Origin: Candidatus Poribacteria bacterium
GTDB lineage: Bacteria; Poribacteria; WGA-4E; WGA-3G
DNA: 64,000 bases
Assembly: GCA_965197475.1 (NCBI GenBank)
Contig: CBDANF010000002.1
Span: 1,376,001 to 1,440,000 of the forward strand
Direction of reading: 5' to 3'
Shown here: in pieces, positions 1 through 64,000 of the stretch
Numbering within the stretch: the stretch's first letter is position 1
Layout: every line of letters begins with the position of its first letter
Translations under genes and position numbers: made by a program
The notes under the pieces: model-generated
What the model saw: only the letters and a program-made list of their open reading frames with translations
Told to the model about the DNA's origin: nothing
Databases searched by the model: none

Positions 1-360
1 AAGTGCCTTCCATATCCAGAGTTTGTTTTTCTTGTTCCCAATATAGTGCCACATCTCATCAAGTTCCAAGCAGACGGTGGTGCCGGGTGTGAGTGTTTGT
101 TTCGGTGCCTGTTTTTTAGCAAAGGTGCGTATCCATTGAAGCACAGTTGTTACGTGGCATCCGACAAGTTTTGAGATAGCATTCATTGAGATGCCGTGGC
201 AATATAAGAGAACGGCGAGAGTTTTCTGTGCTTGTGGTTTCCCCCGGGGTGTTGTGCGCGTCCATTGATAACCGCAGTTTTTGCATTTATAGCGTTGTTT
301 AGTTTTGACGAACCCGTTTTTGACGAAGTGAGTGTGTTGACATCTTGGGCAATTCTTCAT
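1..360 (-). CDS. IS1-family transposase, N-terminal part (partial)
   Basis: Manual translation MKNCPRCQHTHFVKNG...ELDEMWHYIGNKKNKLWIWKAL; paralog of 47471..48199. Confidence 0.85.
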   Translation of the reverse strand, partial: MKNCPRCQHTHFVKNGFVKTKQRYKCKNCGYQWTRTTPRGKPQAQKTLAVLLYCHGISMNAISKLVGCHVTTVLQWIRTFAKKQAPKQTLTPGTTVCLELDEMWHYIGNKKNKLWIWKAL

Positions 361-567
361 GGTGTCCTCTATAGAGCAGCGAGTTTGTTTTCAATAAGGA
401 TATAGGTTTTAGATACATCTGTCAATCAAAATCAGTTTATTAGTTTGATTTTGATTGACAATTTTTGTCATAAGTGTTATCATTAACTCTACTCTAATTG
501 AAATGTGATGCAGAGTGGTTCAGAGGGTACCCACTAATTACCGCATCATTATTTAACCAATACCCTC
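1..567 (-). mobile_element. IS1-family element (left part; runs off window)
   Basis: Terminus GAGGGTATTGGTTAAATAATGATGC (minus strand, from 567) also found at 45913; contains transposase 5' part. Confidence 0.8.
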
Positions 568-679
568 ATAATTTGACAAGATTGGGGGAATCTGTTATTG
601 TTTTCACAAGTCTCAAAATTCTATCAAGACTTTACCATTAATCAAAATATTTTTCAATCGTTTTACGTAGAAAGGAAAA

Positions 680-1846
680 TTGCACGTAATGAAAACTATT
701 GTCTCAACTTCAGTTGTACTATTAGCAATTCTCAGTGTTTCTCTATTAGGATGCGAACGAACTGATACCACTTCCCAGATGGGGGCAACATTAAAAATTG
801 GTGTGATTCAACCGGAGTATAGTTACACCACATTTAGTCAAGGTGCGGAAACTGCTCGGGTCCAAATCAATGAAAATGGAGGGATACTCGGCATGCAGGT
901 AAAATTTATCAGTCGTAATAACCAGCTTGTAGCGGATGAACCTCCAACATCGGCAGCAAGCATCGGTGCAGCAAAAGAACTAATTGAGATGGAGAACGTG
1001 TTTGCCCTACTCGGTCCCGTTCGCTCTACCATGGCTATTGAGGTCGGTCCAATTGCGCAGCAAGCACAACGACTCATGCTTCCCGGTTCCAGTGGCTCAA
1101 ATGTACCAGAGGTCGGAGATTATATCTTCCTCATCACAATCCCAAACCCATTTCAAGGGAAAGTGATGGCAAGTTTCGCTATGAATCCGGACGAACTTGG
1201 TGCCAAAACTGCAGCAACAATTTATGAGAAAGGCGACAGTTATTCTATCGATCTCGTCCAAGCATTTGAAGCAGCTTTTGAGGAAATCGTTCACAGGGGT
1301 CACTATGCTGCAGGTGATATTACCTTCACCGAACTGCTTACAGAAATACAGAACACAAAGCCAGACGTCATTTTTTGCCCCGGTCATCAACCAGAAGTAC
1401 CACTTTTGATAAATAAAACACGACAACTCGGCATCAAAACGACTTTCCTCGGAGGTAGCGCGTGGGATGATAGAGAACGATTCCTTGGCGTCTTAGGTGA
1501 TAGCACTATGTTAGATGGCAGTTATTATCCGACTAATTTCTCTGTAGCCACACAAGACGCATCTGTTCAGGAATTTGTGAACGGATACATGGCGTTGTAC
1601 GATAGCCCACCTGACGGCGTTGCAGCGTCTGGCTATGACGCGATGCGACTCTTAGCACACGCAATAGAGAAAGCAGGTTCACTTGATGACCCAATGGCAG
1701 TTCGCGATGCTTTTGCGGGAGTCAAAGATTACAAAGGTGCGACAACCATATCACATTACGACGTAAACCGGCACCCCGTCAAAAGCCTCGCAATTCAGAC
1801 AATCCGAAACGGGCAGGTTGAACACTACAAAGTTGTAGAACCATAA
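680..1846 (+). CDS. ABC transporter substrate-binding lipoprotein, branched-chain amino acid (LivJ/LivK-like) family
   Basis: Lipobox LLGC; INENGGILG, KPDVIF, GYDAMRLL, YKGAT motifs. Confidence 0.85.
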   Translation: MHVMKTIVSTSVVLLAILSVSLLGCERTDTTSQMGATLKIGVIQPEYSYTTFSQGAETARVQINENGGILGMQVKFISRNNQLVADEPPTSAASIGAAKELIEMENVFALLGPVRSTMAIEVGPIAQQAQRLMLPGSSGSNVPEVGDYIFLITIPNPFQGKVMASFAMNPDELGAKTAATIYEKGDSYSIDLVQAFEAAFEEIVHRGHYAAGDITFTELLTEIQNTKPDVIFCPGHQPEVPLLINKTRQLGIKTTFLGGSAWDDRERFLGVLGDSTMLDGSYYPTNFSVATQDASVQEFVNGYMALYDSPPDGVAASGYDAMRLLAHAIEKAGSLDDPMAVRDAFAGVKDYKGATTISHYDVNRHPVKSLAIQTIRNGQVEHYKVVEP

Positions 1847-1972
1847 TGTGATGTCTTTCTACCTGTCAGACATAATTTCAGTAGATTGAAAATTTAATTA
1901 CGTTTGACAAAAACATGTCCTTCTGATAATCTAATAGCAAATTGATAAATTCCTAACTTAGGAGAAATTTCT

Positions 1973-3010
1973 ATGTATAAAAGTGCGATGTTAGGGTGCG
2001 GTGGACGCGCCCGAGGGCATGCAAGTGCCTATCGCTTCGTTAAAGGTGGTAAACTCGCAGCAGTCTGTGATATGAACGAAGAACGTCTCAACGATTTCGG
2101 CGATCAATTTGATATATCTTTACGTTACACAGATTTAGATAAGATGCTTGAGAAAGAGAAACCGGATCTCCTTCACATTGTGACTGCTCCAGTACTACGC
2201 GGATCCAATGAGCGAATTCGGTATTCGTTGATGAAGCAGGCATCTGATCACGGTGTACCAGCGGCAATTGTAGAAAAACCGATTGCTGTTGAGAGTGAGG
2301 ACTGGAAGCAAATCGCGGGGTTGGCAGAAGAGACGAAAACAAAGTTTATTGTCAACACACAACTTAACTTCCATCCGAAAAACCTTGAACTAAAGCGAGA
2401 TGTGGCGGAAGGTAAAATTGGCGAGATAAAGTTTATTGATGCAAGTGCCCGAAGCACCCCTGTTGATCAAGCACCGCATGTGCTGCAGTTGGTATCGTCC
2501 TACATTGACAACTCCCGACCTGTGCGCGTTTTAGGTCAAATTTCCGGCAAAAAAAAGTTAGATTCAGCGCAACCTTCTCCGATGCATGCTGCTGGTCATG
2601 TTATGTATGAAAATGGTTTACACGTTTCTATTGCATTTGGGACCGGTGTTGGTACGATGGCATCCGATAACCAAGGTGTTCATTGCCATAAACGCGTTTT
2701 TGTCGTTGGAACGGAAGGGTTTGTACATTGGCGATTCAGCAGTTGGGAACGCGCGACACGAAAGGGTGGCTACGAAAGCGGTCCCCTGAACTATGGCGAA
2801 CAGGATATCCAGGCACAAGGAAATCTCACTGAAGCAGCCTTTGATTGGCTTGATGATGAGAGCAAAGAACATCCAACGCATCTCAAGCAATCCCTTGCTG
2901 AGTTCAACCTGCTTCTCGGAACGTACTACAGCGGTATAACTAACCAGATAATTGATCTTCCGTTTGATCCACCAGACGGTTTAATGGATTCTCTCAGGGA
3001 GAAGTTGTAG
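1973..3010 (+). CDS. Gfo/Idh/MocA family oxidoreductase
   Basis: LGCGGRA Rossmann motif, VEKP motif. Confidence 0.85.
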   Translation: MYKSAMLGCGGRARGHASAYRFVKGGKLAAVCDMNEERLNDFGDQFDISLRYTDLDKMLEKEKPDLLHIVTAPVLRGSNERIRYSLMKQASDHGVPAAIVEKPIAVESEDWKQIAGLAEETKTKFIVNTQLNFHPKNLELKRDVAEGKIGEIKFIDASARSTPVDQAPHVLQLVSSYIDNSRPVRVLGQISGKKKLDSAQPSPMHAAGHVMYENGLHVSIAFGTGVGTMASDNQGVHCHKRVFVVGTEGFVHWRFSSWERATRKGGYESGPLNYGEQDIQAQGNLTEAAFDWLDDESKEHPTHLKQSLAEFNLLLGTYYSGITNQIIDLPFDPPDGLMDSLREKL

Positions 3011-3083
3011 AATAACTTCTGAATTTTCCAATAGGTAGGATTAGTGGTAGCAGCGAATTTGTTCGTTACTACCGCTAATTGTT

Positions 3084-3210
3084 ATACCATTTCTGAATGA
3101 TAGCATCTCATTAACAAAAAACTCGTTTGTCCTCGCGCAATTCATTGCGCCTCGGACATTCAAAATGTCGGACATCTCCGTAATGGTATTTTATTTTTCA
3201 GAATTGGTAT
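3084..3210. mobile_element. MITE with IS630-like ATACCA ends
   Basis: TIR ATACCATTTCTGAA / TTCAGAATTGGTAT; internal GCGCAATTCATTGCGC palindrome. Confidence 0.55.
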
Positions 3211-3232
3211 TATATTTCGTGGACGGACACTA

Positions 3233-3324
3233 ATACCAAATTAACTTGATTCCACTCGGTAGGTGCGGTTTCCGAACCGCACCTCATACCAAGAAAAATG
3301 AGATAAATCCCGTTAATTTGATAT
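3233..3324. mobile_element. MITE (ATACCAAATTAAC ends) carrying a GTAG-REP hairpin
   Basis: TIR ATACCAAATTAAC/GTTAATTTGATAT; inverted homolog at 31332..31422. Confidence 0.65.
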
Positions 3325-3325
3325 A

Positions 3326-4469
3326 ATACCATTTCTAATTGATTATATAGCATTAGCGATTTGTATAAAATATTCGAAACCTGTGATTTTCGCGATCATC
3401 AATGTTGAATAAATGTTCAGTATCTCCGTCACTTTTGTCTGCATGTCTTCAATGGTTTGGTATACTTGGCAAAACAACTTTGCTTTGATGTCTTGCCAAA
3501 GTCTTTCAATCGGGTTCAACTCCGGACTATAAGGAGGTAGAAACAGCAAAACAACATTGTCTGGTATTTCCAACTTTTTTGCCTGATGAAAACGACCATT
3601 ATCAAGCACTATCAGATTCAGACTATCAGAAAATGTGGCAGAAAACTGATCTATAAAGATTTGAAAACAATCTGCGTTCAGATACGGGAACTCAAGAAAA
3701 AATCGTTCACCTGTCAGTGGTTCAACCGCACCATAAAGATATATTGAGTAAAACTATAATCTATTTCCGCTACAGGTTTGATGCCTGGTAAGGTGATACG
3801 CCTATTAGCAACAGGCAAAAGACCATATCTCGTTTCATCTTCACTGAAAAGACGAATGCTTTGGTAATCCGATCGTTTCTTGTCAATCGCATCGGCAACT
3901 TCTTGTTGGAAGTTGGATATAAACGCTTTACTCTCTTCCGCGTTTTTTTTATATGGCTTGGACGCGGCACTTTGAGTTTTGCTTTCCATTTGTTATGAAC
4001 AAGCGCATAAACTGCCTTATATTTCATGGTGACACCAAAGGTATCGGCAATATACTGCTGGATCTCTCCATAACTGATGAAACCATGGGGTTTCTGCAAC
4101 TCAGAACGTAGAATGTCGCGCTGTTCTTCAGTAAGAGCTGGGACAGCCCCTGGAGGATACCGACGCTCTAAGAGTTTTTCAAGACCACCTGTTTCGTATG
4201 ACGACAACCAGTTTCCAATCGTCGTGCGATGCACACCTAACAAATCGGCAACTTGCTTACGATTTTTTGCTTGACCACTTTGTAAATGATACAACATGAA
4301 GAGCCTTTGCTTTTGATAGCTTTGGGCAGAGCACTTCATAAGGGATTTGATTTCTTCAACACTCTCGGTAATTTTGGGAACTTTTTTATTCATTGCTTCC
4401 TCACTTTATTTCAAAAGGTTGCAATAGAATATATACGCTTTATGTTATATTGTCAATTAGATATGGTAT
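3326..4469 (-). mobile_element. IS630-family element; transposase 4393..3343 split over three frames
   Basis: HTH N-terminus, SEDETRYG and LDNGRFH...LPPYSPELNPIERLW catalytic motifs; TIR ATACCAT(T/A)TCTAATTGA; A8 slippery run near 3945; extra frameshift near 3745. Confidence 0.9.
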
Positions 4470-4510
4470 AAGGTGTGCCACGATTCGAAATCATTTAAGG
4501 AGATATTTCC

Positions 4511-5548
4511 ATGTATAAAAGTGCGTTTTTAGGTTGTGGCGGTCGTGCCCGTGCGCATGCAAGTGCATACCGCTTTGTTAAGGGTGGCAAAATTGGAGCA
4601 ATCTGTGATATGAACGAAGAACTCCTCAATAAATTCGGTGATGACTTTGATGTATCTTCTCGCTACACCGATTTAGATGAGATGCTTGAAAAAGAGAAAC
4701 CCGATCTTCTCCACATTGTCACAGCACCAGTTTTACGAGGTACTAATCAACGTATCCGATATCCGTTAATGAAGCAAGCATCAGACCACGGTGTGCCAGC
4801 AGCAATTGTTGAGAAACCGATTGCCGTTGAAAGTGAGGACTGGAAACAGATTGCTGGGTTGGCAGAAGAGACGAAAACCAAGTTTGTTATCAACACGCAG
4901 CTCAACTTTCACCCGCAAAACCTTGAACTGAAGCGAGATGTAGCAGAAGGCAGAATCGGTGAGATCAAGTTTATTGATGCAAGTGCCCGCAGCACACCGG
5001 TTGACCAAGGCCCGCACGTCCTTCAGTTAGTATCATCCTACATTGACAACTCACGTCCCGTGCGAGTATTAGGACAAATCTCTGGAGGCGCGCATTTAAA
5101 TTCAGCGCAGCCATCACCACAATACGCTGCAGCGCGAGTTCAGTACGAGAACGGACTTCATGTTTCTGTTGCGTTCGGAACAGCCATCGCGCCCTCTGCA
5201 TCTGATGATCAAACGGTTTACTTCCACAAACGCGTTTTTGTTATTGGCACAGATGGATTTGTACATTGGCGATTTAGTAGTTGGGAACGCTCAACCCGAG
5301 AGGGTGGTTATGAAGGAGGACCGCTCAACTACGGGCAGCAAGACGTTGTCGCACAAGGCAATCTTACCGAAGCTGTTTTTAATTGGCTTGATGATGAAAA
5401 CAAAGTGCATCCAACACATCTTAAGCAATCCCTTGCAGAGTTCAACCTGCTTTTAGGTATCTACTATAGCGGCATTACAAACGAGGTAATTGAACTACCG
5501 TTTGATCCTCCAGATGGACTAATGGATTTACTCAGAGAACGGTTGTAG
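4511..5548 (+). CDS. Gfo/Idh/MocA family oxidoreductase (paralog of 1973..3010)
   Basis: Same length (345 aa) and highly similar sequence. Confidence 0.85.
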   Translation: MYKSAFLGCGGRARAHASAYRFVKGGKIGAICDMNEELLNKFGDDFDVSSRYTDLDEMLEKEKPDLLHIVTAPVLRGTNQRIRYPLMKQASDHGVPAAIVEKPIAVESEDWKQIAGLAEETKTKFVINTQLNFHPQNLELKRDVAEGRIGEIKFIDASARSTPVDQGPHVLQLVSSYIDNSRPVRVLGQISGGAHLNSAQPSPQYAAARVQYENGLHVSVAFGTAIAPSASDDQTVYFHKRVFVIGTDGFVHWRFSSWERSTREGGYEGGPLNYGQQDVVAQGNLTEAVFNWLDDENKVHPTHLKQSLAEFNLLLGIYYSGITNEVIELPFDPPDGLMDLLRERL

Positions 5549-5600
5549 AATTCGTATGTCCGTAGTTTACTAAATTTAATCTAACGTGAGTTTGACTAAA

Positions 5601-5990
5601 GTAGGTTGGGTAGAACGGAAACCACAATAAAATCAGATGTTAAAGAGAGGCTCAAGACTCATTTGAGATTGAAATTTCCGAAAATGAGTGAAACCCAACA
5701 CTTATTACTTCCAAGACGGTTGATGTGTTGGGTTTCGCTGCGCTCTACCCATAACTGTCAACTTAAGAAAATTTCTATATTTTTCGAACACTGCTCAACA
5801 CCTACTATGATTGAGACTATCCCATATTCAGTCCCGTAGGGACGATATGTTTATAGAAAAAATGTTACCACCCCCTCTTGAGTTCCGTAGGAACGACATA
5901 TCCTGATTGGTAAACTGAGGCTACAACATACCGCCCCTACGGGGCTCAAGGGATGAGTTACCTCATATCTATAAACATACCGCCCCTACC
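5601..5990. repeat. Cluster of GTAG-type REP-like palindromes and a TGTCAAC-ended MITE fragment
   Basis: GTAGGTTGGGTAGA, GAAACCCAACA/TGTTGGGTTTCG, GTCCCGTAGGGAC, CGCCCCTACGGGGC; 5757..5845 homologous (inverted) to 31571..31661. Confidence 0.65.
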
Positions 5991-6352
5991 AAATCAACGC
6001 CAAATGCGCGCATGGCATTTGGCGGGGCTGAAGACGACATTTCATTATCACAAAAATCCACGGTTCAGATGACAAAAACTTTACACACCCAGGTAAATTT
6101 AGATTAAGAACTTCAGGTAAAATGTGGTTAATACAGTTATTAATTGCAAGTAGTTTTAGTCTTTTCAAAACATATAAGCTGCCATCGCTCTCCTACCGTT
6201 TGTGGTAAATTGTTCCTTTTTTCTTCAAAAATAAGAATTATTTTCTGAAAATCGAAAACATAATATACACGTTACATCTCCGAAAATCTTGACAGAAATA
6301 TGACATCATGATATACTTAAATAACAGATGAATTATTGGGTAAGGAGATGAG

Positions 6353-6913
6353 ATGTCGCAAAAAAATAGTATCCTGCTAACGCTAAGCCAAATCGCTATC
6401 GGTGCGGTGATAACAGTTGCTGGCAGTATGGTATATCTACTAATTTTTAATAAATTTATTTGGCAGGTGCTTATCAATGACCGAATAACGCACGGATTTT
6501 GGGTAGGACTTTTATTGTTAATATCAATAGGATGTGCTTACGGTGTGATGGTGGTAGGTGTGACCGAAGGAATTCGATTTGTTGGACGGAATTTCGGAAT
6601 TAATGTTCCCTTTAAACCGGTCTGCTCAGGAGCTTTTTTGGGTGCACCTGCAATCGTTGGGCTGCTTGCGCTGCAAAATGTTCCTCTTCCATGGGATTCA
6701 TGGGAAATCTTTGGAACGCAAAACATAGTTCTCAACTTAATTATTCCAGTGTTTCAAACCGTTGCAGCCCTTTTGTCGTTACCCGTTCGAGCTTGGGTAA
6801 CGCTCGGATTTCCAGTCTTAACTTTATATGTTATCGCGATACCAATTGGTGCAATTTTAGGGTGCCGGCTATCAAGCATAGATGATGCAGAAGTCAACGT
6901 ACAAGAAACCTAA
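6353..6913 (+). CDS. Hypothetical integral membrane protein
   Basis: AGGAG RBS; several hydrophobic segments. Confidence 0.75.
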   Translation: MSQKNSILLTLSQIAIGAVITVAGSMVYLLIFNKFIWQVLINDRITHGFWVGLLLLISIGCAYGVMVVGVTEGIRFVGRNFGINVPFKPVCSGAFLGAPAIVGLLALQNVPLPWDSWEIFGTQNIVLNLIIPVFQTVAALLSLPVRAWVTLGFPVLTLYVIAIPIGAILGCRLSSIDDAEVNVQET

Positions 6914-7039
6914 TTCATGATAGGTGTCCGTTTCCGATGGTTTCCAATTTTTAGTTGCCACGAAGGTTGCGCCTCTAAGTGAGGTATAGCACCATGAATT
7001 GCGCGGAATCGTTCGCGTGCCCGAGGTATCATTCAACTA

Positions 7040-8446
7040 ATGCAGTATGATAAGCCCAAGGATGAATGCGGAGTATTCGGTGTTTTTGGACACCCAAAAG
7101 CGGTAGAATTAACTTATTTAGGGTTACGCGCGCTTCAACATCGTGGACAGGAGAGTAGTGGGATTGTCGCATCAGATGGCGAGAAATTTTCGAAGCACCA
7201 TGGGATGGGACTTGTTGATTCTGTATTTAATTCTGATATTTTAGCGAAACTCTCAGGTCATATTGCTATTGGGCATAACCGCTATTCAACAGCAGGTGAA
7301 AGCACACTTGAAAATGCTCAACCTTTGGTCCGTAATTATAAACAGGGGCCTCTTGCGCTTGGCCACAATGGCAACTTGGTCAATGCGCCACACATCCGAA
7401 ATCATCTTGAAAATATCGGTTCAATTTTTAGCACAAGTTTGGATACTGAAGTTGTCTTCCACCTGATATCACATTCGCGTCAAGACAGTTTGGAAGATAG
7501 GATATTCGATGCGTTTCGGGCAGTTGAAGGTGCGTATTCATTCGTTGTTATGGACACAACAACGCTGATGGGCGCGCGGGACCCGTATGGGTTTCGACCG
7601 TTGTGGATTGGCAAACTGGGAGAGGCTTATATATTAGCTTCTGAGACTTGTGCCCTTGACGTTATTGAAGCAGAGCCGATACGAGAGGTTGAACCTGGTG
7701 AATTGGTCACGATGCGTTCAAAGCATCTCGGTCTGGAATCTTTCCGTTTTTCCCCGCAGCAACCTACATTATCCCAGTGTATTTTTGAATATATCTATCT
7801 TGCGCGTCGAGATGGCATGATGTTTGGTCAGGGTGTGGACAGCACGCGTCGTGAGTTCGGTAGGCAGCTTGCACGTGAACACCCTGTCAAAGCGGATGTC
7901 GTAATTCCTGTTCCGGATTCAGCAACAATTGCAGCCCTCGGCTATGCAGAGGAATCTGAGATTCCTTTTGATCTGGGATTGTCAAGAAATACCTTCGTTG
8001 GCCGCTCATTTATGAATCCTACCCAAGATATTCGGGAACTTATGGTGAAGGTGAAGTTGAATCCGGTTCGCGAAGTTCTTAAAGGAAAACGGGTTGTAAT
8101 GGTAGATGATTCAATCATGCGCGGAACAAATAGTCGGAAACTCGTCAAAATTGTACGGCAGGGCGGAGCAACGGCGGTGCATGTCCGTATTGCGTCACCA
8201 CCCAACAAATATCCATGTTTCTACGGTGTTGATACACCTACGCGAGCAGAACTGATAGCGAGTAAATATTCCATTGAGGATATCCGCAAATATATCCGAG
8301 CTGATAGTTTAGGATATGTCAGTATTGAGGGGATGCTAAAGGCAGTGAAGACACCAACAAATTTTTGCACTTCATGTTTTGATGGAAATTATCCTATTAC
8401 CTTGAATGAAAGTATACCGCGCCAATTACCATTAATATTAGATTAG
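7040..8446 (+). CDS. purF: Amidophosphoribosyltransferase
   Basis: ECGVFG, LQHRGQES, GHNRYST, VDDSIMRG, CFYGVD motifs. Confidence 0.98.
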   Translation: MQYDKPKDECGVFGVFGHPKAVELTYLGLRALQHRGQESSGIVASDGEKFSKHHGMGLVDSVFNSDILAKLSGHIAIGHNRYSTAGESTLENAQPLVRNYKQGPLALGHNGNLVNAPHIRNHLENIGSIFSTSLDTEVVFHLISHSRQDSLEDRIFDAFRAVEGAYSFVVMDTTTLMGARDPYGFRPLWIGKLGEAYILASETCALDVIEAEPIREVEPGELVTMRSKHLGLESFRFSPQQPTLSQCIFEYIYLARRDGMMFGQGVDSTRREFGRQLAREHPVKADVVIPVPDSATIAALGYAEESEIPFDLGLSRNTFVGRSFMNPTQDIRELMVKVKLNPVREVLKGKRVVMVDDSIMRGTNSRKLVKIVRQGGATAVHVRIASPPNKYPCFYGVDTPTRAELIASKYSIEDIRKYIRADSLGYVSIEGMLKAVKTPTNFCTSCFDGNYPITLNESIPRQLPLILD

Positions 8447-8750
8447 TTTTTTCAAAGAGGTTTGGAAGTTGTAATCACGAAATAGTGTGTAGATTGGGTT
8501 GAACGAATGTGAAACCCAATACCGCAACCGTTGTGAAAGTAATCACATGTTGTGTTTTGCAAGTTTAAGCCAATCTACTGGAATTTTGTGAATCAACACC
8601 AAATGCGTGTATGGCGCGCGTCGGATCGCGACCAGGAGGTCGCTCCTACACAGAGCAATTCGGGCTTACAAGACTTCCTATAGGAAGTCTTAAGTAAAAA
8701 TCCAATAACATAGGAATCCTAACCGTTCCTAATGTGAATAAGGAAAAGTT

Positions 8751-9155
8751 ATGATATTTCTGCCACCAAAACAAAACAATAAAAAGAATTCTTTGAGAAA
8801 AACGCTGCATCGCCGCCACAATTCAATAGGACCAAGAAGCAGAATGGATGGAATAATGAAGAACCCTCTCGGAACATCGCAAGGTGTGTCGACGTTGAAG
8901 ATCGTCTTAATGTATTCTGTTCTCGGTATAATTTTGAATTGGGTGCTGCCCATCGCAATTCAGAAGGTGAACCCTGAAATGTTGAAAGAAGATGCGCAAT
9001 ACTATGGAACGCTTTATGCTATAGTTGCAACCTTTTTCTTTTTGGTGGTCAGTCTTTTGAAAGAAATAATCATGCGTCATAGATCGCAGTCGGATCATTT
9101 AGAGACACAAGGTACAAATACGCACCTATTTGGTACAAAAAATTCAAAAAAATAA
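8751..9155 (+). CDS. Small hypothetical membrane protein (true start may be downstream, ~8843)
   Basis: Two hydrophobic helices; lies between purF and purM. Confidence 0.55.
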   Translation: MIFLPPKQNNKKNSLRKTLHRRHNSIGPRSRMDGIMKNPLGTSQGVSTLKIVLMYSVLGIILNWVLPIAIQKVNPEMLKEDAQYYGTLYAIVATFFFLVVSLLKEIIMRHRSQSDHLETQGTNTHLFGTKNSKK

Positions 9156-9165
9156 GGAAATGTGG

Positions 9166-10212
9166 ATGGCAGATAAAATACCTTTGACCTATGCCGATGC
9201 TGGTGTTTCATTTGAATCGGAATCTAAAGCAATGCAGCGGATAAAAGACATCGTGAAAACGACCTATCGGACTGAAGTCCTGAGCGATGTCGGAAGTTTC
9301 GGTGGATTGTTCGCTCTGGGTGCGTATAAGCAACCTATTCTTGTTTCAAGTACGGATAGTGTCGGCACAAAGTTGAAAGTTGCCTTTAAAGCAGACAAAC
9401 ATGATACCGTAGGCTTTGATATTGTAGCACATTGCGGCAATGATATTGTTGTGCAGGGAGCTGAGCCGCTTTTCTTTTTGGACTATATCGGCATCGGAAA
9501 ATTGGAACCGTTGGTTTTTGAACAGATTATTATAGGACTTACCTCGGGGTGCCGGGAGATTGGTTGCGCTTTAATCGGCGGAGAGACAGCGGAACTCCCC
9601 GGTTTCTATGCTCCTGGCGAATACGATTTGGTTGGCACAATCGTGGGCGTAGTCGAAAAAGAGGCACTGATCACAGGCGTGCACATTGCGCCTGGCGATA
9701 AGTTAATCGGTTTAGGGTCAACGGGGTTACATACAAACGGATATTCGCTTGCACGCCGCATTTTATTTGACCGTTGTAACTACAACGTAGATACTTATCT
9801 TCCCGAACTTTCATCAACAGTCGGTGAAGAATTGCTCAAAACACACAAGAGTTATGTCAAATCTATCCTGCAACTCCGCGAGGTGTGTGAAGTTAAAGGC
9901 ATTGCACACATAACAGGCGGAGGATTGCCCGGAAACGTCAAGCGAATTCTACCTGAAGGGTGCCGCGCAAGAATTCAGAAACAAAGTTGGGATGTTCCTC
10001 CCATTTTCACGATACTCCAACGGGAAGGCAATGTTGAGGAAGCAGAAATGTATCGGGTTTTCAATATGGGTATCGGAATTGTCTTGGTTCTCGCGCCCGG
10101 TTCCGTGGCAAGTGCATTAGAATTTCTGAGTACATCAGCGGAAACGGCATTCCAAATTGGAGATATCGTTTCAGGTGACAAAGGAGTTGCGTTGTGTCCG
10201 AATCCTTCTTAA
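9166..10212 (+). CDS. purM: Phosphoribosylformylglycinamidine cyclo-ligase
   Basis: TYADAGV, STDSVGTK, GGETAELPG, HITGGG, FNMGIG motifs. Confidence 0.97.
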   Translation: MADKIPLTYADAGVSFESESKAMQRIKDIVKTTYRTEVLSDVGSFGGLFALGAYKQPILVSSTDSVGTKLKVAFKADKHDTVGFDIVAHCGNDIVVQGAEPLFFLDYIGIGKLEPLVFEQIIIGLTSGCREIGCALIGGETAELPGFYAPGEYDLVGTIVGVVEKEALITGVHIAPGDKLIGLGSTGLHTNGYSLARRILFDRCNYNVDTYLPELSSTVGEELLKTHKSYVKSILQLREVCEVKGIAHITGGGLPGNVKRILPEGCRARIQKQSWDVPPIFTILQREGNVEEAEMYRVFNMGIGIVLVLAPGSVASALEFLSTSAETAFQIGDIVSGDKGVALCPNPS

Positions 10213-10994
10213 ATGAAGCCTCGCTTCAAGAATTGACAGACCTACTTGAGAAAACGCCGTTGCCGGTGATTATGAGAGCGTTTGAACAAGTAGACGTTGC
10301 GGATATCGCGGTTTTCTTATTATTACTGGATGTTGCTGCCAAAACAATCTCTGAGGAATCTGATGAGATACGTAGGACACTCGCTCGCGCAGCGGATAGT
10401 AAATCTAAAGAACAGACAGAAGGGACGTTAACCGGTCATGCACAACAAATTTTTGCGCAATTTCCAATTGAGAGACAGATCCGAATAGCCGAGCAGATCG
10501 CGGCAACAGAGATAGTTGAGACACAACAAGCAGAACAGGTATGGGAGGAACTTATCGGTAAAATGAAAGGAGTGCTCCAAAGCACGCTCTTTTTTGGCAA
10601 CGGTGCGAAAAATCTCGCGAAATTCATGGGACAGGTTGATATTGAACAACAGAATCAACTCATGGAAGTGTTGCAAAAAAGTCAACCTGAATTGGCAAAC
10701 ACAGTTGCTGACTGCTTGTTTACTTTTGAAGACCTGCTTGAAGTGCCAGATGAGACAATTATGACACTCTTGCAGGTTTTAGAGACAAACACTTTAGCAC
10801 TTGCACTGCATGCAGCCCCTGCAGCAATACAAGATAGATTCTTTGAAAATATGTCAGCAACACAAGCGGAAAATGTTGAAGCAGAAAGCGAGCAGCTCAC
10901 ATTTGAGCAGAAACAGTTAAGCGAGACTGCTCGGCAATCTGTAGTGGGTATGGTTCGCAATTTCGCTGCTAAAGGATTGCTGAAAATTCGCTAA
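10194..10994 (+). CDS. FliG middle/C-terminal domain-like protein
   Basis: LFTFEDL...LALALH...FFENMS pattern resembles FliG-C. Confidence 0.7.
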   Translation: MSESFLNEASLQELTDLLEKTPLPVIMRAFEQVDVADIAVFLLLLDVAAKTISEESDEIRRTLARAADSKSKEQTEGTLTGHAQQIFAQFPIERQIRIAEQIAATEIVETQQAEQVWEELIGKMKGVLQSTLFFGNGAKNLAKFMGQVDIEQQNQLMEVLQKSQPELANTVADCLFTFEDLLEVPDETIMTLLQVLETNTLALALHAAPAAIQDRFFENMSATQAENVEAESEQLTFEQKQLSETARQSVVGMVRNFAAKGLLKIR

Positions 10995-11035
10995 ATACCG
11001 GAAATTTTCTACTCTAAAGAAACAGCATCTATAAA

Positions 11036-11986
11036 TTATTTATCCTCTAACTTGAATTCAAAAGGAATTTGGATAGTGGATTCAATTGTTTTACCTTTTT
11101 TCTTTGCCGGTATAAACCTAAACTTCTTTAATGCATCAATTGCCGCTTTTTCAAAACCGAATCCAAGGTTTGTTACAGCAACTATATTTTTGGGAATACC
11201 ATCTGTTCCAACGGTTGCTTTCAGAATTACTTTCCCTTCTTTCTGTGCCCGTTTAGCATTTTTGGGATAGGTAGGTTTAATCTGGATTCTAATTTTCGGA
11301 TGTGACGACCCTTCTTCTTCGAAATCAATGTCAGGATCTATTATAGTGGGTTCAGGACTTGGGGTAGAGACATCAGGAAGATCCAACGGGGTCTTTTCCT
11401 GGGCAGGTCTATCAATGGTAGGTTTTTCTGAGGGACGTTCAGGTTGAATTGGTCCTTTCATACCGCGAACAATTTCAGTAATTTTCGGGCCTTCCTTCAG
11501 ACTAGGTGCTTCTGGGGTAAAATTTGTATCAGGTCCTGATGGAAGCGTGAAATCGCCTGTTGGTCGTAGGATATTCGTATTATTCACTGGCGTACTCTGA
11601 ATTGGAGCCTCAATTATTTGCTCCTTAGCCTTAAATGTTTCCCGAGGTCTGACTACATCAACTCGTTTTCTTGGAGGCATCTCTTGAGGCACTAATGCGA
11701 CTTCAAGTTCTTCGGTTCCCGATGCAATCTGATCCTTTATAAAAAAGAAACCGAAGAGAAGTGCAATAGCTACATGTAATCCTACAGAAAACGTTAAAGC
11801 AAAAGAATTGCGTCCTCCGGTTTTCTGTACGGTCATGGGGGAAGGTTTATTCTCTTGTGCGGCAGCAATTCCGCCTTTCTGACTTTCTTCAATGCTGACT
11901 TTCTTTAACTTAGCATTGATTTTCGGTTTTTTCCGATCAGCCCTACGTTTATGCAAATGGGATAAAATGTCGGAACTTCTACTCAT
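11036..11986 (-). CDS. TonB family energy transducer
   Basis: TM helix with SVGLH, Pro-rich linker, YPKNAKRAQKEGKV...FEKAAIDA...F.PA C-terminal domain. Confidence 0.9.
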   Translation of the reverse strand: MSRSSDILSHLHKRRADRKKPKINAKLKKVSIEESQKGGIAAAQENKPSPMTVQKTGGRNSFALTFSVGLHVAIALLFGFFFIKDQIASGTEELEVALVPQEMPPRKRVDVVRPRETFKAKEQIIEAPIQSTPVNNTNILRPTGDFTLPSGPDTNFTPEAPSLKEGPKITEIVRGMKGPIQPERPSEKPTIDRPAQEKTPLDLPDVSTPSPEPTIIDPDIDFEEEGSSHPKIRIQIKPTYPKNAKRAQKEGKVILKATVGTDGIPKNIVAVTNLGFGFEKAAIDALKKFRFIPAKKKGKTIESTIQIPFEFKLEDK

Positions 11987-12259
11987 CTCTTTTCTCCTAA
12001 ATATTATCTCGTGATGTCGATAGCGCGCTTACAACACACTTACCGGAGTTTATGAGATAGTTCGTGAATCAATCGTTTCGTAAATTAAGGGTTATGCCAC
12101 AACGTTAATTTACACATCAACGGTATTTTTGATATCAGTACCAACTTTCCATTAAAAACTAACTTAGTATAAATTATAGCATATTTAAACATATATGTCA
12201 ACTTTTTTAATTTAAATTGTATTTTAAGGAATTTCTTACGTTTCGGCATCGATATTCAG

Positions 12260-14491
12260 TTAAGGATTCCACCAAAACGTCATTTTTGCGACTACTGTGG
12301 AATTCCGCAGTACTGCCTTTGTTGTTTTGTCTGTGTCGTAGGTTTGATTGAAAACAAAATAGAAATCACTTCCTGGACGATAGATGTAGTTAATTAGAAA
12401 ATTGGTAGATACAAGGTTAGTCTCTGTATTCCATTGCGCATAGAATTTGGCAAACAGGGTCGTTGAAAACGAATAGTTGAACCTGCCGGAGAAAAGGTTC
12501 GCATCAAAATCACCAACAAGTAAGGTGACATGATTAAATTGATAGTCTGCGTGTAAGCTGATTCGTCCATTCGGTTTTAGCGTTCCATCAACATAATATT
12601 TGCGAATTTGACCGTTATAAAAATCCCCAAACTCAAAACCTGCTGTAGTACTAATAACACGGCTATCGCTCGTTGAAAACCTCCCGCCTAATATCCCGAA
12701 TTGGTAGCTACCAATTGGGATAACCACATCCTCCCGAATTTCAAAAACTTCGTCAAGTCTTTCAAAAGCACGTCTGGCAAAAAACATTACGTAGTCACCT
12801 GTTGCAAATGATGTCCAGTGAGTGTAGGAAAAATTCCAGCGTTCCAGTTCATTTTCTTGATTGAGAATGTAGTTTACTTCGGGACCCGACCAAAGTTCGC
12901 GAATTCCGTATTTTTGTGGTCTCGGTGCCCAACGAAAATGGGCTCGCGCATGACGGACCCCGGTCTGTCGGACAAATCCGATCGCTGGGTCAAAATCTTC
13001 GTCAATATCGGTGAAAGATCCGCCGAATCGAAAGATGTCATTCCGCCATTTTGAACCGAAGTACCAAGCGTTATTTTTCCCTGACATATTGGGAGTAAAA
13101 GTTCGCGCCCACATGCCGCGAACATCAAACCTATCATTTGGACGGAATTCAAAATCAACCCCGCCTGCGCGGTTGTAGTTGCCAATTTCGTCTTTATTGA
13201 CAGCAATTATGCCGAAACGAGATCCCGCAGCAGCATCCTTGGTAATTCGGATTACAGAGTAGTTTGTACGTGGAATGTCAATTGGATCATCTTCATCTGT
13301 TTCACCATGAAATTCATCTGTGAGAACATTAAGAACCCCAATTCCATAGGAACCGATCTTGCCGCTGGCTTTCCCACCAAAGATTATAGGAATAGCGTTT
13401 CCCTCAGCCAATCCGATACGTCGACTGTAGAAAAGTAACATCGGCGGGGGTCTCCGAAAACTTTGCCTTGGTACCCCGAAATCGAAAAGTCCTGCTCCTT
13501 CCAAAAAGAAGGGACGTTTTTCTGGGAAAAAGAGGTTAAATCGGGTGAGGTTAACCTGTTCCTGATCTGCCTCAACCTGTGCAAAGTCTGTGTTATAGGT
13601 GATGTCGGCAATTAGGTTAGATGTGATACCGTATTTTGCGTCAAAGCCGAGCTTGAATTGGCGGGTAGTCTCTCTTGTAGCATCCTCATCGTTCTCTTGA
13701 GTAATGCCGGGTAGAAGGTAAGGAAGAAATTCTATATTTCGGTAAGGGGAAATACCTTCTAAACCGACAAGAGTACCGAGGTTTGTCGTGCGATATTTTG
13801 CCAATCCACCGTAAGAAGCTGGCACGGGTGCCCATAACGCTTCTTCCTGATACCGTTTATGTTGATGTCCAACGTTAATTCCCCATATAATCTCGTCGCT
13901 TTTTTTAAAACGGAGTTGGCTAAAGGGAATGCTGAGTTCCGTTGTCCAGGAGGTCACGTTAATTTTCGATTTACATGCCACCACGGCATCCCAGTCGTCG
14001 TTCCGCGTATCTCCGTTATTCGTTATGGCTCTATCCTGTATTGCGCCTAAGGCGTTTGCGCGAAAGAAGAACCCACTCCGTTTATCGTTGTATGTATCCA
14101 ATAGGATGAAAACGTTGTCGTTTTCGTGTATGTCGCGTGCATCTCTACGCATTTCATTAGCGGCAAGTTTTGATATTTCTGAGTCGAAACAGATAAAACC
14201 GAAATAGATATTCTTATCATCATAGAGGATACGCACTTCCATTGGTTCAGAACTGATTTCACTCTCATGCGGCTCAATTTGGATAAACCTATCCATTACC
14301 TCTGCTTTCTGCCAATCCGCTTCGGTTAGATCTCCATCAATCTCAATACTCTTGTAGGTGCGGTATGCTTTAATCTGTTTGGTTGGCGATTCCGTACTAA
14401 CCTTGGAAGCAGCAACGAACAAAAGAATAAAAACAAATAAAGAAATTCTGATTTTTGGGAACTGTGTAATAGAAAATAGATACGGGTCCAA
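12260..14491 (-). CDS. CBM9-like sugar-binding domain + DUF5916 outer-membrane protein
   Basis: IDGDLTEADW, SIPFSQLRF, NTDFAQVEAD, FFPEKRPFFLEG, YSRRIG motifs. Confidence 0.85.
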   Translation of the reverse strand: MDPYLFSITQFPKIRISLFVFILLFVAASKVSTESPTKQIKAYRTYKSIEIDGDLTEADWQKAEVMDRFIQIEPHESEISSEPMEVRILYDDKNIYFGFICFDSEISKLAANEMRRDARDIHENDNVFILLDTYNDKRSGFFFRANALGAIQDRAITNNGDTRNDDWDAVVACKSKINVTSWTTELSIPFSQLRFKKSDEIIWGINVGHQHKRYQEEALWAPVPASYGGLAKYRTTNLGTLVGLEGISPYRNIEFLPYLLPGITQENDEDATRETTRQFKLGFDAKYGITSNLIADITYNTDFAQVEADQEQVNLTRFNLFFPEKRPFFLEGAGLFDFGVPRQSFRRPPPMLLFYSRRIGLAEGNAIPIIFGGKASGKIGSYGIGVLNVLTDEFHGETDEDDPIDIPRTNYSVIRITKDAAAGSRFGIIAVNKDEIGNYNRAGGVDFEFRPNDRFDVRGMWARTFTPNMSGKNNAWYFGSKWRNDIFRFGGSFTDIDEDFDPAIGFVRQTGVRHARAHFRWAPRPQKYGIRELWSGPEVNYILNQENELERWNFSYTHWTSFATGDYVMFFARRAFERLDEVFEIREDVVIPIGSYQFGILGGRFSTSDSRVISTTAGFEFGDFYNGQIRKYYVDGTLKPNGRISLHADYQFNHVTLLVGDFDANLFSGRFNYSFSTTLFAKFYAQWNTETNLVSTNFLINYIYRPGSDFYFVFNQTYDTDKTTKAVLRNSTVVAKMTFWWNP

Positions 14492-14531
14492 AAGCGTTGC
14501 TTCCTTGCGTAGAAGAAATCCGAATTAGTAT

Positions 14532-14690
14532 TATAGTAGATTTTAGAATTACTTGGACATTGTTATCGGTCCAGTTGGGAAACAGTTCCTACCGCATATT
14601 TTGTAGCACAAACTTTTAGTTTGTGTCGTCCTTGCGCAAACTGAAAGTGGACGCTACAGCAGTGTCCAGATAATTACAGATTTTACTATA
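14532..14690. mobile_element. MITE with TATAGTA..GGACA ends
   Basis: ~28-bp imperfect TIR; related end at ~21731 truncated by the IS1595 element. Confidence 0.55.
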
Positions 14691-14740
14691 AGACGCAAAA
14701 GGAGGCAAATTGGGTTATACAAATCTCAACGGACTGAGAA

Positions 14741-16843
14741 TCAAAATTCCAATGTAAGCGCAAAGAAGGGGACTATCGGCAGCTGGGCAGTCGGCACCTC
14801 TTTTGTAAAATGCTCACCATAGCGAACTTGGAGGATATTTCTGCGGTTATAGGCGTTCCAAAGTTCAAAAGTAAATCCACCCTTCGCTTTGTGCAAGCGA
14901 ATGAAGTACCAGTGAAAATTTTCCAGACGAATGAAGGACCAGTGAAAACGCAAATCCAAGCGATGATATGGCACTGCGCGTTTTTGGACACCCCAAATAG
15001 GTAGCCATGTTTGTTTTTTGGTATAAGGATTGGTATAAGGTTCTCTGTCTACTAACGTGGTATACAGAACGCCACTCTTATATTGCCAATTCGCTCCGAA
15101 TTCCCACGATTCAAAAGTGTAGTTAAGATTAATTGCTAAAACGTGAGGCGTGCTAAACATATAATCTCTTTCTTTTTCTTTAAGAGAATCTTGGCGTTTG
15201 GAAATGGTATAGGAATACGCGAGCCAACCCCGAAACGCTTCTCCAATTTCGTGTTCCAGTGAAACTTCAACACCTTTCACCGATCCAATTCTTTGATTTT
15301 GGTAGCGTTTTTCTGATCGGTTAAAGGTAATCATATCAGTTAGGTTTTTGTAATAGCCAGCGACTTCAATTTTTGTTTCTGAGGTTAACCTTTTTTCCAA
15401 TGCCACTACGTAGTGCCTTGCCAAGCTCGTGGCGATCTCAGGATTTTCGTTTCCAAGCACGACTTGGAAGAGTCGTGGATTTTGGACATAATTTCCATAC
15501 ATAAAGCGCATATCTATCGGTAGAAGAGAAAACCCTACAGTGTTCGTCTGCTCGGGCCCCAATGTTAATCCGAGTAGTCCACGTGGTTGCAGCGAAAACG
15601 AGTCAATCAGATTAAAATAATTTGCTCGTATTCCTATGGTGGTATAAAGGGAAGCATAGTGGGATGAAACCAGGTCCTGTGTTGCTTGAAAGTACCCTTC
15701 AAGTCGATGCTGGATTTTAGATGTGACGGTATGGACCTTTTCTCCATCTGCCCTTAACCTGAAGTCATAGTCCCAATCGCCTTCTTCAAGTGGTCGGGAC
15801 CCGATGCTTGTAAGGCTTGAAGGCAGGATCGAAAGATCAAAACCTGCTTCTAACAACGTCTTCGGAAATTTAACCCAGTACTGAAGATCGCCACGGAGTG
15901 AATGGACACTATCCGCGTTTCCATAGAAGTATCCGTCACCATATTTTAGTGCCCTCCGAGAAAATGACCGTGTCAATGATACAACAGACTTAAACGTTTC
16001 TTCTTTTTCAGAATAGAAATGGATGCCTTGTGAATCGAAAGGGTTATCTGACTTCAACGGACCGAGTAGGTCACCGTCAGAGACTTCATCACGACCAAGA
16101 CGAAATTCTGCTGAATCACCTGCTGCAATGGCATTCACGACCACCCTGTGGTTCTTAGTTAATTGGTAAACAACCTTTCCCTGATAACTCCAGAAACTCG
16201 GCACTTGTGTCACCAAATCATTCTCAACTTTCAACAAACGCGGCAATAATTCAAAAAGTGGCCCCAAAAAACTACGTCGACCAAAAACGTACCAATATCC
16301 ACGGGTTCCTATGTTTCCTTCAAGAAAGGCTTGAGAATACACCGGATTGAGGTTGAGTTTTCCACCTAAACGGGTATCGGTGATACTGCGGGAGTAAATG
16401 TCAATTACTGCCTGAGAATCGGAACCAAATTCTGCTCCATACCCACCAGGATACACCTCAATATTTTGGATTACCTCTGCGTTGACCGTAGAGACGATCC
16501 CGTAGAGATGATATGGATACCCTAAAGGTAATCGATCAAAATAGTAGAGGTTATCTTCAGGTCCGCCACCACGCACAGAAAGGATTCCGACAAAATCACT
16601 CAGAACACCGACGCTGGGAAGTTGGTTTAAAACTCGTAATGGATCTCCGCCGCTACCTACGGCACTCGTAATTAAGGGTCCTTTGAAAGTGTGTCGTGGT
16701 TTCTTTTCTATCCGTTCTGTTTTGACCTCTACTGGCGGTAAGGTGATAACATCATCCAACGCTTCGTCATTTACAGGATCATCGTTCTGCCCTAAAGCCG
16801 AAAATGGCAATAGAAGGATTAAAAGGATCAATATCTGTTTCAA
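14741..16843 (-). CDS. TonB-dependent receptor
   Basis: Signal peptide, plug VRGG..NLYYFD, GGYGAEFG, terminal F. Confidence 0.9.
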   Translation of the reverse strand: MKQILILLILLLPFSALGQNDDPVNDEALDDVITLPPVEVKTERIEKKPRHTFKGPLITSAVGSGGDPLRVLNQLPSVGVLSDFVGILSVRGGGPEDNLYYFDRLPLGYPYHLYGIVSTVNAEVIQNIEVYPGGYGAEFGSDSQAVIDIYSRSITDTRLGGKLNLNPVYSQAFLEGNIGTRGYWYVFGRRSFLGPLFELLPRLLKVENDLVTQVPSFWSYQGKVVYQLTKNHRVVVNAIAAGDSAEFRLGRDEVSDGDLLGPLKSDNPFDSQGIHFYSEKEETFKSVVSLTRSFSRRALKYGDGYFYGNADSVHSLRGDLQYWVKFPKTLLEAGFDLSILPSSLTSIGSRPLEEGDWDYDFRLRADGEKVHTVTSKIQHRLEGYFQATQDLVSSHYASLYTTIGIRANYFNLIDSFSLQPRGLLGLTLGPEQTNTVGFSLLPIDMRFMYGNYVQNPRLFQVVLGNENPEIATSLARHYVVALEKRLTSETKIEVAGYYKNLTDMITFNRSEKRYQNQRIGSVKGVEVSLEHEIGEAFRGWLAYSYTISKRQDSLKEKERDYMFSTPHVLAINLNYTFESWEFGANWQYKSGVLYTTLVDREPYTNPYTKKQTWLPIWGVQKRAVPYHRLDLRFHWSFIRLENFHWYFIRLHKAKGGFTFELWNAYNRRNILQVRYGEHFTKEVPTAQLPIVPFFALTLEF

Positions 16844-16867
16844 GGTTCAGTTCCCAAGTATAACCAT

Positions 16868-19096
16868 TTAGAATGCCGCCGTAATGCCTAAGTATGGGAG
16901 AATAGGCAACTGATAAATCGGGTTTTTATCTTTGTAGTCCTCTTCATATTGATAATCAAGAAGGTTTTTACGATTATAGGCGTTAAGTAGTTCTAAAAAA
17001 ATTCCTAACTCCCAACTATTAAAACGGAAGATTTTGCTCACGCGTAGGTCCAACCTGTGGTAGGGTGGTAATCTTTCTGAGTTTGTTTCACCATAAATAG
17101 GGAGATAGATAAATTTTCCGTTCCTGGGATCGGGTATGAGTGTAGAATCCACAACAGGTGTATATGGATTACCAGTTCGGTACTGCCATTTTGCACCGAA
17201 CTCCCAAGTAGGTGTAAGATTATAACTTGCAGCGAACGTAGCGACATGTGTTTGATCAAACGAATAGTAACGATATGGTTCGCCCGAACGGTCACGCCGT
17301 TTAGAAAGCGCATAAGCATAGGAAATCCATCCGAAAAACTTATCTCCACTTCTGTGCCGTAGAAAAATCTCAGTACCTTGTGCATAACCAACACCTTGAT
17401 TTAGAAAGATGGATCCTTTGTCAGATGTCACCAAATTTGCGAGGTCTTTGTAATAGGCTGCGATTTTGATTTCCGTATCTTGTGAAAGTTGACGTTTGAG
17501 TTCCACAATGTAATGGCTCGCTTGACTGGACTTTAACTCTGGATTACCAACAGTGTTTGAGAGTTGTGCAGGAATAGGAGTCTGGTTGTAGATTCCGTAA
17601 GCAAATTGGATCTCAGATCTGTTGGGAAGTTCCACACGGATGCTGCCTCTCGGTTGAATAGAGAGCTCATCAATTCGGTTAAAATAATCCAACCGCACTC
17701 CAAACACAACCGACACAAATGGTAATAGATTATATCTGTCTTGCAAGTAACTTTCAAGACGTTGCCCGCGCACAGATTCATCTATTTTGATCTTCTCTTC
17801 AAACCGGATGTCGTATTCTACCTCAGCTTCGTCTGGTATACGAGTGAATATACCGCTCACCTCTCCCGGTTCAGCACCGAGGATGAGTCCGGATTCCAAC
17901 CGATGTTTTTCGTTTAACTCATAAGTGAGGTCTTCACGGAGGGTGTAGGTTGGTGCATCAATATTAAGAGAGAGTAAGGGTCCGAAATTGACATCAAATA
18001 GAAAATCAGAGCGGGTAAGTGATAAAAAAGAGATGAGTCGTTCTGTGAGGGAGGAACGTAAATGAATCCCACCCCCTTGAAAACCACTTTCAAAACTCGT
18101 ATTTCCTCTAAAATCTTCGTCAACGTTTGCCCCGTCTAATGTTACAGCAAACTTGTCACCTGAAGCGAACAGATTAAAAAATAGTTGGTGTTTTTCGCTA
18201 AGGTCGTAGCCAGCTTTCAGTTGATAATCCCAGAAACGAGGAAAGGCAGTGATTGATCCTGTTGCAAACGAAAGGGAACCGATAAATAGGTCAATGTAAC
18301 TTCTGCGTCCTGCTGCATACCAATATCCTTTTTCGCCGATTTTCCCTTGGAGAAATCCTTCAGAGTAAAGTAGGTTGAGATTGAATTTTCCACGTAGATT
18401 TTTTGGACTGCTGTTTTGCGAATAGATGTCAATCACGGCTTGAGAATCCACACCATATTCAGCACCATAACCGCCTGCGTATACATCAATCCGGTCTATG
18501 ATTTCAGAACTGAGAGACGAAACGAGTCCACCAAAATGGTAGGGATAACCGACAGGCACACGGTCAAAGTAGTAGAGATTATCTTCATCGGAACCGCCAC
18601 GGATATAGAGGGCACCGCTAAAATCGTTCGCGACCCCGATGCCAGGGATTGCTGGCAGCGCACGCAGTGCATCACCCGCTGTGCCGGGAATACGTGCAAT
18701 TTCTTTGGATTGAATGCTCTTTTTAATAACAGTTTTTGGACTACGTTTTGCTTTTACCTCTACCGCTTCAAGTTCATAATCAGCTGTACTAACGAAAATT
18801 TTAGGTGTAAGTGTTTTGCCAGCTTCAATGGTAACAGTGGTTTTTTCTGCCGATTCGGAATTTGGAACAGATATAGATAAGGTATAGCTGCCCTCTGGGA
18901 TTTCGTTGAAAACAAACTGTCCAATTTCGTCTGTTTTTTGGTGTTTGTCAAGTTCAATTATGTGAACCTCAGCACCAGCTAACGGTTTGTCCGTGTCTGT
19001 GCTATAAACAGTGCCTTGAATTGTCCCTGTTTGGGCAAAAGCGGCTGTTGGAATTATTAAAATCATTAGTAGGTAAAAAAAGTTCTTCATGTTCAT
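16868..19096 (-). CDS. TonB-dependent receptor with carboxypeptidase-regulatory-like N-domain
   Basis: GTIQGTV N-domain, IRGG plug, YHRLDLR, terminal F. Confidence 0.9.
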   Translation of the reverse strand: MNMKNFFYLLMILIIPTAAFAQTGTIQGTVYSTDTDKPLAGAEVHIIELDKHQKTDEIGQFVFNEIPEGSYTLSISVPNSESAEKTTVTIEAGKTLTPKIFVSTADYELEAVEVKAKRSPKTVIKKSIQSKEIARIPGTAGDALRALPAIPGIGVANDFSGALYIRGGSDEDNLYYFDRVPVGYPYHFGGLVSSLSSEIIDRIDVYAGGYGAEYGVDSQAVIDIYSQNSSPKNLRGKFNLNLLYSEGFLQGKIGEKGYWYAAGRRSYIDLFIGSLSFATGSITAFPRFWDYQLKAGYDLSEKHQLFFNLFASGDKFAVTLDGANVDEDFRGNTSFESGFQGGGIHLRSSLTERLISFLSLTRSDFLFDVNFGPLLSLNIDAPTYTLREDLTYELNEKHRLESGLILGAEPGEVSGIFTRIPDEAEVEYDIRFEEKIKIDESVRGQRLESYLQDRYNLLPFVSVVFGVRLDYFNRIDELSIQPRGSIRVELPNRSEIQFAYGIYNQTPIPAQLSNTVGNPELKSSQASHYIVELKRQLSQDTEIKIAAYYKDLANLVTSDKGSIFLNQGVGYAQGTEIFLRHRSGDKFFGWISYAYALSKRRDRSGEPYRYYSFDQTHVATFAASYNLTPTWEFGAKWQYRTGNPYTPVVDSTLIPDPRNGKFIYLPIYGETNSERLPPYHRLDLRVSKIFRFNSWELGIFLELLNAYNRKNLLDYQYEEDYKDKNPIYQLPILPYLGITAAF

Positions 19097-19206
19097 GATC
19101 TGTGACTCTTGCTCCTATGCAAATGTGTTGAAATTTGTGTCCGTTGACACGTTAAATTATACAATTCTGTTGCCAGAATTGCAAATTGATCTATAATAGG
19201 GCAAAA

Positions 19207-21699
19207 TCAAAATTCAAGTGTTAGTCCAACATAGATAATACGCGGGAGTTGTGATATTTCGTCAGATTCCCATTCTTCAATTTCAATCTCTTCACCTTGA
19301 ATCTCAATCGTCGCTTCTCTAAAGATAAATTTTATCGTATTCTTGCGGTTGTAGAGATTCAGAATATCAAGGAATCCACCTATCTTCATGCCTCTAACGT
19401 TCCATTTATGACTGATTCTGAAATCTAACTTATGGTACGGTGTCAACTCGGCACGTAATTCCTCGTCAACACTTGCCAATAGCGGATTCAGTCCGCGGGT
19501 AACCGGATCTTGAATCAGGACGAGAGAACTAATCGGGACTTCAGAGGTGCCATTTAAATACTGCCATTTCACGCCTATCTCGAAATTTGACGTGAAGTTA
19601 TAGTTTGCGACAATACTTACGATATATGTGTTATCAAAGAGATAAGGTTGATAAGTAACATCAGGATTTTCTCGCCGCTCAGCGTGGGTGTATGCATAAG
19701 ATACCCATCCGAAGAATTTATCAGTGACCCGGTGACGTAAGAACGCCTCAACACCACCAACGTAAGCAGCACCTTGATTGAGATAGTTTGATACACCATC
19801 TTCTGTTGCTAATCTCCCTCCCGCAGAAGAAGCAGACTCCGGCTCGGATGTCGTTGAAACCTTATCTTTCGTTACTAATTTCTGCTCGTCCTTATAATAG
19901 GTAGCAAACTTGAATTCCGTTTGAGAGGTAAGATCATGTTCGATCTCCATGATATAGTGGCGTGCAAGACTGGATTTCAAATCTGGATTTCCGTTTTCTG
20001 ATAGCAGTTGATACGGTTTCGGACTCTGTTCATAGTTTCCGTATGCAAACCGAATATTGAAATCACTTGGAAGTTTGAAATTTACACTTCCTCTCGGTTG
20101 CACAGAAAGCTGTTCCGTCAAATCAAGGTAATCTAATCGTGTGCCAAGTGCAATCGAAACGGAAGGCAATGGGTCATACCGTGCTTGTAGATAGCCTTCG
20201 GAACGATAAAAATCGTGTCCAAATTCATAGTGTCTCTTTTCCAATTCTGTAACTTCGTAACGTGCTGGTCGACTCGTTCTGATTTCTCTCACACTATTGC
20301 CTTCAACAAAACGTGCCTCAATTTCAATACCTTCCCCGATGGGTTCATATTCGTAAGCTTGTAAGTCTTCAAAACTATTGGCTGGACTGAACGACAGAAG
20401 GAGACCCGATTCAAACTGCAGAGTGGGGTTTAATCTGTAGGATACATCTTCGCGGAGTGTCCAGACTGGCACTTTGACTTTAACGTCATAGTTATTGGTA
20501 AGTATCTCTTCGGCTACTAATTTACCGTCCTCCAGTTTAAATTCACCGTCTTCAAGCACATAGGCCACTACAAAAGGGTCTTCAAATTTTATATTGAGGA
20601 AATTGAAGGTGCGGGTAAATGAAAAATGGGATGTTAAATTTTCGGTAAAGTTTGAATGGAGATGGATGCCTTGTCCGGTAAAACCGTTTTTGAAATAGAA
20701 AGTACCTCTTTCAAGATGGGCATCTATAGAATCTTCTATTTCTTCCTCTCTAAAATGGAAATGGTCTGTTGCGGCAAAAGCGTTGAGTGTAAGATGATGG
20801 TTAGCTGTTAGTGGATAAGCAAATTTGAACTGATAATCTGAAAAATATGGGAATTGTTGCTCTGAACCTGTCTGTGCTTCAACAATCGGTCCTACAATGA
20901 AATCGAAGTAACTCCGACGTCCGGAAGCAGAGATATATCCTTTTTCCCCTATCCATCCTTCAAGCAATCCTCCAGAATAGAGTATATTTAGGTTGAACTT
21001 TCCATCCAACCTGTTTTCAATACTATCACGTGCATGGATGTCAAGCACCGCTTGCGAATCTAACCCAAATTGCGCTCCGTATCCACCTGCATAGATGTCA
21101 ATTTTCTCAATAGTTTCTGAGCTGATGGTTGACAGTAAACCACCCCAGTGAAAAGGGTATCCGAGTTGAGTTCTGTCAAGATAGTAGAGATTAGATCCAG
21201 GATCACTACCCCGAATATAGAGAACACCAAAGTAATCGTTTGGAATACCGATACTTGGAAGCGTGGTCAATCCTTTGAGTGCATCATTCATCACCCCAGG
21301 GATGCGGAGAAGTTCGCTGCCACGAATGTCTTTACGACTCACTGTTGGCGGAATGCGTTTCCCTTCAACGACGACTGTTTCTAACTCAAATACTTCACCG
21401 AGGGACATTTTCGCTTGTGTGGTATGTCCTGCGGTCACTTCAACAGTCGTTTTTGTTGGTGTAGTGAAGGAGGGATGTGTGATTGTGAGGGTGTATGTGC
21501 CGGGCGCAAGACCTGTGAACCAGACTTTACCGTCCGCATCACTTTTTTGACGTTCGTCTGTTTCAAGGATATGAACTTCTGCACCTACTAACGGTTCGTC
21601 TGTATCTCTGCTATAAACTGTGCCTTCAATTGTGCCTGTTTGAGAAAAGGCAGCTGAGGGGATTAGTAAAACCATTAGCAGGCAGATAAAACTTCTCAT
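19207..21699 (-). CDS. TonB-dependent receptor with carboxypeptidase-regulatory-like N-domain
   Basis: Paralog of the two adjacent receptors; terminal LEF. Confidence 0.9.
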   Translation of the reverse strand: MRSFICLLMVLLIPSAAFSQTGTIEGTVYSRDTDEPLVGAEVHILETDERQKSDADGKVWFTGLAPGTYTLTITHPSFTTPTKTTVEVTAGHTTQAKMSLGEVFELETVVVEGKRIPPTVSRKDIRGSELLRIPGVMNDALKGLTTLPSIGIPNDYFGVLYIRGSDPGSNLYYLDRTQLGYPFHWGGLLSTISSETIEKIDIYAGGYGAQFGLDSQAVLDIHARDSIENRLDGKFNLNILYSGGLLEGWIGEKGYISASGRRSYFDFIVGPIVEAQTGSEQQFPYFSDYQFKFAYPLTANHHLTLNAFAATDHFHFREEEIEDSIDAHLERGTFYFKNGFTGQGIHLHSNFTENLTSHFSFTRTFNFLNIKFEDPFVVAYVLEDGEFKLEDGKLVAEEILTNNYDVKVKVPVWTLREDVSYRLNPTLQFESGLLLSFSPANSFEDLQAYEYEPIGEGIEIEARFVEGNSVREIRTSRPARYEVTELEKRHYEFGHDFYRSEGYLQARYDPLPSVSIALGTRLDYLDLTEQLSVQPRGSVNFKLPSDFNIRFAYGNYEQSPKPYQLLSENGNPDLKSSLARHYIMEIEHDLTSQTEFKFATYYKDEQKLVTKDKVSTTSEPESASSAGGRLATEDGVSNYLNQGAAYVGGVEAFLRHRVTDKFFGWVSYAYTHAERRENPDVTYQPYLFDNTYIVSIVANYNFTSNFEIGVKWQYLNGTSEVPISSLVLIQDPVTRGLNPLLASVDEELRAELTPYHKLDFRISHKWNVRGMKIGGFLDILNLYNRKNTIKFIFREATIEIQGEEIEIEEWESDEISQLPRIIYVGLTLEF

Positions 21700-22076
21700 G
21701 ATCGGGACTCCTATGCAAATGTGTCGGTATTATGGTAGATTTTGGAATTACTTGGACACTCTGCAACAGTGAGGTTAGGAAACCTCCAAATCAAAGGTAT
21801 GAATGCCATTTAGGCATTCACCGCCTACCGGGAGACGAAAGTGTCTATATATTTTTACGCAATGAGTAGTTTTGGACTTGAGAAAAATTTTAAAAAATCG
21901 CTATAAAGCCTTGTGTCCACTGGGTTTATATGGTATAATATAGATAAGAAAATAGGGGGTTGGTAGCCCCCTAAATGAACACAAAAAGCGAGTTGCTTTT
22001 TGACGGTTCTAATCTTATCTGGTATTATATCAGAAATCCGTCAGAAAAAGCAACTCCTATTTCAAGGAGTTATCTG

Positions 22077-22958
22077 ATGGATTTGTTGAAGGTGATGGAG
22101 CGTTTTCCCGATCAAGAGAGTTGTATTTCGCATTTAGAGAAGATTCGGTGGCGAGGTAAACCTGTGTGTCCGCATTGTGAAAGCGATCATATAGGAGAAC
22201 GGACAGAAACAGAAATCGGTCGTATCGGTCGTTGGAACTGCCACGAGTGCCAAGTGAGTTTCAAGGTGACGTGCAGGTCGGTGTTTCACGGGACAAAGAT
22301 AGCGTTACAGAAGTGGTTTTTGGCTATTTCGTTGATAACGAATGCGAAGAAAAGTTTGTCAAGTCATCAACTTGCGCGCGATTTAGACTTGAATCAAAAG
22401 ACAGCATGGTATATCATGACTCGTATCCGTGCTGAAATGGCAAAGAAAGGTAACGTGCTACTACAAGGCATCATAGAGGCAGATGAAACTTACATCGGGG
22501 GTAAACCTCGTAAGCCTAATAAGAAGGAAGACCACGTGCCTGCCAAGCGTGGACGTGGAACAGAGAAAGACGCTATTATCGGGGCAGTACAGCGGGGCGG
22601 GAAAGTTGTAGCACAACTCGCTAAAGATTTGACAGGACGGACTATTTTAGACTTTATCCGAAGAGTCGTCAAAGTTGAGGATTCGGAGTTGATGACCGAT
22701 GAGTATAAGGCGTATCTCGCTATCGGCAAGGAGATGAAACACCATATCATAGATCATCAAACGCAATTTGTTGAGGGTGATGTCCACACAAACACAATTG
22801 AGGGGTTTTGGAGTCTACTCAAACGAGCTTGGTATGGAAGTCATCACCACTACTGGACTGAATATACGCCCCTGTATGTAGCAGAGGCGTGCTATAAATA
22901 CAACTATAGGAGCATTGACAGTATCTTTGATAAGTTTGTTAATGAAAGTATGCGGTGA
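22077..22958 (+). CDS. IS1595-family (ISXO2-like) transposase
   Basis: Zn ribbon CPHC..CHEC, EADETYIGG, MTDEY, HTNTIEGFWS; start chosen by AAGGAG RBS and match to 55554 copy (293 aa). Confidence 0.95.
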   Translation: MDLLKVMERFPDQESCISHLEKIRWRGKPVCPHCESDHIGERTETEIGRIGRWNCHECQVSFKVTCRSVFHGTKIALQKWFLAISLITNAKKSLSSHQLARDLDLNQKTAWYIMTRIRAEMAKKGNVLLQGIIEADETYIGGKPRKPNKKEDHVPAKRGRGTEKDAIIGAVQRGGKVVAQLAKDLTGRTILDFIRRVVKVEDSELMTDEYKAYLAIGKEMKHHIIDHQTQFVEGDVHTNTIEGFWSLLKRAWYGSHHHYWTEYTPLYVAEACYKYNYRSIDSIFDKFVNESMR

Positions 22959-22967
22959 TGGACACAA

Positions 22968-23240
22968 CTAAAGGTATGCCTTATCAATCTTGTTCTTTTT
23001 GTCATCAGGATTTGAGGGAAAATGCTGTGGAAGTTCAAAAGTTGGCTTTCCATCTTTCAGAGCATCGATCATGTCAAGAGCAAATTCCAACCTCTCATTG
23101 TCCGTGTCAAAAGGTTTCTGAATCACTACGCGAAAATTTGTATCAAGTTTTACAAGGGCGAGTTCTACAAAACTCTCTGTATGTAAGGCTAAAAGTGAAA
23201 AATCAACAGGATCGGAAGGCGGCTTGAATATTACCCACAT
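22968..23240 (-). CDS. Hypothetical 90-aa passenger protein
   Basis: AAGGAG RBS; positional and length equivalent of 54238..54510. Confidence 0.7.
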   Translation of the reverse strand: MWVIFKPPSDPVDFSLLALHTESFVELALVKLDTNFRVVIQKPFDTDNERLEFALDMIDALKDGKPTFELPQHFPSNPDDKKNKIDKAYL

Positions 23241-23296
23241 GGGTTTAGTCTCCTTTGGGGTTAGAGGGGACAGAGTCCCCTCGTTGGTTGGAATTG

Positions 23297-23686
23297 CTAA
23301 TACCCGTATGGAGAATCAGCAGCTGAAATTAAAATTATCCAAAGTCCCACCATAGTGCCAGTTCCAATAACACATCCTATTGTAGCATGTGTTATTTGGT
23401 CGTTTTTCACAAGTTTTTGATAAATGCTTGTGTAATAAGCAACATATTCTGGTGATTTTCCAAGCAATTTTTCTGGTAGTACCGTTGGTGTGACAACATA
23501 CGCAATTAACATACCGGTAACACCAAGTAGACAACCAACAGTTCCCCATATTTGAGTGTTTGCAAGTGTTGCATCACGTCGTGCATCAAATATTGCTTGC
23601 GCAGCATCACTTGTTTGTTGTGCAAGTGTGAGATATGGCGTAGTGAATAACATCACAACCATTATAAACGACAAAGTTTTCATCAA
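23297..23686 (-). CDS. Hypothetical secreted/membrane passenger protein
   Basis: Signal peptide plus two hydrophobic segments; AAGGA RBS. Confidence 0.75.
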   Translation of the reverse strand: MMKTLSFIMVVMLFTTPYLTLAQQTSDAAQAIFDARRDATLANTQIWGTVGCLLGVTGMLIAYVVTPTVLPEKLLGKSPEYVAYYTSIYQKLVKNDQITHATIGCVIGTGTMVGLWIILISAADSPYGY

Positions 23687-23753
23687 TGTTCCTTTTGTGA
23701 GGTAAAATGTGTATGTAGGGGATCAAAAGACCCCCTACATGTTTGCAAGCGGA

Positions 23754-23885
23754 TTATTTACACCGCTTGTGAGGTTTGACAGTTTCTTTCACCGTTGTGG
23801 CGGGACGGCGTTTGTCCGTGCCTTTGGGAAGGAACCGTCCATCTTTGGCATCGCGTACACGCGTGCCAGTGGCTTTTTTAGCCAT
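23754..23885 (-). CDS. Small basic 43-aa passenger protein (RDAKDGRF...TTVKET)
   Basis: GAGGT RBS; first gene after the leader; followed by a hairpin. Confidence 0.6.
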   Translation of the reverse strand: MAKKATGTRVRDAKDGRFLPKGTDKRRPATTVKETVKPHKRCK

Positions 23886-23992
23886 AGTATACCTCACTTT
23901 GCTTGAGATAAATTGGTGCATAGCGTATTTCCAGTGCGTTATGCACTGTTCAAGCATATAAAATTGATACGTTAAACGGGTATCGTTCGTAG

Positions 23993-24069
23993 GTTCGTTT
24001 ACACCTTTCTATGGGTGAGGGCAGGACACAACACAAGGAGTGTTGCGATAGAAATCCTGCCCAACGAAC
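23993..24069 (-). ncRNA. Predicted structured leader RNA (three-way junction with bulge-loop kissing)
   Basis: GTTCGTT/AACGAAC, GGGCAGGA/TCCTGCCC, CGCAACAC/GTGTTGTG, CACC/GGTG; bulge TTTCTAT complementary to loop ATAGAAA; begins just after TTGACA-N18-TATACT. Confidence 0.65.
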
Positions 24070-24153
24070 TTGAGAATAGTATAACATGGAAAGAATTTGA
24101 GTGTCAAGTGAAAAATTTGAGAAAAAATTTCAAGTCCAAAACTACTCATTGCG

Positions 24154-24326
24154 TAAAGTTATTACACAACAGACCTTTAGAACCTTTAGAACTTTATGAT
24201 CTGTCAAGCGATCCATTGGAAGCGACAGACACTGCACAGACAGATACTAATCTTTATAAAGAGATGGGACATTTGTTACAGGAGGAAACACAGAAAGCGG
24301 GCAGTATCCCCTGGCAAAAAAGCTAA
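24154..24326 (+). pseudogene. Sulfatase C-terminal fragment truncated by IS1595
   Basis: ELYDLSSDPLE motif; 5' part absent. Confidence 0.7.
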
Positions 24327-24636
24327 CCATTTCTCACATTTACAATCTATTCCACAAATCGTAAACGCGATTTCAATACACCGCGTTTGTAGTCGCGCAA
24401 TTCACGCGCCTCCTTACATTTTCTTAGTGCTTCCACATAATAGAAGGAAATCAATAGCATATTTTACTATCTTCCTTGGTATAAAGTGTCTCAATAATTG
24501 GGGGTTGCTATAAATGCTACAGTAGCTGTTTACGTTTGCGTTGACATTCCACCTAATCCATTGTATAATCAGAAGATACTTTTGCTGAATAGTCCTGCCT
24601 CCTCTAAAAAACCTTTGCTGCAAGGAGGGTTTAATT

Positions 24637-25344
24637 TTGTCTAAACAAGTGAATGGAAATGATGGGACAAGACTAAAGATTGATACGGATCCACATTTGG
24701 AAGAGAACAGCAATACTGTTGAAATGCAGTCGGAAAGGGATATGGATGAAGCAACAAATCCGCCAATTTCACAGGATAATGCTGAATTACTCCAGTCGCT
24801 TTCGCTCACAGAAATAAATCAAACCTTGGCAGCATTGCAAGATCTGTTCGAAAAGCAAATTGCTCGGAACCAGAATCAGACCCAGATGTATGACAAATTA
24901 TATGCTGAAATGAAGGACTATAAAGAGAGTTTTTTACTTGAAGTGCTTCACAAACCGATTATCCACAATCTGATCCAACTTTACGATAGTTTTGTATCGC
25001 TTGAATCTCAACTTGATGACATTCTTATTGATAAAGAGGAGAATATTCTTTTGGATGAACTGTCACAATACCGGAAGAATTTGGAGAACTTCCGGTTTGA
25101 ACTGGAAGAGGTGCTATACCGCATGGACGTGACACCTTATAAGGACTCTCTGGACACGCTTGACCGACAGTTGCACAAAACGCGCAAGGTAATACCGTCT
25201 GATGATCCCAAACAGGATAAAAAAGTTGCGGAAGTTCACAAAATTGGGTTCTACTGGCGTGAAAAAGTGTTCCGACCAGAAGAGGTGACGATTTTCCGTT
25301 ATACACCCTCCATAGGTGAGAAAGGGGGTAAAACGGATGGGTAA
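24637..25344 (+). CDS. GrpE-like nucleotide exchange factor
   Basis: Coiled coil, D..LH, VAEVHKIGF...FRPEEV; overlaps hsp70 start. Confidence 0.8.
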   Translation: MSKQVNGNDGTRLKIDTDPHLEENSNTVEMQSERDMDEATNPPISQDNAELLQSLSLTEINQTLAALQDLFEKQIARNQNQTQMYDKLYAEMKDYKESFLLEVLHKPIIHNLIQLYDSFVSLESQLDDILIDKEENILLDELSQYRKNLENFRFELEEVLYRMDVTPYKDSLDTLDRQLHKTRKVIPSDDPKQDKKVAEVHKIGFYWREKVFRPEEVTIFRYTPSIGEKGGKTDG

Positions 25345-26931
25345 AGTTGTTGGAATCGATTTAGGAACTACATTTTCTGTGATTGCACACGTCAATGAAC
25401 ATGGGCAATCGGAGATTATCCCTAATTTAGAAAGTGATCTATTACCCCATCGGTGATTTTGTTTGAGGACAACCTCGTAACAGTCGGAAAAATCGCCAAA
25501 CAGAATGCCAGAGCGGTTCCTGAACAGATTGTAGAGTTTGTCAAACGTGAGATGGGTAAACCTAAAGCGGAATTCTTTCGAACATTTAATGCAAAGGACT
25601 ATTCCCCCGAAGAACTCTCCGCACTTATTCTCACAAAACTCAAGCAGGATGCTGAAGCATATCTGAATGAAGAAATTACGGATGCAGTTGTCACTGTTCC
25701 TGCCTATTTTCACGATGCTGAACGGGAGGCTACCCGCAACGCAGGAAAAATCGCTGGATTGAATGTTCTACAAGTTCTTAATGAACCTACTGCTGCTGCA
25801 CTTGCTTACGGCATGGATCAATTGGGCAGTAACCAAAATGTGTTTGTGTTCGACCTTGGTGGCGGGACATTTGACGTAACCATCATGAACGTTTCCGAAT
25901 CAGAAATTCAGATGCTTGCAACGAACGGTGATCACAGACTGGGAGGTAAGGATTGGGACGATAAAATTATCACGCACGTCGCTGAGATGTTTGAGATAGA
26001 ACATGGAGAAAATCCGTTGGAGGACCTTCACACCTATCAAGACATTCAACTGGATGCGATAGGCGCGAAAGAATCTTTGTCCTTGCGGCAGCGAGCATTA
26101 ATCGTTTGTGGATACAATGGCAAAACAACCCGTGTTGAATTGACACGCGAAAAATTCGAAGAACTTACTGCTGACTTGCTTGAAAGGTGTCGAACTTTGT
26201 GTGATGTTGTCCTTTCGGAAGCAGAAATGACTTGGACAGATATTGACAATATCCTATTGGTAGGCGGCTCAACTCGGATGCCTATGGTGCAGCAAATGAT
26301 TGCCGCAATCAGTGGGAAAGAAATCAATCCACATCAAGTTAATCCTGATGAAGTTGTCGCAATCGGTGCAGCAATTCAGGGAACACTCCGCCAGATATCC
26401 GAAGGAAGCACCGAAACCGTAGATATGCCTGACGCTGTCATTGAGCGATTCATTGGACCGGACGGTGCCCCAAAGGTGACAGTTACAGATGGTGCCACAC
26501 ATAATCTCGGACTTGTCGTCCTTAATTCCCAACGTGAATATATGATTCACGTCATGATTCCCAAAATGACTGCTGTTCCGTGCGAAATTGCGGATAAATT
26601 CTTGACGGTTGACCGCAATCAACCTTCAGTTTTAATTGAGGTAGTGCAGGGACTTGAACAGGACCAACTCAAGGATAAAATTGATCTATTTGAGGAATAT
26701 AAATTGGGTGAATGTACCCTTGAACTGCCCCCTGGGTTGCCGCAAGGATCTCCAATTGAGGTGAACTACAAATATAACTTGGACCAGAATCTTGAGGTGA
26801 CGGCAAAATCCCTCACGGATGATGGTCCTACAGCTGTTTATGATATCTATTCCATTATTGAAAGACCAACACTCAATGAAGAGGAAGTTGCGCAGGCACG
26901 AACAGATCTACAAGACCTTGTCGTTGAATAA
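25337..26931 (+). CDS. Hsp70/DnaK-family protein, atypical (no lid); 1-nt frameshift near 25440
   Basis: MGKVVGIDLGTT at 25337 in a different frame from TVPAYF, NEPTAAA, DLGGGTFD, LVGGSTRMP. Confidence 0.9.
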
Positions 26932-27024
26932 ATAAGGTTTTGAAACGAAATTACCTTTTTGGGAACAGCATATTATTAGTACGCCTTCTGTCTTCCTCAA
27001 GTATGTGTCAAGGGAAATAAACGT

Positions 27025-28245
27025 ATGTCCAAGCGTGAGGAATTTATAACATTTCTCAATGAGCTCAAAATAGTTTCGCGTACTATTTCTGACGAACAGC
27101 GCAAAGGGCTTTTACAACGAGCAGTGCAGCATCATAACCTTTCTGTTGCGGAGGCAACTGAAATTCTGGGTACATCGGGATTAGTTGTTGGTGAAAACGT
27201 CAACTACTTTGAGATATTAAACCTCTCCATTGAAGACCTCCACAACTTAAATGAATCGGATATCAAGGCACGTGTTGAAACTTCACACAAAAAACTGTAT
27301 ACTGCTTCATTAATGGCGGGTGGTCGCCCCCGCTCCGATGGTAGAACAGAAGAACAGTGGCGGACGCTTTTGAATCAAGCGCGTGATGCGCTAAAAGAGC
27401 CACAAAACCGCCGCGCACACCTCGCTACCTTCCAGCATGGTGAAGATTTCATAGATGAGCCTCCAGTTCCTTTATATCTTGACAACATGGAACTTATCCC
27501 CGCAGGTGAATTTCAAATGGGAAGCAATGATGATGAGTCATTCAGTGATGAACATCCTATTCACACTGTTTTTCTTAACGCATTCTATATTGACAAATAT
27601 CCGGTGACGAATGCACAGTATAAGGCATTTGTAGATGCAAATCCGCAATGGAGCAAACCGCGTGGGTTCATAAAATTCATCCCTGCAAGATACCATGACG
27701 ACTATTACCTCCTCCACTGGAATAAGAACTACTACCCTGAGAGTAAAGCTGATCATCCGGTTGTTCACATTAGTTGGTATGCGGCGATGGCTTATGCAGA
27801 GTGGATAGGTAAGCGTTTACCGACAGAATCTGAGTGGGAGAAAGCAGCACGTGGTGGATTGGCAGGTCAAAAATATCCATGGGGAAATTTGATTGATACT
27901 GACATGGCAAACTTTGCCAAAAATGTTGGACAGACGACATCTATAGGGGAGTACCCCGCGAACGGATACGATTTATACGATATGGCGGGCAACGTGTGGG
28001 AGTGGTGCCTTGATAAATGGGATAATGGCTTTTACGAGTCTTCGCCAAGTACTAACCCGATCTCAGGTGACAGCGTAGATAGTATTATGGACAATTTTAC
28101 AAAATTTGAAACATCGCGTGTATTGCGTGGAGGCTCCTGGTACAATACTGCTGAAAACGTGCGAGTCACCAAACGTTCTGGGGCTCCGCCGGAGTACACG
28201 AATGCTAACATCGGTTTCCGATGTGTTCAATCTATTTCACCGTGA
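27025..28245 (+). CDS. J-like N-domain + FGE-sulfatase (SUMF1) domain protein
   Basis: NYFEIL...LNQARDAL..P.NRRAH; IPAGEFQMGS, RLPTESEWEKAARG, DMAGNVWEW, RGGSW...GFRC. Confidence 0.9.
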   Translation: MSKREEFITFLNELKIVSRTISDEQRKGLLQRAVQHHNLSVAEATEILGTSGLVVGENVNYFEILNLSIEDLHNLNESDIKARVETSHKKLYTASLMAGGRPRSDGRTEEQWRTLLNQARDALKEPQNRRAHLATFQHGEDFIDEPPVPLYLDNMELIPAGEFQMGSNDDESFSDEHPIHTVFLNAFYIDKYPVTNAQYKAFVDANPQWSKPRGFIKFIPARYHDDYYLLHWNKNYYPESKADHPVVHISWYAAMAYAEWIGKRLPTESEWEKAARGGLAGQKYPWGNLIDTDMANFAKNVGQTTSIGEYPANGYDLYDMAGNVWEWCLDKWDNGFYESSPSTNPISGDSVDSIMDNFTKFETSRVLRGGSWYNTAENVRVTKRSGAPPEYTNANIGFRCVQSISP

Positions 28246-28310
28246 TTTTTTGTTTCATTACACTTTTGGTCCGTGTGTGAACACACCAATTCTTAAAAAG
28301 AAGCAAATAG

Positions 28311-29610
28311 ATGTCTCAACGCGATGCGTATATAACCTTCATTAACGAGTTTAAAACGGTTTCACCGACGATCTCCGAAGAACAACGCAAAGGATTACTT
28401 CGTCGAGCAGTACAACAGCATGAGCTTTCTGTTGATGAAGCGTTTGAAATTCTGAATGCATCTGGATTGGTTATCGGTGAGCGGATAGATTATTTTGAGG
28501 TACTCGGTTTATCAATCTCAGATATTGAAACCCAAAGTGAATCGACTATTGTCAATAGCGTTGAGGTTGCACACAAAAAACTGTATACTGCTTCATTAAT
28601 GGCAGGTGGTCGCCCTCGCGCCGATGGTAGAACAGAGGAGCAATGGCGAATGCTTCTAAATCAAGCGCGTGAGACCTTGATTGATCCCCATAAAAGGCGC
28701 GAATACGTTGCTATGCTACAGCACGATGAGGCGGACTCGCTTTTAGAAGAGAAGCACCTCCTACCTTTGAACTATCTGATGTTGACAAAACAGACAGTCT
28801 GGAGTTAAGTCGTCAGATCGTTCCACCTGATGTGAATGTGCCGACTGACATGGTGTTCATCCCCGCAGGCGAGTTCCGAATGGGAAGCGATGACGCAGAA
28901 GCAAACGAAGACGAACATCCAATACACACTGTTTTTTTCAACGCGTTCCTTATGGATAAATACCCAGTGACCAATTCGGAATTTAAGGAATTTCTCAATG
29001 TTAACCCGCAGTGGCGGAAGCCAGAGTCATTCAAAGACTGTATTCCTATGGCTTATCACGATGGTGGCTACCTTAGTCACTGGGGCGACGAAACCTACCC
29101 GTACGGTAAAGGCGATCATCCGGTCACTCAGGTGAGTTGGTATGCAGCGATGGCTTACACACAATGGGTAGGTAAACGCCTGCCGACAGAGGCAGAGTGG
29201 GAAAAAGCTGCACGGGGAGGTTTCGTCGGGAAGAAGTATCCGTGGGGCGATTCTATGGATTCTAATACGCAAAGTAACACCTATAATTTAGACGATGCCA
29301 TCACGGTTGGCAGTTATTCTGCCAACAGATACGGTCTATATGACATGAGTGGCAACGTATGGGAGTGGTGCCTTGATGCGTATGATGCGGATTTCTATGT
29401 GAGTTCCCCACATAGAATCCATTTTCAGGTGTGAACAGCGTGGAGTGGGTCGTAGAACATTTCAGAAGTGTTAAGATTTCTCGCGTACTACGTGGAGGTC
29501 CTTGGGGCGTTGATTCTCAAGGTGCGCGGGTCTCTCACCGATTCAGAAGTAGTCCCACTGACACACTTCCTACTTTCGGATTTCGCTGTGCAATGGATAT
29601 TACATCATAA
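28311..29610 (+). pseudogene. J-like + FGE-sulfatase paralog with two frameshifts (~28750, ~29415)
   Basis: Pieces 28311..28808, 28832..29434 and a terminal RVLRGGPW...FGFRCAMDITS* ending at 29610. Confidence 0.8.
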
Positions 29611-29670
29611 TGTATGTTTTTAACCTTTAACGCTGTTGTAAACCTGACTGACCATGTAAGGTAAACACAC

Positions 29671-31024
29671 ATGTCAAAACGTGATGAATTCATTGAGGTC
29701 ATAAACACCTTCAAAACTGTTTCTCTGAGTATTACAGATATACAACGGCGAGGGCTGCTGAAACAAGCGGTCCAGAATTACGCCCTTTCTGTTGAGGAAG
29801 CCTCAGAAATTCTGAAGTCTCTGGGGATGGTAGTCGGAGAAGAGGTAAACTATTTTGAAGTATTGGGTCTTTCAATAGAGAAGATTCAAGGGTTAGACGA
29901 ACAAACTATTGTGAACGTTGTTGAGGCATCTCACGATGAGTGTTATAGAACGTCATTGCGTGCGGGCGCGCATTCGTCCTGATGGTAAAACAGAAGAACA
30001 GTGGCGTAATATTCTGAACCAAGCACGTGATACCTTAATAGATGCCCAAAAGCGGCGAGAATACGTGGCGACATTCCTGCTACAAGCAGACGTATTAGCA
30101 GAAATATCTCTACCGCAAGATCGACCTCTTTCCGAAAATGAATTTCAGGACATAGAACCGATACCTTCAAATATCCCAGAACCAACGGTTCCAAATGCAG
30201 AAACGGATATAACTCCTGCAAGTGATCTTGAAACTGCCTCAAGTCCCGACATAACACGAGTGCCTCCTAATATTGATGCACCTACTGATATGGTGCTTAT
30301 TCCGGCAGGTGAGTTTCAGATGGGCAGCCAGGACGAAGATGCAAATGGCACCGAAAGGCGTGTGCATTCACTTTTCGTAGAAGCGTTTCTTATTGACAAA
30401 TATCCTGTTACCAATGCACAATATAAGATTTTTCTGGATGCGAATCCTCAGTGGCAGAAAAAGAGGATTGTTGAAATTTATCACGACGGGAACTACTTAA
30501 TAACTTGGAGTGGAAACAACTACCCTCGAGGTAAAGCAGACTATCCGGTAGTTGATGTGAGTTGGTATGCAGCAATGGCTTATACACAATGGTCTGGCAA
30601 GCGTTTGCCAACGGAAGCAGAATGGGAGAAAACCGCACGCGGTGGATTAGTTGGGAAAATATACCCATGGGGTGATGAAATTGATATGAGCATGGCGAAT
30701 TTTGGGATGCATGTCGGAAAAACAACACTTATTGGGAAGTATCCGCCTAACGACTACGGTGTATATGACATGGTGGGTAATGTGTGGGAATGGTGCCTTG
30801 ATGAATATGATCACAGCTCACAACGTCCAAACCCCGGTTTAATTGTTGACAGTATTAGTGAAATCACCAATAATTTTTTGAGTATTGAAACTTCTCGTGT
30901 AGTACGGGGCGGTTCTTGGGCAAGTAGCGAACGTGCCGCGCAAGTCGCTTACTGCGGGTGGGCTGCTCCAATTGTTACATACTACAGCTACGGGCTTCGA
31001 TGTGTAAAAGACACCACCTCTTAA
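29671..31024 (+). pseudogene. J-like + FGE-sulfatase paralog with one frameshift (~29968)
   Basis: 29671..29982 and 29918..31024 join into a full paralog. Confidence 0.8.
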
Positions 31025-31331
31025 ATCACTTTCCTTTAGATATATTACATCTCCCATTGAACATATAAAGATTCTACGAAGTTAAGAGAATCTTCCCTTA
31101 TTTACTGTTTTGCCTCATCCTATGCTGCAATTCGGTTATTCAATACAAGTCTACCACTCCGTTTAGAATTCCACATCGGAAAGGAGTAAAAGATGCAACT
31201 TTTTCTGGTGACAAAAGGCATTGATGGAGATACTTTGAAGTCAGTTCTAAAATTCTTTGTAACTTTGCGCTAAATGGTTCACTCGGTAAGTATTTGAGTT
31301 ATATTTTCCATGCTGGTGCCATAAGCACCTA

Positions 31332-31422
31332 ATACCAAATTAACGGGATTAGTCTTATTTTTCTGGGCAGACAGCGCGCTTACAAAGCGCGCCTACCGAA
31401 TGGGATCAAGTTAATTTGGTAT
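31332..31422. mobile_element. MITE, inverted homolog of 3233..3324
   Basis: TIR ATACCAAATTAAC/GTTAATTTGGTAT. Confidence 0.65.
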
Positions 31423-31424
31423 AA

Positions 31425-31728
31425 TACCATATCTAATTGACGATTTGTCATAATAACCTGTAGGTTGGATAGAGTTTACGAAACCCAACAACTGAATGGC
31501 AAATAGGGTTTCGCTCCGATCTACCCTTATGTGTCAATTTAAGGATTTTCCGAATATGAGAAATGCTCTTCAGTCCCGTAGGGACTAAATATAGGACAGT
31601 CTCAATCATCATGTCTATTGAGAAGTGTTCATAATAACACGGACATTTTCTAAAGTTGACACATAAGGGTTTCGCTTTGATCTACCCAACCTACGAACTA
31701 ATGCAATATAATCACTTAGAAATGGTAT
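31425..31728. mobile_element. Non-autonomous IS630-type MITE containing REP hairpins and a nested TGTCAA-ended MITE
   Basis: Ends ATACCATATCTAATTGAC and ATCACTTAGAAATGGTAT match the ends of IS630 3326..4469. Confidence 0.7.
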
Positions 31729-31891
31729 AATGTGTGCATTACGAAATGCGGTGATCAGTCTTTCGCGCACATCTGGATACACTGAAATAGCATATTCACT
31801 CCGATATTTTGCCGCACATCCAGAGCAAGCACTCAAACTCATCGGGAGAGATACCGAAAATTGAATGGCTCTGAAGATATTAGGACAGAAT

Positions 31892-32431
31892 CTAAGCAAA
31901 ATGCGTGGGTTTTCCATCAAGACTAGTGCTATTGCTTTCTTCCCAATATGTCTTTAAGCCTTCTTTGCCTTTCTTTGCTGCCCAAGTGTTTAACGCTTTT
32001 CGTTCGCCGACATAGTCATAAAGTGGCACAGCCATCCCACAGGAAGTCTGCACGAGATCAACGTTGAGGTCAAAGATTTGCCTTGCACCGGGAATTGGCG
32101 GGAATAGTGGAAAGAGAAGCTGCCATTCCACATCGTCATTGTGGATAGCCTTGGCAGTACCGTAGAGTCGGAGGATAATAGGGTTATCCTCAAATGCCGT
32201 CCACATTAGCGTCATCCGTGGGTTTTCCTGAACGTGCGCTGCGGTTTCATTCCCACTTCCTGTCACGTTTAACCAGACAACGCGATTTGCACCAAGTACG
32301 CGCAAGGAATCCATGCCTTTTGGAGAAAGGTTGATTCTACTGTCAGTTGTTGCTGTTGCGACAAAAAACATCTTTTGGTCTTCAATGAATTGCTGCAATT
32401 TGGGTGGGATCTGTTTGTATAGTTTTGACAT
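31892..32431 (-). CDS. Pyridoxamine 5'-phosphate oxidase-related FMN-binding protein
   Basis: FFVATA, NLSPKG, TGSGNET, VQTSCG, SLDG motifs. Confidence 0.85.
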   Translation of the reverse strand: MSKLYKQIPPKLQQFIEDQKMFFVATATTDSRINLSPKGMDSLRVLGANRVVWLNVTGSGNETAAHVQENPRMTLMWTAFEDNPIILRLYGTAKAIHNDDVEWQLLFPLFPPIPGARQIFDLNVDLVQTSCGMAVPLYDYVGERKALNTWAAKKGKEGLKTYWEESNSTSLDGKPTHFA

Positions 32432-32470
32432 CGCACTGTTTATTTCTTGAGAATGACGGTGTATGAGACT

Positions 32471-33114
32471 TTAATCTCGATTTTTTAGTGCTGCCCAAGT
32501 TGTTGCTAATTTGTCAGTGGGTTGAACAGCGTGTGGTTCTGCCCCTTCAATATCGCTTACATATTTTCCTTCATAGAGACGGATATGGTCAACCCATACA
32601 TCAATCTTCTCTATCCCCATGATTATACCCGCGCGCGAATTTACGTCATCCACAGGCATCTCAAAGGTGATGAAAAATTCCTTCCACGTTTCAGATAGAC
32701 TAATTGATCTCGCGCTGTATACATTCCACGGATCACCTTGATGCATAGTACGCATAGTGGCGTTTCTCTGTTTTCCACTCTTTGCCCACAAACTATAGGT
32801 ATAGGTGGTGTCTTTCTCAAGTGTGAAGGGTTGCTGATAGAATTGTATGTGTCCTAATGCATTGCCTGCTTTACTGATTTTGATATAGGCAGCGTTTTTC
32901 CCGATAACCGGTTCTGCCCTAACGCCTTCCGTTAGGAAAGCTGCGGTAGCACTTTCGTGTGTCCAGTGGTGCCATTGGTCAAGATGATCGTTAAATCACC
33001 GTTCTTGAGGATATTTTCTGGTGGTTCCGCGGCGTATGTAAGCGTTGCGAGTCCGAACAACCCTATCAACACAAATAGACAGATATAAATCGAAACGCCC
33101 TTAGTTGTGTTCAC
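32471..33114 (-). CDS. Secreted carbohydrate-binding (CBM4/9-like) protein; 1-nt frameshift near 32993
   Basis: Signal peptide, NILKNGD, YTYSLWAK, WVDHIRL, C-terminal AVQPTDKLATTWAALK. Confidence 0.75.
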
Positions 33115-33973
33115 CTTCACCCTTCCGGTTATGCTCACCTCTATGTTCTGAGTCATGCTCACCATGTTCTTTCCCATGGCTATGTTCACCTTCGCCGACT
33201 TCGGGATGTGCAGTCCATCCATCAAAATCCGTGCTTGTTGCGTTGAGTTGAACTTCTCTTTTTTCACCGGATGCAAGGTCATCTGGTTTGGTTGGACCGA
33301 GTTCCTTTCCGTTGGACAAGTGAGCTTCAACCCTAACTTGCTTCAAGGTTTCATCGGTGGTGTTTTCTATGGTGCCTTCAAAGGTATTGTTTTGCGCGTT
33401 GTAATTCATGATGAGTCGCACGCCATTTCTGACCTTATCGTAGGTTTGATTTAGCGCAAGTTTAGCTCCTGATTCTTCTTCGCCTTCACCCTTTCGGTTA
33501 TGCTCTTTCTCACCTTCCCGGTCATGCTCACCTCTATGTTCTGAGTCATGCTCACCATGTTCTTTCCCATGGCTATGTTCACCTTCGCCGACTTCGGGAT
33601 GTGCAGTCCATCTGTCAAAGTCCTTACTTTTTGCGATGAGTTGAACATCCGTTTTTTCACCGGATGCAAGGTCAACCGAGGGTGTCGGACCGAGCTCTTT
33701 CCCGTTAGACAAGTGAGCTTCAACCCTAACCTGCTTCAAGGTTTCATCGGTGGTGTTTTCTATGGTGCCTTCAAAGGTATTGTTTTGCGCGTTGTAATTC
33801 ATGATGAGTCGCACGCCATTTCTGACCTTATCGTAGGTTTGATTTAGCGCAAGTTCAGCCCCTGATTCTTCTTCAACGTTTTCAGTGGACTGTTTTGCCA
33901 TCTTTGCACAACCGATAATAACGGCAACTAATAACACAGCAATGAGAATTGCATTCAATTGATTCATATTCAT
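33101..33973 (-). CDS. Lipoprotein with two repeated Ig/FxLYD-like domains and His/Glu-rich linkers
   Basis: Lipobox IIGC; ~393-bp internal duplication; GEHSHGKEHGEHDSEH tracts. Confidence 0.8.
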   Translation of the reverse strand: MNMNQLNAILIAVLLVAVIIGCAKMAKQSTENVEEESGAELALNQTYDKVRNGVRLIMNYNAQNNTFEGTIENTTDETLKQVRVEAHLSNGKELGPTPSVDLASGEKTDVQLIAKSKDFDRWTAHPEVGEGEHSHGKEHGEHDSEHRGEHDREGEKEHNRKGEGEEESGAKLALNQTYDKVRNGVRLIMNYNAQNNTFEGTIENTTDETLKQVRVEAHLSNGKELGPTKPDDLASGEKREVQLNATSTDFDGWTAHPEVGEGEHSHGKEHGEHDSEHRGEHNRKGEGEHN

Positions 33974-34171
33974 TAGGTATCTCCCTATCTGAAATGTTGG
34001 TTTATGTCAGTTAATTTTCAATTACTACGCCTACTGGGTAAATTGTGTGGCTTGACTGCACATCTGACACATTTTCGAGTGGACCTAAGTTCGCTACTTG
34101 AATATTAGAAATGTGCAGATGCGTTCAAGACAGAAACATTGTATCACATACTCTGTCTCTATAGATAGGAT

Positions 34172-34209
34172 TCCCAGCATCGACCTACTTTCCCACGAGG
34201 TCGCCCCGA
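34172..34209 (-). repeat. Diverged copy of the 5S rRNA 3' end
   Basis: TCCCAGCATCGACCTACTTTCCCACGAGGTCGCCCCGA vs TCCCGGCAACGACCTACTTTCCCGCGGGGTTGCCCCCGA at 34851. Confidence 0.8.
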
Positions 34210-34217
34210 GACTGTGA

Positions 34218-34622
34218 CTAATGCTCACTACCTCCTACTTCGGGATGTGCAGTCCACCCATCAAAGTTCGTACTTGTTGCGATGAGCTGGACTGTTTTTT
34301 TTTCACCGGGGGCAAGATCGACCAAGGGTGTCGGACCGAGCTCTTTCCCGTTTGATAAGTGGACTTCAACTAGAACCTGTTTCAAAGTTTCGTCAGTGGT
34401 GTTTTCTATGGTGCCTTTAAAGGTATTGCTTTGTGCGTTGTAATTCATGATGAGGCGCACGCCGTTTCTGACCTTATCGTAGGTTTCGTCCAGCGCGAGT
34501 TCAACGTTAGATTCTTCACCCTCTTCGCTAATGAGCAGGTCGTCTGTCCTTGAACAGCTGCTCATAACGGAAACTATCGCCACGATGGCAATTGCAGCAA
34601 GAATTCTCAAAATTTGTGTCAT
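34218..34622 (-). CDS. Lipoprotein, single-domain paralog of 33101..33973
   Basis: Lipobox MSSC; TYDKVRNGVRL...WTAHPEVG. Confidence 0.8.
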   Translation of the reverse strand: MTQILRILAAIAIVAIVSVMSSCSRTDDLLISEEGEESNVELALDETYDKVRNGVRLIMNYNAQSNTFKGTIENTTDETLKQVLVEVHLSNGKELGPTPLVDLAPGEKKTVQLIATSTNFDGWTAHPEVGGSEH

Positions 34623-34805
34623 GGATATTTTCCTTCCTTATTGTAGGCACTCTCCCGAGCGCAAAAATGTGAATTATACCAAATTAGCAAACTTCAACGT
34701 GATAAGTTGACTCCAACGTGGATTTGCTTCAAAGTTTTTTCGTCCACTGCCATGCTTAATGCTGCGGCGGAGAACAGAATTCCCCTAGCTAAGATGACTG
34801 TTGCT

Positions 34806-34843
34806 AAAAAACCAAAAAGGGTAGATGATTAACCTACCCTTTG
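34806..34843 (-). terminator. Intrinsic terminator of the rRNA unit
   Basis: AAAGGGTAG...CTACCCTTT hairpin followed by T-tract on minus strand. Confidence 0.75.
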
Positions 34844-34850
34844 AAAAGAA

Positions 34851-34968
34851 TCCCGGCAACGACCTACTTTCCCGCGGGGTTGCCCCCGAAGTATCATCAG
34901 TGCTGAAGGACTTAACTACCGTGTTCGGAATGGGTACGGGTGGGTCCCCTTCGCTATAGCCACCGGAA
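34851..34968 (-). rRNA. rrf: 5S rRNA
   Basis: CCCGTACCCATTCCGAACACGG and GAAAGTAGGTCG signatures. Confidence 0.95.
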
Positions 34969-35029
34969 AGGTGTATAAAAATATTTGACAACTGTATAGG
35001 TAATGAGGGGTCGGTAGAGAAAGATATAA

Positions 35030-38019
<2,990 letters not shown>

Positions 38020-38114
38020 GGTGATATCTTTATTCTTCTACCGATTTACCCTCTCTATACAGTTGTCAAAGAACGCCGCCTATTATCAGAAGTCAAAACA
38101 CTTCTTTTAGGCGA

Positions 38115-38187
38115 TGGAGATGAGCGGAGTTGAACCGCTGACCTACTGCGTGCAAAGCAGTTGCTCTCCCAGCTGAGCTACACCCCC
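38115..38187 (-). tRNA. tRNA-Ala(TGC), CCA not encoded
   Basis: GGGGGTGTAGCTCAGCTGGGAGAGC...TTTGCAC...GGTTCAACTCC...CATCTCCA. Confidence 0.95.
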
Positions 38188-38193
38188 TCGCGC

Positions 38194-38365
38194 ATGGTAT
38201 ATTAGTATACCACTAAATCCAACATAAATCAAATTCTCTTCAAATGGTATATTAGTATACCATAGAATCCAACATAAGTCAAATTTATTTTCAAAGAACG
38301 GGATTTAATAAAACTTCAATCCCTAAGCAGATTTTAAGTATACCACATAACGTGGTAGATGTCAA
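38194..38365 (-). promoter_or_regulatory. Three tandem sigma70-type promoters for tRNA-Ala-23S-5S
   Basis: TTGACA/TTGACT/TTGATT each N17 to TATACT; two lie in a 50-bp tandem duplication. Confidence 0.75.
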
Positions 38366-38734
38366 ATTTATTTTACAAAAAATGAAACTGTGTCGTTGTT
38401 ACATTATAGTGAAATCTAAAATTACCTTTACAGTTCTCTATAGGTTTGATGCGTTTGTAGTCGCGCAATTCATTGTGCCTCTTACATATACTGGTAAGCG
38501 CGCTTTTACGAAGTTTAAGTATTTAAATCGGTAATCCCGATTTCCCATGTCCGCTAGGTGCGGTTTCCTAACCGCACCTAGCATTGATAAGAAATTACCG
38601 AATTATTTTTTTAATCTTCATTTAAGCGCGCTGTTAACAGTGTTCAAGTTATTATACGCTTTACTATAAGTTTTTACAGATTTAATTTGACTTTTGAGGT
38701 TGGATTGAGTAAAATTAACCACAATTAATTTGTT

Positions 38735-38776
38735 GCGTTACTAAATTTGATATAGCGTTACTAAATTTGATATAGC
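38735..38776. repeat. 20-bp tandem duplication
   Basis: GCGTTACTAAATTTGATATA x2. Confidence 0.8.
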
Positions 38777-38823
38777 TTAATATGGCTTTTCGGTTTAGGT
38801 ATTTTACTGCGGAAAACACATGC

Positions 38824-39420
38824 ATGAAAAAACACTCCATTCGTTATTCTTTTATTTTCTTGATTTATCTGTTAGTCTTACTATCGTTTTTATCTGAAGC
38901 AATAGCATAATCCGTTAACATTTATGGATGTAAGGGCGAGTCCAAAGTTTTTTACGGTAACGGTTATAGAAACCACACTTCCTCCACAACAGCAGCAAGA
39001 AACGCCAACACAACAACAAGAACCACCATCACAGCAAAATCAGGAAACACAACAGCAACCTGATCCAGTCCCAGTGTCAGCACCTTAAGGAGCCACCCAC
39101 CGTCCTCAGTAAACTTTCTGAACCCGGACAAATCGGTTTCAGTGAGTTGATGTTCACTACCAAAGGAGGGCAAGATCCTCTTCCACAGTGGATAGGACTT
39201 TACAACAACTCCGACACAGAAGCGATAAATCTCAAAGGTTGGAAACTCGAAATAGAGACACGCGACAAAAATGGTAACCATCGACACGTTGTGATCTCGC
39301 TTGAAGATTTGCATATCTTGCCAAAATAGATGGCACTCATAGTGACATGGACAGGACGGAACTCTGAAGATATCCCGGAAGATTACGTCTACAAATTTTT
39401 CGATCAGCACTTTGACCGGG
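38824..39420 (+). pseudogene. Degraded lamin-tail-domain secreted protein
   Basis: Signal-like start, Gln-rich linker, FSELMF..QWIGLYN..INLKGWKL; internal stops; cut by IS630 remnant. Confidence 0.65.
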
Positions 39421-39439
39421 ACCTTGAGGACCCCATCGC

Positions 39440-40113
39440 CTTGATTATGACGCACTCAAGCAACATTTCGCTGATTTTCCCGATAGCACACAAATGGAGC
39501 GTGCTGCTCACTTCAGTGTTTCCAAGCACTGTATCTGGTATGCGCTTAACAAACTCAACATCACGCGAAAAAAAGACACTCACGTATAAGGAACAATGTC
39601 CCCTAAAACGGGAAGCGTCCCTCAACGCACTTCAGACAGCACAGCAGTGCTGGAAAACACCCATTTTTGTTGACGAAAGTGGATTTACCACAGAAGCACC
39701 CGAAGGTATGCTTATGCGCCGAGAGGCATTTGTGTTGAAGATAAAGTCTCAAGCAATCGGTATAGATGCGCCTCTTTGATTGCAGCACACATTGCGGGTT
39801 GTTTTAGAGTGCCTGTGCTCTTTGAAGGTGCTTGCGATGGCAGTGCCTTCAATGCGTGGCTCAAGCAGATGTTATGCCCGCTGCTTGATGAAACCCATGT
39901 CGTGATTTTGGATAATGCGTCCTTTCACAAAGGCACAGAGACAGAAGCGATTATTGCTGCGTGTGGTGTGAGTTTACTGTGTTTACCACCATATGCCCCA
40001 GAACTGAACCCGATTGAGAAAGATTTCGCCAACATCAAGCGGATACGAGAATACAACACAGAGACATCTATTGATGAATAATAAAAATGTATAAGCAATT
40101 ATGGATTTCACTA
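39440..40113 (+). mobile_element. IS630-family transposase remnant (frameshifted, 5'-truncated)
   Basis: RKKKTL, FVDESGF, ILDNASFH, LPPYAPELNPIE. Confidence 0.8.
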
Positions 40114-40126
40114 TAAAATAGCGGTA

Positions 40127-40450
40127 TTATGAATTATTTCCATTCAAACTTTGCGGCTGAAGTCGCCCCGTCATCATTACTCTTCTTTGGTGTTGGATAA
40201 CCATGTTGACAGTAATGCGGTATACCCATGTCTCCAAAGATACCTTGAAGCCATACTTGGGTAATGCATTGAGCACTTTTTCTACTATCTGGGACTCCAA
40301 CACTTTTTCATCTTTATCAGAACCCTGAATCCCTCTCTTTTTGATAGTGGGAAGTGCCGCCGATTTTATCCGATCTTTTAGCATGTCCACCGCTTCGGTA
40401 TCGCCTTCTATCGCGGCTTTTATCAAATTTTCATCTGAAATCTTTGACAT
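40127..40450 (-). CDS. Short ECF sigma factor region-2-like protein (no region 4)
   Basis: SDENLIKAAIEGDTEA...SLETWVYRITVN. Confidence 0.65.
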   Translation of the reverse strand: MSKISDENLIKAAIEGDTEAVDMLKDRIKSAALPTIKKRGIQGSDKDEKVLESQIVEKVLNALPKYGFKVSLETWVYRITVNMVIQHQRRVMMTGRLQPQSLNGNNS

Positions 40451-40538
40451 GATTAAAATCCTCCTTTTTCTAAAGTTTAGCGCAAATTTATCTCAGTTGT
40501 CAAGCAATTGTTGCATTCTTCTTGGAAGAGTTTCAATA

Positions 40539-42710
40539 TCAACCAATAAACGGTTTGACATCCCATAGCAGAATAGTGCCATCGTAACTTCCACTTGCCA
40601 GAAGTTCGCCATCCGGTGAAAAATCAATTGACCAAACATCAGTAGGGTGTCCCCAGAAGGTATGGATATTTTCTCCTGTATTAATATCCCACAAACGGAC
40701 AGACACTTTTTCTTGTCCATCTTGCCATTGTGCACCTACAGCGAGATATTTACCACAAGGAGAAAACCTAAGGGTCTGAGGTCTTTGACATCCGATAGGT
40801 GGAATTATCACCATACGTGATTCTAAGGTAGTTGCATCCCAGAATCTTATTTCACCCATTTTGCCATGTCGTATCCCGCCAGCAATAAGAGTGCCACAGC
40901 GCGAGAATCTTAGTGTCCAAAGTCGTGGATGGGACGTTTCTGGTTGTTCGTAGAGCCTATGTATATTCTGTTGTGTCGCCTTATATAAAGATGTATCTAA
41001 ACACACCGTTGTATCAAGTGCACCGATTTGTTTGCCACTTTTAATATCCCAGACGAGAGTTGGTCCATCAAGCACGCTGCTGATTAGATGATTACCGTTC
41101 GGCTGAAATCGTAGTTGCCAACGTTTAGAACTTTGCACCACTGAAAGTGGCACGTGGTGGCGTTTTTCCCACCGTATGGTATCCCATATTGTGAAGCTAT
41201 CTCCATAGAAACTGACAAAATATTCACCTGTTCGTGAGAATCCCATTCTATTAATTCTGGAGGGGTTTTGAGAAAGTTCAGCGATTTGTGTGCTGGATGC
41301 AAGGTGCCAGATATTAATGATTTTTCGAATATTGGTAGTGACAAGGTATTCTTCTGCTGGTGAAAACGTCATCCGAGTCACCCCTTTATGTTTTTCTGTG
41401 AGTTCTGCGACTTGGGTATCTGACACGAGATTCCAAACTCTAATAATTCTATTTTCTTCTGAGGCTGCGAGTAGTTCCCTACTGCGAGAGATAGATATCA
41501 CACCAAGTGAATTGGGACGTGTAAGGTTAAATGTTTGTTTCACCTGTTGATGCACAATATCCCATAACCGATATCCGGTAGGATCGTGACTGCTGATCAA
41601 TGTGCGACTGTCTTTGGAAAAGCGAACATAAACTACGCCTCTTGATATATGTGTAGGCAGAGGCTTAACCGTTGAAGGGTTACCCCGCGTCCATACTTGC
41701 AGTTCTCCGTATTTATTTCTGATGGCAAATTGTGTTCCATCAGATGAAAAACAACCATTTAATGGTATCCAAGATTCCAGGGTATCCACCGTTTCCTGCC
41801 GCGTTGTATCCCAGATCATCACTTTACCCTTAGATATACCAGCAATTTGTAAGGTGCCATCCGGTGTATAAACGGGGACACGAAACGTTCCTTGCGTGTT
41901 ACTGTCACAATAGGCTGTTGGAGCTATTTCTAAGGTACCGTTCTGAATATTCCAAACGTGGAGCTTGTTACCTCGATTGCAAGCAGCAAGATACTTTCCA
42001 CACGGAGAAAACACGAGTTTGTAGCAGCCTTCTCCTGGTGTATCGGTGTAATCATCACGTAGTTTAGCGATGTGTTCGCCAGTTTCTACATGCATCACGG
42101 ATGTGATATTCGCTTCAGGTGTATATGCGACAAGACTTCCATCAGGTGAAAGAGCTGTAGGGTGGACGTCCCGTTTTCCTGGTTTCGGTTGAACAGTATA
42201 ACTTGCAATGGGTGTGTCGGTATTTTCTTGCCAATCGTATACGGTAAAATGCCTACCACTACCATTATCACGGGAAATTAAATTGGAGCGTGTTAAGTGC
42301 TGCCCGTCCTGTGAAAAGAGTAGATTGCCGGATAATCCCAACACGCCTTCTGGATTTTTAGGTTTATCTATGTTGGCAACACATTGCAGGTTTTGTGTAT
42401 CAAATACCTTCACATCTCCATTCCAGTTTCCGGTAGCAAGCCATCGGGCATCTTGTGAAAAGGCGATGTCGTATAGTATTCCTTGCTCGGAATTCCACCA
42501 GGCGCGGAGTGTCATTGTATTTAGGTTATACCACCAGCAACCAATAGTCGTTGCAACAACAAGTGCCTCACCATCGGGTGAAAATGCCATTCCGCCGGTT
42601 ATCCACCCTCTGCCTAAACGGGCGATCGCGCCTTCAGGAAGATTCCAAGTAGTTATATCTGTGCTGTCAATAGGTCTAAATACGGAGGTTGCATGTTTTC
42701 TGTTTTCCAT
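40539..42710 (-). CDS. WD40-repeat protein
   Basis: TWNLPEGAIARLGRG, FSP..., GHPTDVWSIDFSPDGELLASGSYDGTILLWD; start by AAGGAG RBS. Confidence 0.9.
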   Translation of the reverse strand: MENRKHATSVFRPIDSTDITTWNLPEGAIARLGRGWITGGMAFSPDGEALVVATTIGCWWYNLNTMTLRAWWNSEQGILYDIAFSQDARWLATGNWNGDVKVFDTQNLQCVANIDKPKNPEGVLGLSGNLLFSQDGQHLTRSNLISRDNGSGRHFTVYDWQENTDTPIASYTVQPKPGKRDVHPTALSPDGSLVAYTPEANITSVMHVETGEHIAKLRDDYTDTPGEGCYKLVFSPCGKYLAACNRGNKLHVWNIQNGTLEIAPTAYCDSNTQGTFRVPVYTPDGTLQIAGISKGKVMIWDTTRQETVDTLESWIPLNGCFSSDGTQFAIRNKYGELQVWTRGNPSTVKPLPTHISRGVVYVRFSKDSRTLISSHDPTGYRLWDIVHQQVKQTFNLTRPNSLGVISISRSRELLAASEENRIIRVWNLVSDTQVAELTEKHKGVTRMTFSPAEEYLVTTNIRKIINIWHLASSTQIAELSQNPSRINRMGFSRTGEYFVSFYGDSFTIWDTIRWEKRHHVPLSVVQSSKRWQLRFQPNGNHLISSVLDGPTLVWDIKSGKQIGALDTTVCLDTSLYKATQQNIHRLYEQPETSHPRLWTLRFSRCGTLIAGGIRHGKMGEIRFWDATTLESRMVIIPPIGCQRPQTLRFSPCGKYLAVGAQWQDGQEKVSVRLWDINTGENIHTFWGHPTDVWSIDFSPDGELLASGSYDGTILLWDVKPFIG

Positions 42711-42847
42711 AGAGATGTCTCCTTTTATTGCCAATGGACACGCGAGATATGACACCCGCGTGCACCGAAGTATTATGTAAAATTGACTAAGAGAGTTATG
42801 CGATGCAAGCAGCATCGCTATGTAATAGATGAATTGACAAGGAATAT

Positions 42848-43655
42848 TTAAGGGTCAATAAACGGTTTCATATCCCAAAGCAGGATAGTGCCGTCGTAGC
42901 TACTACTTGCCAAAAGTGCGCCATCCTTTGAAAAAGCGAGATTTTGCACATCCGAGGTATGCCCCCAGAAGGTATGGATGTTTTCCCCAGTGGCAACCTC
43001 CCACAAACGGATGGAGACTTTGTCTGTTTTCCGCCACCAAGAACCGGAGGCAAGATACCGACCACATGGTGAAAACACCACGACACCAACATGGGAGCAA
43101 CTCTCAGGTAGAATCATCCCCATGTGAGGCTCCAAAGTTGCAGCGTCCCACAGATGAATCCCACCGTATAATCCAGCAGCCAAAAAAGTACCGCAAGGTG
43201 AAAATGTAATCGAATGGAGATACTTTGAAGGTTTGTAACGTGGCTGGATTTGTCTCTGGATTTGTCGCATATCTCCTTTATATAGGGCAACAAAGGTGGA
43301 ATCTACAGCAGGTGAACCGAGTTGTTCACCACTCGTAACGTCCCAAATAGATATACCATATCTCCCGTCAGCAGTAGCGAATCGCTTTCCGTTGGGGTGA
43401 AAGGCTGTTGTCCGAAGCGGCTCTGCATGCTCTATAAATGCGTGCTGCTTTTCCCAACCTTGGACACGCCACACAACAAGTTTTCCATCTATATCACCGC
43501 TGATGAGGTGTTCCCCTGATGGTGAAAACACCACGGTGGTGATAAGGCTTTGGTGTCCGGTGAGTTCTGCTATTCGGGTTCCGGAGGTGATGTTCCAGAC
43601 TTCAAGCGTTTGCCCATTTTCTCCGATGAGTGCCAACAATTCTTCACAAGGAGAC
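42848..43655 (-). pseudogene. WD40-repeat protein, 5'-truncated by IS3
   Basis: GH..WD repeats; C-terminus paralogous to the downstream gene. Confidence 0.8.
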
Positions 43656-44900
43656 TGTACTGCCACCGGAAATTCGGGCCGCTCTCTAAGACAAGATTAT
43701 GGTATAATATCCATCTCCTTGAAAGGAGTATCCGATGGCGAAACGAAAACGAAGAAACTTCACCCCCGAGTTTAAAGCCGAAGTTGTTCTTGAGGCTCTC
43801 AGCGTTGAAAGTTCCCAAGCAGAAGTGTGTCGGCGACATAACCTCATCGATGAACAACTTTCAAAGTGGAAGCGACAGCTTCTTGAAAAAGCGGCGACCC
43901 TCTTTGAACCCGCTGATAAACAGTCTGATGCCTCTGCGGAGCGGATCGCCCAACTTGAGCAACTCGTTGGGCGGTTGACCTTGGCACTTGACATCCAAAA
44001 AAAAGCCTCAACTTACTTGAGTTAGCCTCGATGGAGCAGCGAGAAATGGTTACGGCATTACGGACAGACTTTTCGGTTCGGCAGATATGTGAGACACTCG
44101 GTTTCAACCGAAGCAACCTCTATTATCACTCCAAGCAGGCCCCGTGTGAAGCGGGCCTCCAGGATGAAATAGAGACGTTATCTTTGCTATATCCAACATA
44201 CGGATATAGGCGTCCCACACAGTTGTTGGTGCGTAACGGATACACCATCGGGTATAAACGTGTTGCCCGATTGATGAAGTCCGCCAACCTCTCGGTTTCT
44301 GTCAAGCGTGTCTGTCAAACCACGACATCCGTTGCGGGTGTGCGTCCCTGGAGCAATCGCCTTGAAAACCTTGATGTCTCCCGATGTGATCAGGCCTGGG
44401 TGGGCGATATTACCTACGTCCGCCTCAAAGGACACTTTATCTATGTTTGTCTGCTCATGGATGTCTTCACTCGCATGATCAGAGGGTGGCATATCAGTCA
44501 ACACTTGACGCAATCTCTGACGTTGAAACCCTTGGAGACAGCATTATGTCAAAGTGTCCCAGAGATCCATCATTCTGATCAAGGCGTTCAATATCTTTCA
44601 AATGCGTCCATCTCACTGCTTAGGCATCATGGGATTGAGATTTCAGTCGCCCGGAGAGGGTGTCCTTGGGAGAACGGATATGCTGAAAGACTTATCCGCA
44701 CGCTCAAGGAAGAAGAAGTTCATCTCAATGACTATGAGGACATCCACGAAGCAAGAACCCGCATTGGGCATTTTATTACACAAGTGTATAATCACAAACG
44801 CCCTCACTCTGCGTTAGGGTATTTGACACCTGTGGAATTTGAGCAAAAAAACTTGTCTTAACTTTGCTAAATTTTGGTCTGAATAAACGGTAGCACTTCA
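43656..44900 (+). mobile_element. IS3-family element (orfA 43735..44025, orfB to 44861, -1 frameshift at A8G ~43997)
   Basis: TG...CA imperfect TIR; FTPEFKAEVV; WVGDITY, HHSDQG, ENGYAER; no TSD. Confidence 0.92.
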
Positions 44901-45129
44901 CGTCTTTATATTGTATATTTCCTATAGGAAATGTTTCTGGGTTCTTAGGTACTTCTCCATTGTTTTGAAGCTCTAATACTTTGTAAGGATTAGTTGGATA
45001 TAAATAACCTGTTTCATCTTGAAATTTGATATAATCACCTATTGTTACTTCTGTTTTATCTAACCAAAATTCGTTTTCTATGAGAATCATATTGTCTTTG
45101 TTTATAGGATCTATCAATATATTAGACAT
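44901..45129 (-). pseudogene. AT-rich FGE-sulfatase domain fragment between IS3 and IS5
   Basis: FWLDKTEVTIGDY..F...TGY, FPIGNI motifs. Confidence 0.55.
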
Positions 45130-45138
45130 TATAATGAT

Positions 45139-45912
45139 TTAAATAACAGGAGTTTCATAACGCCAGGGTCTAAAGTTTAGTCGGAAGTTGTGTAAACCAC
45201 AACAAGTTTCCATAACTAAATCACAAAACCCTTTCTTCCAATTCCTGAGTTTATCTTTGACAATGCGGCATCTTTTGACACCACTAATCGCATGTTCAAC
45301 GCGTATGCGTATAGACGCTATCTTTCTATTGTTTTCTTTTTCTTCATTCGTCCGTTCTCTACCTCTCGGTTTTTTCTTCGGTTGAATGATGTTTATATCC
45401 GGGAGAACGAAACCCTGAAAACCGGTATCTTGGGACAATGTGCTACCCTGTGGCACACAATAGCCCACCATATCGGCTATGTGTTTGTCATGGTGTCTTC
45501 CTTCAAAAGAAGGTGTCAATAGGACGACTTTGCAGGCCTCATTGATAATCAGATTATTTTTCACTGTATGGCATTTCTTTTTACCACTATAATACGCCTT
45601 TTGAGTTGATGGGTCTTTTGGGCGTCGTATAGGGCGTTCGGTGCTATCATGAAAAAAATGTTCTCCTTCTTGATTTTGAGTTGATACTTTTGATGGAGCA
45701 CATATAGGGGCGGGGTCTGTTTCCCGAGATGGCAACTCTCCAAGTTCTGCTAATGCTTTGTTCAATATCGATAAAAGCAAGTGAATCCATCTATTAGCAA
45801 GAGGTTGAGACATGCCAAAGAGCGCACCGAATAGCACTTGTTTCGGTGCTTCACGAAGGTAAATCAGTATAAATAGCAACATATCTTCAGGTGTATCAAA
45901 ACGACTATTTTT
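45139..45912 (-). pseudogene. IS5-family (DDE_Tnp_4) transposase, 5'-truncated by IS1
   Basis: DSTERPIRRP, YSGKKKCHTVK, DTGFQG, RIRVEHAI. Confidence 0.85.
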
Positions 45913-46004
45913 GAGGGTATTGGTTAAATAATGATGCAAGAATTAGCGGGATACCCTCTGAACCGCGCTGCATCATATTTCAGTTGCGGTAATGATAACA
46001 CTTA

Positions 46005-47360
46005 CTGATATTTCTCAGAATAGTCTTGAACCTAATAATAATCAATAGAAACAAGGTATAGCACCATGAAAATGCGTTTTTGCTGTGTCCATTTTCCTTG
46101 ACTTTTATAGCATGAGATAGCATCCTAATTACAGATTTGAATATAAACAAACATTAGGAGGATATCTCATGCTAACTCAGCTTATCAAATCTACCACTTT
46201 TTTTCAAGAACTTCTATCTTCACAGTTTCGGACCTTGAAACAGCATTTTGTTCATACCTTAGTGTTTTTGTCAACCTGCCATCTGTTTGGGCTCACTAAC
46301 CCGGATCAAGTGGCGGATGCGTTGTCTATTCCGAAAACGAGGCTATATCGGGAACTGAACACGATGAGTCTTTATCTCTGGCAGCATCTTTTTGTGCGTA
46401 TCGGGTGTTCTATTGCGTTAGAGGTGCTACAGGAGGCAGTATCAAAAAGTGCTGCTTCTCTATCGCGTCTGTGTATCGTCATCAGTGTGGATGATACCTT
46501 TCTTTTCCGCTATGGAGAGGGTCTCGCCTACACATCCAATTGGTGGTCTTCTCAAGCAAAACAGCCGATGAAGGGGCAAAATATATTGGGGATCGTCCTA
46601 AAGATTGGAAAACGGATCATTCCCCTGAATATGCGACTGATCAGCAAACAAGGCCGCGGGAATACGGATAAACCCTCCTGTGTCATCACTATGTTCAAGG
46701 AAATCTTGTCTTTCTTTGAAGGGACCGGAATAGATATCCGAAACTATCCGGTCACCTTTGATTCGTGGTATGGTAGCCGCCACTTGATTGACACCTTGCG
46801 AGAAATGGGATTTGAAACGATCCTTGTGCACGGAAAAAGCAACTATGTGATGACGATTGATGAAAAAAGGGCGAAACTCTCGGAACATAAAAAGTCGATC
46901 CAACTCCTCTCCAATCAATGGGGGTGCGATAAACCGGTCTATCGGACTAAAGCCACAAGTCCAACTTTTGGAAAAGTAGTGGTGTTGTTCTTTGCAGACC
47001 GTGGCAAAGTCCGAACAATGCTCGTATTCGGGAAACCACTCCGTGCTTGTGAAATCCTGCGGATATGGTCTCAACACCACGGTATAGAACAGTATTGGCG
47101 GTATCTAAAAACAGACCTAAACCTTGCATCCATGAGCCTAAAAGGACGGAATGGCGCGTATGTGAACTTAGGTGTGAAAGTGATGAGCTACCTTTTGATA
47201 CAGCAGGTCAGTCGCTCCGTGCGAAAAACCTTTCATCAAGGACAACTTGAACTTTCAGGACAGAGGCAGATGCTGTCTGATCTCAGCGAGCATTTTCATG
47301 AACAAATACCAAGAAAACATTGATAAACATTGACATATGAAGAATTTTGATAAATATCAG
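46005..47360 (+). mobile_element. IS701/IS4-like element (transposase 46169..47323)
   Basis: TIR CTGATATTT(C/A)TCA(G/A)AAT; 5-bp TSD ACTTA; VDDT, FDSWY, IEQYWRYLK. Confidence 0.88.
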
Positions 47361-47470
47361 ACTTATAACGAGAGTTGTCAATGAAAAAATCAGACTGATT
47401 TTCATTGACTTATATGCCTAAAACCTGTATCCTCATTGAAACAACTCATTTCTACTCACAGGAGGATACC

Positions 47471-48199
47471 ATGAAAGCGTGTCCAAGATGTCAACATATT
47501 CACTTCGTCAAAAACGGGTTCGTCAACGCAAAACAACGCTATAAATGTCCAAGTTGCCACTATCAATTCACACGCAAAACACCACGAGGTAAACCCCAGA
47601 CACATAAAACCCTCGCTCTGCTCTTGGACTGCCACGGTATTTCAATGAATGCTATCTCAAAACTCTTCAACATTCATGTAACAACTGTTCTCAAATGGGG
47701 ACGCTCCTATGCGAAAAAACACGCCCCGAAACGGACATTTTCACCCGGATCCACCGTAGTTTTGGAGCTTGATGAAATGTGGCATTATATCGGAAAGAAG
47801 AAAAACAAACTTTGGATATGGAAAGCACTTGACAGGAACACAGGATACCTCATAGATTGGCAATGCGGCGGACGCAACACAGAAACCCTTGAAAAACTGA
47901 CGCATCGCCTCAAAGCCTTGAATGTCAAAATGTCCTACACCGACAAGTGGCAGGTGGACGAATCCATCCTACCTGCTTCAAAACATGTTCAAACGAAGGC
48001 GGAGACACATCGCATTGAACGCAACAATTGCTTGATGCGGCACTGGTTCGGCCGGTTCAAACGTCCGTCCATTATTGTTTCAAAAAGTGTGGAGATGGTG
48101 AACCTAACGATTGCCTTGTTCGCACGATTTCGTGTTAATGGAGACGTGTTTGACATTTTAAAACTTGGCGGAATGGAAACCATGAATATCATTAGTTAG
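47471..48199 (+). CDS. IS1-family transposase (single ORF)
   Basis: CPRC..KNG..QRYKC, ELDEMW, YTDKW, IERNN. Confidence 0.9.
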   Translation: MKACPRCQHIHFVKNGFVNAKQRYKCPSCHYQFTRKTPRGKPQTHKTLALLLDCHGISMNAISKLFNIHVTTVLKWGRSYAKKHAPKRTFSPGSTVVLELDEMWHYIGKKKNKLWIWKALDRNTGYLIDWQCGGRNTETLEKLTHRLKALNVKMSYTDKWQVDESILPASKHVQTKAETHRIERNNCLMRHWFGRFKRPSIIVSKSVEMVNLTIALFARFRVNGDVFDILKLGGMETMNIIS

Positions 48200-48220
48200 G
48201 CAATACCCTCCATTTTTCTA

Positions 48221-49237
48221 TTAAGGATGCAATGCTGTTTTGACACCGCATTGAGCAATAGCATTATCAAACGCTTCCAAACCTTGTGTAATAGGAAACT
48301 GATCGGTTAGCAAGGGTTTGAACTTGATTGCTTTCTGTAGCAGGAGTTGGCGGGATTCTTCAAGGTTCGCACGGGAAAATGCCCACGATGCCATCAGTTT
48401 GTGTCCAGTGTAGTGAAATTCTTCCAAGTTAATGCGAAGTTCCTCACCTTCCGGTGCAAGACCGAAGAAGTTGATGCATCCCCCTTTGCGTACAATCTGA
48501 AAAGCGAGGTTAATCACTGATGCATTATTGGTCGTAGCAGAGACAACGGTATCTACACCACCGTGGGTGATTTCTTGAAGGCAGGTTAAATCTTCAGGAA
48601 CAATGTCAAAAGCCGCATTGGCTCCGACAGTTTCTGCGACTGTCCTTCGGTGAGGAAGTGGATCAAGGACGTAAGTTGCTAAGCCTGTTCGTTTTGCCAA
48701 CTGCGTGAACATCAACCCAATGGGGCCGGCACCAAGGATAGCAACGGAGTTTTGGAAAATAGTTTCATGCATACCGTTCAGACAGCACCCTAACGGTTCA
48801 AGGAAGAGCAGTTCTTCTGGCGGGATACTGTCTGGCACTCGGATGAGTTTGCCGGTGTCGACACCGTGCTTTGGCATTCGGATGTATTCGGCGTAACCTC
48901 CATCAATATCGTGTCCGATACCTTTGATCGTATCACAATATTTGTCCCGGTCATTTTGGCAGTGCACACACTCACCGCAGGAGAGCATCGGATTCACGGT
49001 TACCCGTTCACCTATCTTGACATCCGGGTGCCGACTCTCGACTATTACACCTGCAAGCTCATGCCCCATCACAATAGGTGGTGCATAGTCTGATACATCA
49101 CCACGGAGTGCTGCGAGGTCAGATGTGCAGATTCCGCATAATTCCATCTGGATAAGCACATCCCTGTCATTGAGCGTAGGAATCGGTTTATCCTGGACGC
49201 TTAACTGCTGGATTTTTTCAAAAACGACTGCTTTCAT
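48221..49237 (-). CDS. Zinc-binding alcohol/sugar dehydrogenase
   Basis: CGICTSD, GHE, CGECVHC..C, GAGPIG. Confidence 0.92.
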   Translation of the reverse strand: MKAVVFEKIQQLSVQDKPIPTLNDRDVLIQMELCGICTSDLAALRGDVSDYAPPIVMGHELAGVIVESRHPDVKIGERVTVNPMLSCGECVHCQNDRDKYCDTIKGIGHDIDGGYAEYIRMPKHGVDTGKLIRVPDSIPPEELLFLEPLGCCLNGMHETIFQNSVAILGAGPIGLMFTQLAKRTGLATYVLDPLPHRRTVAETVGANAAFDIVPEDLTCLQEITHGGVDTVVSATTNNASVINLAFQIVRKGGCINFFGLAPEGEELRINLEEFHYTGHKLMASWAFSRANLEESRQLLLQKAIKFKPLLTDQFPITQGLEAFDNAIAQCGVKTALHP

Positions 49238-49315
49238 ATAGGGAGTTGGTTGGTGTAGGATCGTAAGAGCGAAGCCCGTGCTCCGCTCTTGCTTATAGGA
49301 TTAGTAGTCTGGTAT

Positions 49316-50344
49316 TTACTCAAACTCATAAGGTACTGTTTCAGACTGATGCGTCTTTGACGATTTTTCTGCCAAATCCATGATGGCAATCACACGGCGA
49401 GCAGACTCAGGCGTTACAAGCAACGGTGTCCCGTCGTTTAAGTGCGCAACGATATTTTCGTAATAACGAGGTCCAGGTCTGCCATGATGACCTACTTTCT
49501 GCTCTTTCGGATGTCCTTCAACTTCGGATAAAACATGATATTGTCCGCCTTCAGAAACAATAGATCCGTGTGAACCGAGCATTTTCCATTTAGGTCCGCC
49601 GACCTTCGCAATATTAGACATCTGGATGTTTGCTGACGCACCATCAGCAACAAATTCCCCTTCTGCAAATCGAATAATAGCCTGCACGTGGTCTTCGTTG
49701 GTAATGTCTTTCCACACGAGATTCGGTTGAAAAAATCCGGTGACGTTAATCATTGGTGCCTCAAGAATGTTAAGTAGCCAGTCAAGGAAGTGTGCGCCCC
49801 AGTCATAGAATTGTCCACCAGAAATGGCTTTGACACTCCGCCACCAATTCGGGTTCGGCCTGCCGTAGCCACCGCCCCACATCTCAGCACTATAGACTTT
49901 TCCGATAACACCTGATTGAACAAGTTCGCGGAGCGTCCAAAAATCGGCATCCCATCGGCGGTTGTGGTGAACCGATAGCATCACATCATTTTCTTTCGCA
50001 GCGGTAATCATTTCCGTTGCTTCCGCAATTGTGACGCACATCGGTTTTTCAACGACAACGTGTTTGCCAGCGTTGTGGGCAGCAACGGTCGGATCGCAGT
50101 GTAGACTGTGAGGTAGCACGTTCGCTACGAGATCAACATCTTCGTCTGCAACGAGGTCTTCAACTGAGTTATAAGTTCGGATGTCGGGAAAATCCGCTTT
50201 CGCTGCCTTTGTCCGATCTGGATCAATGTCGCACACCGCAACACATGTGATGCCTTCTGTGCCCTGCATCATATTTGCGTGTGCTTTACCCATATTGAAT
50301 GCCGCTCCATAACCGAGAACAGCACCTTTAATAATATCTGCCAT
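49316..50344 (-). CDS. Gfo/Idh/MocA family oxidoreductase
   Basis: GKHVVVEKP, HHNRRWD, DWGAHFLD. Confidence 0.9.
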   Translation of the reverse strand: MADIIKGAVLGYGAAFNMGKAHANMMQGTEGITCVAVCDIDPDRTKAAKADFPDIRTYNSVEDLVADEDVDLVANVLPHSLHCDPTVAAHNAGKHVVVEKPMCVTIAEATEMITAAKENDVMLSVHHNRRWDADFWTLRELVQSGVIGKVYSAEMWGGGYGRPNPNWWRSVKAISGGQFYDWGAHFLDWLLNILEAPMINVTGFFQPNLVWKDITNEDHVQAIIRFAEGEFVADGASANIQMSNIAKVGGPKWKMLGSHGSIVSEGGQYHVLSEVEGHPKEQKVGHHGRPGPRYYENIVAHLNDGTPLLVTPESARRVIAIMDLAEKSSKTHQSETVPYEFE

Positions 50345-50611
50345 TATATGTCTTGGCTCCTTCTGTGCAAGGGGTTGTTACCCCGATTTCATTTATGAAT
50401 ATCTTATTATAGCATAGATGCGGGGGCGTGTCAAAAATTAAATTGGGAAAGGGTATAGAAATTTGACAATAGGTTACCCATCATCTTGTTTGTCGGGGAT
50501 GAGTCTGCGTGCCAACCCATGCTTTCTTACAAAGAAAGGGCAAGGCACAGAGACCTCGCCCTACAAATGATTTATAAGATGGACTGTAAAAAATCCGTTA
50601 TTCCTATATTA

Positions 50612-51382
50612 CTACTTGGCTTTAAGTTGTCCCCAAGTAACAGCGATCTTGCCAGATGCTTCTACAGCTGTTGGGTTATTCATCACCGATTCGATTTCGT
50701 CTGCGCTCAGTGCACGGTCATACAACCTCACCTCATCTACCTTGCCCTTGAAAAGGTATTCACGCGCAGCATGTTCATTCGTGTCTGCACCTATGAGAAA
50801 TTCCTGACTAAGATTGAAGTTAAGATTAGAGTCCTTTTCCCCTACAAGTTCCCCGTTTACGTAAAACATTAGTTTGCCGTCAGCAAAGGTGCCGGCAATG
50901 TGATCCCATTTACCAAGATTCACTGCCGGTCCTTGAATAGTTACCCATCCTCCATCGCCCCCCGTCCAAAACTCCCATGTATGCCCGGGTTCTGCGTAAA
51001 AGATATACCCACTTGTAGGTGGCTTATGACGAGAAGAAACAACAGCACGATGACCCGCACTCCCCGGTTCAACGTTTGCCCAAGCAGTTATGGTGAAAAC
51101 TTCTGGATTGAGATCTGCATGATACGGAACATTTACCTCATCTTGGACTTGGTCAAATTCCAATGCGCCGCCGAAGTATCCGTCGTTAGTCCATTGTGGA
51201 TCACCTATCAACGTTCCATCATGTCCGTTTCCAGTTGAGTCACTCGCAATGGTTCCTTCATTTTCATCAAATGCCCAGTACGCAACAAGACCGTCCTCAA
51301 CAGCATAACTTAATATCGGCAGTACCAAGAGACCGACAAAAAATATTGTTCCAAATATCAAAGTAATAGATTTCATTTTCAA
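50612..51382 (-). CDS. Secreted LamG-like jellyroll protein
   Basis: LVAYWAFDE, FKGKVDEVRLYDRAL, C-terminal AVEASGKIAVTWGQLK. Confidence 0.9.
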   Translation of the reverse strand: MKMKSITLIFGTIFFVGLLVLPILSYAVEDGLVAYWAFDENEGTIASDSTGNGHDGTLIGDPQWTNDGYFGGALEFDQVQDEVNVPYHADLNPEVFTITAWANVEPGSAGHRAVVSSRHKPPTSGYIFYAEPGHTWEFWTGGDGGWVTIQGPAVNLGKWDHIAGTFADGKLMFYVNGELVGEKDSNLNFNLSQEFLIGADTNEHAAREYLFKGKVDEVRLYDRALSADEIESVMNNPTAVEASGKIAVTWGQLKAK

Positions 51383-51581
51383 TTCCTTTCTGTTTAACAG
51401 TTATTGATTTATAGAGTTTTTTTCAAAGTATTATTGCAAGCGACACACAGAAACCCTTTCCAACCGCGTATCGCCGCAGTCAATCGTCAAAATTGTATTA
51501 GAACAACCTTGACAAAACTTATACACCATATCATTAATTTCTTCTATGCGATGTACGTAAAAGTCAGTTTTGCTGATGATG

Positions 51582-52367
51582 CTACTTGGCTTTGAGTTGT
51601 CCCCAAGTGACAGCGAGTTTACCAGATGCCTCAACAGCTAATGACTCACTTTCCATCACCGCTGCGATTTCATCTTCGTCCAGAACGCGGTCATATAACC
51701 GCACCTCATCAATCATGCCTCTGAAAAAGTAATTATGGTTTGCGGTCTCATTTGCTCCAGCACCTATTAGAAATTCCTGGGATGCATTGAGTACAATCTG
51801 AGAAGCTGTTTTTCCTACAGATTCACCGTTTACATAGAATTCCATCATACCATCAGCATAGGTACCAGCAAGATGATCCCATTCCCCAAGGTTCACATCA
51901 GGCCCTTGAACAGTTTTCCAAGGTATTGGTCCAGCACCAGTCCAAAACTGCCATGTATTGCCGGGTTCTGCGTAAAAAATATACCCCCTCACCTGCTGTG
52001 CATTTCCAGGAAGATCATCACGAGAAGAAACAACAGCACGATGATTTACGCTCCCGAGCTCAACGTTTGCCCAAGCAGTTATGGTGAAAACTTCTGGATT
52101 GAGATCTGCATGATACGGAACATTTACCTCATCTTGGACTTGGTCAAATTCCAATGCGCCGCCGAAGTATCCGTCGTTAGTCCATTGTGGATCACCTATC
52201 AACGTTCCATCATGTCCGTTTCCACTTGAGTCACTTGCGGTATCACCATCTTTTTCATTGAAATCCCAGTAGGCTACGATTCCGTCCTCAACATTCTGAG
52301 CGAACACCGGTTGCGTCATAAGCCCTACGATTAATAGTAAAGCAAATATGTTAAAAATAGTTTTCAT
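51582..52367 (-). CDS. Secreted LamG-like jellyroll protein (paralog)
   Basis: Same motifs; 165-bp identical block shared with neighbour. Confidence 0.9.
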   Translation of the reverse strand: MKTIFNIFALLLIVGLMTQPVFAQNVEDGIVAYWDFNEKDGDTASDSSGNGHDGTLIGDPQWTNDGYFGGALEFDQVQDEVNVPYHADLNPEVFTITAWANVELGSVNHRAVVSSRDDLPGNAQQVRGYIFYAEPGNTWQFWTGAGPIPWKTVQGPDVNLGEWDHLAGTYADGMMEFYVNGESVGKTASQIVLNASQEFLIGAGANETANHNYFFRGMIDEVRLYDRVLDEDEIAAVMESESLAVEASGKLAVTWGQLKAK

Positions 52368-52512
52368 TTCATTTCCTTATAGTTTTACTCCATTGATTTA
52401 TAGAGCGTTATAGTTAATAAAAATTTTTAAGAACCACACCCTTCCAACATTTTTAAAATTATAGTTTTGCCAATTGTGGCATTGCAGGGATAAGTCATGT
52501 AAAAAATACATC

Positions 52513-53498
52513 CGCTCATGTCAAGAGTAAGTGCTTTTGACAAGTTTTGCTATAAAATCAACACTGACAGCTTTTAGATTCATGACGAACTCACAGATTG
52601 CGACGTAACCGGCGAGGAACTTTTTATGAACGCCACGAAAGGGACGAAGGAAGTTTCGCAGCGTCGTCCAGGCACCTTCAATCGTCCTTGTATGGATCTC
52701 GTAAAGACCATCACCGTCTGCGTCTCTTGCCCACTCGCCATCCTTATGGAGAACAATCTCACGGGCGCGCTGAATACGGTTATAGCCACGCCAACCATCC
52801 GTATACACCGTTGAAGTCGGCAACGTCCACTGATGAACGTGTGTTGAAAGCGTCGCAGAATCGGTGTGCCGCACAACACGTAATCTCAGGAGACCGCTTT
52901 CGCGACCTTTCGTCCCAACAATAGGCGGACGATCATTGTCATAAGTCCCATGTCCCCTGCGTTTATTGCCACGCCGACGCGGCGGATCCGAAGCATCAAC
53001 GTGCTTATCGCCTTTTTCACCGGCGTTTTGAAACATCTCATCTGTTTCGACTTCAGCATCAGGTAAAGCAGCTTCGGGTTGTATCTGCTCTGCCGAAGTT
53101 TGGAGTTTACGTCTTATAGAAAGAACGGTTTGACGACTTAGACCCAGTTCACACCCGAGTTGTGCACTTGAAACACCTTGACAGACACCGCGCAAAAGCA
53201 GAACGACCTGTGAGGGACGAAACTGCGTGCCAGCAAAGACCGTCCCGGTATAGAGGTTGTAGATGCTCTCACAGTGTTTGCAGCGATACACTTGTAGACC
53301 ACTTGTTTCAGTCGGACGGAACTTGCGTGCCTCCGCCACGCTCGCTTGGCATTTTGGGCAACACAGCCCTTGAAGGTGGAAATGATCCAACACCCACGCT
53401 TGAGTTTTTTCTTCATCCAGGAGAGATTGTATTGGAAAGTCCATAGGTAACACGCTAACATAACTTTGAAAAAATAGCACTTACTTTTTACATGAGCC
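52513..53498 (-). mobile_element. IS1595-family element (transposase 53444..52521)
   Basis: TIR (C/G)GCTCATGT.AA.AGTAAGTGC; 8-bp TSD AATACATC; ETDEMF, YTDGW, TIEGAW. Confidence 0.92.
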
Positions 53499-53604
53499 AA
53501 TACATCTCAACTATTTATTTACGCAATGAGTAGTTTTGGACTTGAAAATTTTTCTCAAATTTTTTACTTGACAAAATCCTGCCAGTATAGTATCCTATTA
53601 ACAT

Positions 53605-53686
53605 CACGAAAACTTTGGTAGAGAATGTTACCCGCGTCGCAAGGCGCGGTCTCTACCATAACCAAGTAACATTGGAAAGTTTCGTG
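53605..53686 (+). ncRNA. Predicted structured leader RNA (same fold as 23993..24069)
   Basis: CACGAAAACTTT/AAAGTTTCGTG, GGTAGAGA/TCTCTACC, CCGCGTC-GCAA-GGCGCGG, CCAA/TTGG; bulge ATGTTAC complementary to GTAACAT; after TTGACA-N17-TATCCT. Confidence 0.65.
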
Positions 53687-53807
53687 TGTATAGTTCTCGT
53701 GAACCAAACAGTTAACATCATATTTATAGAATCAGCGACATAATAATCGCTTTGCATTTAGCTTATTACATCGCTGAAACCACTCCCTTTTACACAAGGA
53801 GACTATT

Positions 53808-54182
53808 ATGTCTTTGTTTTCAGATTGGAAAGAACGCAGGAAACACAAAGATAGAGATAAGTGGCTTATAAGGGAATTCCCTCGTCTTGCATTGACACAT
53901 TATGAAACCTTGCGTGATCTAAACCCTTCTGATACTCCCAAAAAGCAATTGTATGAAACGATTATTAGAGGGTTTGCTCTCACCTTTGGTGTGCCCAATG
54001 AAAAGCGCGATGAATTTACCGAATGCATTTTGCATACAGCAACTCTTGGTGAACCATCTGAACCTTTTGGTTTACGTATGATTGTTGTCTCACTTATATG
54101 CTCGACATGGAGCTTAAAGAGTGAACTATCTATTGCTGTAGCAATAACCAGCGTGTCAGAAGTAATCCCCGAATACTTATAA
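53808..54182 (+). CDS. Hypothetical passenger protein
   Basis: AAGGAG RBS, 124 aa. Confidence 0.7.
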   Translation: MSLFSDWKERRKHKDRDKWLIREFPRLALTHYETLRDLNPSDTPKKQLYETIIRGFALTFGVPNEKRDEFTECILHTATLGEPSEPFGLRMIVVSLICSTWSLKSELSIAVAITSVSEVIPEYL

Positions 54183-54237
54183 CAACTCTGACAACGAGGG
54201 GACCCTGTCCCCTCTAACTCCAAAGGAGATTAAAATC

Positions 54238-54510
54238 ATGTTTTTCGTTGAATATACCGAAAATAATGAAAGAAAAGCATTAAACTTGGCTATGTGTCAG
54301 AGAATTGAAACTGAAGAACGCCACATAAGCGCAAAAAGTAGTTTCTACATCTACATACATCACAAAGAACGCGCAAAAATGGTGTTAGAATTCAAATCAA
54401 AAGAGGAAATGTTAACCACTTTTGATAATTTTATGGACGCACTCAACCGGTGTCAAGCTCACTTGTTTTCCCAGAATGTTTTGTCTGAGGAACATTATCG
54501 GCAGTCCTGA
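54238..54510 (+). CDS. Hypothetical 90-aa passenger protein
   Basis: AAGGAG RBS within the conserved joint; equivalent of 22968..23240. Confidence 0.7.
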   Translation: MFFVEYTENNERKALNLAMCQRIETEERHISAKSSFYIYIHHKERAKMVLEFKSKEEMLTTFDNFMDALNRCQAHLFSQNVLSEEHYRQS

Positions 54511-54672
54511 ATTCTTCAACATACCTGTGAAATGCATCGATGAAATATTCAGCAACGATACAAAATTCTTCAAAGAATTCTGTTTCAGAAAGAGCAGATC
54601 TTGAAGGACTATCACTTTTCTTATCTAGTCCGTGCTGACTCAATACATCTGCCATAGAATCTCTAACTTCTC

Positions 54673-55554
54673 TCACAACATACTTTCGTTGACAAACTTG
54701 ACAAACAAGCTGTCAACGCTCCTATAGTTATACTTATAGCACGCTTCCGCCACATACAGCGGTGTGTATCCTGTCTGATAATGGTGATGCTGTCCATACC
54801 AAGCCCGTTTGAGTAGTGACCAGAACCCTTCAATCGTGTTTGTATGTGTATCACCATCAGCAAACTGCACCTTGTGGTTGATAACAGCGTGCTTCATTTC
54901 CTTTCCAATAGCGTTGTAAGCCTGATACTCATCGGTTATTAGTTCCGAGTCCTTTAGGTTTACAGCACTCCGAATAAACTCAAGGATAGTGCGTCCTGTG
55001 AGGTTATGTGCCACCTGTGCGACAACCCTACCCCCACGTTGCACTGCTCCTATTATAGCAGTTTTCTCCGTTCCTCTGCCACGTTTATGTGGTTCATCAT
55101 CTTCACGTTTGTTCTTTTTACGAGGTTTACCGCCAATATAGGTCTCATCTGCTTCAATGATACCTTGTAGTAAAGCCCCGCCTTTCTTTGCCATTTCAGC
55201 ACGAATACGTGCCATCATAAACCATGCTGTCTTTTGATTCAAGTCTAAATCGCGCGCCAGTTGATGCCTTGACAAACTTTTCTTCGCATTCGTTATCAAC
55301 GAAATAGCCAAAAACCACTTCTGTAACGCTATCTTTGTCCCGTGAAACACCGACCTGCACGTCACCTTGAAACTCACTTGGCACTCGTGGCAGTTCCAAC
55401 GACCGATACGACCGATTTCTGTTTCTGTCCGTTCTCCTATATGATCGCTTTCACAATGCGGACACACAGGTTTACCTCGCCAACGAATCTTCTCTAAATG
55501 TGCAATACAACTCTCTTGATCGGGGAAACGTTCCATGACCTTGATTAAATCCAT
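54673..55554 (-). CDS. IS1595-family (ISXO2-like) transposase
   Basis: EADETYIGG, ITDEY, HTNTIEGFWS. Confidence 0.95.
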   Translation of the reverse strand: MDLIKVMERFPDQESCIAHLEKIRWRGKPVCPHCESDHIGERTETEIGRIGRWNCHECQVSFKVTCRSVFHGTKIALQKWFLAISLITNAKKSLSRHQLARDLDLNQKTAWFMMARIRAEMAKKGGALLQGIIEADETYIGGKPRKKNKREDDEPHKRGRGTEKTAIIGAVQRGGRVVAQVAHNLTGRTILEFIRSAVNLKDSELITDEYQAYNAIGKEMKHAVINHKVQFADGDTHTNTIEGFWSLLKRAWYGQHHHYQTGYTPLYVAEACYKYNYRSVDSLFVKFVNESML

Positions 55555-55774
55555 CAGATAACTCCTTGAAATAGGAGTTGCTTTTTCTGACGGATTTCTG
55601 ATATAATATCAGATAAGATTAGAACCTTCAGAAAGCAACTCTGCTTTTTGGGTTAATTGGGAGGCTACAACCTCCCTTTTTTCTTATCTATATTATACCA
55701 TATAAACCTTGTCTACACAAGGGTTTATCACACTTTTTCACATGTTTTTTGCAAGTCCAAAACTACTTATTGCG

Positions 55775-56477
55775 TTGCTTTTTGCCTGCTTGTATCACTT
55801 GTATAATTCTGCTCTAAAGCACCGCTAGAATCTATGGTTGTAATTCGTTTCCCTTTATGTTTGGATTTTGGACTATACGCTTCTGTTAATGTGTTAAATT
55901 GAATTAGTTGACTGTTCTTTGCATAAAACAAGATTATGTCATGCATCCTTTGAAAATGTTTTGTAGCACCTGTCCATCGCTGATATGACCACACAATCTC
56001 ATTTCTGAAAAACTCATTTTTCCCTCGATTATCTTGATCCCAGATTGCGTCCATGATACCTTTGAGATAGTGGCTTGCTGTCGGATCACAATGCAAATAA
56101 ATACTACCTTTTTCAGTAAGTATACGGTGCATTTCGGCAAGGCGAGGCCCCATAAATGCAAGGTATGCACGCATCGCGCCTTTGTTGCCGGTGACTGCGT
56201 TCTGTAGGACTAAGTCGTATCCTTTTAAGCAGGTATCCAATGCTTTGTATGTGTCGCTTGTAATTGCGCGTGATTCAATGTCTGCGCGAGCGTCTTGTGC
56301 GGCGGTGTCCCAGGTCCATGTATCGGTAAACGCTTTCTTTTGTGCAAGGGAGTCACCGATGAAGGCGTTGTAGTCGCGTCCGGAGTTAAAGGGCGGGTCG
56401 GTGCATATTAAGTTGACGCGTTCGTCATCCATTTCTCGTAGGATTTGTAGGTTGTCGCCGAAGTAGAGTTTGTTCAT
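55775..56477 (-). pseudogene. N4/N6 DNA methyltransferase, 3'-truncated by IS1595 E2
   Basis: LYFGDNL, DPPF, GSIYLHCD..ASHYLK, FRNEIVW; no FxGxG motif before the IS end. Confidence 0.85.
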
Positions 56478-58207
56478 TGTGATTCTCCGCTGTGTGATTT
56501 GAGTTCTTCAAGTTGTTCCGTAATTTCCGCTATAAGATCCGAATTCTTAGTCTGTTCTGCAAGTTTCAGCGCGGTTTGGTAATCCTGTTCAGCCTCACTA
56601 AAGAGACCTAATGCAGCCCTTGCCTTACCTCGATTGTGATATGGAACTGGATAATTGGCATCCAGGCGGATTGCCTCGTCATAATCGGCGATCGCCTCAA
56701 CATATCTTTCTGAGTGAGACTTCACATTTCCACGATTGTTATAGATGCGAGAATGAGGTTCCAGGCGGATTGCCTCGTCAAAATCAGCAATCGCCTCAAC
56801 ATATTGCTTTAGTGCCGACTTCGCATTACCACGATTACTGTAGACTCCAGCATTATCAGGTTCCAGGTGGATTGCTTCGTCATAATCGGCAATCGCCTCA
56901 ACATATTGCTCCAAGCGAACTTTTGCATTGCCACGATTGTTATAAACAAGTGAATCATCGGGATTCAATCGGATTGCTTCATCAAAGTCAGAAATCGCCT
57001 CAACATATTGCTTTAGTGCCAACTTCGCATTACCACGATTGTTATAGGTGCGATAATGAGGATCCAGGCGGATTGCTTCGTTAAAGTCAGCAATTGCCTC
57101 AGCATATTGTCCTATGGCAAACTTTGTGTTACCGCGTTTAAAATGGACTTTCACGTTATCCGGATCCAGACGAATCGATGTGCTATAATCCTCAATGGCC
57201 ATGTCAAACTTATTTGTATTGTGATAAAGCTCACCACGAGCGTAATAGGCAATATCAAAATCTGGATTCAGTTCTATAGCCTGACTATAATCTTTAATGG
57301 CCTGGTCAGTCTTGCCATCAAACTCATAAACAGAGGCGCGACCCACGTAAAAAAAAGCAAGCACGTGATTATTTGGTTTTAAAGATATACCTTTGGAGTA
57401 ATAGTCAATTGCCTCATCTATTTTGCGTTCCCGAGACGCGTCAAGACCGCGTTGAAAATAATATCGAGGATCTGGTTCAATATATGTTTTATTCTGGGCA
57501 CGTTGACTCGCGAAACCATCAAAATCAGGGAATAAAATCCCTTCAGTAATACCTACTGATTTTTCCAAAGAATTGCGAATATCTTGCTTACTGTTTTTAA
57601 AGACTATACATTCTGCTCCTACTTGAATTTTTGCACCGCCAAATAGGAAAATAGATTGCTGCGCGAGCATTCGGTTATCCTGGTAATTGGGCTGCCACTG
57701 ATACAGTTGATACCCACTGTTTTCATCCGGTTTGAAAAAATAAGCAATCTTTTTCTCTTGTGACAATTCAGAGGTAACCGGTTGAAATGTGAGTTGAGAA
57801 CTGATATCCACAGCATAGACTTTACCATGTGCGGCCCCACTGGAACCTTCTCGACAGGCCATCCAGAGCGCGACCAATGGGTTTTTTGTAAAGTCTATCA
57901 AACAGGTAGCTGCTCCGCGGTGCTGAAGTTCTGCAAGTAAATCCAAATCCTTCCTGTCCCCACCGTGTCCTTGGCGCCGTGCATCTTCAAGCATCTCCTC
58001 ATTGATTTTGAGAAGTTTTTCAGTGGTGCCATACTCTTACTTCCTGAAGTTACCATCTTTGTCCTTGAGACGACGGTAAGTGGACGCTTCTATTGGATAT
58101 TTCACATTTGAAACACCCCGGAATACATATTCCCCATCATTGAATCGTTCTGCCCATTCTATAAAACTTTTCAACGTTCTAACACGTTTTGATTCTTTTT
58201 TCGCCAT
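56474..58207 (-). CDS. FRG domain + TPR repeat protein; frameshift near 58030
   Basis: N-terminal YVFRG from ATG 58207; QHRGAATCLIDFT.NPLVALW, RMLAQQS; many YNNRG TPRs. Confidence 0.85.
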
Positions 58208-58406
58208 TCAATCTAAACCCTCCATAAAAAATTTTACGTTATGTTTACCATATAATGTATACCATATTTTAACGGAAAAATCAAATTTATTTTCTGTTTA
58301 TCAGACAGTTAATGACACATCAATGCGATATTTCTCGTTATAAACCTTGAGTTCGCAACGAAATTTAGTCAGAAACGAAATTTCTGTTAAAATTCTCTTT
58401 TATTGA

Positions 58407-58672
58407 CTATAGTTTGGACAATTTACACGCTGTTCAAGTGGATTTGCTGAGAGACTGTTGGGTGTATAAAGTCAAAATGCTGGACACCTGTCGCCCCGCT
58501 GGGGCTTTGTCCGTGTGTATGTCGGCTGCTATACACATTTCGCCCCGCTAGGGCTGCCTTTGCTGAACCTATAATAGGTTTCTGTGAGTTACAACTTCGC
58601 ACAAAACTCGTAGAAAGATAGAAAACACTTGAGAACACAACATGAAACAGACAGAAATTGTCCAAACTTTAG
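58407..58672. mobile_element. MITE with CTATAGTTTGGACAATTT-type TIR and internal CGCCCCGCT(G/A)GGGC palindromes
   Basis: 18-bp imperfect TIR. Confidence 0.6.
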
Positions 58673-59002
58673 TGTTTCTGTAGTAAAATGGCTAATATTA
58701 TCCTCAATTTGTGGTAGAAGGAGGAAACGTATTGACTACGTGATATTTCTCGTTATTAATCTTAAGTTAAGAATGAAATTATGTTAAAATGCTCTTTTAT
58801 TGAAAAATTAGGCAAAAAAGTTTTGCATTTAATTAAGTTTTATGTTAAACTATATTTCACGTTTTCATTGGATGGACGCGAACAGGACTTCCTCTTACAC
58901 GAAAGAGACCTCGTTGAAGTGCCAAGTGAAAACGTCAAGTGAATTTTTGTATCAGATTTTCTAACTATGCTTTTTTAATTTTTATAATGAAAGGAATTAC
59001 AC

Positions 59003-59371
59003 ATGAGTGAAGAAGTTATTTCACGGATAAAGAAGCGTCGCCGTGAACTTAAAATGACGCAAACCGAATTGGCAAAAGAAGCGAATTTGACACCTGCAGC
59101 TATTTCTCAATTTGAGTCGGGGACTCGAAAACCCTCATTTAATACGCTTTCCAGTTTGTCTGATGCCTTGAAGGTGACAACAGATTACCTGCTCGGCAAA
59201 AAGGATCGAGGCTACGATGATCTATTAGCCGATCCAGCGGTTAATATAATGCTTAGGGGAATGATGGAACTTGCGGAGAAAGATAAAGAAACGCTCTATG
59301 AGTTCTATAAATTTCTCAAGACACAATCGGAAACAGAAACATCAAGTGAAGGCTCTACTGATGCTGAGTGA
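59003..59371 (+). CDS. XRE-family HTH regulator
   Basis: MTQTELA..ISQFESGTRKPS..DYLLG. Confidence 0.92.
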   Translation: MSEEVISRIKKRRRELKMTQTELAKEANLTPAAISQFESGTRKPSFNTLSSLSDALKVTTDYLLGKKDRGYDDLLADPAVNIMLRGMMELAEKDKETLYEFYKFLKTQSETETSSEGSTDAE

Positions 59372-60230
59372 CCTTGTGCAATATGCGAAGGACAGTCCCG
59401 TAGCGAAAGCGTGGGGCATCCTTCGCGACCTCAAAATCCAAGATTTTCCGATAGACCCAAGACGTATCGCAACAGAACTCGGTATTGTGATCTGGGAACG
59501 TGATCTCCCCGTTACTTGTGACGGATGTCTGATGCGGGTTGGGGATGCGTGGGGTATTCTTATCAACGCGCGCATCCGATCGGAGACTCGGCGGAATTTT
59601 ACCATTGCCCATGAAATTGGTCATTACTTGTTGGAGAGCGATGCCGCTGGTTCTTATTTGCTGAGTGAGCAGTTAAATACCGCAATTGCAGAGCAAAGTG
59701 AGAACACTGAACAGGAGCGTCTGAAGAAACAGGCGTATCTCGTAAGTGAGCAACGGGCGAACCAATTTGCTGCGGAACTGCTAATGCCTACTCCCATCTT
59801 TTTGGCGGATTCATCCTCACATTCACAAGTAGGATTGCCAGCAATTTCCGAACTCGCTTTACAGTACGGCACATCTTTGACGAGCACAGCAATTCATTAC
59901 ACAAGGTTGTCCGAACTTGTTTGCGCGATTGTGTTTTCAGAGGAAGGTGTCATTCGGTACTTCGCGTATTCCGATGGGTTTCGCGAGAATAGGGACTGCT
60001 ATCTGATTAATGGGCAACCGCTGCATCCGGAGGCATTAGCATCTCGGTTCACTAATAAACCTCGTGTTGGTGAATTGGTGGATGAAGTGCCGCTAAATTA
60101 CTGGTGCAGACCAAAAGAATACCGAATGAATGGGGGTAATTCGGCAGGTAAAAATTATAAGATTATTGAGCATTCAAGGCGAACTCCGCGCACAAAACAG
60201 GTGGTAACTTTTCTCCGCCTTCCTTGCTGA
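59361..60230 (+). CDS. ImmA/IrrE-family metallopeptidase
   Basis: RRNFTIAHEIGH, EQRANQFAAELLMP; overlaps XRE stop. Confidence 0.92.
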   Translation: MLSDLVQYAKDSPVAKAWGILRDLKIQDFPIDPRRIATELGIVIWERDLPVTCDGCLMRVGDAWGILINARIRSETRRNFTIAHEIGHYLLESDAAGSYLLSEQLNTAIAEQSENTEQERLKKQAYLVSEQRANQFAAELLMPTPIFLADSSSHSQVGLPAISELALQYGTSLTSTAIHYTRLSELVCAIVFSEEGVIRYFAYSDGFRENRDCYLINGQPLHPEALASRFTNKPRVGELVDEVPLNYWCRPKEYRMNGGNSAGKNYKIIEHSRRTPRTKQVVTFLRLPC

Positions 60231-60252
60231 TTATCTGAAATTGTGTTATGGG

Positions 60253-60353
60253 CAGGACTTACGCAGATTGAGCAGAAAAAGTCGTTAATTCGGTATTTTA
60301 ACCCCTAAATCTCCCTTATCAAGGGGACTTTTGAACCTATTGCGTAAGTCCTA
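60253..60353. mobile_element. ~100-bp MITE
   Basis: TIR AGGACTTACGCA/TGCGTAAGTCCT; 5-bp TSD ATGGG. Confidence 0.7.
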
Positions 60354-60396
60354 ATGGGTTAAGATATATCTTTTAGAATCAAAATTTAACTTTAAT

Positions 60397-60756
60397 TCAA
60401 GACTTACCTGATACGGATTCATTGCGTACAATTTCCGCAATTTGCAAAGTTACATTAGGCAATTCTGTAATAACAATATTCCACACAATTTCAATATCTA
60501 CGCCAAAATAATGATGAATAAGCCTGTCTCTGATGCCAGCTATACTTTTCCAAGGTACATTTGGATATCGGTCACGAAATTCCATAGCGAAATTTTTAAC
60601 TGCTTCGCCAATAACTTCAAGATTACGGATTACAGCATCTTGGGTTTTCGTATCCGTCAGAAATATTTCATACGTCATCCCATCTGTATAGACTTTGATC
60701 CGTCGTGCGGCCTCTTGAATATCGCTCAGAAATTCTGTATTTGTTCTATTAGACAT
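60397..60756 (-). CDS. HepT-like (DUF86) HEPN ribonuclease toxin
   Basis: IGEAVK, RDRLIHHY (Rx4H). Confidence 0.9.
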   Translation of the reverse strand: MSNRTNTEFLSDIQEAARRIKVYTDGMTYEIFLTDTKTQDAVIRNLEVIGEAVKNFAMEFRDRYPNVPWKSIAGIRDRLIHHYFGVDIEIVWNIVITELPNVTLQIAEIVRNESVSGKS

Positions 60757-61056
60757 AGATGATACTCTCTCTAATTGACTGAGCAATATGTGGGTGTCGA
60801 ATACTTTGGAGCGCACTTTCAGTGAGAAGATCCACCGGTTTCCCAAGAATTTCTTCAAGATAGTCAGCAAGCTCCATGAACTTGAAACCTATAGGGCGGT
60901 CAAACTCAACGACGATATCAACGTCACTTGTTGGTTTGATAGATGTTCCTTTTGCATAAGACCCAAACAAACCTATCCTCTTAACACCGTATTCTGAGGC
61001 AAGATATTCCGAATTTTCCAACAAGATATCGGTAATTTTTTCTTTTGTCAATACCA

Positions 61057-61057
<1 letters not shown>
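60749..61057 (-). CDS. MntA-like minimal nucleotidyltransferase antitoxin
   Basis: LFGSYAKG...SDVDIVV. Confidence 0.9.
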
Positions 61058-63129
<2,072 letters not shown>

Positions 63130-63378
63130 TTAGAGTTTAGACCTGCCAACAGGTACTAACTCTAATGCTTCAGTGAGAGTTATTTTGGACATTGGATTCC
63201 ATCCTTTTCCATGCGGATAGGTTTATCCACAAAAACGTCTTTATGGATTCCTTGGTTACAGATATGGATAAAGTTTGGGAGGAGGGCATCACAACAAAAA
63301 GACTTTTGGAGAACATAAAAGAAAAAACGCCCCTTTAGTTAGCGTTGTTCTCTTATATGTATAAGAAAACATTACATA

Positions 63379-64000
63379 TTACAAAAGACTTAGCGTCCGT
63401 TGAATTTGCCCTTCAAGATAAAGATTTCCAGTTTCTTGTGCGAGATCTAACGCTTTTTGAATATCTACTTTTACCATCTTTAAATCATTACCTAACGATA
63501 TATTTGTTAGTCCACGAGCATAGTAGGATTCAGTATATTTAGGATTTATGGTAATTGCTGTATTAAAATCATGGATGGCTTCTTGATGTTTTCCCATTTT
63601 ACGCATCAGGAGACCATGCTCGTAATGATACTTAGCGTTGTTTGGATCTAATTCTATTGCTTTGTCAATGTCAGAGATACACGCTTCTGGATGTCCTAAA
63701 CTGTTCTTTGCGAGTCCTCTATCATAATATACATCAGCAAAATTAGGAAGCAAACTAATAACTTTGTCATAGTCGTAAATCGCTTCAAAATATTGTCCTA
63801 AATCCTTTTTCACATTACCTCTGTTATAATACGCCATGGCATATCTTCTTTCTAATGTAATGGCTGTGTCGAAATCTTTGATAGCTTCCTCATGTTGTCC
63901 TTTTTTCCGTTTGGCAATCCCTCGGTTGAAGTAAGCCGTTGCTCTATTTGGATCTAATTCTATTGATCGGTCAAAATCCAATATCGCTTCTTCAGGACGA
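63379..64000 (-). CDS. TPR repeat protein (5' end beyond window)
   Basis: Repeated AYxNRG..AI.D.D.AI.L.P. Confidence 0.85.
   Translation of the reverse strand, partial: RPEEAILDFDRSIELDPNRATAYFNRGIAKRKKGQHEEAIKDFDTAITLERRYAMAYYNRGNVKKDLGQYFEAIYDYDKVISLLPNFADVYYDRGLAKNSLGHPEACISDIDKAIELDPNNAKYHYEHGLLMRKMGKHQEAIHDFNTAITINPKYTESYYARGLTNISLGNDLKMVKVDIQKALDLAQETGNLYLEGQIQRTLSLL

Follow-up and report, generated by a model that had tools for sequence, protein, structure and literature searches.

Two IS1595-family elements and their cargo

The stretch of DNA analysed here (the window: 64,000 nt of contig CBDANF010000002.1, assembly GCA_965197475.1, from a sponge-associated Candidatus Poribacteria bacterium) contains two insertion elements, E1 and E2, whose features are collected in window coordinates in Table 1. 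Both are IS1595-family elements, as the first-pass annotation had proposed: the DDE domain of the transposase matches Pfam PF12762 (DDE_Tnp_IS1595) at E 1.1e-35 over profile positions 2-153 of 153, and the N-terminal zinc ribbon matches PF12760 (Zn_ribbon_IS1595) at E 1.8e-9. An alternative upstream ATG at 21975 would give an E1 transposase of 327 aa. The TIRs of E1 measure 24-33 nt (I11: 33 nt, 94%) and those of E2 28 nt (93%, I16). The target site duplication of the family is 8 bp (the ISfinder value), and identical flanking 8-mers frame 11 of the 34 TIR-paired elements found genome-wide; E1 is without a target duplication, its flanks matching those of two other copies, and E2 is without identical 8-mers at its ends, its flanks being exchanged reciprocally with those of the copy at C2:263227.

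Table 1. Coordinates of the features of E1 and E2 within the window
Feature	Position	Strand	Basis or remark
E1, IS1595-family element, cargo class A, 2296 bp	21858..24153		TIR pair I11; six full copies of the class in the genome
E1 TIR, transposase side (CGCAATGAGTAGTTTTGGACTTGA)	21858..21881	+	Inverted-repeat comparison
E1, three terminator-like hairpin and T-run sites, cargo direction, beyond transposase start	21953..22072	-	Terminator scan
E1 transposase, 293 aa from MDLLKV	22077..22958	+	Pfam
E1 post-joint gene, 90 aa, family P1	22968..23240	-	57 cluster representatives; predicted structure pLDDT 80.8
E1 joint: stop, CA-rich stretch, hairpin, TAAC..AAAGGAG, ATG	23238..23298	-	Pattern, folding, covariance model
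E1 pre-joint gene, 129-aa hydrophobic protein, family M2	23297..23686	-	ORF list, family table
E1 second intercistronic hairpin, 11 bp, TTTT loop	23714..23739	-	Sequence reading
E1 first cargo gene, 43-aa basic protein	23754..23885	-	21 clusters, 80-98% identical
E1 cargo promoter-like site, TTGACA-18-TATACT with TG	24078..24107	-	11/12 matches
E1 TIR, cargo side	24130..24153	-	Inverted-repeat comparison
E2, IS1595-family element, cargo class B, 2253 bp	53522..55774		TIR pair I16; four copies in the genome
E2 cargo promoter-like site, TTGACA-17-TATCCT	53568..53596	+	10/12 matches
E2 pre-joint gene, 124 aa	53808..54182	+	Matches no known family
E2 joint: hairpin 54196-54214, SD AAAGGAG, ATG at 54238	54180..54240	+	Pattern, folding, covariance model
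E2 post-joint gene, 90 aa, family P2 (MFFVEY...)	54238..54510	+	Possibly a distant P1 relative
E2 transposase, 293 aa	54673..55554	-	86% aa identity to E1 transposase
E2 terminator-like hairpins with T-runs, cargo direction, beyond transposase start	55559..55676	+	Terminator scan

The transposase halves of E1 and E2 are 82% identical over 1076 nt (I1) and their cargo-side ends 96% identical over 56 nt (I3), a region that in E1 includes the promoter-like site just inside the end. Comparison of E1-class with E2-class cargo by blastn at word size 11 revealed no similarity outside the short intercistronic sequence, the joint, that is the subject of this report. The first-pass annotation had described just such a pair, with common TIRs and transposase but different cargo running convergently to the transposase, the 43-aa basic, 129-aa hydrophobic and 90-aa proteins being encoded on the minus strand of E1 and the 124-aa and 90-aa proteins on the plus strand of E2, and this description is borne out in every part (I11, I16, I1 and the blastn comparison). 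In E1 the convergent cargo and transposase genes lie 9 nt apart with no intervening terminator; the terminator-like sites are at 21973-21953, 22002-21982 and 22072-22051, with 5 found against 1.8 expected from shuffles. The second E1 hairpin separates the basic-protein and membrane-protein genes. RNA-library contigs, such as one at 22386-24156, run through cargo and joint with no difference, which, DNA carry-over being possible, is compatible with co-transcription and no proof of it.

Pfam, NCBIfam, PADLOC and PHROGs supplied no informative cargo family except DUF805, for the pre-joint gene of classes C and E; the 129-aa protein of E1 was without a Pfam, NCBIfam or PADLOC match, and PADLOC returned no match at E <= 1. 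BLASTP of the two 90-aa post-joint proteins found nothing, neither model had a Foldseek match in PDB at E <= 0.001, and an ESM Atlas search produced scores of 0.80 only. The two proteins may be remote homologues, as suggested by hhalign of P1 against P2 (E 2.2e-4, probability 45%) and by predicted models that are alike, a beta sheet being followed by a C-terminal helix; at the DNA level, the earlier remark that the flanking genes lack obvious similarity agrees with the blastn result.

Anatomy and conservation of the joint

The 43-nt pattern from which this work began had been reported as 40/43 identical between the elements, with a hairpin and ribosome-binding site after a stop codon. Pattern search found it so: the window contains two occurrences and no others, 23244-23286 (-) and 54192-54234 (+), with 3 variable positions and 0.00 matches expected (100 shuffles), and at 90% identity the likeness extends over 50 nt (repeat I5). 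Read on the sense strand, the joint is an intercistronic unit of 45-60 nt composed of the upstream gene's stop codon inside AUAAC(C)CAAC(A)AC, a G-rich hairpin of 6-9 bp with a loop of 3 to 7 nt, UCUAAC followed after 3-4 nt by AAAGGAG, and, 7-9 nt further on, the AUG of the following gene, so that upstream stop and downstream start both fall within the conserved block. The hairpin of E1 and E2, GAGGGGAC-YCT-GTCCCCTC (23264-23282 on the minus strand in E1), is a perfect 8-bp stem with a 3-nt loop; it starts 13-14 nt past the stop codon of the upstream ORF, and AAAGGAG and ATG come after it. Folding z is -2.57 for the E1 joint and -2.95 for that of E2, with covariance-model scores of 74.1 and 75.7 bits. 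The end of the stop codon coincides with model position 6 in 11/22 instances, the last position of the model lies on the ATG, and every instance is co-oriented with its genes. No Rfam model overlapped the joint of E1 or E2 at E <= 1. A Rho-independent terminator is ruled out, the GC-rich hairpin having no T-run or U-tract after it in any of the 22 variants; the terminator scan of both elements did not list the joint and found canonical sites elsewhere. Also ruled out is a sequence resembling the transposase ends, since the joint has no similarity to the TIRs.

The joint hairpin is maintained by compensatory changes across two genera, within flanks that cannot be aligned. Standard pairs make up 93.4% across 22 distinct joints, with variants such as GUGGGGC/GCCCCAC and GAGGGGAGA/UCUCCCCUC, a UUCG loop and additional G-U changes. 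The covariation score of 0.170, against 0.014-0.063 in slid controls, was reached by 0/500 shuffles; the double changes (6 cells) are confined to 2 of the 8 stem pairs, and the alignment was itself fitted to the covariance model. Exceptions exist. In the class F joint the 5' arm contains two mismatches that are not compensated, and no hairpin is predicted (z -0.98), yet this joint is present in 6 copies, one of them with a target duplication, and with its stem thus broken a requirement of the joint for transposition is ruled out. One uncompensated mismatch occurs in the G002 joint, hairpin-less leaders precede some family P1 genes (G107, G009, G064), and class K elements, though their genes are arranged alike, lack a joint.

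Distribution and assortment around the joint

Joints and TIR pairs were surveyed across the source genome and the covariance model was then run on 111 related genomes. All 26 copies in the source genome lie within IS1595 elements or fragments of them, which rules out a REP/BIME-type palindrome; the 24 intact joint-bearing elements have a single joint each, and the joint elements fall into six cargo classes. A further 17 joints came from 12 of the 111 relatives, at 0-3 copies per genome. The survey thereby answered the two objections raised beforehand, the joint being neither the leader of one gene family nor a genome-wide repeat. Exact and relaxed patterns matched nothing in metagenome contigs and, among genome contigs, only two Poribacteria MAGs. 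With the E1 transposase as query, two related loci were found, whose passengers, ORFs of 182 and 287 aa, are co-directional with the transposase; the joint was absent from both at E <= 0.1 with filters off.

Pre-joint and post-joint genes assort independently around the joint: the 25 instances comprise 13 families of pre-joint gene and 11 of post-joint gene, which confirms the modular cargo first suggested. Every pre-joint family with several members, five in all, is combined with at least two post-joint families, and this switching speaks against a toxin-antitoxin or toxin-immunity pair. Pre-joint genes as much as 82-96% identical in DNA have different partners; between classes C and E, for example, the pre-joint DUF805 gene is 96% and the transposase 95.5% identical, and the post-joint genes are unrelated. 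Crossover end-points are ragged, differing from event to event and spilling into ORFs. The class E joint is C-like up to the SD and then A-like through ATG+18, with the frame shifted as a result; the 82% identity of the pre-joint genes of G001 and G107 ends about 10 nt before the joint; and in the P2 comparisons similarity starts inside the joint and continues into the gene. Joints also occur in arrays and at loci without a convergent transposase. One multi-joint array occurs in the relative G107, with joint-like elements in 5 of 6 gaps and an end about 50 nt from a convergent Phage_integrase gene; G017 holds a 1.5-kb element without transposase that has the same TIRs and a joint. Each of these is a single locus.

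Recombination between IS copies is demonstrably frequent in the source genome. Among the 22 copies without a target duplication, 15 carry a flank that belongs to another copy of the same class, against 6, 2, 2, 0 and 1 in wrong-orientation controls. All 15 exchanges join copies within one class, so that the use of the 45-60 nt patch for recombination is something that we infer from the mosaics and not an event observed.

Interpretation and alternative explanations

The reading that we prefer, at a probability of a little over one half (about 0.55), is that the joint is a sense-strand intercistronic unit of hairpin and ribosome site that doubles as a homology patch for general recombination. 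E1 and E2 are members of a swarm of IS1595-family 'transporter' insertion sequences, each with a promoter-like site just inside one end and a short operon convergent with the transposase; the operon encodes two small proteins, one of the membrane or secreted and the other soluble, with the 43-aa basic protein as an optional addition. The hairpin would end or protect the RNA of the upstream cistron, as a processing or stability signal rather than an intrinsic terminator, and the unstructured CA-rich leader and strong SD would restart translation. Elements resident together, or arriving from outside, would undergo general recombination or gene conversion and so reassort genes at the joint, which may act as a homology patch because it is common to otherwise unrelated gene pairs, and the transposase would afterwards spread the mosaics. 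The anatomy, conservation and covariation of the joint, the independent assortment of its flanking genes and the frequent recombination between IS copies are demonstrated; the RNA function and the recombination pathway are proposed. The first-pass annotation had left a choice between a recombination joint and an RNA signal; the second is the better supported, as it fits the placement on one strand, the stop, SD and start contained in the unit, and stem changes that are compensatory or yield G-U pairs.

It is doubtful whether the main role of the hairpin is that of a leaky transcriptional stop or pause, lowering expression beyond the joint and limiting antisense transcript through the transposase gene. 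The closeness of the convergent genes in E1, the position of canonical cargo-direction terminators beyond the transposase start, and a GC-rich stem in 81-nt stretches that fold at -19.7 to -26.8 kcal/mol would all suit such a role, but the missing U-tract, the joints that have no convergent transposase and a downstream gene that, with its conserved SD and start, is clearly meant for expression speak against it. It is unlikely that the joint is a dedicated site-specific recombination site, with joint-plus-ORF cassettes on an integron-like platform and a recombinase, the IS1595 transposase or a host factor exchanging them at the folded hairpin. Exchanged units are indeed gene-sized and bounded at the joint, the covariation would fit a folded DNA strand too, and the G107 array near its integrase gene and the joint in the transposase-less G017 element point the same way. 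However, the 24 intact elements encode no recombination protein besides the DDE transposase, Pfam found no Phage_integrase match among the E1 and E2 proteins, and no recombinase is consistently linked; one joint per element, the ragged crossovers, the built-in stop, SD and start always on the gene strand, a perfect 8-bp stem and 3-nt loop unlike the longer imperfect attC fold, a convergent integrase at one locus only, and the multiplication of class F despite a broken hairpin argue further against it. For the gene-capture platform of the earlier idea, a dedicated machinery is not supported, given the lone DDE transposase, the crossovers and class F. Less likely still is an integrase-independent cassette system whose units are captured, excised and exchanged at the folded hairpin as a crossover site, by agents that may be the IS1595 transposase, host ssDNA template switching at a stalled hairpin, or a G107-type tyrosine recombinase; if true, it would constitute a transposable gene-capture platform analogous, but unrelated, to integrons.

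The joint might instead be without function, a leftover of the ancestral 5' leader of the post-joint gene, its apparent modularity reflecting fast divergence of the flanks. P1 is the commonest downstream partner (7/22) and P2 perhaps its remote relative, similarity passes from joint into gene in the P2 comparisons, and the joints of different classes (85-95% identical) only slightly exceed transposase DNA (75-95%) in identity. We consider this very unlikely in view of the TPR, all-helical, 206-aa, 279-aa and transmembrane post-joint genes, which have nothing in common with P1, of the similar pre-joint genes with different partners, and of a stem kept by compensation between unalignable flanks. 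Least probable of all is a DNA operator or RNA site through which a cargo protein would autoregulate the operon. The palindrome is perfect and the 43-aa basic protein, one possible candidate, is the best-conserved cargo product, but classes B, C and F have the joint and no basic-protein gene; moreover, covarying half-sites at a spacing of 3-7 nt are what a folded strand predicts, and a protein operator would not tolerate such variation in loop length.

Relation to known systems

Several known systems resemble the joint in part. Integrons share with it gene-sized modules, a short structured repeat, combinatorial assortment and, in one array, a tyrosine recombinase gene, but an integrase lies neither in nor beside E1, E2 or the other 22 intact elements, each with one joint. 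The attC site is a long imperfect palindrome with extrahelical bases, 3' of each ORF, whereas the joint lies 5' of its gene, supplies SD and start, and has a perfect stem and ragged crossovers. Modular theory, as Botstein and Susskind reportedly framed it, places conserved linkers at gene boundaries in mosaic phage genomes, where short boundary sequences let homologous recombination swap non-homologous neighbours; the joint would work in this way, although its carrier is a 2.3-kb insertion sequence and the linker combines a conserved hairpin with signals for translation. Intercistronic stabiliser hairpins and REP elements occur in operons such as malE-malF, and the joint is like them a GC-rich stem-loop after a stop codon, without a U-tract and with a plausible role in segmental mRNA stability. 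REPs, however, are scattered genome-wide in hundreds of copies, and the joint occurs only in IS1595 cargo and in related clusters of small genes and includes the RBS of the next gene.

The closest relatives are the IS1595-family 'transporter IS' that carry passenger genes (Siguier, Gagnevin and Chandler 2009, Res Microbiol 160:232, cited in PMC3129680). The likeness extends to the DDE_Tnp_IS1595 domain and its zinc ribbon, to short TIRs with 8-bp target duplications, and to the presence, between the ends, of genes that have no part in transposition, and the differences lie in a promoter-driven operon convergent with the transposase, two exchangeable slots around a joint, and six cargo classes coexisting in one genome. 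Mobile insertion cassettes (MICs; De Palmenaer et al. 2004, in the references of PMC3129680) are resembled by the single G017 locus, which has transposase-less cargo between the same TIRs. A full-text literature search whose reach excluded Siguier et al. 2009 found no similar joint. The joint-bearing elements are a new form of known passenger-carrying IS1595 elements.

Implications

The exchanged target duplications signify that recombination between IS copies has rearranged the source chromosome many times. Insertion sequences are usually regarded as bare transposase genes, and here one genome holds some two dozen IS1595 copies with passenger operons in six combinations around one conserved linker, the same linker marking gene swaps in sponge symbionts of two genera. 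Should the proposed mechanism hold, the linker would be a compact natural regulatory part, hairpin plus RBS, that doubles as a recombination handle and would offer a route for shuffling small membrane and soluble proteins that are then multiplied by transposition. The joint is also a 60-nt element on which operon punctuation in an uncultured phylum can be put to the test.

The elements and their joint

The two IS1595-family elements of the window, E1 and E2, carry a cargo operon convergent with the transposase gene, and the first-pass annotation, which had credited them with a common transposase, common terminal inverted repeats (TIRs) and a joint between their last two cargo genes, was borne out, its ORF layout for both elements agreeing with the ORF calls. 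The repeat finder returned TIRs of 24-33 nt (I11, I12, I16), a common transposase half of 1076 nt at 82% (I1) and a common cargo-side end of 56 nt at 96% (I3), and the transposase domains are DDE_Tnp_IS1595 (E 1.1e-35) and Zn_ribbon_IS1595 (E 1.8e-9). The 43-nt joint pattern has exactly two matches in the window, differing at three positions, where 100 shuffles of the window predict none; similarity stretches to 50 nt at 90% (I5).

Features and their coordinates (G000, this genome; G017 and G107, related genomes)
Feature	Location	Remark
E1	window 21858-24153	class A; true ends CGCAAT...ATTGCG
E2	window 53522-55774	class B; true ends CGCAAT...ATTGCG
Joint pattern, E1	window 23244-23286 (-)	43 nt
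Joint pattern, E2	window 54192-54234 (+)	43 nt
Transposase-SD hairpins	window 22051-22072; 55559-55580	8 bp, CAACTCC...GGAGTT
319-aa ORF adjoining E2	window 52521-53480 (-)	
Tandem paralogues	window 27143-30835	repeats D2, D6, D9-D11
AT-rich repeats	window 3082-3356; 4440-4469; 31332-31731; 38204-38381	D12, I8-I10, I14, I18
Class B copy, flanks exchanged with E2	G000:C2:263227	
Class C copy (L016)	G000:C2:409821-412120	apparent frameshift
Class F copy inside class A post-joint gene	G000:C3:2472771-2476085; C3:2586069-2589001	
P1 paralogue	L051:1562-1945 (-) (G000:C3:2864061-2864444)	127 aa
Seven-gene array (L113)	G107:C6:11000-22000	
Transposase-free element (L093)	G017:C1:3621634-3624692	

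Across the host genome (5.7 Mb, three contigs) a TIR search found 34 paired elements, 11 with an 8-bp target duplication: class A (2298 bp, six copies, E1 among these), A2 (2082 bp, one copy, A with a deletion), B (2255 bp, four copies, E2 among these), C (2300 bp, four copies), D (2422 bp, two copies, A plus a 124-bp insertion), E (2406 bp, one copy), F (1972 bp, six copies), the cargo-free plain IS of class G (1141-1142 bp, seven copies) and three odd elements of 3046, 1467 and 967 bp. Every class A-F element (24/24) has one joint and two more sit in broken class A copies, so that none of the 26 joints in the genome lies outside these elements or their fragments. Class K (six copies; transposase 74% identical to that of E1) runs in the order end, promoter, structured leader, 95-aa membrane protein, ~95-aa helical protein and convergent transposase, the same layout as the others, yet without a joint. 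According to a citing passage in PMC3129680, Siguier and colleagues described passenger-carrying IS1595-family IS ('transporter IS') in 2009; neither a conserved joint within IS cargo nor any Poribacteria IS came up in full-text literature searches.

In each of the four class C copies the transposase gene is interrupted by an apparent frameshift at the same place (204 aa plus remainder), and the DUF805 gene, likewise shared in this state, by one that leaves two ORFs; either mobilisation in trans multiplied copies that had already decayed, or the frameshifts are programmed. The 319-aa ORF adjoining E2, only ~23.6% identical to the E1 transposase, belongs to a second, far more numerous IS (~40 tblastn matches of that identity genome-wide). 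Elsewhere in the window lie three tandem paralogous genes (DNA 63-78% identical, spacing 1286-1440 nt) containing a GNVWEWC-type motif, and short AT-rich repeats of the type ATACCAAATTAAC... / AGTATACCA...AAATTTATTTT, in both direct and inverted orientation, perhaps the termini of a further small mobile element.

Conservation and fold

A covariance model trained on seven joints and applied to 112 family genomes matched the 26 own joints and, in 12 further genomes belonging to two genera, another 17, with an IS1595 transposase remnant or TIR in 10 of the 16 foreign loci (3 kb each). Two-sided changes maintain the stem (GUGGGGC/GCCCCAC, GAGGGGAGA/UCUCCCCUC, GAGGGGG/CCCCCUC), and one variant has a UUCG loop. 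With 22 distinct joints aligned by fitting to the model, standard pairs make up 93.4% of cells, G-U or U-G eight cells, and two-sided changes six cells at two of the eight pairs; the covariation score of 0.170 was reached by 0 of 500 shuffles, with slid controls at 0.014-0.063. Since fitting to the model favours structure, this covariation gives moderate support to a conserved stem. The flanks are conserved in sequence, the upstream stop ending at model position 6 (UAA of AUAAC) in 11 of 22 joints and the unit closing with AAAGGAG and ATG. The G002 joint has one uncompensated mismatch and the class F joint two, folding predicting no hairpin for the latter.

In the relative G107, a seven-gene array has joint-like elements in five of six intergenic gaps; on one side it adjoins a gene for a DDE_Tnp_1_3 transposase and on the other a Phage_integrase gene in convergent orientation. 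The array consists of small membrane and TPR genes, the integrase-family gene encodes 250 aa, and many small cysteine-rich ORFs lie beyond. A further locus, L093, holds between two IS1595-type TIRs ~1.5 kb with a class K-type membrane gene, a joint, a 115-aa gene and a basic-protein gene; this transposase-free stretch is a possible mobile insertion cassette.

Modular cargo and recombination

When the flanking ORFs of 25 joint instances were clustered (BLASTP, E < 1e-4), genes on both sides of the joint varied, as the modular reading of the cargo had it. Among the 22 post-joint ORFs there are 11 families: P1 (~100-aa beta+alpha proteins, seven instances), P2 (the E2 type, three), small TPR proteins (three, with Pfam matches for the G107 member), a 62-63-aa helical family (two) and seven singletons. 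P1 has 57 cluster representatives in a library of 1.84 billion proteins and is present in 18 of 176 genomes of the phylum; P2 aligns to it with hhalign E 2.2e-4 (probability 45%), and structure models predict a similar sheet-plus-helix topology for both. The 21 pre-joint ORFs form 13 families, the majority small membrane or signal-peptide proteins as judged by reading the sequences, and all five multi-member families have at least two post-joint partner families. The fifth such case rests on a 164-aa gene: between G001 and G107 its DNA is 82% identical as far as ~10 nt ahead of the joint, and one genome continues with P1, the other with P2. Neither a joint nor an IS lies near a chromosomal 127-aa P1 paralogue; ~80 nt downstream of it, and co-oriented, is a 153-aa signal-peptide ORF that resembles, by eye only, the pre-joint family M4 of G014 and G100.

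In blastn comparisons of class representatives, each pair has in common only the promoter-bearing ends, the joint and the transposase (75-95%). Class C matches class E over the pre-joint DUF805 gene and joint (96%) and the transposase (95.5%), and the post-joint genes of the two are unrelated; A matches E over the first gene (78%) and over the joint with the first 18 nt of the ORF behind it (91%). The class E joint is C-like up to the SD and A-like through ATGTGGGTAATA, past which its post-joint gene runs in another frame from a GTG start. A crossover thus fell inside the joint once and reached into the ORF in the other case.

Target duplications are absent in 22 of 31 class A-G elements. The 8-mer flanking the cargo end of 15 of these recurs beside the transposase end of a second copy, which in every case belongs to the same backbone class; five wrong-orientation controls gave 6, 2, 2, 0 and 1 matches. 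E2 and a class B copy show reciprocal flank exchange, and E1 matches a class A copy of contig 3 at one flank and a copy of class D at the other. A class A element whose post-joint gene contains a class F copy is split into halves now ~113 kb apart, each beside an F copy with exchanged 8-bp flanks, which is consistent with a later split, an inversion, through recombination between two F copies. These IS copies thus undergo general recombination often, and the demonstrated exchanges are all between near-identical copies.

What the joint may do

The first-pass annotation offered a recombination joint or an RNA signal, of which the second is favoured: placement on the gene strand with stop, SD and start, accepted loops of 3-7 nt, and compensatory and wobble changes point to a folded sense-strand RNA. 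That the joint is instead a dedicated recombination site is a minority possibility. Nor does its hairpin look like a terminator, there being no T-run at the joint; canonical hairpin-plus-T-run sites in the cargo direction lie past the transposase start in E1 and E2, so the cargo transcript probably crosses the transposase gene in antisense. That the partners assort independently speaks against a cognate toxin-antitoxin or toxin-immunity pair, and PADLOC gave no match for the cargo proteins. The transposase SD (AAGGAG) itself lies inside the 3' arm of an 8-bp hairpin that, read on the opposite strand, is followed by a T-run, and this hairpin might hide the RBS of the transposase gene and also end the antisense transcript of the cargo.

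On the reading proposed, the joint would be an intercistronic punctuation unit, its hairpin stabilising or processing the upstream cistron and its leader and SD serving the next; contigs of three RNA libraries, which cover cargo and joint without a difference, are compatible with this role and no proof of it. As the sole sequence common to otherwise unrelated genes, the joint may further act as a homology patch for the reassortment of modules, and transposition would then distribute the resulting mosaics.

Follow-up and report, generated by a model that had tools for sequence, protein, structure and literature searches.

A Poribacteria locus for a GrpE-like protein, a lid-less Hsp70 and J-like adaptors, probably part of a lineage-specific accessory Hsp70 machine

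Introduction

What may an Hsp70 do that has no helical lid, is preceded by a grpE-like gene of its own and is followed by a row of genes for J-like proteins that lack the HPD motif? The question is raised by a locus of a Candidatus Poribacteria bacterium (assembly GCA_965197475.1). It lies in the window, the stretch of 64,000 nucleotides of contig CBDANF010000002.1 that was analysed. At a probability of about 60%, the locus is the head end of an accessory Hsp70 machine specific to one Poribacteria family of sponge symbionts. This machine would consist of the GrpE-like protein, the lid-less Hsp70 and an array of adaptors, running through a cycle of head binding, J docking and ATP hydrolysis. 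No paper describing this Hsp70/J-like adaptor system was found in the literature.

Organisation of the locus

The operon comprises a grpE-like gene, an Hsp70 gene and three adaptor genes (Table 1). An earlier note, made from the sequence alone, had described an overlap of the first two, and it was confirmed: the stop of the grpE-like gene overlaps the Hsp70 ATG (25337) by 8 nt. The GrpE-like protein matches PF01025 (E 6.6e-11; 42.6 bits, cut-off 25.8) but scores only 18 bits against the NCBIfam housekeeping GrpE equivalogs (cut-off 176) and is thus a divergent GrpE member. Its orthologs are 56–77% identical. The three proposed J-like/FGE-sulfatase paralogs are likewise present, in the order described, with the N-terminal strings GGRPRSDGRTEEQW, GGRPRADGRTEEQW and RIRPDGKTEEQW and C-termini matching the FGE-sulfatase family PF03781 (E 2.2e-64, 5.4e-55 and 3.3e-60), but adaptor 1 alone is intact. 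It is built of a three-helix module A (residues 1–56), a J-like domain (about 57–137), a linker and a non-catalytic FGE-sulfatase head (154–401). The sulfatase remnant upstream of the operon aligns by BLASTP with the sulfatase of locus L011 (E 5e-33, 59/133 identical, 30 gap positions), and loci L020, L012 and L025 carry a full-length sulfatase at the equivalent position.

Table 1. Features of the locus in the window
Feature	Position	Strand	Basis or remarks
Remnant of a sulfatase gene: about 100 aa of the C-terminus, internally gapped	23976..24326	+	BLASTP against the sulfatase upstream of grpE in locus L011
Intact grpE-like gene for a nucleotide-exchange factor; 235 aa if read from TTG, start position uncertain	24637..25344	+	PF01025
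Lid-less Hsp70, first piece, ATG to in-frame TGA made by frameshift	25337..25456	+	PF00012 positions 1-30
Lid-less Hsp70, second piece, 497 aa frame	25438..26931	+	PF00012, E 1.3e-109
Adaptor 1, intact, 406 aa	27025..28245	+	Module A, J-like domain, linker, FGE-sulfatase head
Adaptor 2, pseudogene, three frames (28311..28808, 28730..29434, 29416..29610)	28311..29610	+	Breaks near 28740-28808 and 29395-29400
Adaptor 3, pseudogene, two frames (29671..29982, 29915..31024)	29671..31024	+	Break near 29950-29960, inside the J-like loop

Decay of the locus in this genome

Three of the five operon genes are broken in the window. In the Hsp70 gene, 1 nt is missing after 25439; adaptor 2 is frameshifted twice and adaptor 3 once, which leaves the grpE-like gene and adaptor 1 as the intact ones. 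The earlier note, with its intact Hsp70 and three whole adaptors, had missed these frameshifts and evidently read through them. Its description of a protein of about 530 aa ending after the beta domain is correct for the intact ortholog of 531 aa at L011, not for the frameshifted window copy. The translation of the first Hsp70 piece (MGKVVGIDLGTTFSVIAH...) agrees with the orthologs, and the second piece is 92% identical to the L011 protein.

It is extremely improbable that these breaks are sequencing or assembly errors in a locus that is really intact. The genome is a three-contig assembly, a kind that can hold indel errors. However, the frameshifts of adaptors 2 and 3 recur gap-free in contigs of three public runs, which represent two samples of one study and of which one or two may be the window's own source; both samples show them, and record 6 of run X1 covers 28570–30581 with 0 gaps. 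In run X1, a G inserted behind 25439 restores the Hsp70 frame, whereas runs X2 and X3 lack the insertion. The Hsp70 deletion is polymorphic, with an intact allele in one of the two samples. Elsewhere in the window, five long genes (about 11.5 kb) run through without a break. The explanation by assembly errors is largely refuted by the contigs of the public runs. The array is also split in this genome, its tail of two intact adaptors adjoining GH95 on another contig. With a sulfatase stump, a split array, two adaptor pseudogenes and a polymorphic Hsp70 frameshift, the locus is decaying in this genome. Since the Hsp70 is broken in the strain of the window, the machine may not run there at all.

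The lid-less Hsp70 and the J-like domain

In the intact ortholog, residues 1–350 (nucleotide-binding domain) align to DnaK 1–374, and residues 403–520 (beta substrate-binding domain) to T. thermophilus DnaK 401–508 (domain E 1.2e-5). The protein ends right after the beta domain and therefore lacks the helical lid. The actin-like nucleotide-binding domain is present in the window (PF00012, Table 1). All 33 orthologs, 523–534 aa long, are lid-less; the genome's canonical DnaK has 641 aa. The Arg that reads the HPD motif in DnaK is R167, which binds D35 of the motif (PMC8215388). At this site, a nearly invariant Gln is found in the Hsp70 of the operon, hereafter the private Hsp70, and Arg is kept in the canonical DnaK and in an Hsp70-vWA paralog of the same genome.

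The N-terminal domain of the adaptors had been proposed to adopt a J fold in which HPD is replaced, and both parts are borne out, the fold by profile comparison and fold search, the replacement by the motif counts below. With hhalign, adaptor residues 60–133 align to positions 1–63 of a J profile built from 24 canonical J-domains of Poribacteria, at a probability of 93% and E 3e-7. The AF2 model of the domain (pLDDT 84) has predicted helices at 61–64/69–73, 77–97, 109–124 and 126–137. Together with the structure searches, it depicts the four-helix J fold with its helix II–loop–helix III hairpin. Among 48,161 chains searched by VIA-align, the best 22 rows are all J or J-like (Z 5.7–8.9, 58–80 residues aligned), and the top Foldseek rows are nearly all J-domains (E 0.24–3). 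Tim16 (2guz_B), a J-like protein, is among the VIA-align matches (Z 6.0). Sequence families recognise the domain poorly: Pfam DnaJ (PF00226) reaches at best E 0.058 (14 bits, cut-off 27.8) and with adaptor 2 only, a PF00226 scan of the genome did not pick up the adaptors, and a search with a profile of the J-like domain found no PDB J-domains by sequence. The loop between helices II and III is longer than in canonical J-domains. An x-R-x-D-[GS] motif occupies it in 201 of 202 unique N-domains, and HPD occurs in none of the 202. The genome encodes three canonical J-proteins; none of the loci read has an HPD J-protein within its operon.

The binding heads

The heads have the FGE-sulfatase fold, as matches to the FGEs of T. 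curvata and S. coelicolor (E 1e-38 to 2e-37) and to SUMF2 (1y4j; E 1.5e-34) indicate. In the formylglycine-generating enzyme, the CxxxxC pair after GGS is the catalytic pair. When a head is aligned to 5nxl/6s07, the first Cys falls into a 3-residue gap and the second lies opposite a non-Cys residue. A GG..CxxxxC pair was found in 0 of 171 heads, and 122 have no Cys in that segment. Judged by their sequences, the FGE heads are non-catalytic, both FGE cysteines being missing. The loop equivalent to the active site of true FGEs is the most variable part of the head (entropy 2.4 versus 0.4–0.5 in the core). Other family members bear WD40, ankyrin or HEAT heads, the former two also within the same arrays as FGE heads.

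Distribution and evolution

The expected linkage of the adaptors to hsp70 in other genomes was recovered by a gene-neighbourhood survey. In 36 of 46 Poribacteria loci, the Hsp70 gene lies upstream of the adaptors on the same strand; in the other 10, the locus DNA examined contains adaptors without an Hsp70. The grpE-like gene is less regular (24/46 loci). No match to the window's protein, used as the query, was obtained in 12 of the 36 Hsp70-bearing loci, and in L025 an ankyrin gene takes its place. The arrays comprise 1–10 adaptors per locus.

Adaptors occur in 55 of 151 genomes of the phylum and the private Hsp70 in 54, all among those 55 and never alone; the system went undetected in the other 96. 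Its presence is patchy within genera (32/38 genomes in g1, 20/56 in g9), and array content varies among genomes with 99% identical Hsp70s. The dN/dS values are 0.08–0.52 for adaptors and 0.02–0.07 for the Hsp70. At its fixed chromosomal site, the operon is flanked by sulfatase and GH95 genes, in carbohydrate-degradation surroundings and outside any recognisable defence island, and it encodes no effector. In the genome of the window, 41 matches to sulfatases and 23 to the FGE domain were counted. At a paralogous locus, this genome carries the Hsp70-vWA fusion mentioned above. Among the PADLOC-DB 2.0 models, the GrpE-like protein and adaptor 1 match 0 families, and the Hsp70 matches only PDC-M61B, weakly (E 2.3e-4). 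Over 82 family members, PADLOC matches are mostly to repeat models, and one member matches ZorE HNH models.

A proposed private Hsp70 machine

The adaptors are cytoplasmic proteins in which a three-helix module and a diverged J-domain, with R-x-D-G for HPD, precede a non-enzymatic head, in most cases FGE/C-type-lectin-like but in some WD40 or ankyrin. In the cycle that we infer, each head would bind its own ligand. The J-like domain would then dock onto the private Hsp70 where J-domains normally do, the HPD-reading Arg of this Hsp70 having become Gln. Docking would trigger ATP hydrolysis, upon which the Hsp70 may clamp or remodel the bound target, and the GrpE-like protein would reset the cycle. 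The altered motif pair would hold this circuit apart from the housekeeping DnaK/DnaJ, an orthogonality that is predicted from the changed contact residues only. A repertoire that varies and evolves so fast points to the recognition of a diverse set of partners, either foreign or from the host, more than to general folding.

A bolder version, possible but rather doubtful, takes the re-coded interface (R-x-D-G for HPD, Gln for Arg) as an orthogonal ATP-driven circuit of sponge symbionts, whose expandable repertoire of hypervariable FGE, WD40 or ankyrin heads would be directed at foreign or host proteins. If true, Hsp70 would here serve an immune-like or host-interaction function that has not been described before.

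Docking need not imply stimulation. According to the review PMC8215388, substitutions in HPD abolished the stimulation of the ATPase in all systems that had been tested, so the HPD-less J-like domain may not stimulate at all. In the manner of Pam16/Tim16, it could tether or restrain the Hsp70 or merely dimerise, hydrolysis being left to the substrate alone or to a canonical J-protein elsewhere. The lack of HPD in all copies (0/202), the structural match to Tim16 (Z 6.0) and the three canonical J-proteins of the genome agree with such a partner. We nevertheless consider it unlikely: the near-invariance of R-x-D-G (201/202) with the matching Arg-to-Gln change in the Hsp70 looks like a re-tuned functional contact, not a lost one, and the operon is without an HPD J-protein in the loci read.

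Two further readings concern the ligands of the heads. By analogy with systems of the MoxR-vWA and GTPase/Hsp70 kinds (Kaur et al., 2020), the heads might sense phage or other foreign proteins, with the Hsp70 cycle as the switch. Patchiness within genera (32/38, 20/56), gain and loss of adaptors between near-identical genomes and the hypervariable head loop would suit an immune-type repertoire of this kind, as would the Hsp70-vWA fusion at the paralogous locus and the single ZorE HNH match (1/82). FGE ('FGS'), WD40, ankyrin and HEAT are, moreover, listed as sensor or effector-associated domains, and Hsp70, GrpE and DnaJ-fused components are described in GAP1-N2 systems (PMC7159879). The operon, however, has no effector gene and a fixed site between sulfatase and GH95 genes, its core proteins match no PADLOC system model, selection is purifying gene-wide, and no link to phages was seen; an immune role is improbable. 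Alternatively, the cysteine-less heads could act in the manner of SUMF2/pFGE, binding sulfatases that are still unfolded and bringing in the Hsp70 to keep them competent for modification or export. The heads are indeed closest to genuine FGEs (E 1e-38) and SUMF2 (E 1.5e-34), intact loci have the operon directly 3' of a sulfatase gene, and the genome has the 41 sulfatase and 23 FGE-domain matches given above. Sulfatase-specific co-chaperones are still highly unlikely. Conservation within the heads is lowest at the loop whose cysteines contact the substrate in FGE, which misfits recognition of a single shared sulfatase motif, and WD40 and ankyrin heads stand in the same arrays. Poribacteria are known for their sulfatases, yet 96 of the 151 genomes of the phylum lack a detected system.

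Relation to known systems

The private machine proposed here shares with specialised Hsp70s the possession of its own J-type partners, although the pairing is a predicted one. According to PMC8215388, HscC with DjlB/DjlC and HscA with HscB have co-evolved without cross-reaction with DnaJ, and HscA and HscC, of 550–620 aa with shortened lids, do not use GrpE. HscC-type proteins have 550–580 aa and a shortened lid (PMC8215388, PMC10410713), and the J partners of HscA/HscC keep HPD or HPE (PMC10410713). The private Hsp70, in contrast, has 531 aa, no lid, a translationally coupled GrpE-like gene and partners without HPD or HPE; judged by these features, it is not of the HscC type. 'DnaK derivates' with shortened or deleted lids are extra paralogs of unknown function in complex bacteria (FEBS J 2026, PMC13580251). 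Unlike here, neither a GrpE partner nor an array of J-like adaptors dedicated to them is described in the available text of that source.

An accessory Hsp70 combined with GrpE and a J-fused variable component recalls the GAP1-N2 GTPase systems, in which Hsp70 and GrpE accompany DnaJ-fused FNIII proteins. The C-terminal heads likewise recall the FGS sensors of MoxR-vWA ternary systems, non-catalytic FGE modules used for variable binding (PMC7159879). The present operon differs from the systems of Kaur et al., 2020 in having no GTPase, MoxR, vWA or effector, and its J module is HPD-less.

As individual modules, the two ends of the adaptor have further counterparts. Tim16/Pam16 has a J fold without HPD and regulates the true J-protein Tim14 rather than acting alone; the adaptors, unlike Tim16, have no HPD partner in their operon, and their loop bears a new, conserved motif. 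SUMF2/pFGE has in common with the heads an FGE fold from which the catalytic cysteines are missing. The present heads, by contrast, are cytoplasmic, fused to a J-like domain and present in many paralogs with a variable former active-site loop.

A likeness also exists to the DnaK–DnaJ–GrpE triad with class C J-domain proteins, in which a targeting domain is joined to the J-domain. The proposed machine has the same three roles, those of an Hsp70, of an exchange factor of the GrpE family and of a J-fold co-chaperone with an added domain specific to a client or site. From the classical triad, the private machine departs by R-x-D-G in place of HPD and the longer helix II–III loop, by an Hsp70 that has no lid and Gln at the R167 position, by tandem arrays of up to 10 co-chaperones and by the extra three-helix module before the J-like domain. 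The class C architecture with an HPD J-domain and an FGE head also exists in the same genome: the protein encoded at L059:1459-2508 matches PF00226 at E 6.5e-28, carries HPD and is fused to an FGE head that is 52% identical to the head of adaptor 1 over 254 aa.

Operon layout and gene content

The operon consists of five genes on the + strand within window 24637-31024. The product of the first, the grpE-like gene, is recognised by the Pfam GrpE model (see table) and scores far under the NCBIfam housekeeping GrpE models. The Hsp70 gene begins with an ATG at 25337 and shares with the stop of the grpE-like ORF the overlap described in the earlier note, which amounts to 8 nt. Three paralogous adaptor genes lie 3' of Hsp70, each encoding an N-terminal part of ~150 aa and a PF03781 FGE-sulfatase domain. 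This fusion had also been described, and the strings quoted for the J-like N-termini (NYFEIL, RPRSDG, RPRADG and RIRPDG) are present in the adaptor translations.

Three of the five genes, namely those for Hsp70, adaptor 2 and adaptor 3, are broken in the window. The first Hsp70 frame reads MGKVVGIDLGTT…IPNLESD and ends at the TGA 25454-25456; the protein resumes as SITPSVILFED… in a second frame, from 25438. This region reads ES[ED]R[ILM]T[PS]SV in all 33 orthologs compared, which is consistent with the loss of 1 nt. Adaptor 2 is split over three frames and adaptor 3 over two, with the break of the latter within the J-like loop.

Features of the operon region and of the surrounding window (G000 denotes the genome of the window, C3 one of its contigs and L059 a locus on it)
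Feature	Position	Strand	Remarks
IS1595 transposase gene	21975..22958		upstream of sulfatase stump
Sulfatase stump (C-terminal part only)	23976..24326		upstream of operon; full gene precedes operon elsewhere
grpE-like ORF	24637..25344	+	Pfam GrpE E 6.6e-11, 42.6 bits vs threshold 25.8
290-aa protein with internal duplication and His-rich stretches (…HSHGKEHGEHDSEHRGEH…); 134-aa paralog just downstream	33101-34622	-
5S rRNA	34851-34967	-
23S rRNA	35029-38018	-
tRNA	38115-38187	-
Large WD40-repeat gene	40542-43696	-	two abutting frames (40542-42854, 42851-43696); adjoins IS
HepT-like RNase + nucleotidyltransferase (MNT)	60400-61075	-	overlapping pair; beside NAD-dependent DNA ligase gene 61060-63129
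Canonical J-FGE protein, 349 aa	G000:C3, L059:1459-2508		PF00226 E 6.5e-28, …KYHPDKN…

The lid-less Hsp70

The architecture of the Hsp70 was read from an intact ortholog of 531 aa (locus L011), which is 92% identical to the window pieces. Compared with DnaK, its residues 1-350 form the nucleotide-binding domain and residues 403-520 the beta domain (401-508 in T. thermophilus DnaK), where the protein ends. The earlier reading of an Hsp70 of ~530 aa that stops soon after the beta domain therefore holds for this ortholog. The 33 unique orthologs measure 523-534 aa; the canonical DnaK of the same genome has 641 aa.

Within the segment …GLNVLQVLNEPT…, a Gln is nearly invariant. Arg occupies this position in the canonical DnaK of the genome (…VLRIINEPT) and in an Hsp70-vWA paralog (…VQRIINEPT). 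With E. coli numbering mapped from sequence context, this Arg corresponds to R167 of DnaK. R167 is described as hydrogen-bonding the HPD residue D35, and D477 of DnaK as the partner of K48 in the J-domain (PMC8215388). In the lid-less Hsp70, Asn is aligned with D477. The linker reads VTVTD as against ILLLD and is preceded by a ~20-residue insertion.

The J-like domain and its loop

Residues 1-56 of the adaptor, module A, are modelled as a three-helix bundle (pLDDT 93). A PDB profile search with residues 1-58 gave only matches at E of at least 0.65, Foldseek a best E of 2.1, and VIA-align a best Z of 5.4, to mixed three-helix bundles. As none of these is an informative relative, the segment is termed a three-helix module of unknown kind. 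The J-like domain (~57-137) is modelled with helices at 61-64/69-73, 77-97, 109-124 and 126-137 (pLDDT 84). Its order with module A is reversed in one paralog elsewhere in the genome, and a profile search found the J-like part without module A in many relatives; the two modules are thus separable.

The Pfam DnaJ model does not recognise the adaptor N-terminal part (best E 0.058), and an N-domain profile of 117 copies had no match to the PDB by sequence at E<=10. Profile-profile comparison of the J-like domain with 24 canonical Poribacteria J-domains gave a probability of 93% (E 3e-7), aligning residues 60-133 with J positions 1-63. Nearly all of the best Foldseek rows are J-domains, at weak E-values of 0.24-3. 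In a fold search independent of Foldseek, covering 48,161 chains, the first 22 rows are without exception J or J-like domains, with middling Z values of 5.7-8.9 in a uniform ranking and 58-80 residues of the model (~57-140) aligned. The J fold that the earlier note had attributed to the N-domain is thereby supported in models.

The loop between helices II and III is longer than the canonical one. Of 202 unique copies, 201 have x-R-x-D-[GS] in place of HPD, mostly as PRPDG or PRADG, and none has HPD. The 117-row alignment shows no variation at R103, D105, W112 and L116. Co-varying changes are found on both sides of the classical HPD-R167 contact. A prediction of the complex of lid-less Hsp70, J-like residues 55-140 and ATP scored 0.00 in two runs, but the controls did not fold, so that this score weighs neither for nor against an interaction.

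The heads of the adaptors

The nearest relatives of the FGE heads are genuine FGEs (E about 1e-38) and SUMF2. An alignment with the T. curvata FGE sets GGSFLCHESYCNRYR against GGSWY---NTAENVR, and both cysteines are absent. Among 171 full-length FGE-type adaptors, none has the CxxxxC pair and 122 lack Cys throughout the segment; the head is non-catalytic, as had been supposed. Column entropy is minimal in the fold core (0.36-0.52 at 251-280 and 321-330) and maximal in the linker and in what was the active-site region (331-360 and 371-390). A link of the FGE heads to a diversity-generating retroelement was considered; among the ORFs scanned, no reverse transcriptase was noticed. Because the adaptor N-terminus (MSKREEF…) is without a hydrophobic leader, the adaptors should be cytoplasmic. 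The 198 complete unique adaptor ORFs comprise 170 with an FGE head, about 14 with WD40-type repeats and a few with ankyrin or other C-terminal parts; several are truncated.

A canonical J-FGE protein with an HPD motif is encoded in the same genome (see table), and comparable open frames of ~350 aa occur in two genomes of the same genus. Its FGE head is 52% identical to that of adaptor 1 over 254 aa, a value inside the range among array paralogs. The J-like module therefore occupies the exact position of a true J-domain in a close relative of the same architecture, which seems to be either a sister of the J-like adaptors or their ancestor. As an HPD protein with the same head, it provides a built-in control.

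Linkage, distribution and breadth

A locus scan with one genome per species yielded 46 loci, 43 titled Poribacteria and 3 'uncultured bacterium'. The linkage of adaptors to hsp70 recurs in these genomes: the lid-less Hsp70, 73-92% identical, lies upstream on the same strand in 36 of 46 loci. The grpE-like gene is present in 24, and in one locus (L025) an ankyrin-repeat gene stands in its place. The loci hold 213 adaptors, 1-10 per array in the available DNA, with a median of 4. The conserved order is UxuA-like, LamG, sulfatase, operon and array, GH95, and then DNA methylase and GNAT on the opposite strand. In the genome of the window the array is split: GH95 and two intact adaptors at C3:1368912-1374044 (L003, L004, L089) are the tail of the ancestral array, detached from the head end in the window. 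An IS1595-type transposase gene lies near this tail, at C3:1376059-1376997.

In a survey of 151 genomes sampled from the phylum, with a cut-off of E<=1e-180 for the lid-less Hsp70, the adaptor profile matched 55 genomes and the Hsp70 54, all of them within the 55; the other 96 have neither. Since related genomes are not independent, this co-occurrence is a pattern and not a statistic. The positives fall nearly all in one family (53/99) and mostly in two genera (32/38 and 20/56), and the patchy distribution within genera marks the system as accessory. A GrpE-family gene is coupled to a lid-less Hsp70, and arrays of J-fold proteins with non-catalytic binding heads stand in tight linkage and co-occurrence with this Hsp70.

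The J-like profile matched only 135 of 1.84 billion representative proteins at E<=1e-3, and ordinary J-proteins did not flood this result. Among the 82 matches of at least 200 aa, with one 3,058-aa protein left out, are 21 with FGE, 11 with ankyrin, 3 with WD40, 3 with PG_binding_1, 2 with HEAT and 2 with canonical DnaJ domains. In one protein, P0159 (536 aa), a Gln-type Hsp70 nucleotide-binding domain is fused directly to module A and a J-like domain whose loop is degenerate. As a single case, it may offer 'Rosetta stone' support or else reflect an artefact of gene calling.

A further system of this kind, more divergent but intact, lies in the genome of the window at C2:902125-915748 (L088:2125-15748). 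Its genes encode a 698-aa fusion of Hsp70 and vWA, a GrpE-like protein, a lid-less Hsp70 of 533 aa that shares 68-70% identity with the L011 ortholog, three J-like proteins (ankyrin repeats in two; loop VPRPDGKT), an FGE-domain protein of 504 aa and a CsgG-like protein.

Selection, turnover and decay

The dN/dS ratio is 0.08-0.52 for orthologous adaptors and 0.02-0.07 for the lid-less Hsp70, which indicates purifying selection on intact copies; gene-wide positive selection was found in none of 13 ortholog pairs, all with dN/dS <1. Between two genomes with 99% identity in Hsp70, six adaptors are shared at 91-97% and one at 76%; one of these genomes has three extra adaptors without a counterpart in the other (best 51-64%). 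In three ortholog pairs (L015/L016, L011/L024), dS is far higher in the head than in the N-domain (1.52 vs 0.24, 0.88 vs 0.19 and 0.49 vs 0.25). This suggests head exchange, homogenisation of the N-domain or gene conversion among tandem paralogs.

Five long genes of the window (12263-14524, 14744-16846, 16871-19114, 19210-21729 and 61060-63129) are unbroken. The operon stretch was found in three public runs (X1, X2 and X3), as contigs and not raw reads, from two samples of a single study; the window itself may derive from one of these samples. In X1, a contig of 2,012 nt covers 28570-30581 with 0 gaps and 0 letter differences, and the X2 and X3 contigs have adaptor frameshift sites identical to those of the window; the adaptor frameshifts are therefore present in the DNA of both samples. 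In Hsp70, X1 has an extra G behind 25439 (depth 86.5 of 86.5), which gives the codon CGT and restores the frame, whereas X2 (0 of 26.3) and X3 (0 of 13.4) agree with the window. A null allele of Hsp70 therefore segregates in the population. Strain differences among the runs also occur at 24681 and 28114, with C instead of T at 28114 in X1 and X2.

Among the matches listed in the phylum survey, the window copy is the only stop-bearing match of the lid-less Hsp70. The copy in the window is degraded: a single adaptor is intact, and the Hsp70 null allele is polymorphic. Such decay, with a segregating null allele, shows that the system is dispensable. As a specimen for functional study the copy is poor, yet it documents decay.

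Possible role and relation to known systems

In the proposed mechanism, the J-like domain would dock on and activate the private Hsp70, the altered HPD-R167 contact would isolate this circuit from DnaK/DnaJ, and every head would bring its own ligand. The accessory distribution, the turnover in copy number and the variable binding loop suggest that the adaptors may serve as a recognition repertoire, as does the presence of their head types in the conflict systems listed by Kaur et al. (PMC7159879). An ordinary defence system fits less well: an effector is absent, PADLOC made no defence-system assignment for its proteins, and the operon keeps a constant position amid carbohydrate genes. As to a possible link to Zorya, one of the 82 family members matched ZorE HNH models. 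That the operon is a chaperone for sulfatases would accord with the neighbouring sulfatase gene and with heads of FGE descent, but the variability of the loop and the members with WD40 or ankyrin heads make this improbable.

Near descriptions exist for parts of this arrangement. DnaK, HscA and HscC are described as three bacterial Hsp70 types with their own J partners (PMC8215388), lid-less 'DnaK derivates' are reported as paralogs of unexplained function (PMC13580251), and GAP1-N2 systems are listed with Hsp70-GrpE-DnaJ components and 'FGS' sensor domains (PMC7159879). The literature search returned no paper on Hsp70 and GrpE with HPD-less J-like/FGE adaptors; Barriot et al. 2020 could bear on novelty. 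The operon is a real and unusual variant of the Hsp70/J/GrpE theme and appears to be unpublished.

HPD is held to be defining and indispensable in J-domains, and a large J-protein survey is described as having dropped sequences without the full motif (PMC10410713). The adaptor family combines a J fold with another near-invariant loop motif, and phyletic pattern and gene order tie it to a private lid-less Hsp70 with an altered HPD-reading residue. An active pair would be a natural case of rewired Hsp70/J specificity, supply parts for orthogonal chaperone circuits and give a concrete function to one or more classes of the lid-less 'DnaK derivates'. What the numerous FGE, WD40 and ankyrin proteins do in sponge symbionts is a further question on which the arrays bear.

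Other features of the window

Transposase genes lie at window 3346-4405, 21975-22958, 39674-40078, 43992-48196 and 52524-55608; their types are DDE_3 pieces, three IS1595-type, an rve integrase, DDE_Tnp_4, DDE_Tnp_1 and IS1. Such an IS-rich region fits the rearrangement and gene decay observed. The large WD40-repeat gene may be another broken gene. No 16S rRNA was found within 34600-39000 beside the rRNA and tRNA genes, and the His-rich protein and its paralog had no Pfam match. The HepT/MNT pair is likely a toxin-antitoxin module.

What the first reader, a model, noticed from the sequence alone, without database searches (positions are those of the whole stretch)
53568..53690. Sequence-divergent, structure-conserved ~80-nt RNA at the cargo promoter of two IS1595 transposons
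Seen: both elements (E1 minus strand 24069..23993; E2 plus strand 53605..53686) have an inward sigma70 promoter in the transposase-distal end, followed directly by the same predicted fold. The fold is closing stem P1, an 8-bp P2, a 7-nt one-sided bulge, hairpin P3, then a short hairpin P4 whose loop is complementary to the bulge (E1 TTTCTAT/ATAGAAA; E2 ATGTTAC/GTAACAT). The sequences differ almost entirely yet every helix and the kissing pair are kept, which is strong covariation. Established: size and topology recall the phage leader antisense RNAs P4 CI and P1 C4. Inference: an RNA-based control or specificity module, with element-specific loops, governing transposon cargo. In E2, TTAACATCA (complementary to the bulge) occurs both before (~53598) and after (~53712) the RNA, like cis targets; I saw no equivalent in E1.
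Basis: partly seen in the sequence, partly recalled or inferred. Interest (0 to 1): 0.88.

Follow-up and report, generated by a model that had tools for sequence, protein, structure and literature searches.

The report
Structured leader RNA of Poribacteria mobile genes
The claimed ~80-nt RNA is real: it is one member of a large, apparently undescribed family of pseudoknotted leader RNAs that sit right behind strong promoters of transposase, TnpB, homing-endonuclease and methylase genes in sponge-symbiont (Poribacteria) genomes and probably gate their expression.

Summary
Both window elements carry a sigma70-like promoter followed at once by the same fold: P1, P2, a 7-nt bulge, P3 and P4, with the P4 loop complementary to the bulge. 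The own genome holds 5 sequence variants in 25 IS1595 copies, plus 3-4 other loci. A covariance model hit 90 of 151 sampled genomes of the phylum, about 480 matches. On 43 distinct sequences 95.6% of cells pair (69.9% shuffled). All 6 pseudoknot pairs covary, although the model did not contain them. No Rfam 15 family matches.

The RNA is not tied to IS1595 cargo. It also occurs in cargo-less IS copies and ahead of TnpB, GIY-YIG, DNA-methylase and IS1595 transposase genes. What does covary is a second copy (X2) of the P1 3' strand, 5-10 nt downstream. It gives an alternative helix P1' that often contains the start codon.

Best reading (about 0.5): a cis-acting, bistable 5' leader that gates translation or read-through of selfish DNA-enzyme genes. 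Rivals are a stable trans-acting sRNA and a ligand-sensing riboswitch. Transcript ends are not shown.

The parts
53522..53544 (+). E2 terminal inverted repeat, on the side far from the transposase gene
   Evidence: Exact match to the TIR.
53568..53596 (+). E2 sigma70-like promoter TTGACA-17-TATCCT. The predicted start is ~53603-53605.
   Evidence: 10 of 12 positions. The same promoter-to-RNA spacing is seen in all variants.
53605..53686 (+). E2 leader RNA core. P1 53605-53616 / 53676-53686; P2 53617-53624 / 53650-53657; bulge 53625-53631; P3 53632-53649; P4 53662-53675. Pseudoknot: bulge with 53666-53672.
   Evidence: MFE fold; covariance-model match of 71 bits; covariation.
53693..53702 (+). 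E2 X2: a second copy of the P1 3' strand (GTTCTCGTGA). It can pair with 53604-53613 to form the alternative helix P1'. GTG lies at 53699-53701.
   Evidence: Read; family-wide covariation.
53699..53743 (+). Possible 14-codon leader ORF that starts inside X2 (inferred, not shown).
   Evidence: The L141 copy differs by two changes, both synonymous.
53734..53751 (+). Weak terminator-like hairpin between the RNA and the first cargo ORF.
   Evidence: 5 pairs, tail TTGCATTTAG.
53808..54510 (+). E2 cargo ORFs of 124 aa and 90 aa, function unknown.
   Evidence: No Pfam, NCBIfam or PADLOC match.
54673..55554 (-). E2 IS1595-family transposase gene, convergent with the cargo.
   Evidence: The E1 homologue has DDE_Tnp_IS1595 and Zn_ribbon_IS1595.
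55752..55774 (-). E2 second TIR (1 mismatch).
24131..24153 (-). E1 TIR on the leader side.
24078..24107 (-). E1 promoter TTGACA-18-TATACT, with TG before the -10 hexamer.
   Evidence: 11 of 12 positions.
23993..24069 (-). E1 leader RNA core. P1 24069-24063 / 23999-23993; P2 24062-24055 / 24026-24019; bulge 24054-24048; P3 24047-24027; P4 24017-24002.
23966..23990 (-). E1 X2 (ACGAAC, 23990-23985), directly followed by the hairpin GATAC..GTATC (23984-23966).
   Evidence: In suboptimal folds the hairpin forms only in the P1' state.
23883..23956 (-). A second conserved hairpin ahead of the 43-aa basic-protein ORF.
   Evidence: 16 pairs, 2 with compensatory change, in 4 sequences.
22968..23885 (-). 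E1 cargo ORFs: 43-aa basic protein, 129-aa membrane protein and 90-aa protein.
21858..22958 (+). E1 second TIR (21858-21880) and IS1595 transposase gene (21975-22958).

Best explanation
The ~80-nt element is the 5'-terminal domain of transcripts that start at a strong sigma70-type promoter. It belongs to a Poribacteria-restricted family of leader RNAs.

Its fold is a three-way junction. P1 closes the junction. P2 stacks on P3, with a 7-nt bulge on one side. P4 is a short hairpin whose loop pairs with the bulge to lock the domain as a pseudoknot.

The 5' strand of P1 (X') has two alternative partners: X inside the domain, and a near-identical copy X2 that lies 5-10 nt downstream. I propose that the leader acts in cis as a two-state gate.
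- With P1 (X':X) formed, X2 is free.
- With P1' (X':X2) formed, X2 is sequestered together with what it carries. That is the real start codon in TnpB genes, a GTG/ATG of a short leader ORF in E2-like IS1595 elements, or the flank of a GATAC/GTATC hairpin in E1-like elements.

In this way a strong promoter is coupled to limited or conditional production of DNA-acting selfish proteins and IS passenger operons.

Shown: the fold, the pseudoknot, both alternative helices by covariation, the promoter spacing, and the gene contexts.
Inferred: that the RNA is made, which state is ON, and what shifts the balance.
For: Fold and significance.

Five variants in the own genome give the same MFE fold. A model built from variant C alone finds variants A and D only by structure, at 24.8 and 25.9 bits with filters off.

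Family-wide covariation on 43 distinct sequences:
- 95.6% of cells are paired, against 69.9% in shuffles (0 of 500 reach it).
- 30 of 34 pairs have changes on both sides.
- Sliding the partners by 1-3 columns gives 35-45% paired.
- All 6 pseudoknot pairs covary and 86.8% of their cells pair, although the pseudoknot was not in the model.

Strand: many G-U pairs are present, and the opposite strand scores 12 bits against 110.

Alternative helix, on a structure-blind MAFFT alignment of 43 rows:
- P1 is 93.0% paired with score 0.740 (shuffled 0.269).
- P1' is 82.9% paired with score 0.568 (shuffled 0.275).
- 0 of 500 shuffles reach the observed percentage paired or score in either case.
- The best contiguous Watson-Crick run between X' and the downstream sequence is 6.8, against 4.2 with permuted partners (0 of 200).

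P1 and P1' lie within about 0-5 kcal/mol of each other in most of the 43 leaders folded, and P1' is the MFE in 6 of them.

The TnpB ORF start lies inside X2 in 11 of 12 TnpB instances.

A promoter directly precedes P1 in the instances read.

Contexts by Pfam: OrfB_IS605 + Cas12f1-like_TNB, GIY-YIG, N6_N4_Mtase, N6_Mtase, DUF805.
Against: - No transcript ends are shown. Only contigs from RNA libraries were available, and those cannot show starts, ends or strand.
- The supposed output differs by lineage. In 7 of 7 GIY-YIG leaders the start codon lies 16-20 nt beyond X2. About 14 of 43 leaders have no start codon at X2 (my count).
- Four instances have no ORF at all before the convergent transposase gene. 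In the L082:4033 type the promoter, RNA, X2 and a hairpin with TTTT are the only insert between two TIR copies. That fits a free-standing sRNA better.
- P1 is usually at least as stable as P1'.
- No signal that would flip the switch is known.
- The pseudoknot's steric feasibility within one molecule was not tested.
Confidence: 0.5

Rival explanations
1. It is a free-standing, stable small RNA. It is either terminated or cut off just after X/X2, and it acts in trans. One version is copy-number-dependent inhibition of sister elements. Another, in cargo-less IS copies, is that it forms the 5' cap of an antisense transcript across the transposase gene.
For: - Cargo-less elements keep it: the L035 type has 8 identical copies, and L044/L163, L055 and L082:4033 also carry it.
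- The L082:4033 type has TIR-promoter-RNA-X2-hairpin+TTTT-TIR, with nothing else between the TIRs.
- The 5' end is buried in P1, as in stable RNAs.
- P1/X2 and the bulge are the most variable segments: mean pairwise identity is 0.44-0.49, against 0.78 for P2. That is what address-like sequences would show.
Against: - There is no consistent terminator. E2 has one weak site and E1 has none.
- In TnpB genes the ORF starts 11-13 nt after the core, inside X2, which leaves no room for a separate gene.
- X' is paired in P1, so it is not free for trans pairing.
- Variants within the own genome share 6-nt stretches of X' (A/D and B/B'), so they are not clearly orthogonal.
Confidence: 0.2
2. It is a riboswitch. 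The three-way junction and pseudoknot bind a small molecule or ion, which stabilises P1 against P1'.
For: - The architecture matches that of small aptamers: a three-way junction with a distal tertiary contact and a switching P1.
- Two mutually exclusive helices are both supported by covariation.
- The base pairs around the junction are nearly invariant: G11-C54 in 43 of 43, G15-C50 in 42 of 42 cells with letters on both sides, A14-U51 in 42 of 43.
Against: - The junction strands are short (0-1, 3-6 and 0-4 nt) and only loosely conserved.
- The controlled genes are transposases, nucleases and methylases, not the metabolism or transport of any ligand.
- No Rfam riboswitch matches at E <= 1.
Confidence: 0.12
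3. It is only a protective 5' structure that stabilises mRNA against 5'-end-dependent nucleases, with no switching.
For: The domain starts at the predicted transcription start, and its 5' end is base-paired.
Against: A simple hairpin would do this job. This reading does not explain the maintained pseudoknot or the covarying X2 copy.
Confidence: 0.08
4. It is a DNA-level feature: a single-stranded DNA fold, a recombination site, or a transposase-binding site at the IS end.
For: It lies close to IS ends and to the left ends of TnpB elements.
Against: - It is always at a fixed distance behind a promoter and on the transcribed strand.
- G-U pairs make the fold strand-specific.
- It occurs with unrelated element types and with non-IS genes.
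- Elements with near-identical TIRs and transposases carry different RNA sequences.
Confidence: 0.03

Closest known systems
c4 antisense RNA of phages P1/P7 (immI operon; Rfam C4, c4-2, isrK). The biology is recalled from memory, not from a call.
   Same: About 77 nt. It lies promoter-proximal in the leader of an operon of a mobile element. It is complementary to a short sequence repeated downstream in the same transcript, near a translation start. Related elements differ in the pairing sequences.
   Different: There is no match to any Rfam model at gathering score or at E <= 1. In c4 two loops pair with the targets. Here the bulge and loop pair with each other, and it is the 5' strand of the closing helix that matches the downstream repeat. 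The hosts are Poribacteria IS and TnpB elements, not P1-like phages.
Purine-riboswitch-type aptamers: a three-way junction with a loop-loop contact and a switching P1 (recalled).
   Same: About 70-80 nt. P1 closes a three-way junction whose two arms are tied by a distal tertiary pairing. P1 competes with an alternative helix that controls expression.
   Different: The competition here is for the 5' strand of P1, by a duplicate 3' strand. The junction is short and weakly conserved. There is no metabolic gene context and no Rfam match.
phi29-family packaging RNA (pRNA) (recalled).
   Same: A three-way junction RNA with very low sequence identity between relatives. An internal (bulge-type) loop and a hairpin loop covary as complements.
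   Different: In pRNA the loops pair between molecules to build a ring on the phage portal. Here there is no phage packaging context, and whether the pairing is within or between molecules is untested.
Translational gating of selfish DNA enzymes by 5' RNA structure: IS10 fold-back inhibition and RNA-OUT, I-TevI, and the MS2 maturation-gene leader (recalled).
   Same: A start codon or ribosome-binding site of a transposase or homing-endonuclease gene is occluded by pairing with an upstream segment of its own mRNA. Alternative or kinetic folds decide how much is translated.
   Different: Those are simple hairpins or long-distance pairings specific to one element. This is a shared, pseudoknotted module reused by at least four unrelated gene families.

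Membership tests
Rfam C4 / c4-2 / isrK antisense RNAs | Match to the family covariance model. | tested here: not met
   The window at gathering score gave only rRNA and tRNA. Eight loci (22 kb, 5 variants) at E <= 1 gave nothing at the RNA sites.
Rfam C4 / c4-2 / isrK antisense RNAs | Loop sequences complementary to target sites downstream in the same transcript, covarying with them. | tested here: not met
   The bulge and loop pair with each other. The downstream TTAACAT does not follow the bulge in L141.
IS1595 family (the host element of the two window copies) | DDE_Tnp_IS1595 transposase with an N-terminal zinc ribbon, and terminal inverted repeats. | tested here: met
   PF12762 at 1.1e-35 and PF12760 at 1.8e-09. 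TIR pairs are present.
Riboswitch (ligand-binding aptamer plus expression platform) | Mutually exclusive helices supported by covariation. | tested here: met
Riboswitch (ligand-binding aptamer plus expression platform) | A highly conserved unpaired core, and association with genes for one ligand's metabolism or transport. | tested here: not met
   The junctions are short and variable. The genes are TnpB, GIY-YIG, methylases and IS cargo.
Riboswitch (ligand-binding aptamer plus expression platform) | Ligand binding. | not testable with these tools
   This needs in-line probing or SHAPE.
TnpB guide RNA (omega/reRNA) | Encoded at the 3' end of tnpB, overlapping the right end of the element. | tested here: not met
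   The RNA lies 5' of tnpB, 11-13 nt before the ORF body.
Type III toxin-antitoxin RNA (ToxI-like) | Tandem array of short pseudoknot repeats ahead of an endoribonuclease gene. | tested here: not met
   There is a single copy per locus by reading and by model hits. No toxin family was found among the cargo. Tandem Repeats Finder was not run.
Self-cleaving ribozymes (hammerhead, twister, pistol, hatchet) | Match to the family model and its conserved catalytic core. | tested here: not met
   No Rfam match at E <= 1. By reading the alignment, there is no conserved unpaired core.

The most novel reading that the evidence does not exclude
The leader is an address-coded RNA-RNA recognition module. 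The stable 5' domain accumulates with copy number. Its X' strand then captures the sister's X2 and start codon. This would give element-specific multicopy inhibition across a whole mobilome (IS1595, TnpB, GIY-YIG, methylases). It would also explain why the 'address' parts, P1/X2 and the pseudoknot, are the fastest-changing segments even though P1 is constrained three ways.
Probability: 0.12. Interest if true: 0.9.

Novelty: new variant of a known kind. Interest (0 to 1): 0.74.

Why it matters
If this holds, it adds a large family of structured RNAs, about 480 model hits in 90 of 151 sampled Poribacteria genomes. The fold has an unusual design. One 5' strand is shared by two covarying 3' partners, and a fast-evolving internal pseudoknot sits beside them.

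It would show that unrelated selfish genes in one phylum have converged on, or exchanged, the same post-transcriptional control module. Those genes include DDE transposases, RNA-guided TnpB nucleases, homing endonucleases and orphan methylases.

It also gives a compact, sequence-tolerant RNA scaffold with two freely recodable helices, which is attractive for engineering. And it flags a regulatory layer for TnpB systems on the 5' side, separate from the known 3' guide RNA.

Tried and rejected
- MAFFT on the five own-genome variants misaligned A and D, and P1 in B/B'/C. I therefore built a single-sequence model and realigned by structure.
- With default filters, model R1 missed A and D.
- The reversed-genome control for my descriptor was flawed. 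Reversal plus reverse complement gives the plain complement, which keeps the fold, so its 24 hits were the true loci. I replaced it with a block shuffle: 1 hit, against 56 raw hits (28 loci) in the real genome.
- The script crashed at a truncated locus after printing 50 of 55 rows. In those rows X2 had more Watson-Crick pairs than X in 3, the same number in 17 and fewer in 30.
- Bridge-RNA-like or DNA-target reading: the flanks next to the TIRs are AT-rich and unrelated to the bulge (by reading). Rejected.
- attC-like reading: the polarity of the terminal repeats is opposite to what I recall of attC cores, and a promoter always precedes the element. Rejected.
- Extending P1' into the conserved GAAYC/ACC motif after X2: no partner was found.
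- RNA evidence. Four metatranscriptome runs of one study hold contigs that cover both RNA loci of L117, while the unique flank 2679-3077 has no cover. These are contigs of multi-copy DNA-like sequence. They show no ends or strand, so I do not count this as expression evidence.
- The 'viral' contig L170 carries a restriction-modification system and GIY-YIG genes but no recognisable phage gene among the 9 ORFs scanned. I make no claim that the RNA occurs in phages.
- Literature. The following searches brought nothing relevant: 'IS1595'+'passenger gene' (18 papers, listing only), 'Poribacteria'+'RNA motif' (0), 'Poribacteria-1' (0), 'Poribacteria'+'noncoding RNA'+'transposase' (0), 'Poribacteria'+'riboswitch' (1, unrelated by title), 'Poribacteria'+'insertion sequence' (10, listing only), and a 6-term OR search (listing only).
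- I recall a 'Poribacteria-1' motif from Weinberg et al. 2017. A word search of that paper's main text found 'Poribacteria' 0 times. Its supplements, which list the motifs, are closed, so identity with that motif cannot be excluded by reading. The negative Rfam search argues against it only if that motif is in Rfam.

Full report
**What is in the window**

It bounds two elements of about 2.3 kb: E1 (21858-24153) and E2 (53522-55774).

Each element encodes an IS1595-family transposase. The E1 protein has DDE_Tnp_IS1595 at 1.1e-35 and Zn_ribbon_IS1595 at 1.8e-09. Each also carries two or three small ORFs on the opposite strand.

At the end far from the transposase gene there is a near-consensus promoter. 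In E2 it is TTGACA-17-TATCCT at 53568-53596. In E1 it is TTGACA-18-TATACT at 24107-24078. The claimed RNA begins 8-9 nt after the -10 hexamer.

Their z-scores are -5.8 and -6.5, and 0 of 200 shuffles fold as well. The 7-nt bulge and the P4 loop are complementary in both. The two RNAs share 28 of 70 aligned letters, so 'differ almost entirely' is somewhat overstated.

**More copies in the same genome**

The TIR occurs 74 times with up to 3 mismatches, and the control pattern 0 times. Pairing the TIRs gives 32 elements.
- 24 carry the promoter and RNA.
- 8 do not: seven of 1139-1140 bp and one of 965 bp.

The RNA comes in five sequence variants. All give the same MFE fold and all keep bulge/loop complementarity:
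- A (the E1 type): TTTCTAT/ATAGAAA
- B (the E2 type): ATGTTAC/GTAACAT
- B': ATGTTAG/CTAACAT
- C: ATCTCAT/ATGAGAT
- D: CTGTTAG/CTAACAG

A covariance model built from variant C alone finds A and D only when the sequence filters are off (24.8 and 25.9 bits). They are therefore related by structure rather than by sequence.

I also wrote a purely structural descriptor: a 6-nt bulge/loop complement plus P2, P3, P4 and P1. Over the whole genome it returned 28 loci: the 25 IS1595 copies and 3 others. A block-shuffled genome returned 1.

**The family**

Relatives of the transposase are almost all in Candidatus Poribacteria assemblies from sponges, so the window's organism is of that phylum.

Model R2 (five sequences) matched 90 of 151 sampled genomes of the phylum.
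- One family: 84 of 99 genomes.
- A second family: 5 of 26.
- The other seven families sampled: 0 of 25.
- About 480 matches in all.

On 43 distinct sequences from 44 loci:
- 95.6% of cells form standard pairs, against 69.9% in shuffles (0 of 500 reach it).
- 30 of 34 pairs show changes on both sides.
- Sliding the partners by 1-3 columns drops pairing to 35-45%.
- All six pseudoknot pairs show compensatory changes and are 86.8% paired, although the pseudoknot was not part of the model. The unpaired cells come mostly from rows of the E1 lineage, which the model shifted by one column.

G-U pairs, and a score of 12 bits against 110 on the opposite strand, fix the strand.

No Rfam 15 family matches, either at gathering score on the window or at E <= 1 on eight loci covering five variants.

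**It is not a cargo module**

The contexts of 56 distinct instances were tallied. This is not a random sample, and two of the matches are weak.
- 22 are IS1595-associated.
  - In 4 of these there is no ORF between the RNA and the convergent transposase gene. L035 and L044 were read. The L035 type has 8 identical copies in its genome.
  - In 3 the leader reads into the transposase gene itself.
- 12 precede TnpB genes (OrfB_IS605 + Cas12f1-like_TNB).
- 7 precede GIY-YIG genes.
- 4 precede DNA-methylase genes, one of them also counted among the IS1595-associated instances.
- 1 precedes a ThuA-like gene.
- 11 have no neighbour that I could name.

The own genome has such a TnpB copy, with the ORF starting 13 nt after the core.

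In the L082:4033 type, the promoter, RNA, X2 and a hairpin followed by TTTT are all that lies between two direct TIR copies.

An exact pattern for the commonest subfamily found further copies.
- Viral contigs: 6 of 8 loci were confirmed by R2.
- Metagenome contigs: 7 of 19 loci were confirmed, one of them weakly.
- The downstream genes are again GIY-YIG, TnpB and lipoprotein-like.

**The downstream repeat**

It does not track the bulge, however: L141 has bulge ATCTTAC yet keeps GTTAACAT downstream.

What is conserved in nearly all instances is a second copy (X2) of the 3' strand of P1, starting 5-10 nt after the core. Its sequence changes together with P1.
- The best contiguous Watson-Crick run between the P1 5' strand and the downstream 40 nt averages 6.8. 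With permuted partners it averages 4.2, and no permutation exceeds 4.7 (0 of 200).
- On a structure-blind MAFFT alignment, P1 is 93.0% paired (score 0.740 against 0.269 shuffled) and the alternative helix P1' is 82.9% paired (0.568 against 0.275). No shuffle (0 of 500) reaches the observed percentage paired or score in either case, and slides give 26-44% for P1'.
- That alignment held 43 of 54 rows. The dropped rows are listed under Tried and rejected.
- In some rows X2 complements the 5' strand better than X does, for example L146, L192 and L144.

The two states lie within about 0-5 kcal/mol of each other in most of the 43 leaders folded, and P1' is the MFE in six of them.

What X2 carries depends on the lineage.
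- In 11 of 12 TnpB leaders the real ATG lies inside X2, and the Shine-Dalgarno sequence lies in the X-X2 linker.
- In E2-like leaders a GTG/ATG sits at the 3' end of X2, and P1' extends to 10 bp by using the first transcribed nucleotides.
- In E1-like leaders X2 abuts a GATAC/GTATC hairpin that forms only in the P1' state in suboptimal folds.
- In GIY-YIG leaders the start codon lies 16-20 nt further on.

**Mechanism**

The shared features point to a cis-acting two-state leader:
- a strong promoter;
- a 5' end buried in P1;
- a compact pseudoknotted domain;
- one 5' strand with two covarying partners;
- a start codon often inside the second partner.

Such a leader would limit or condition the output of proteins that cut or modify DNA, and of IS passenger operons. 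This follows the known logic by which IS10, I-TevI and the MS2 maturation gene hide their start sites (recalled, not tested here).

Two things are not shown: which state is ON, and what shifts the balance. Folding kinetics, a protein, an ion or ligand, or another RNA are all possible.

The cargo-less and RNA-only elements keep the free-standing sRNA reading alive. The conserved junction-proximal pairs and the twin helices keep a riboswitch reading alive.

P1/X2 and the bulge are the most variable segments, with mean pairwise identity 0.44-0.49 against 0.78 for P2. That is odd for a helix constrained three ways, and it motivates the address-code reading given as the novel case.

**Novelty and limits**

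I found no description in Rfam 15 or in the searched literature. A motif list in closed supplements could hold it.

Expression is not demonstrated. The RNA-library data were contigs only.

Noticed in passing
window 23883-23956 (-); L032:225-299; L034:4878-4951 (-); L153:1628-1701: A second conserved RNA-like structure lies between the leader and the 43-aa basic-protein ORF. An outer stem GCTTGA..TCAAGC encloses GTGCATA..TATGCAC. It has 16 pairs, 2 of them with compensatory change, in 4 sequences.
   Followed up: partly
window 22968-23240 (-); L031:469-840; L032:978-1301; L145:596-916 (-); own genome C3 near 2864840: A recurrent small protein (90-127 aa) sits as the last cargo gene. Its C-terminal part resembles ..AL..G...FELP... 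The copies are 27-42% identical to one another by blastx. None has a Pfam, NCBIfam or PADLOC match.
   Followed up: partly
window 23754-23885 (-) and relatives (L143, L153, L034, L082:2336): A 42-44-aa, very basic protein (..GRFLPKGTDKRRPATTVKETVKP..) is the first cargo gene in many IS1595 copies. No family match.
   Followed up: no
own genome, e.g. C2:638378-639516: Seven copies of a 1139-1140-bp IS1595 relative, and one 965-bp element, have related TIRs but no promoter-RNA module.
   Followed up: partly
window ~21950-21975 (+) and ~55560-55600 (-); seen: On the transposase side, a GC hairpin (AGGGGGTTGGTAGCCCCCT) lies just before the transposase start. In other copies it is AGGGAGGTTGTAGCCTCCC or GGGGGTATCAACCCCC, so the stem covaries.
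   Followed up: no
L082:2336-2413, L151:1501-1578, L157:1501-1578: In some IS1595 relatives the same leader sits on the transposase side and reads into the transposase gene, at +498 to +588 on the same strand.
   Followed up: partly
window 55767-56477 (-): A 236-aa ORF with a DNA-methylase-like N terminus (..DPPFNSGRDYN..) ends inside the E2 TIR. E2 may have inserted into a methylase gene.
   Followed up: no
window 52521-53480 (-): A 319-aa ORF right next to E2 has a Cys-rich N terminus and a transposase-like look. It may be another IS1595/ISXO2-type gene. Not scanned.
   Followed up: no
L160:2725-2857: A weak Rfam HgcC-like match (20.3 bits, E 0.73, below gathering score) lies at the 3' end of a TnpB-like ORF, where a guide RNA would be expected.
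   Followed up: no
L170 (IMG/VR contig), 14.7 kb: A contig filed as viral carries two leader copies. Among 9 scanned ORFs only a TdeIII-type restriction enzyme, a methylase and a GIY-YIG/NUMOD3 gene were recognised. It looks like a genomic island rather than a phage.
   Followed up: partly
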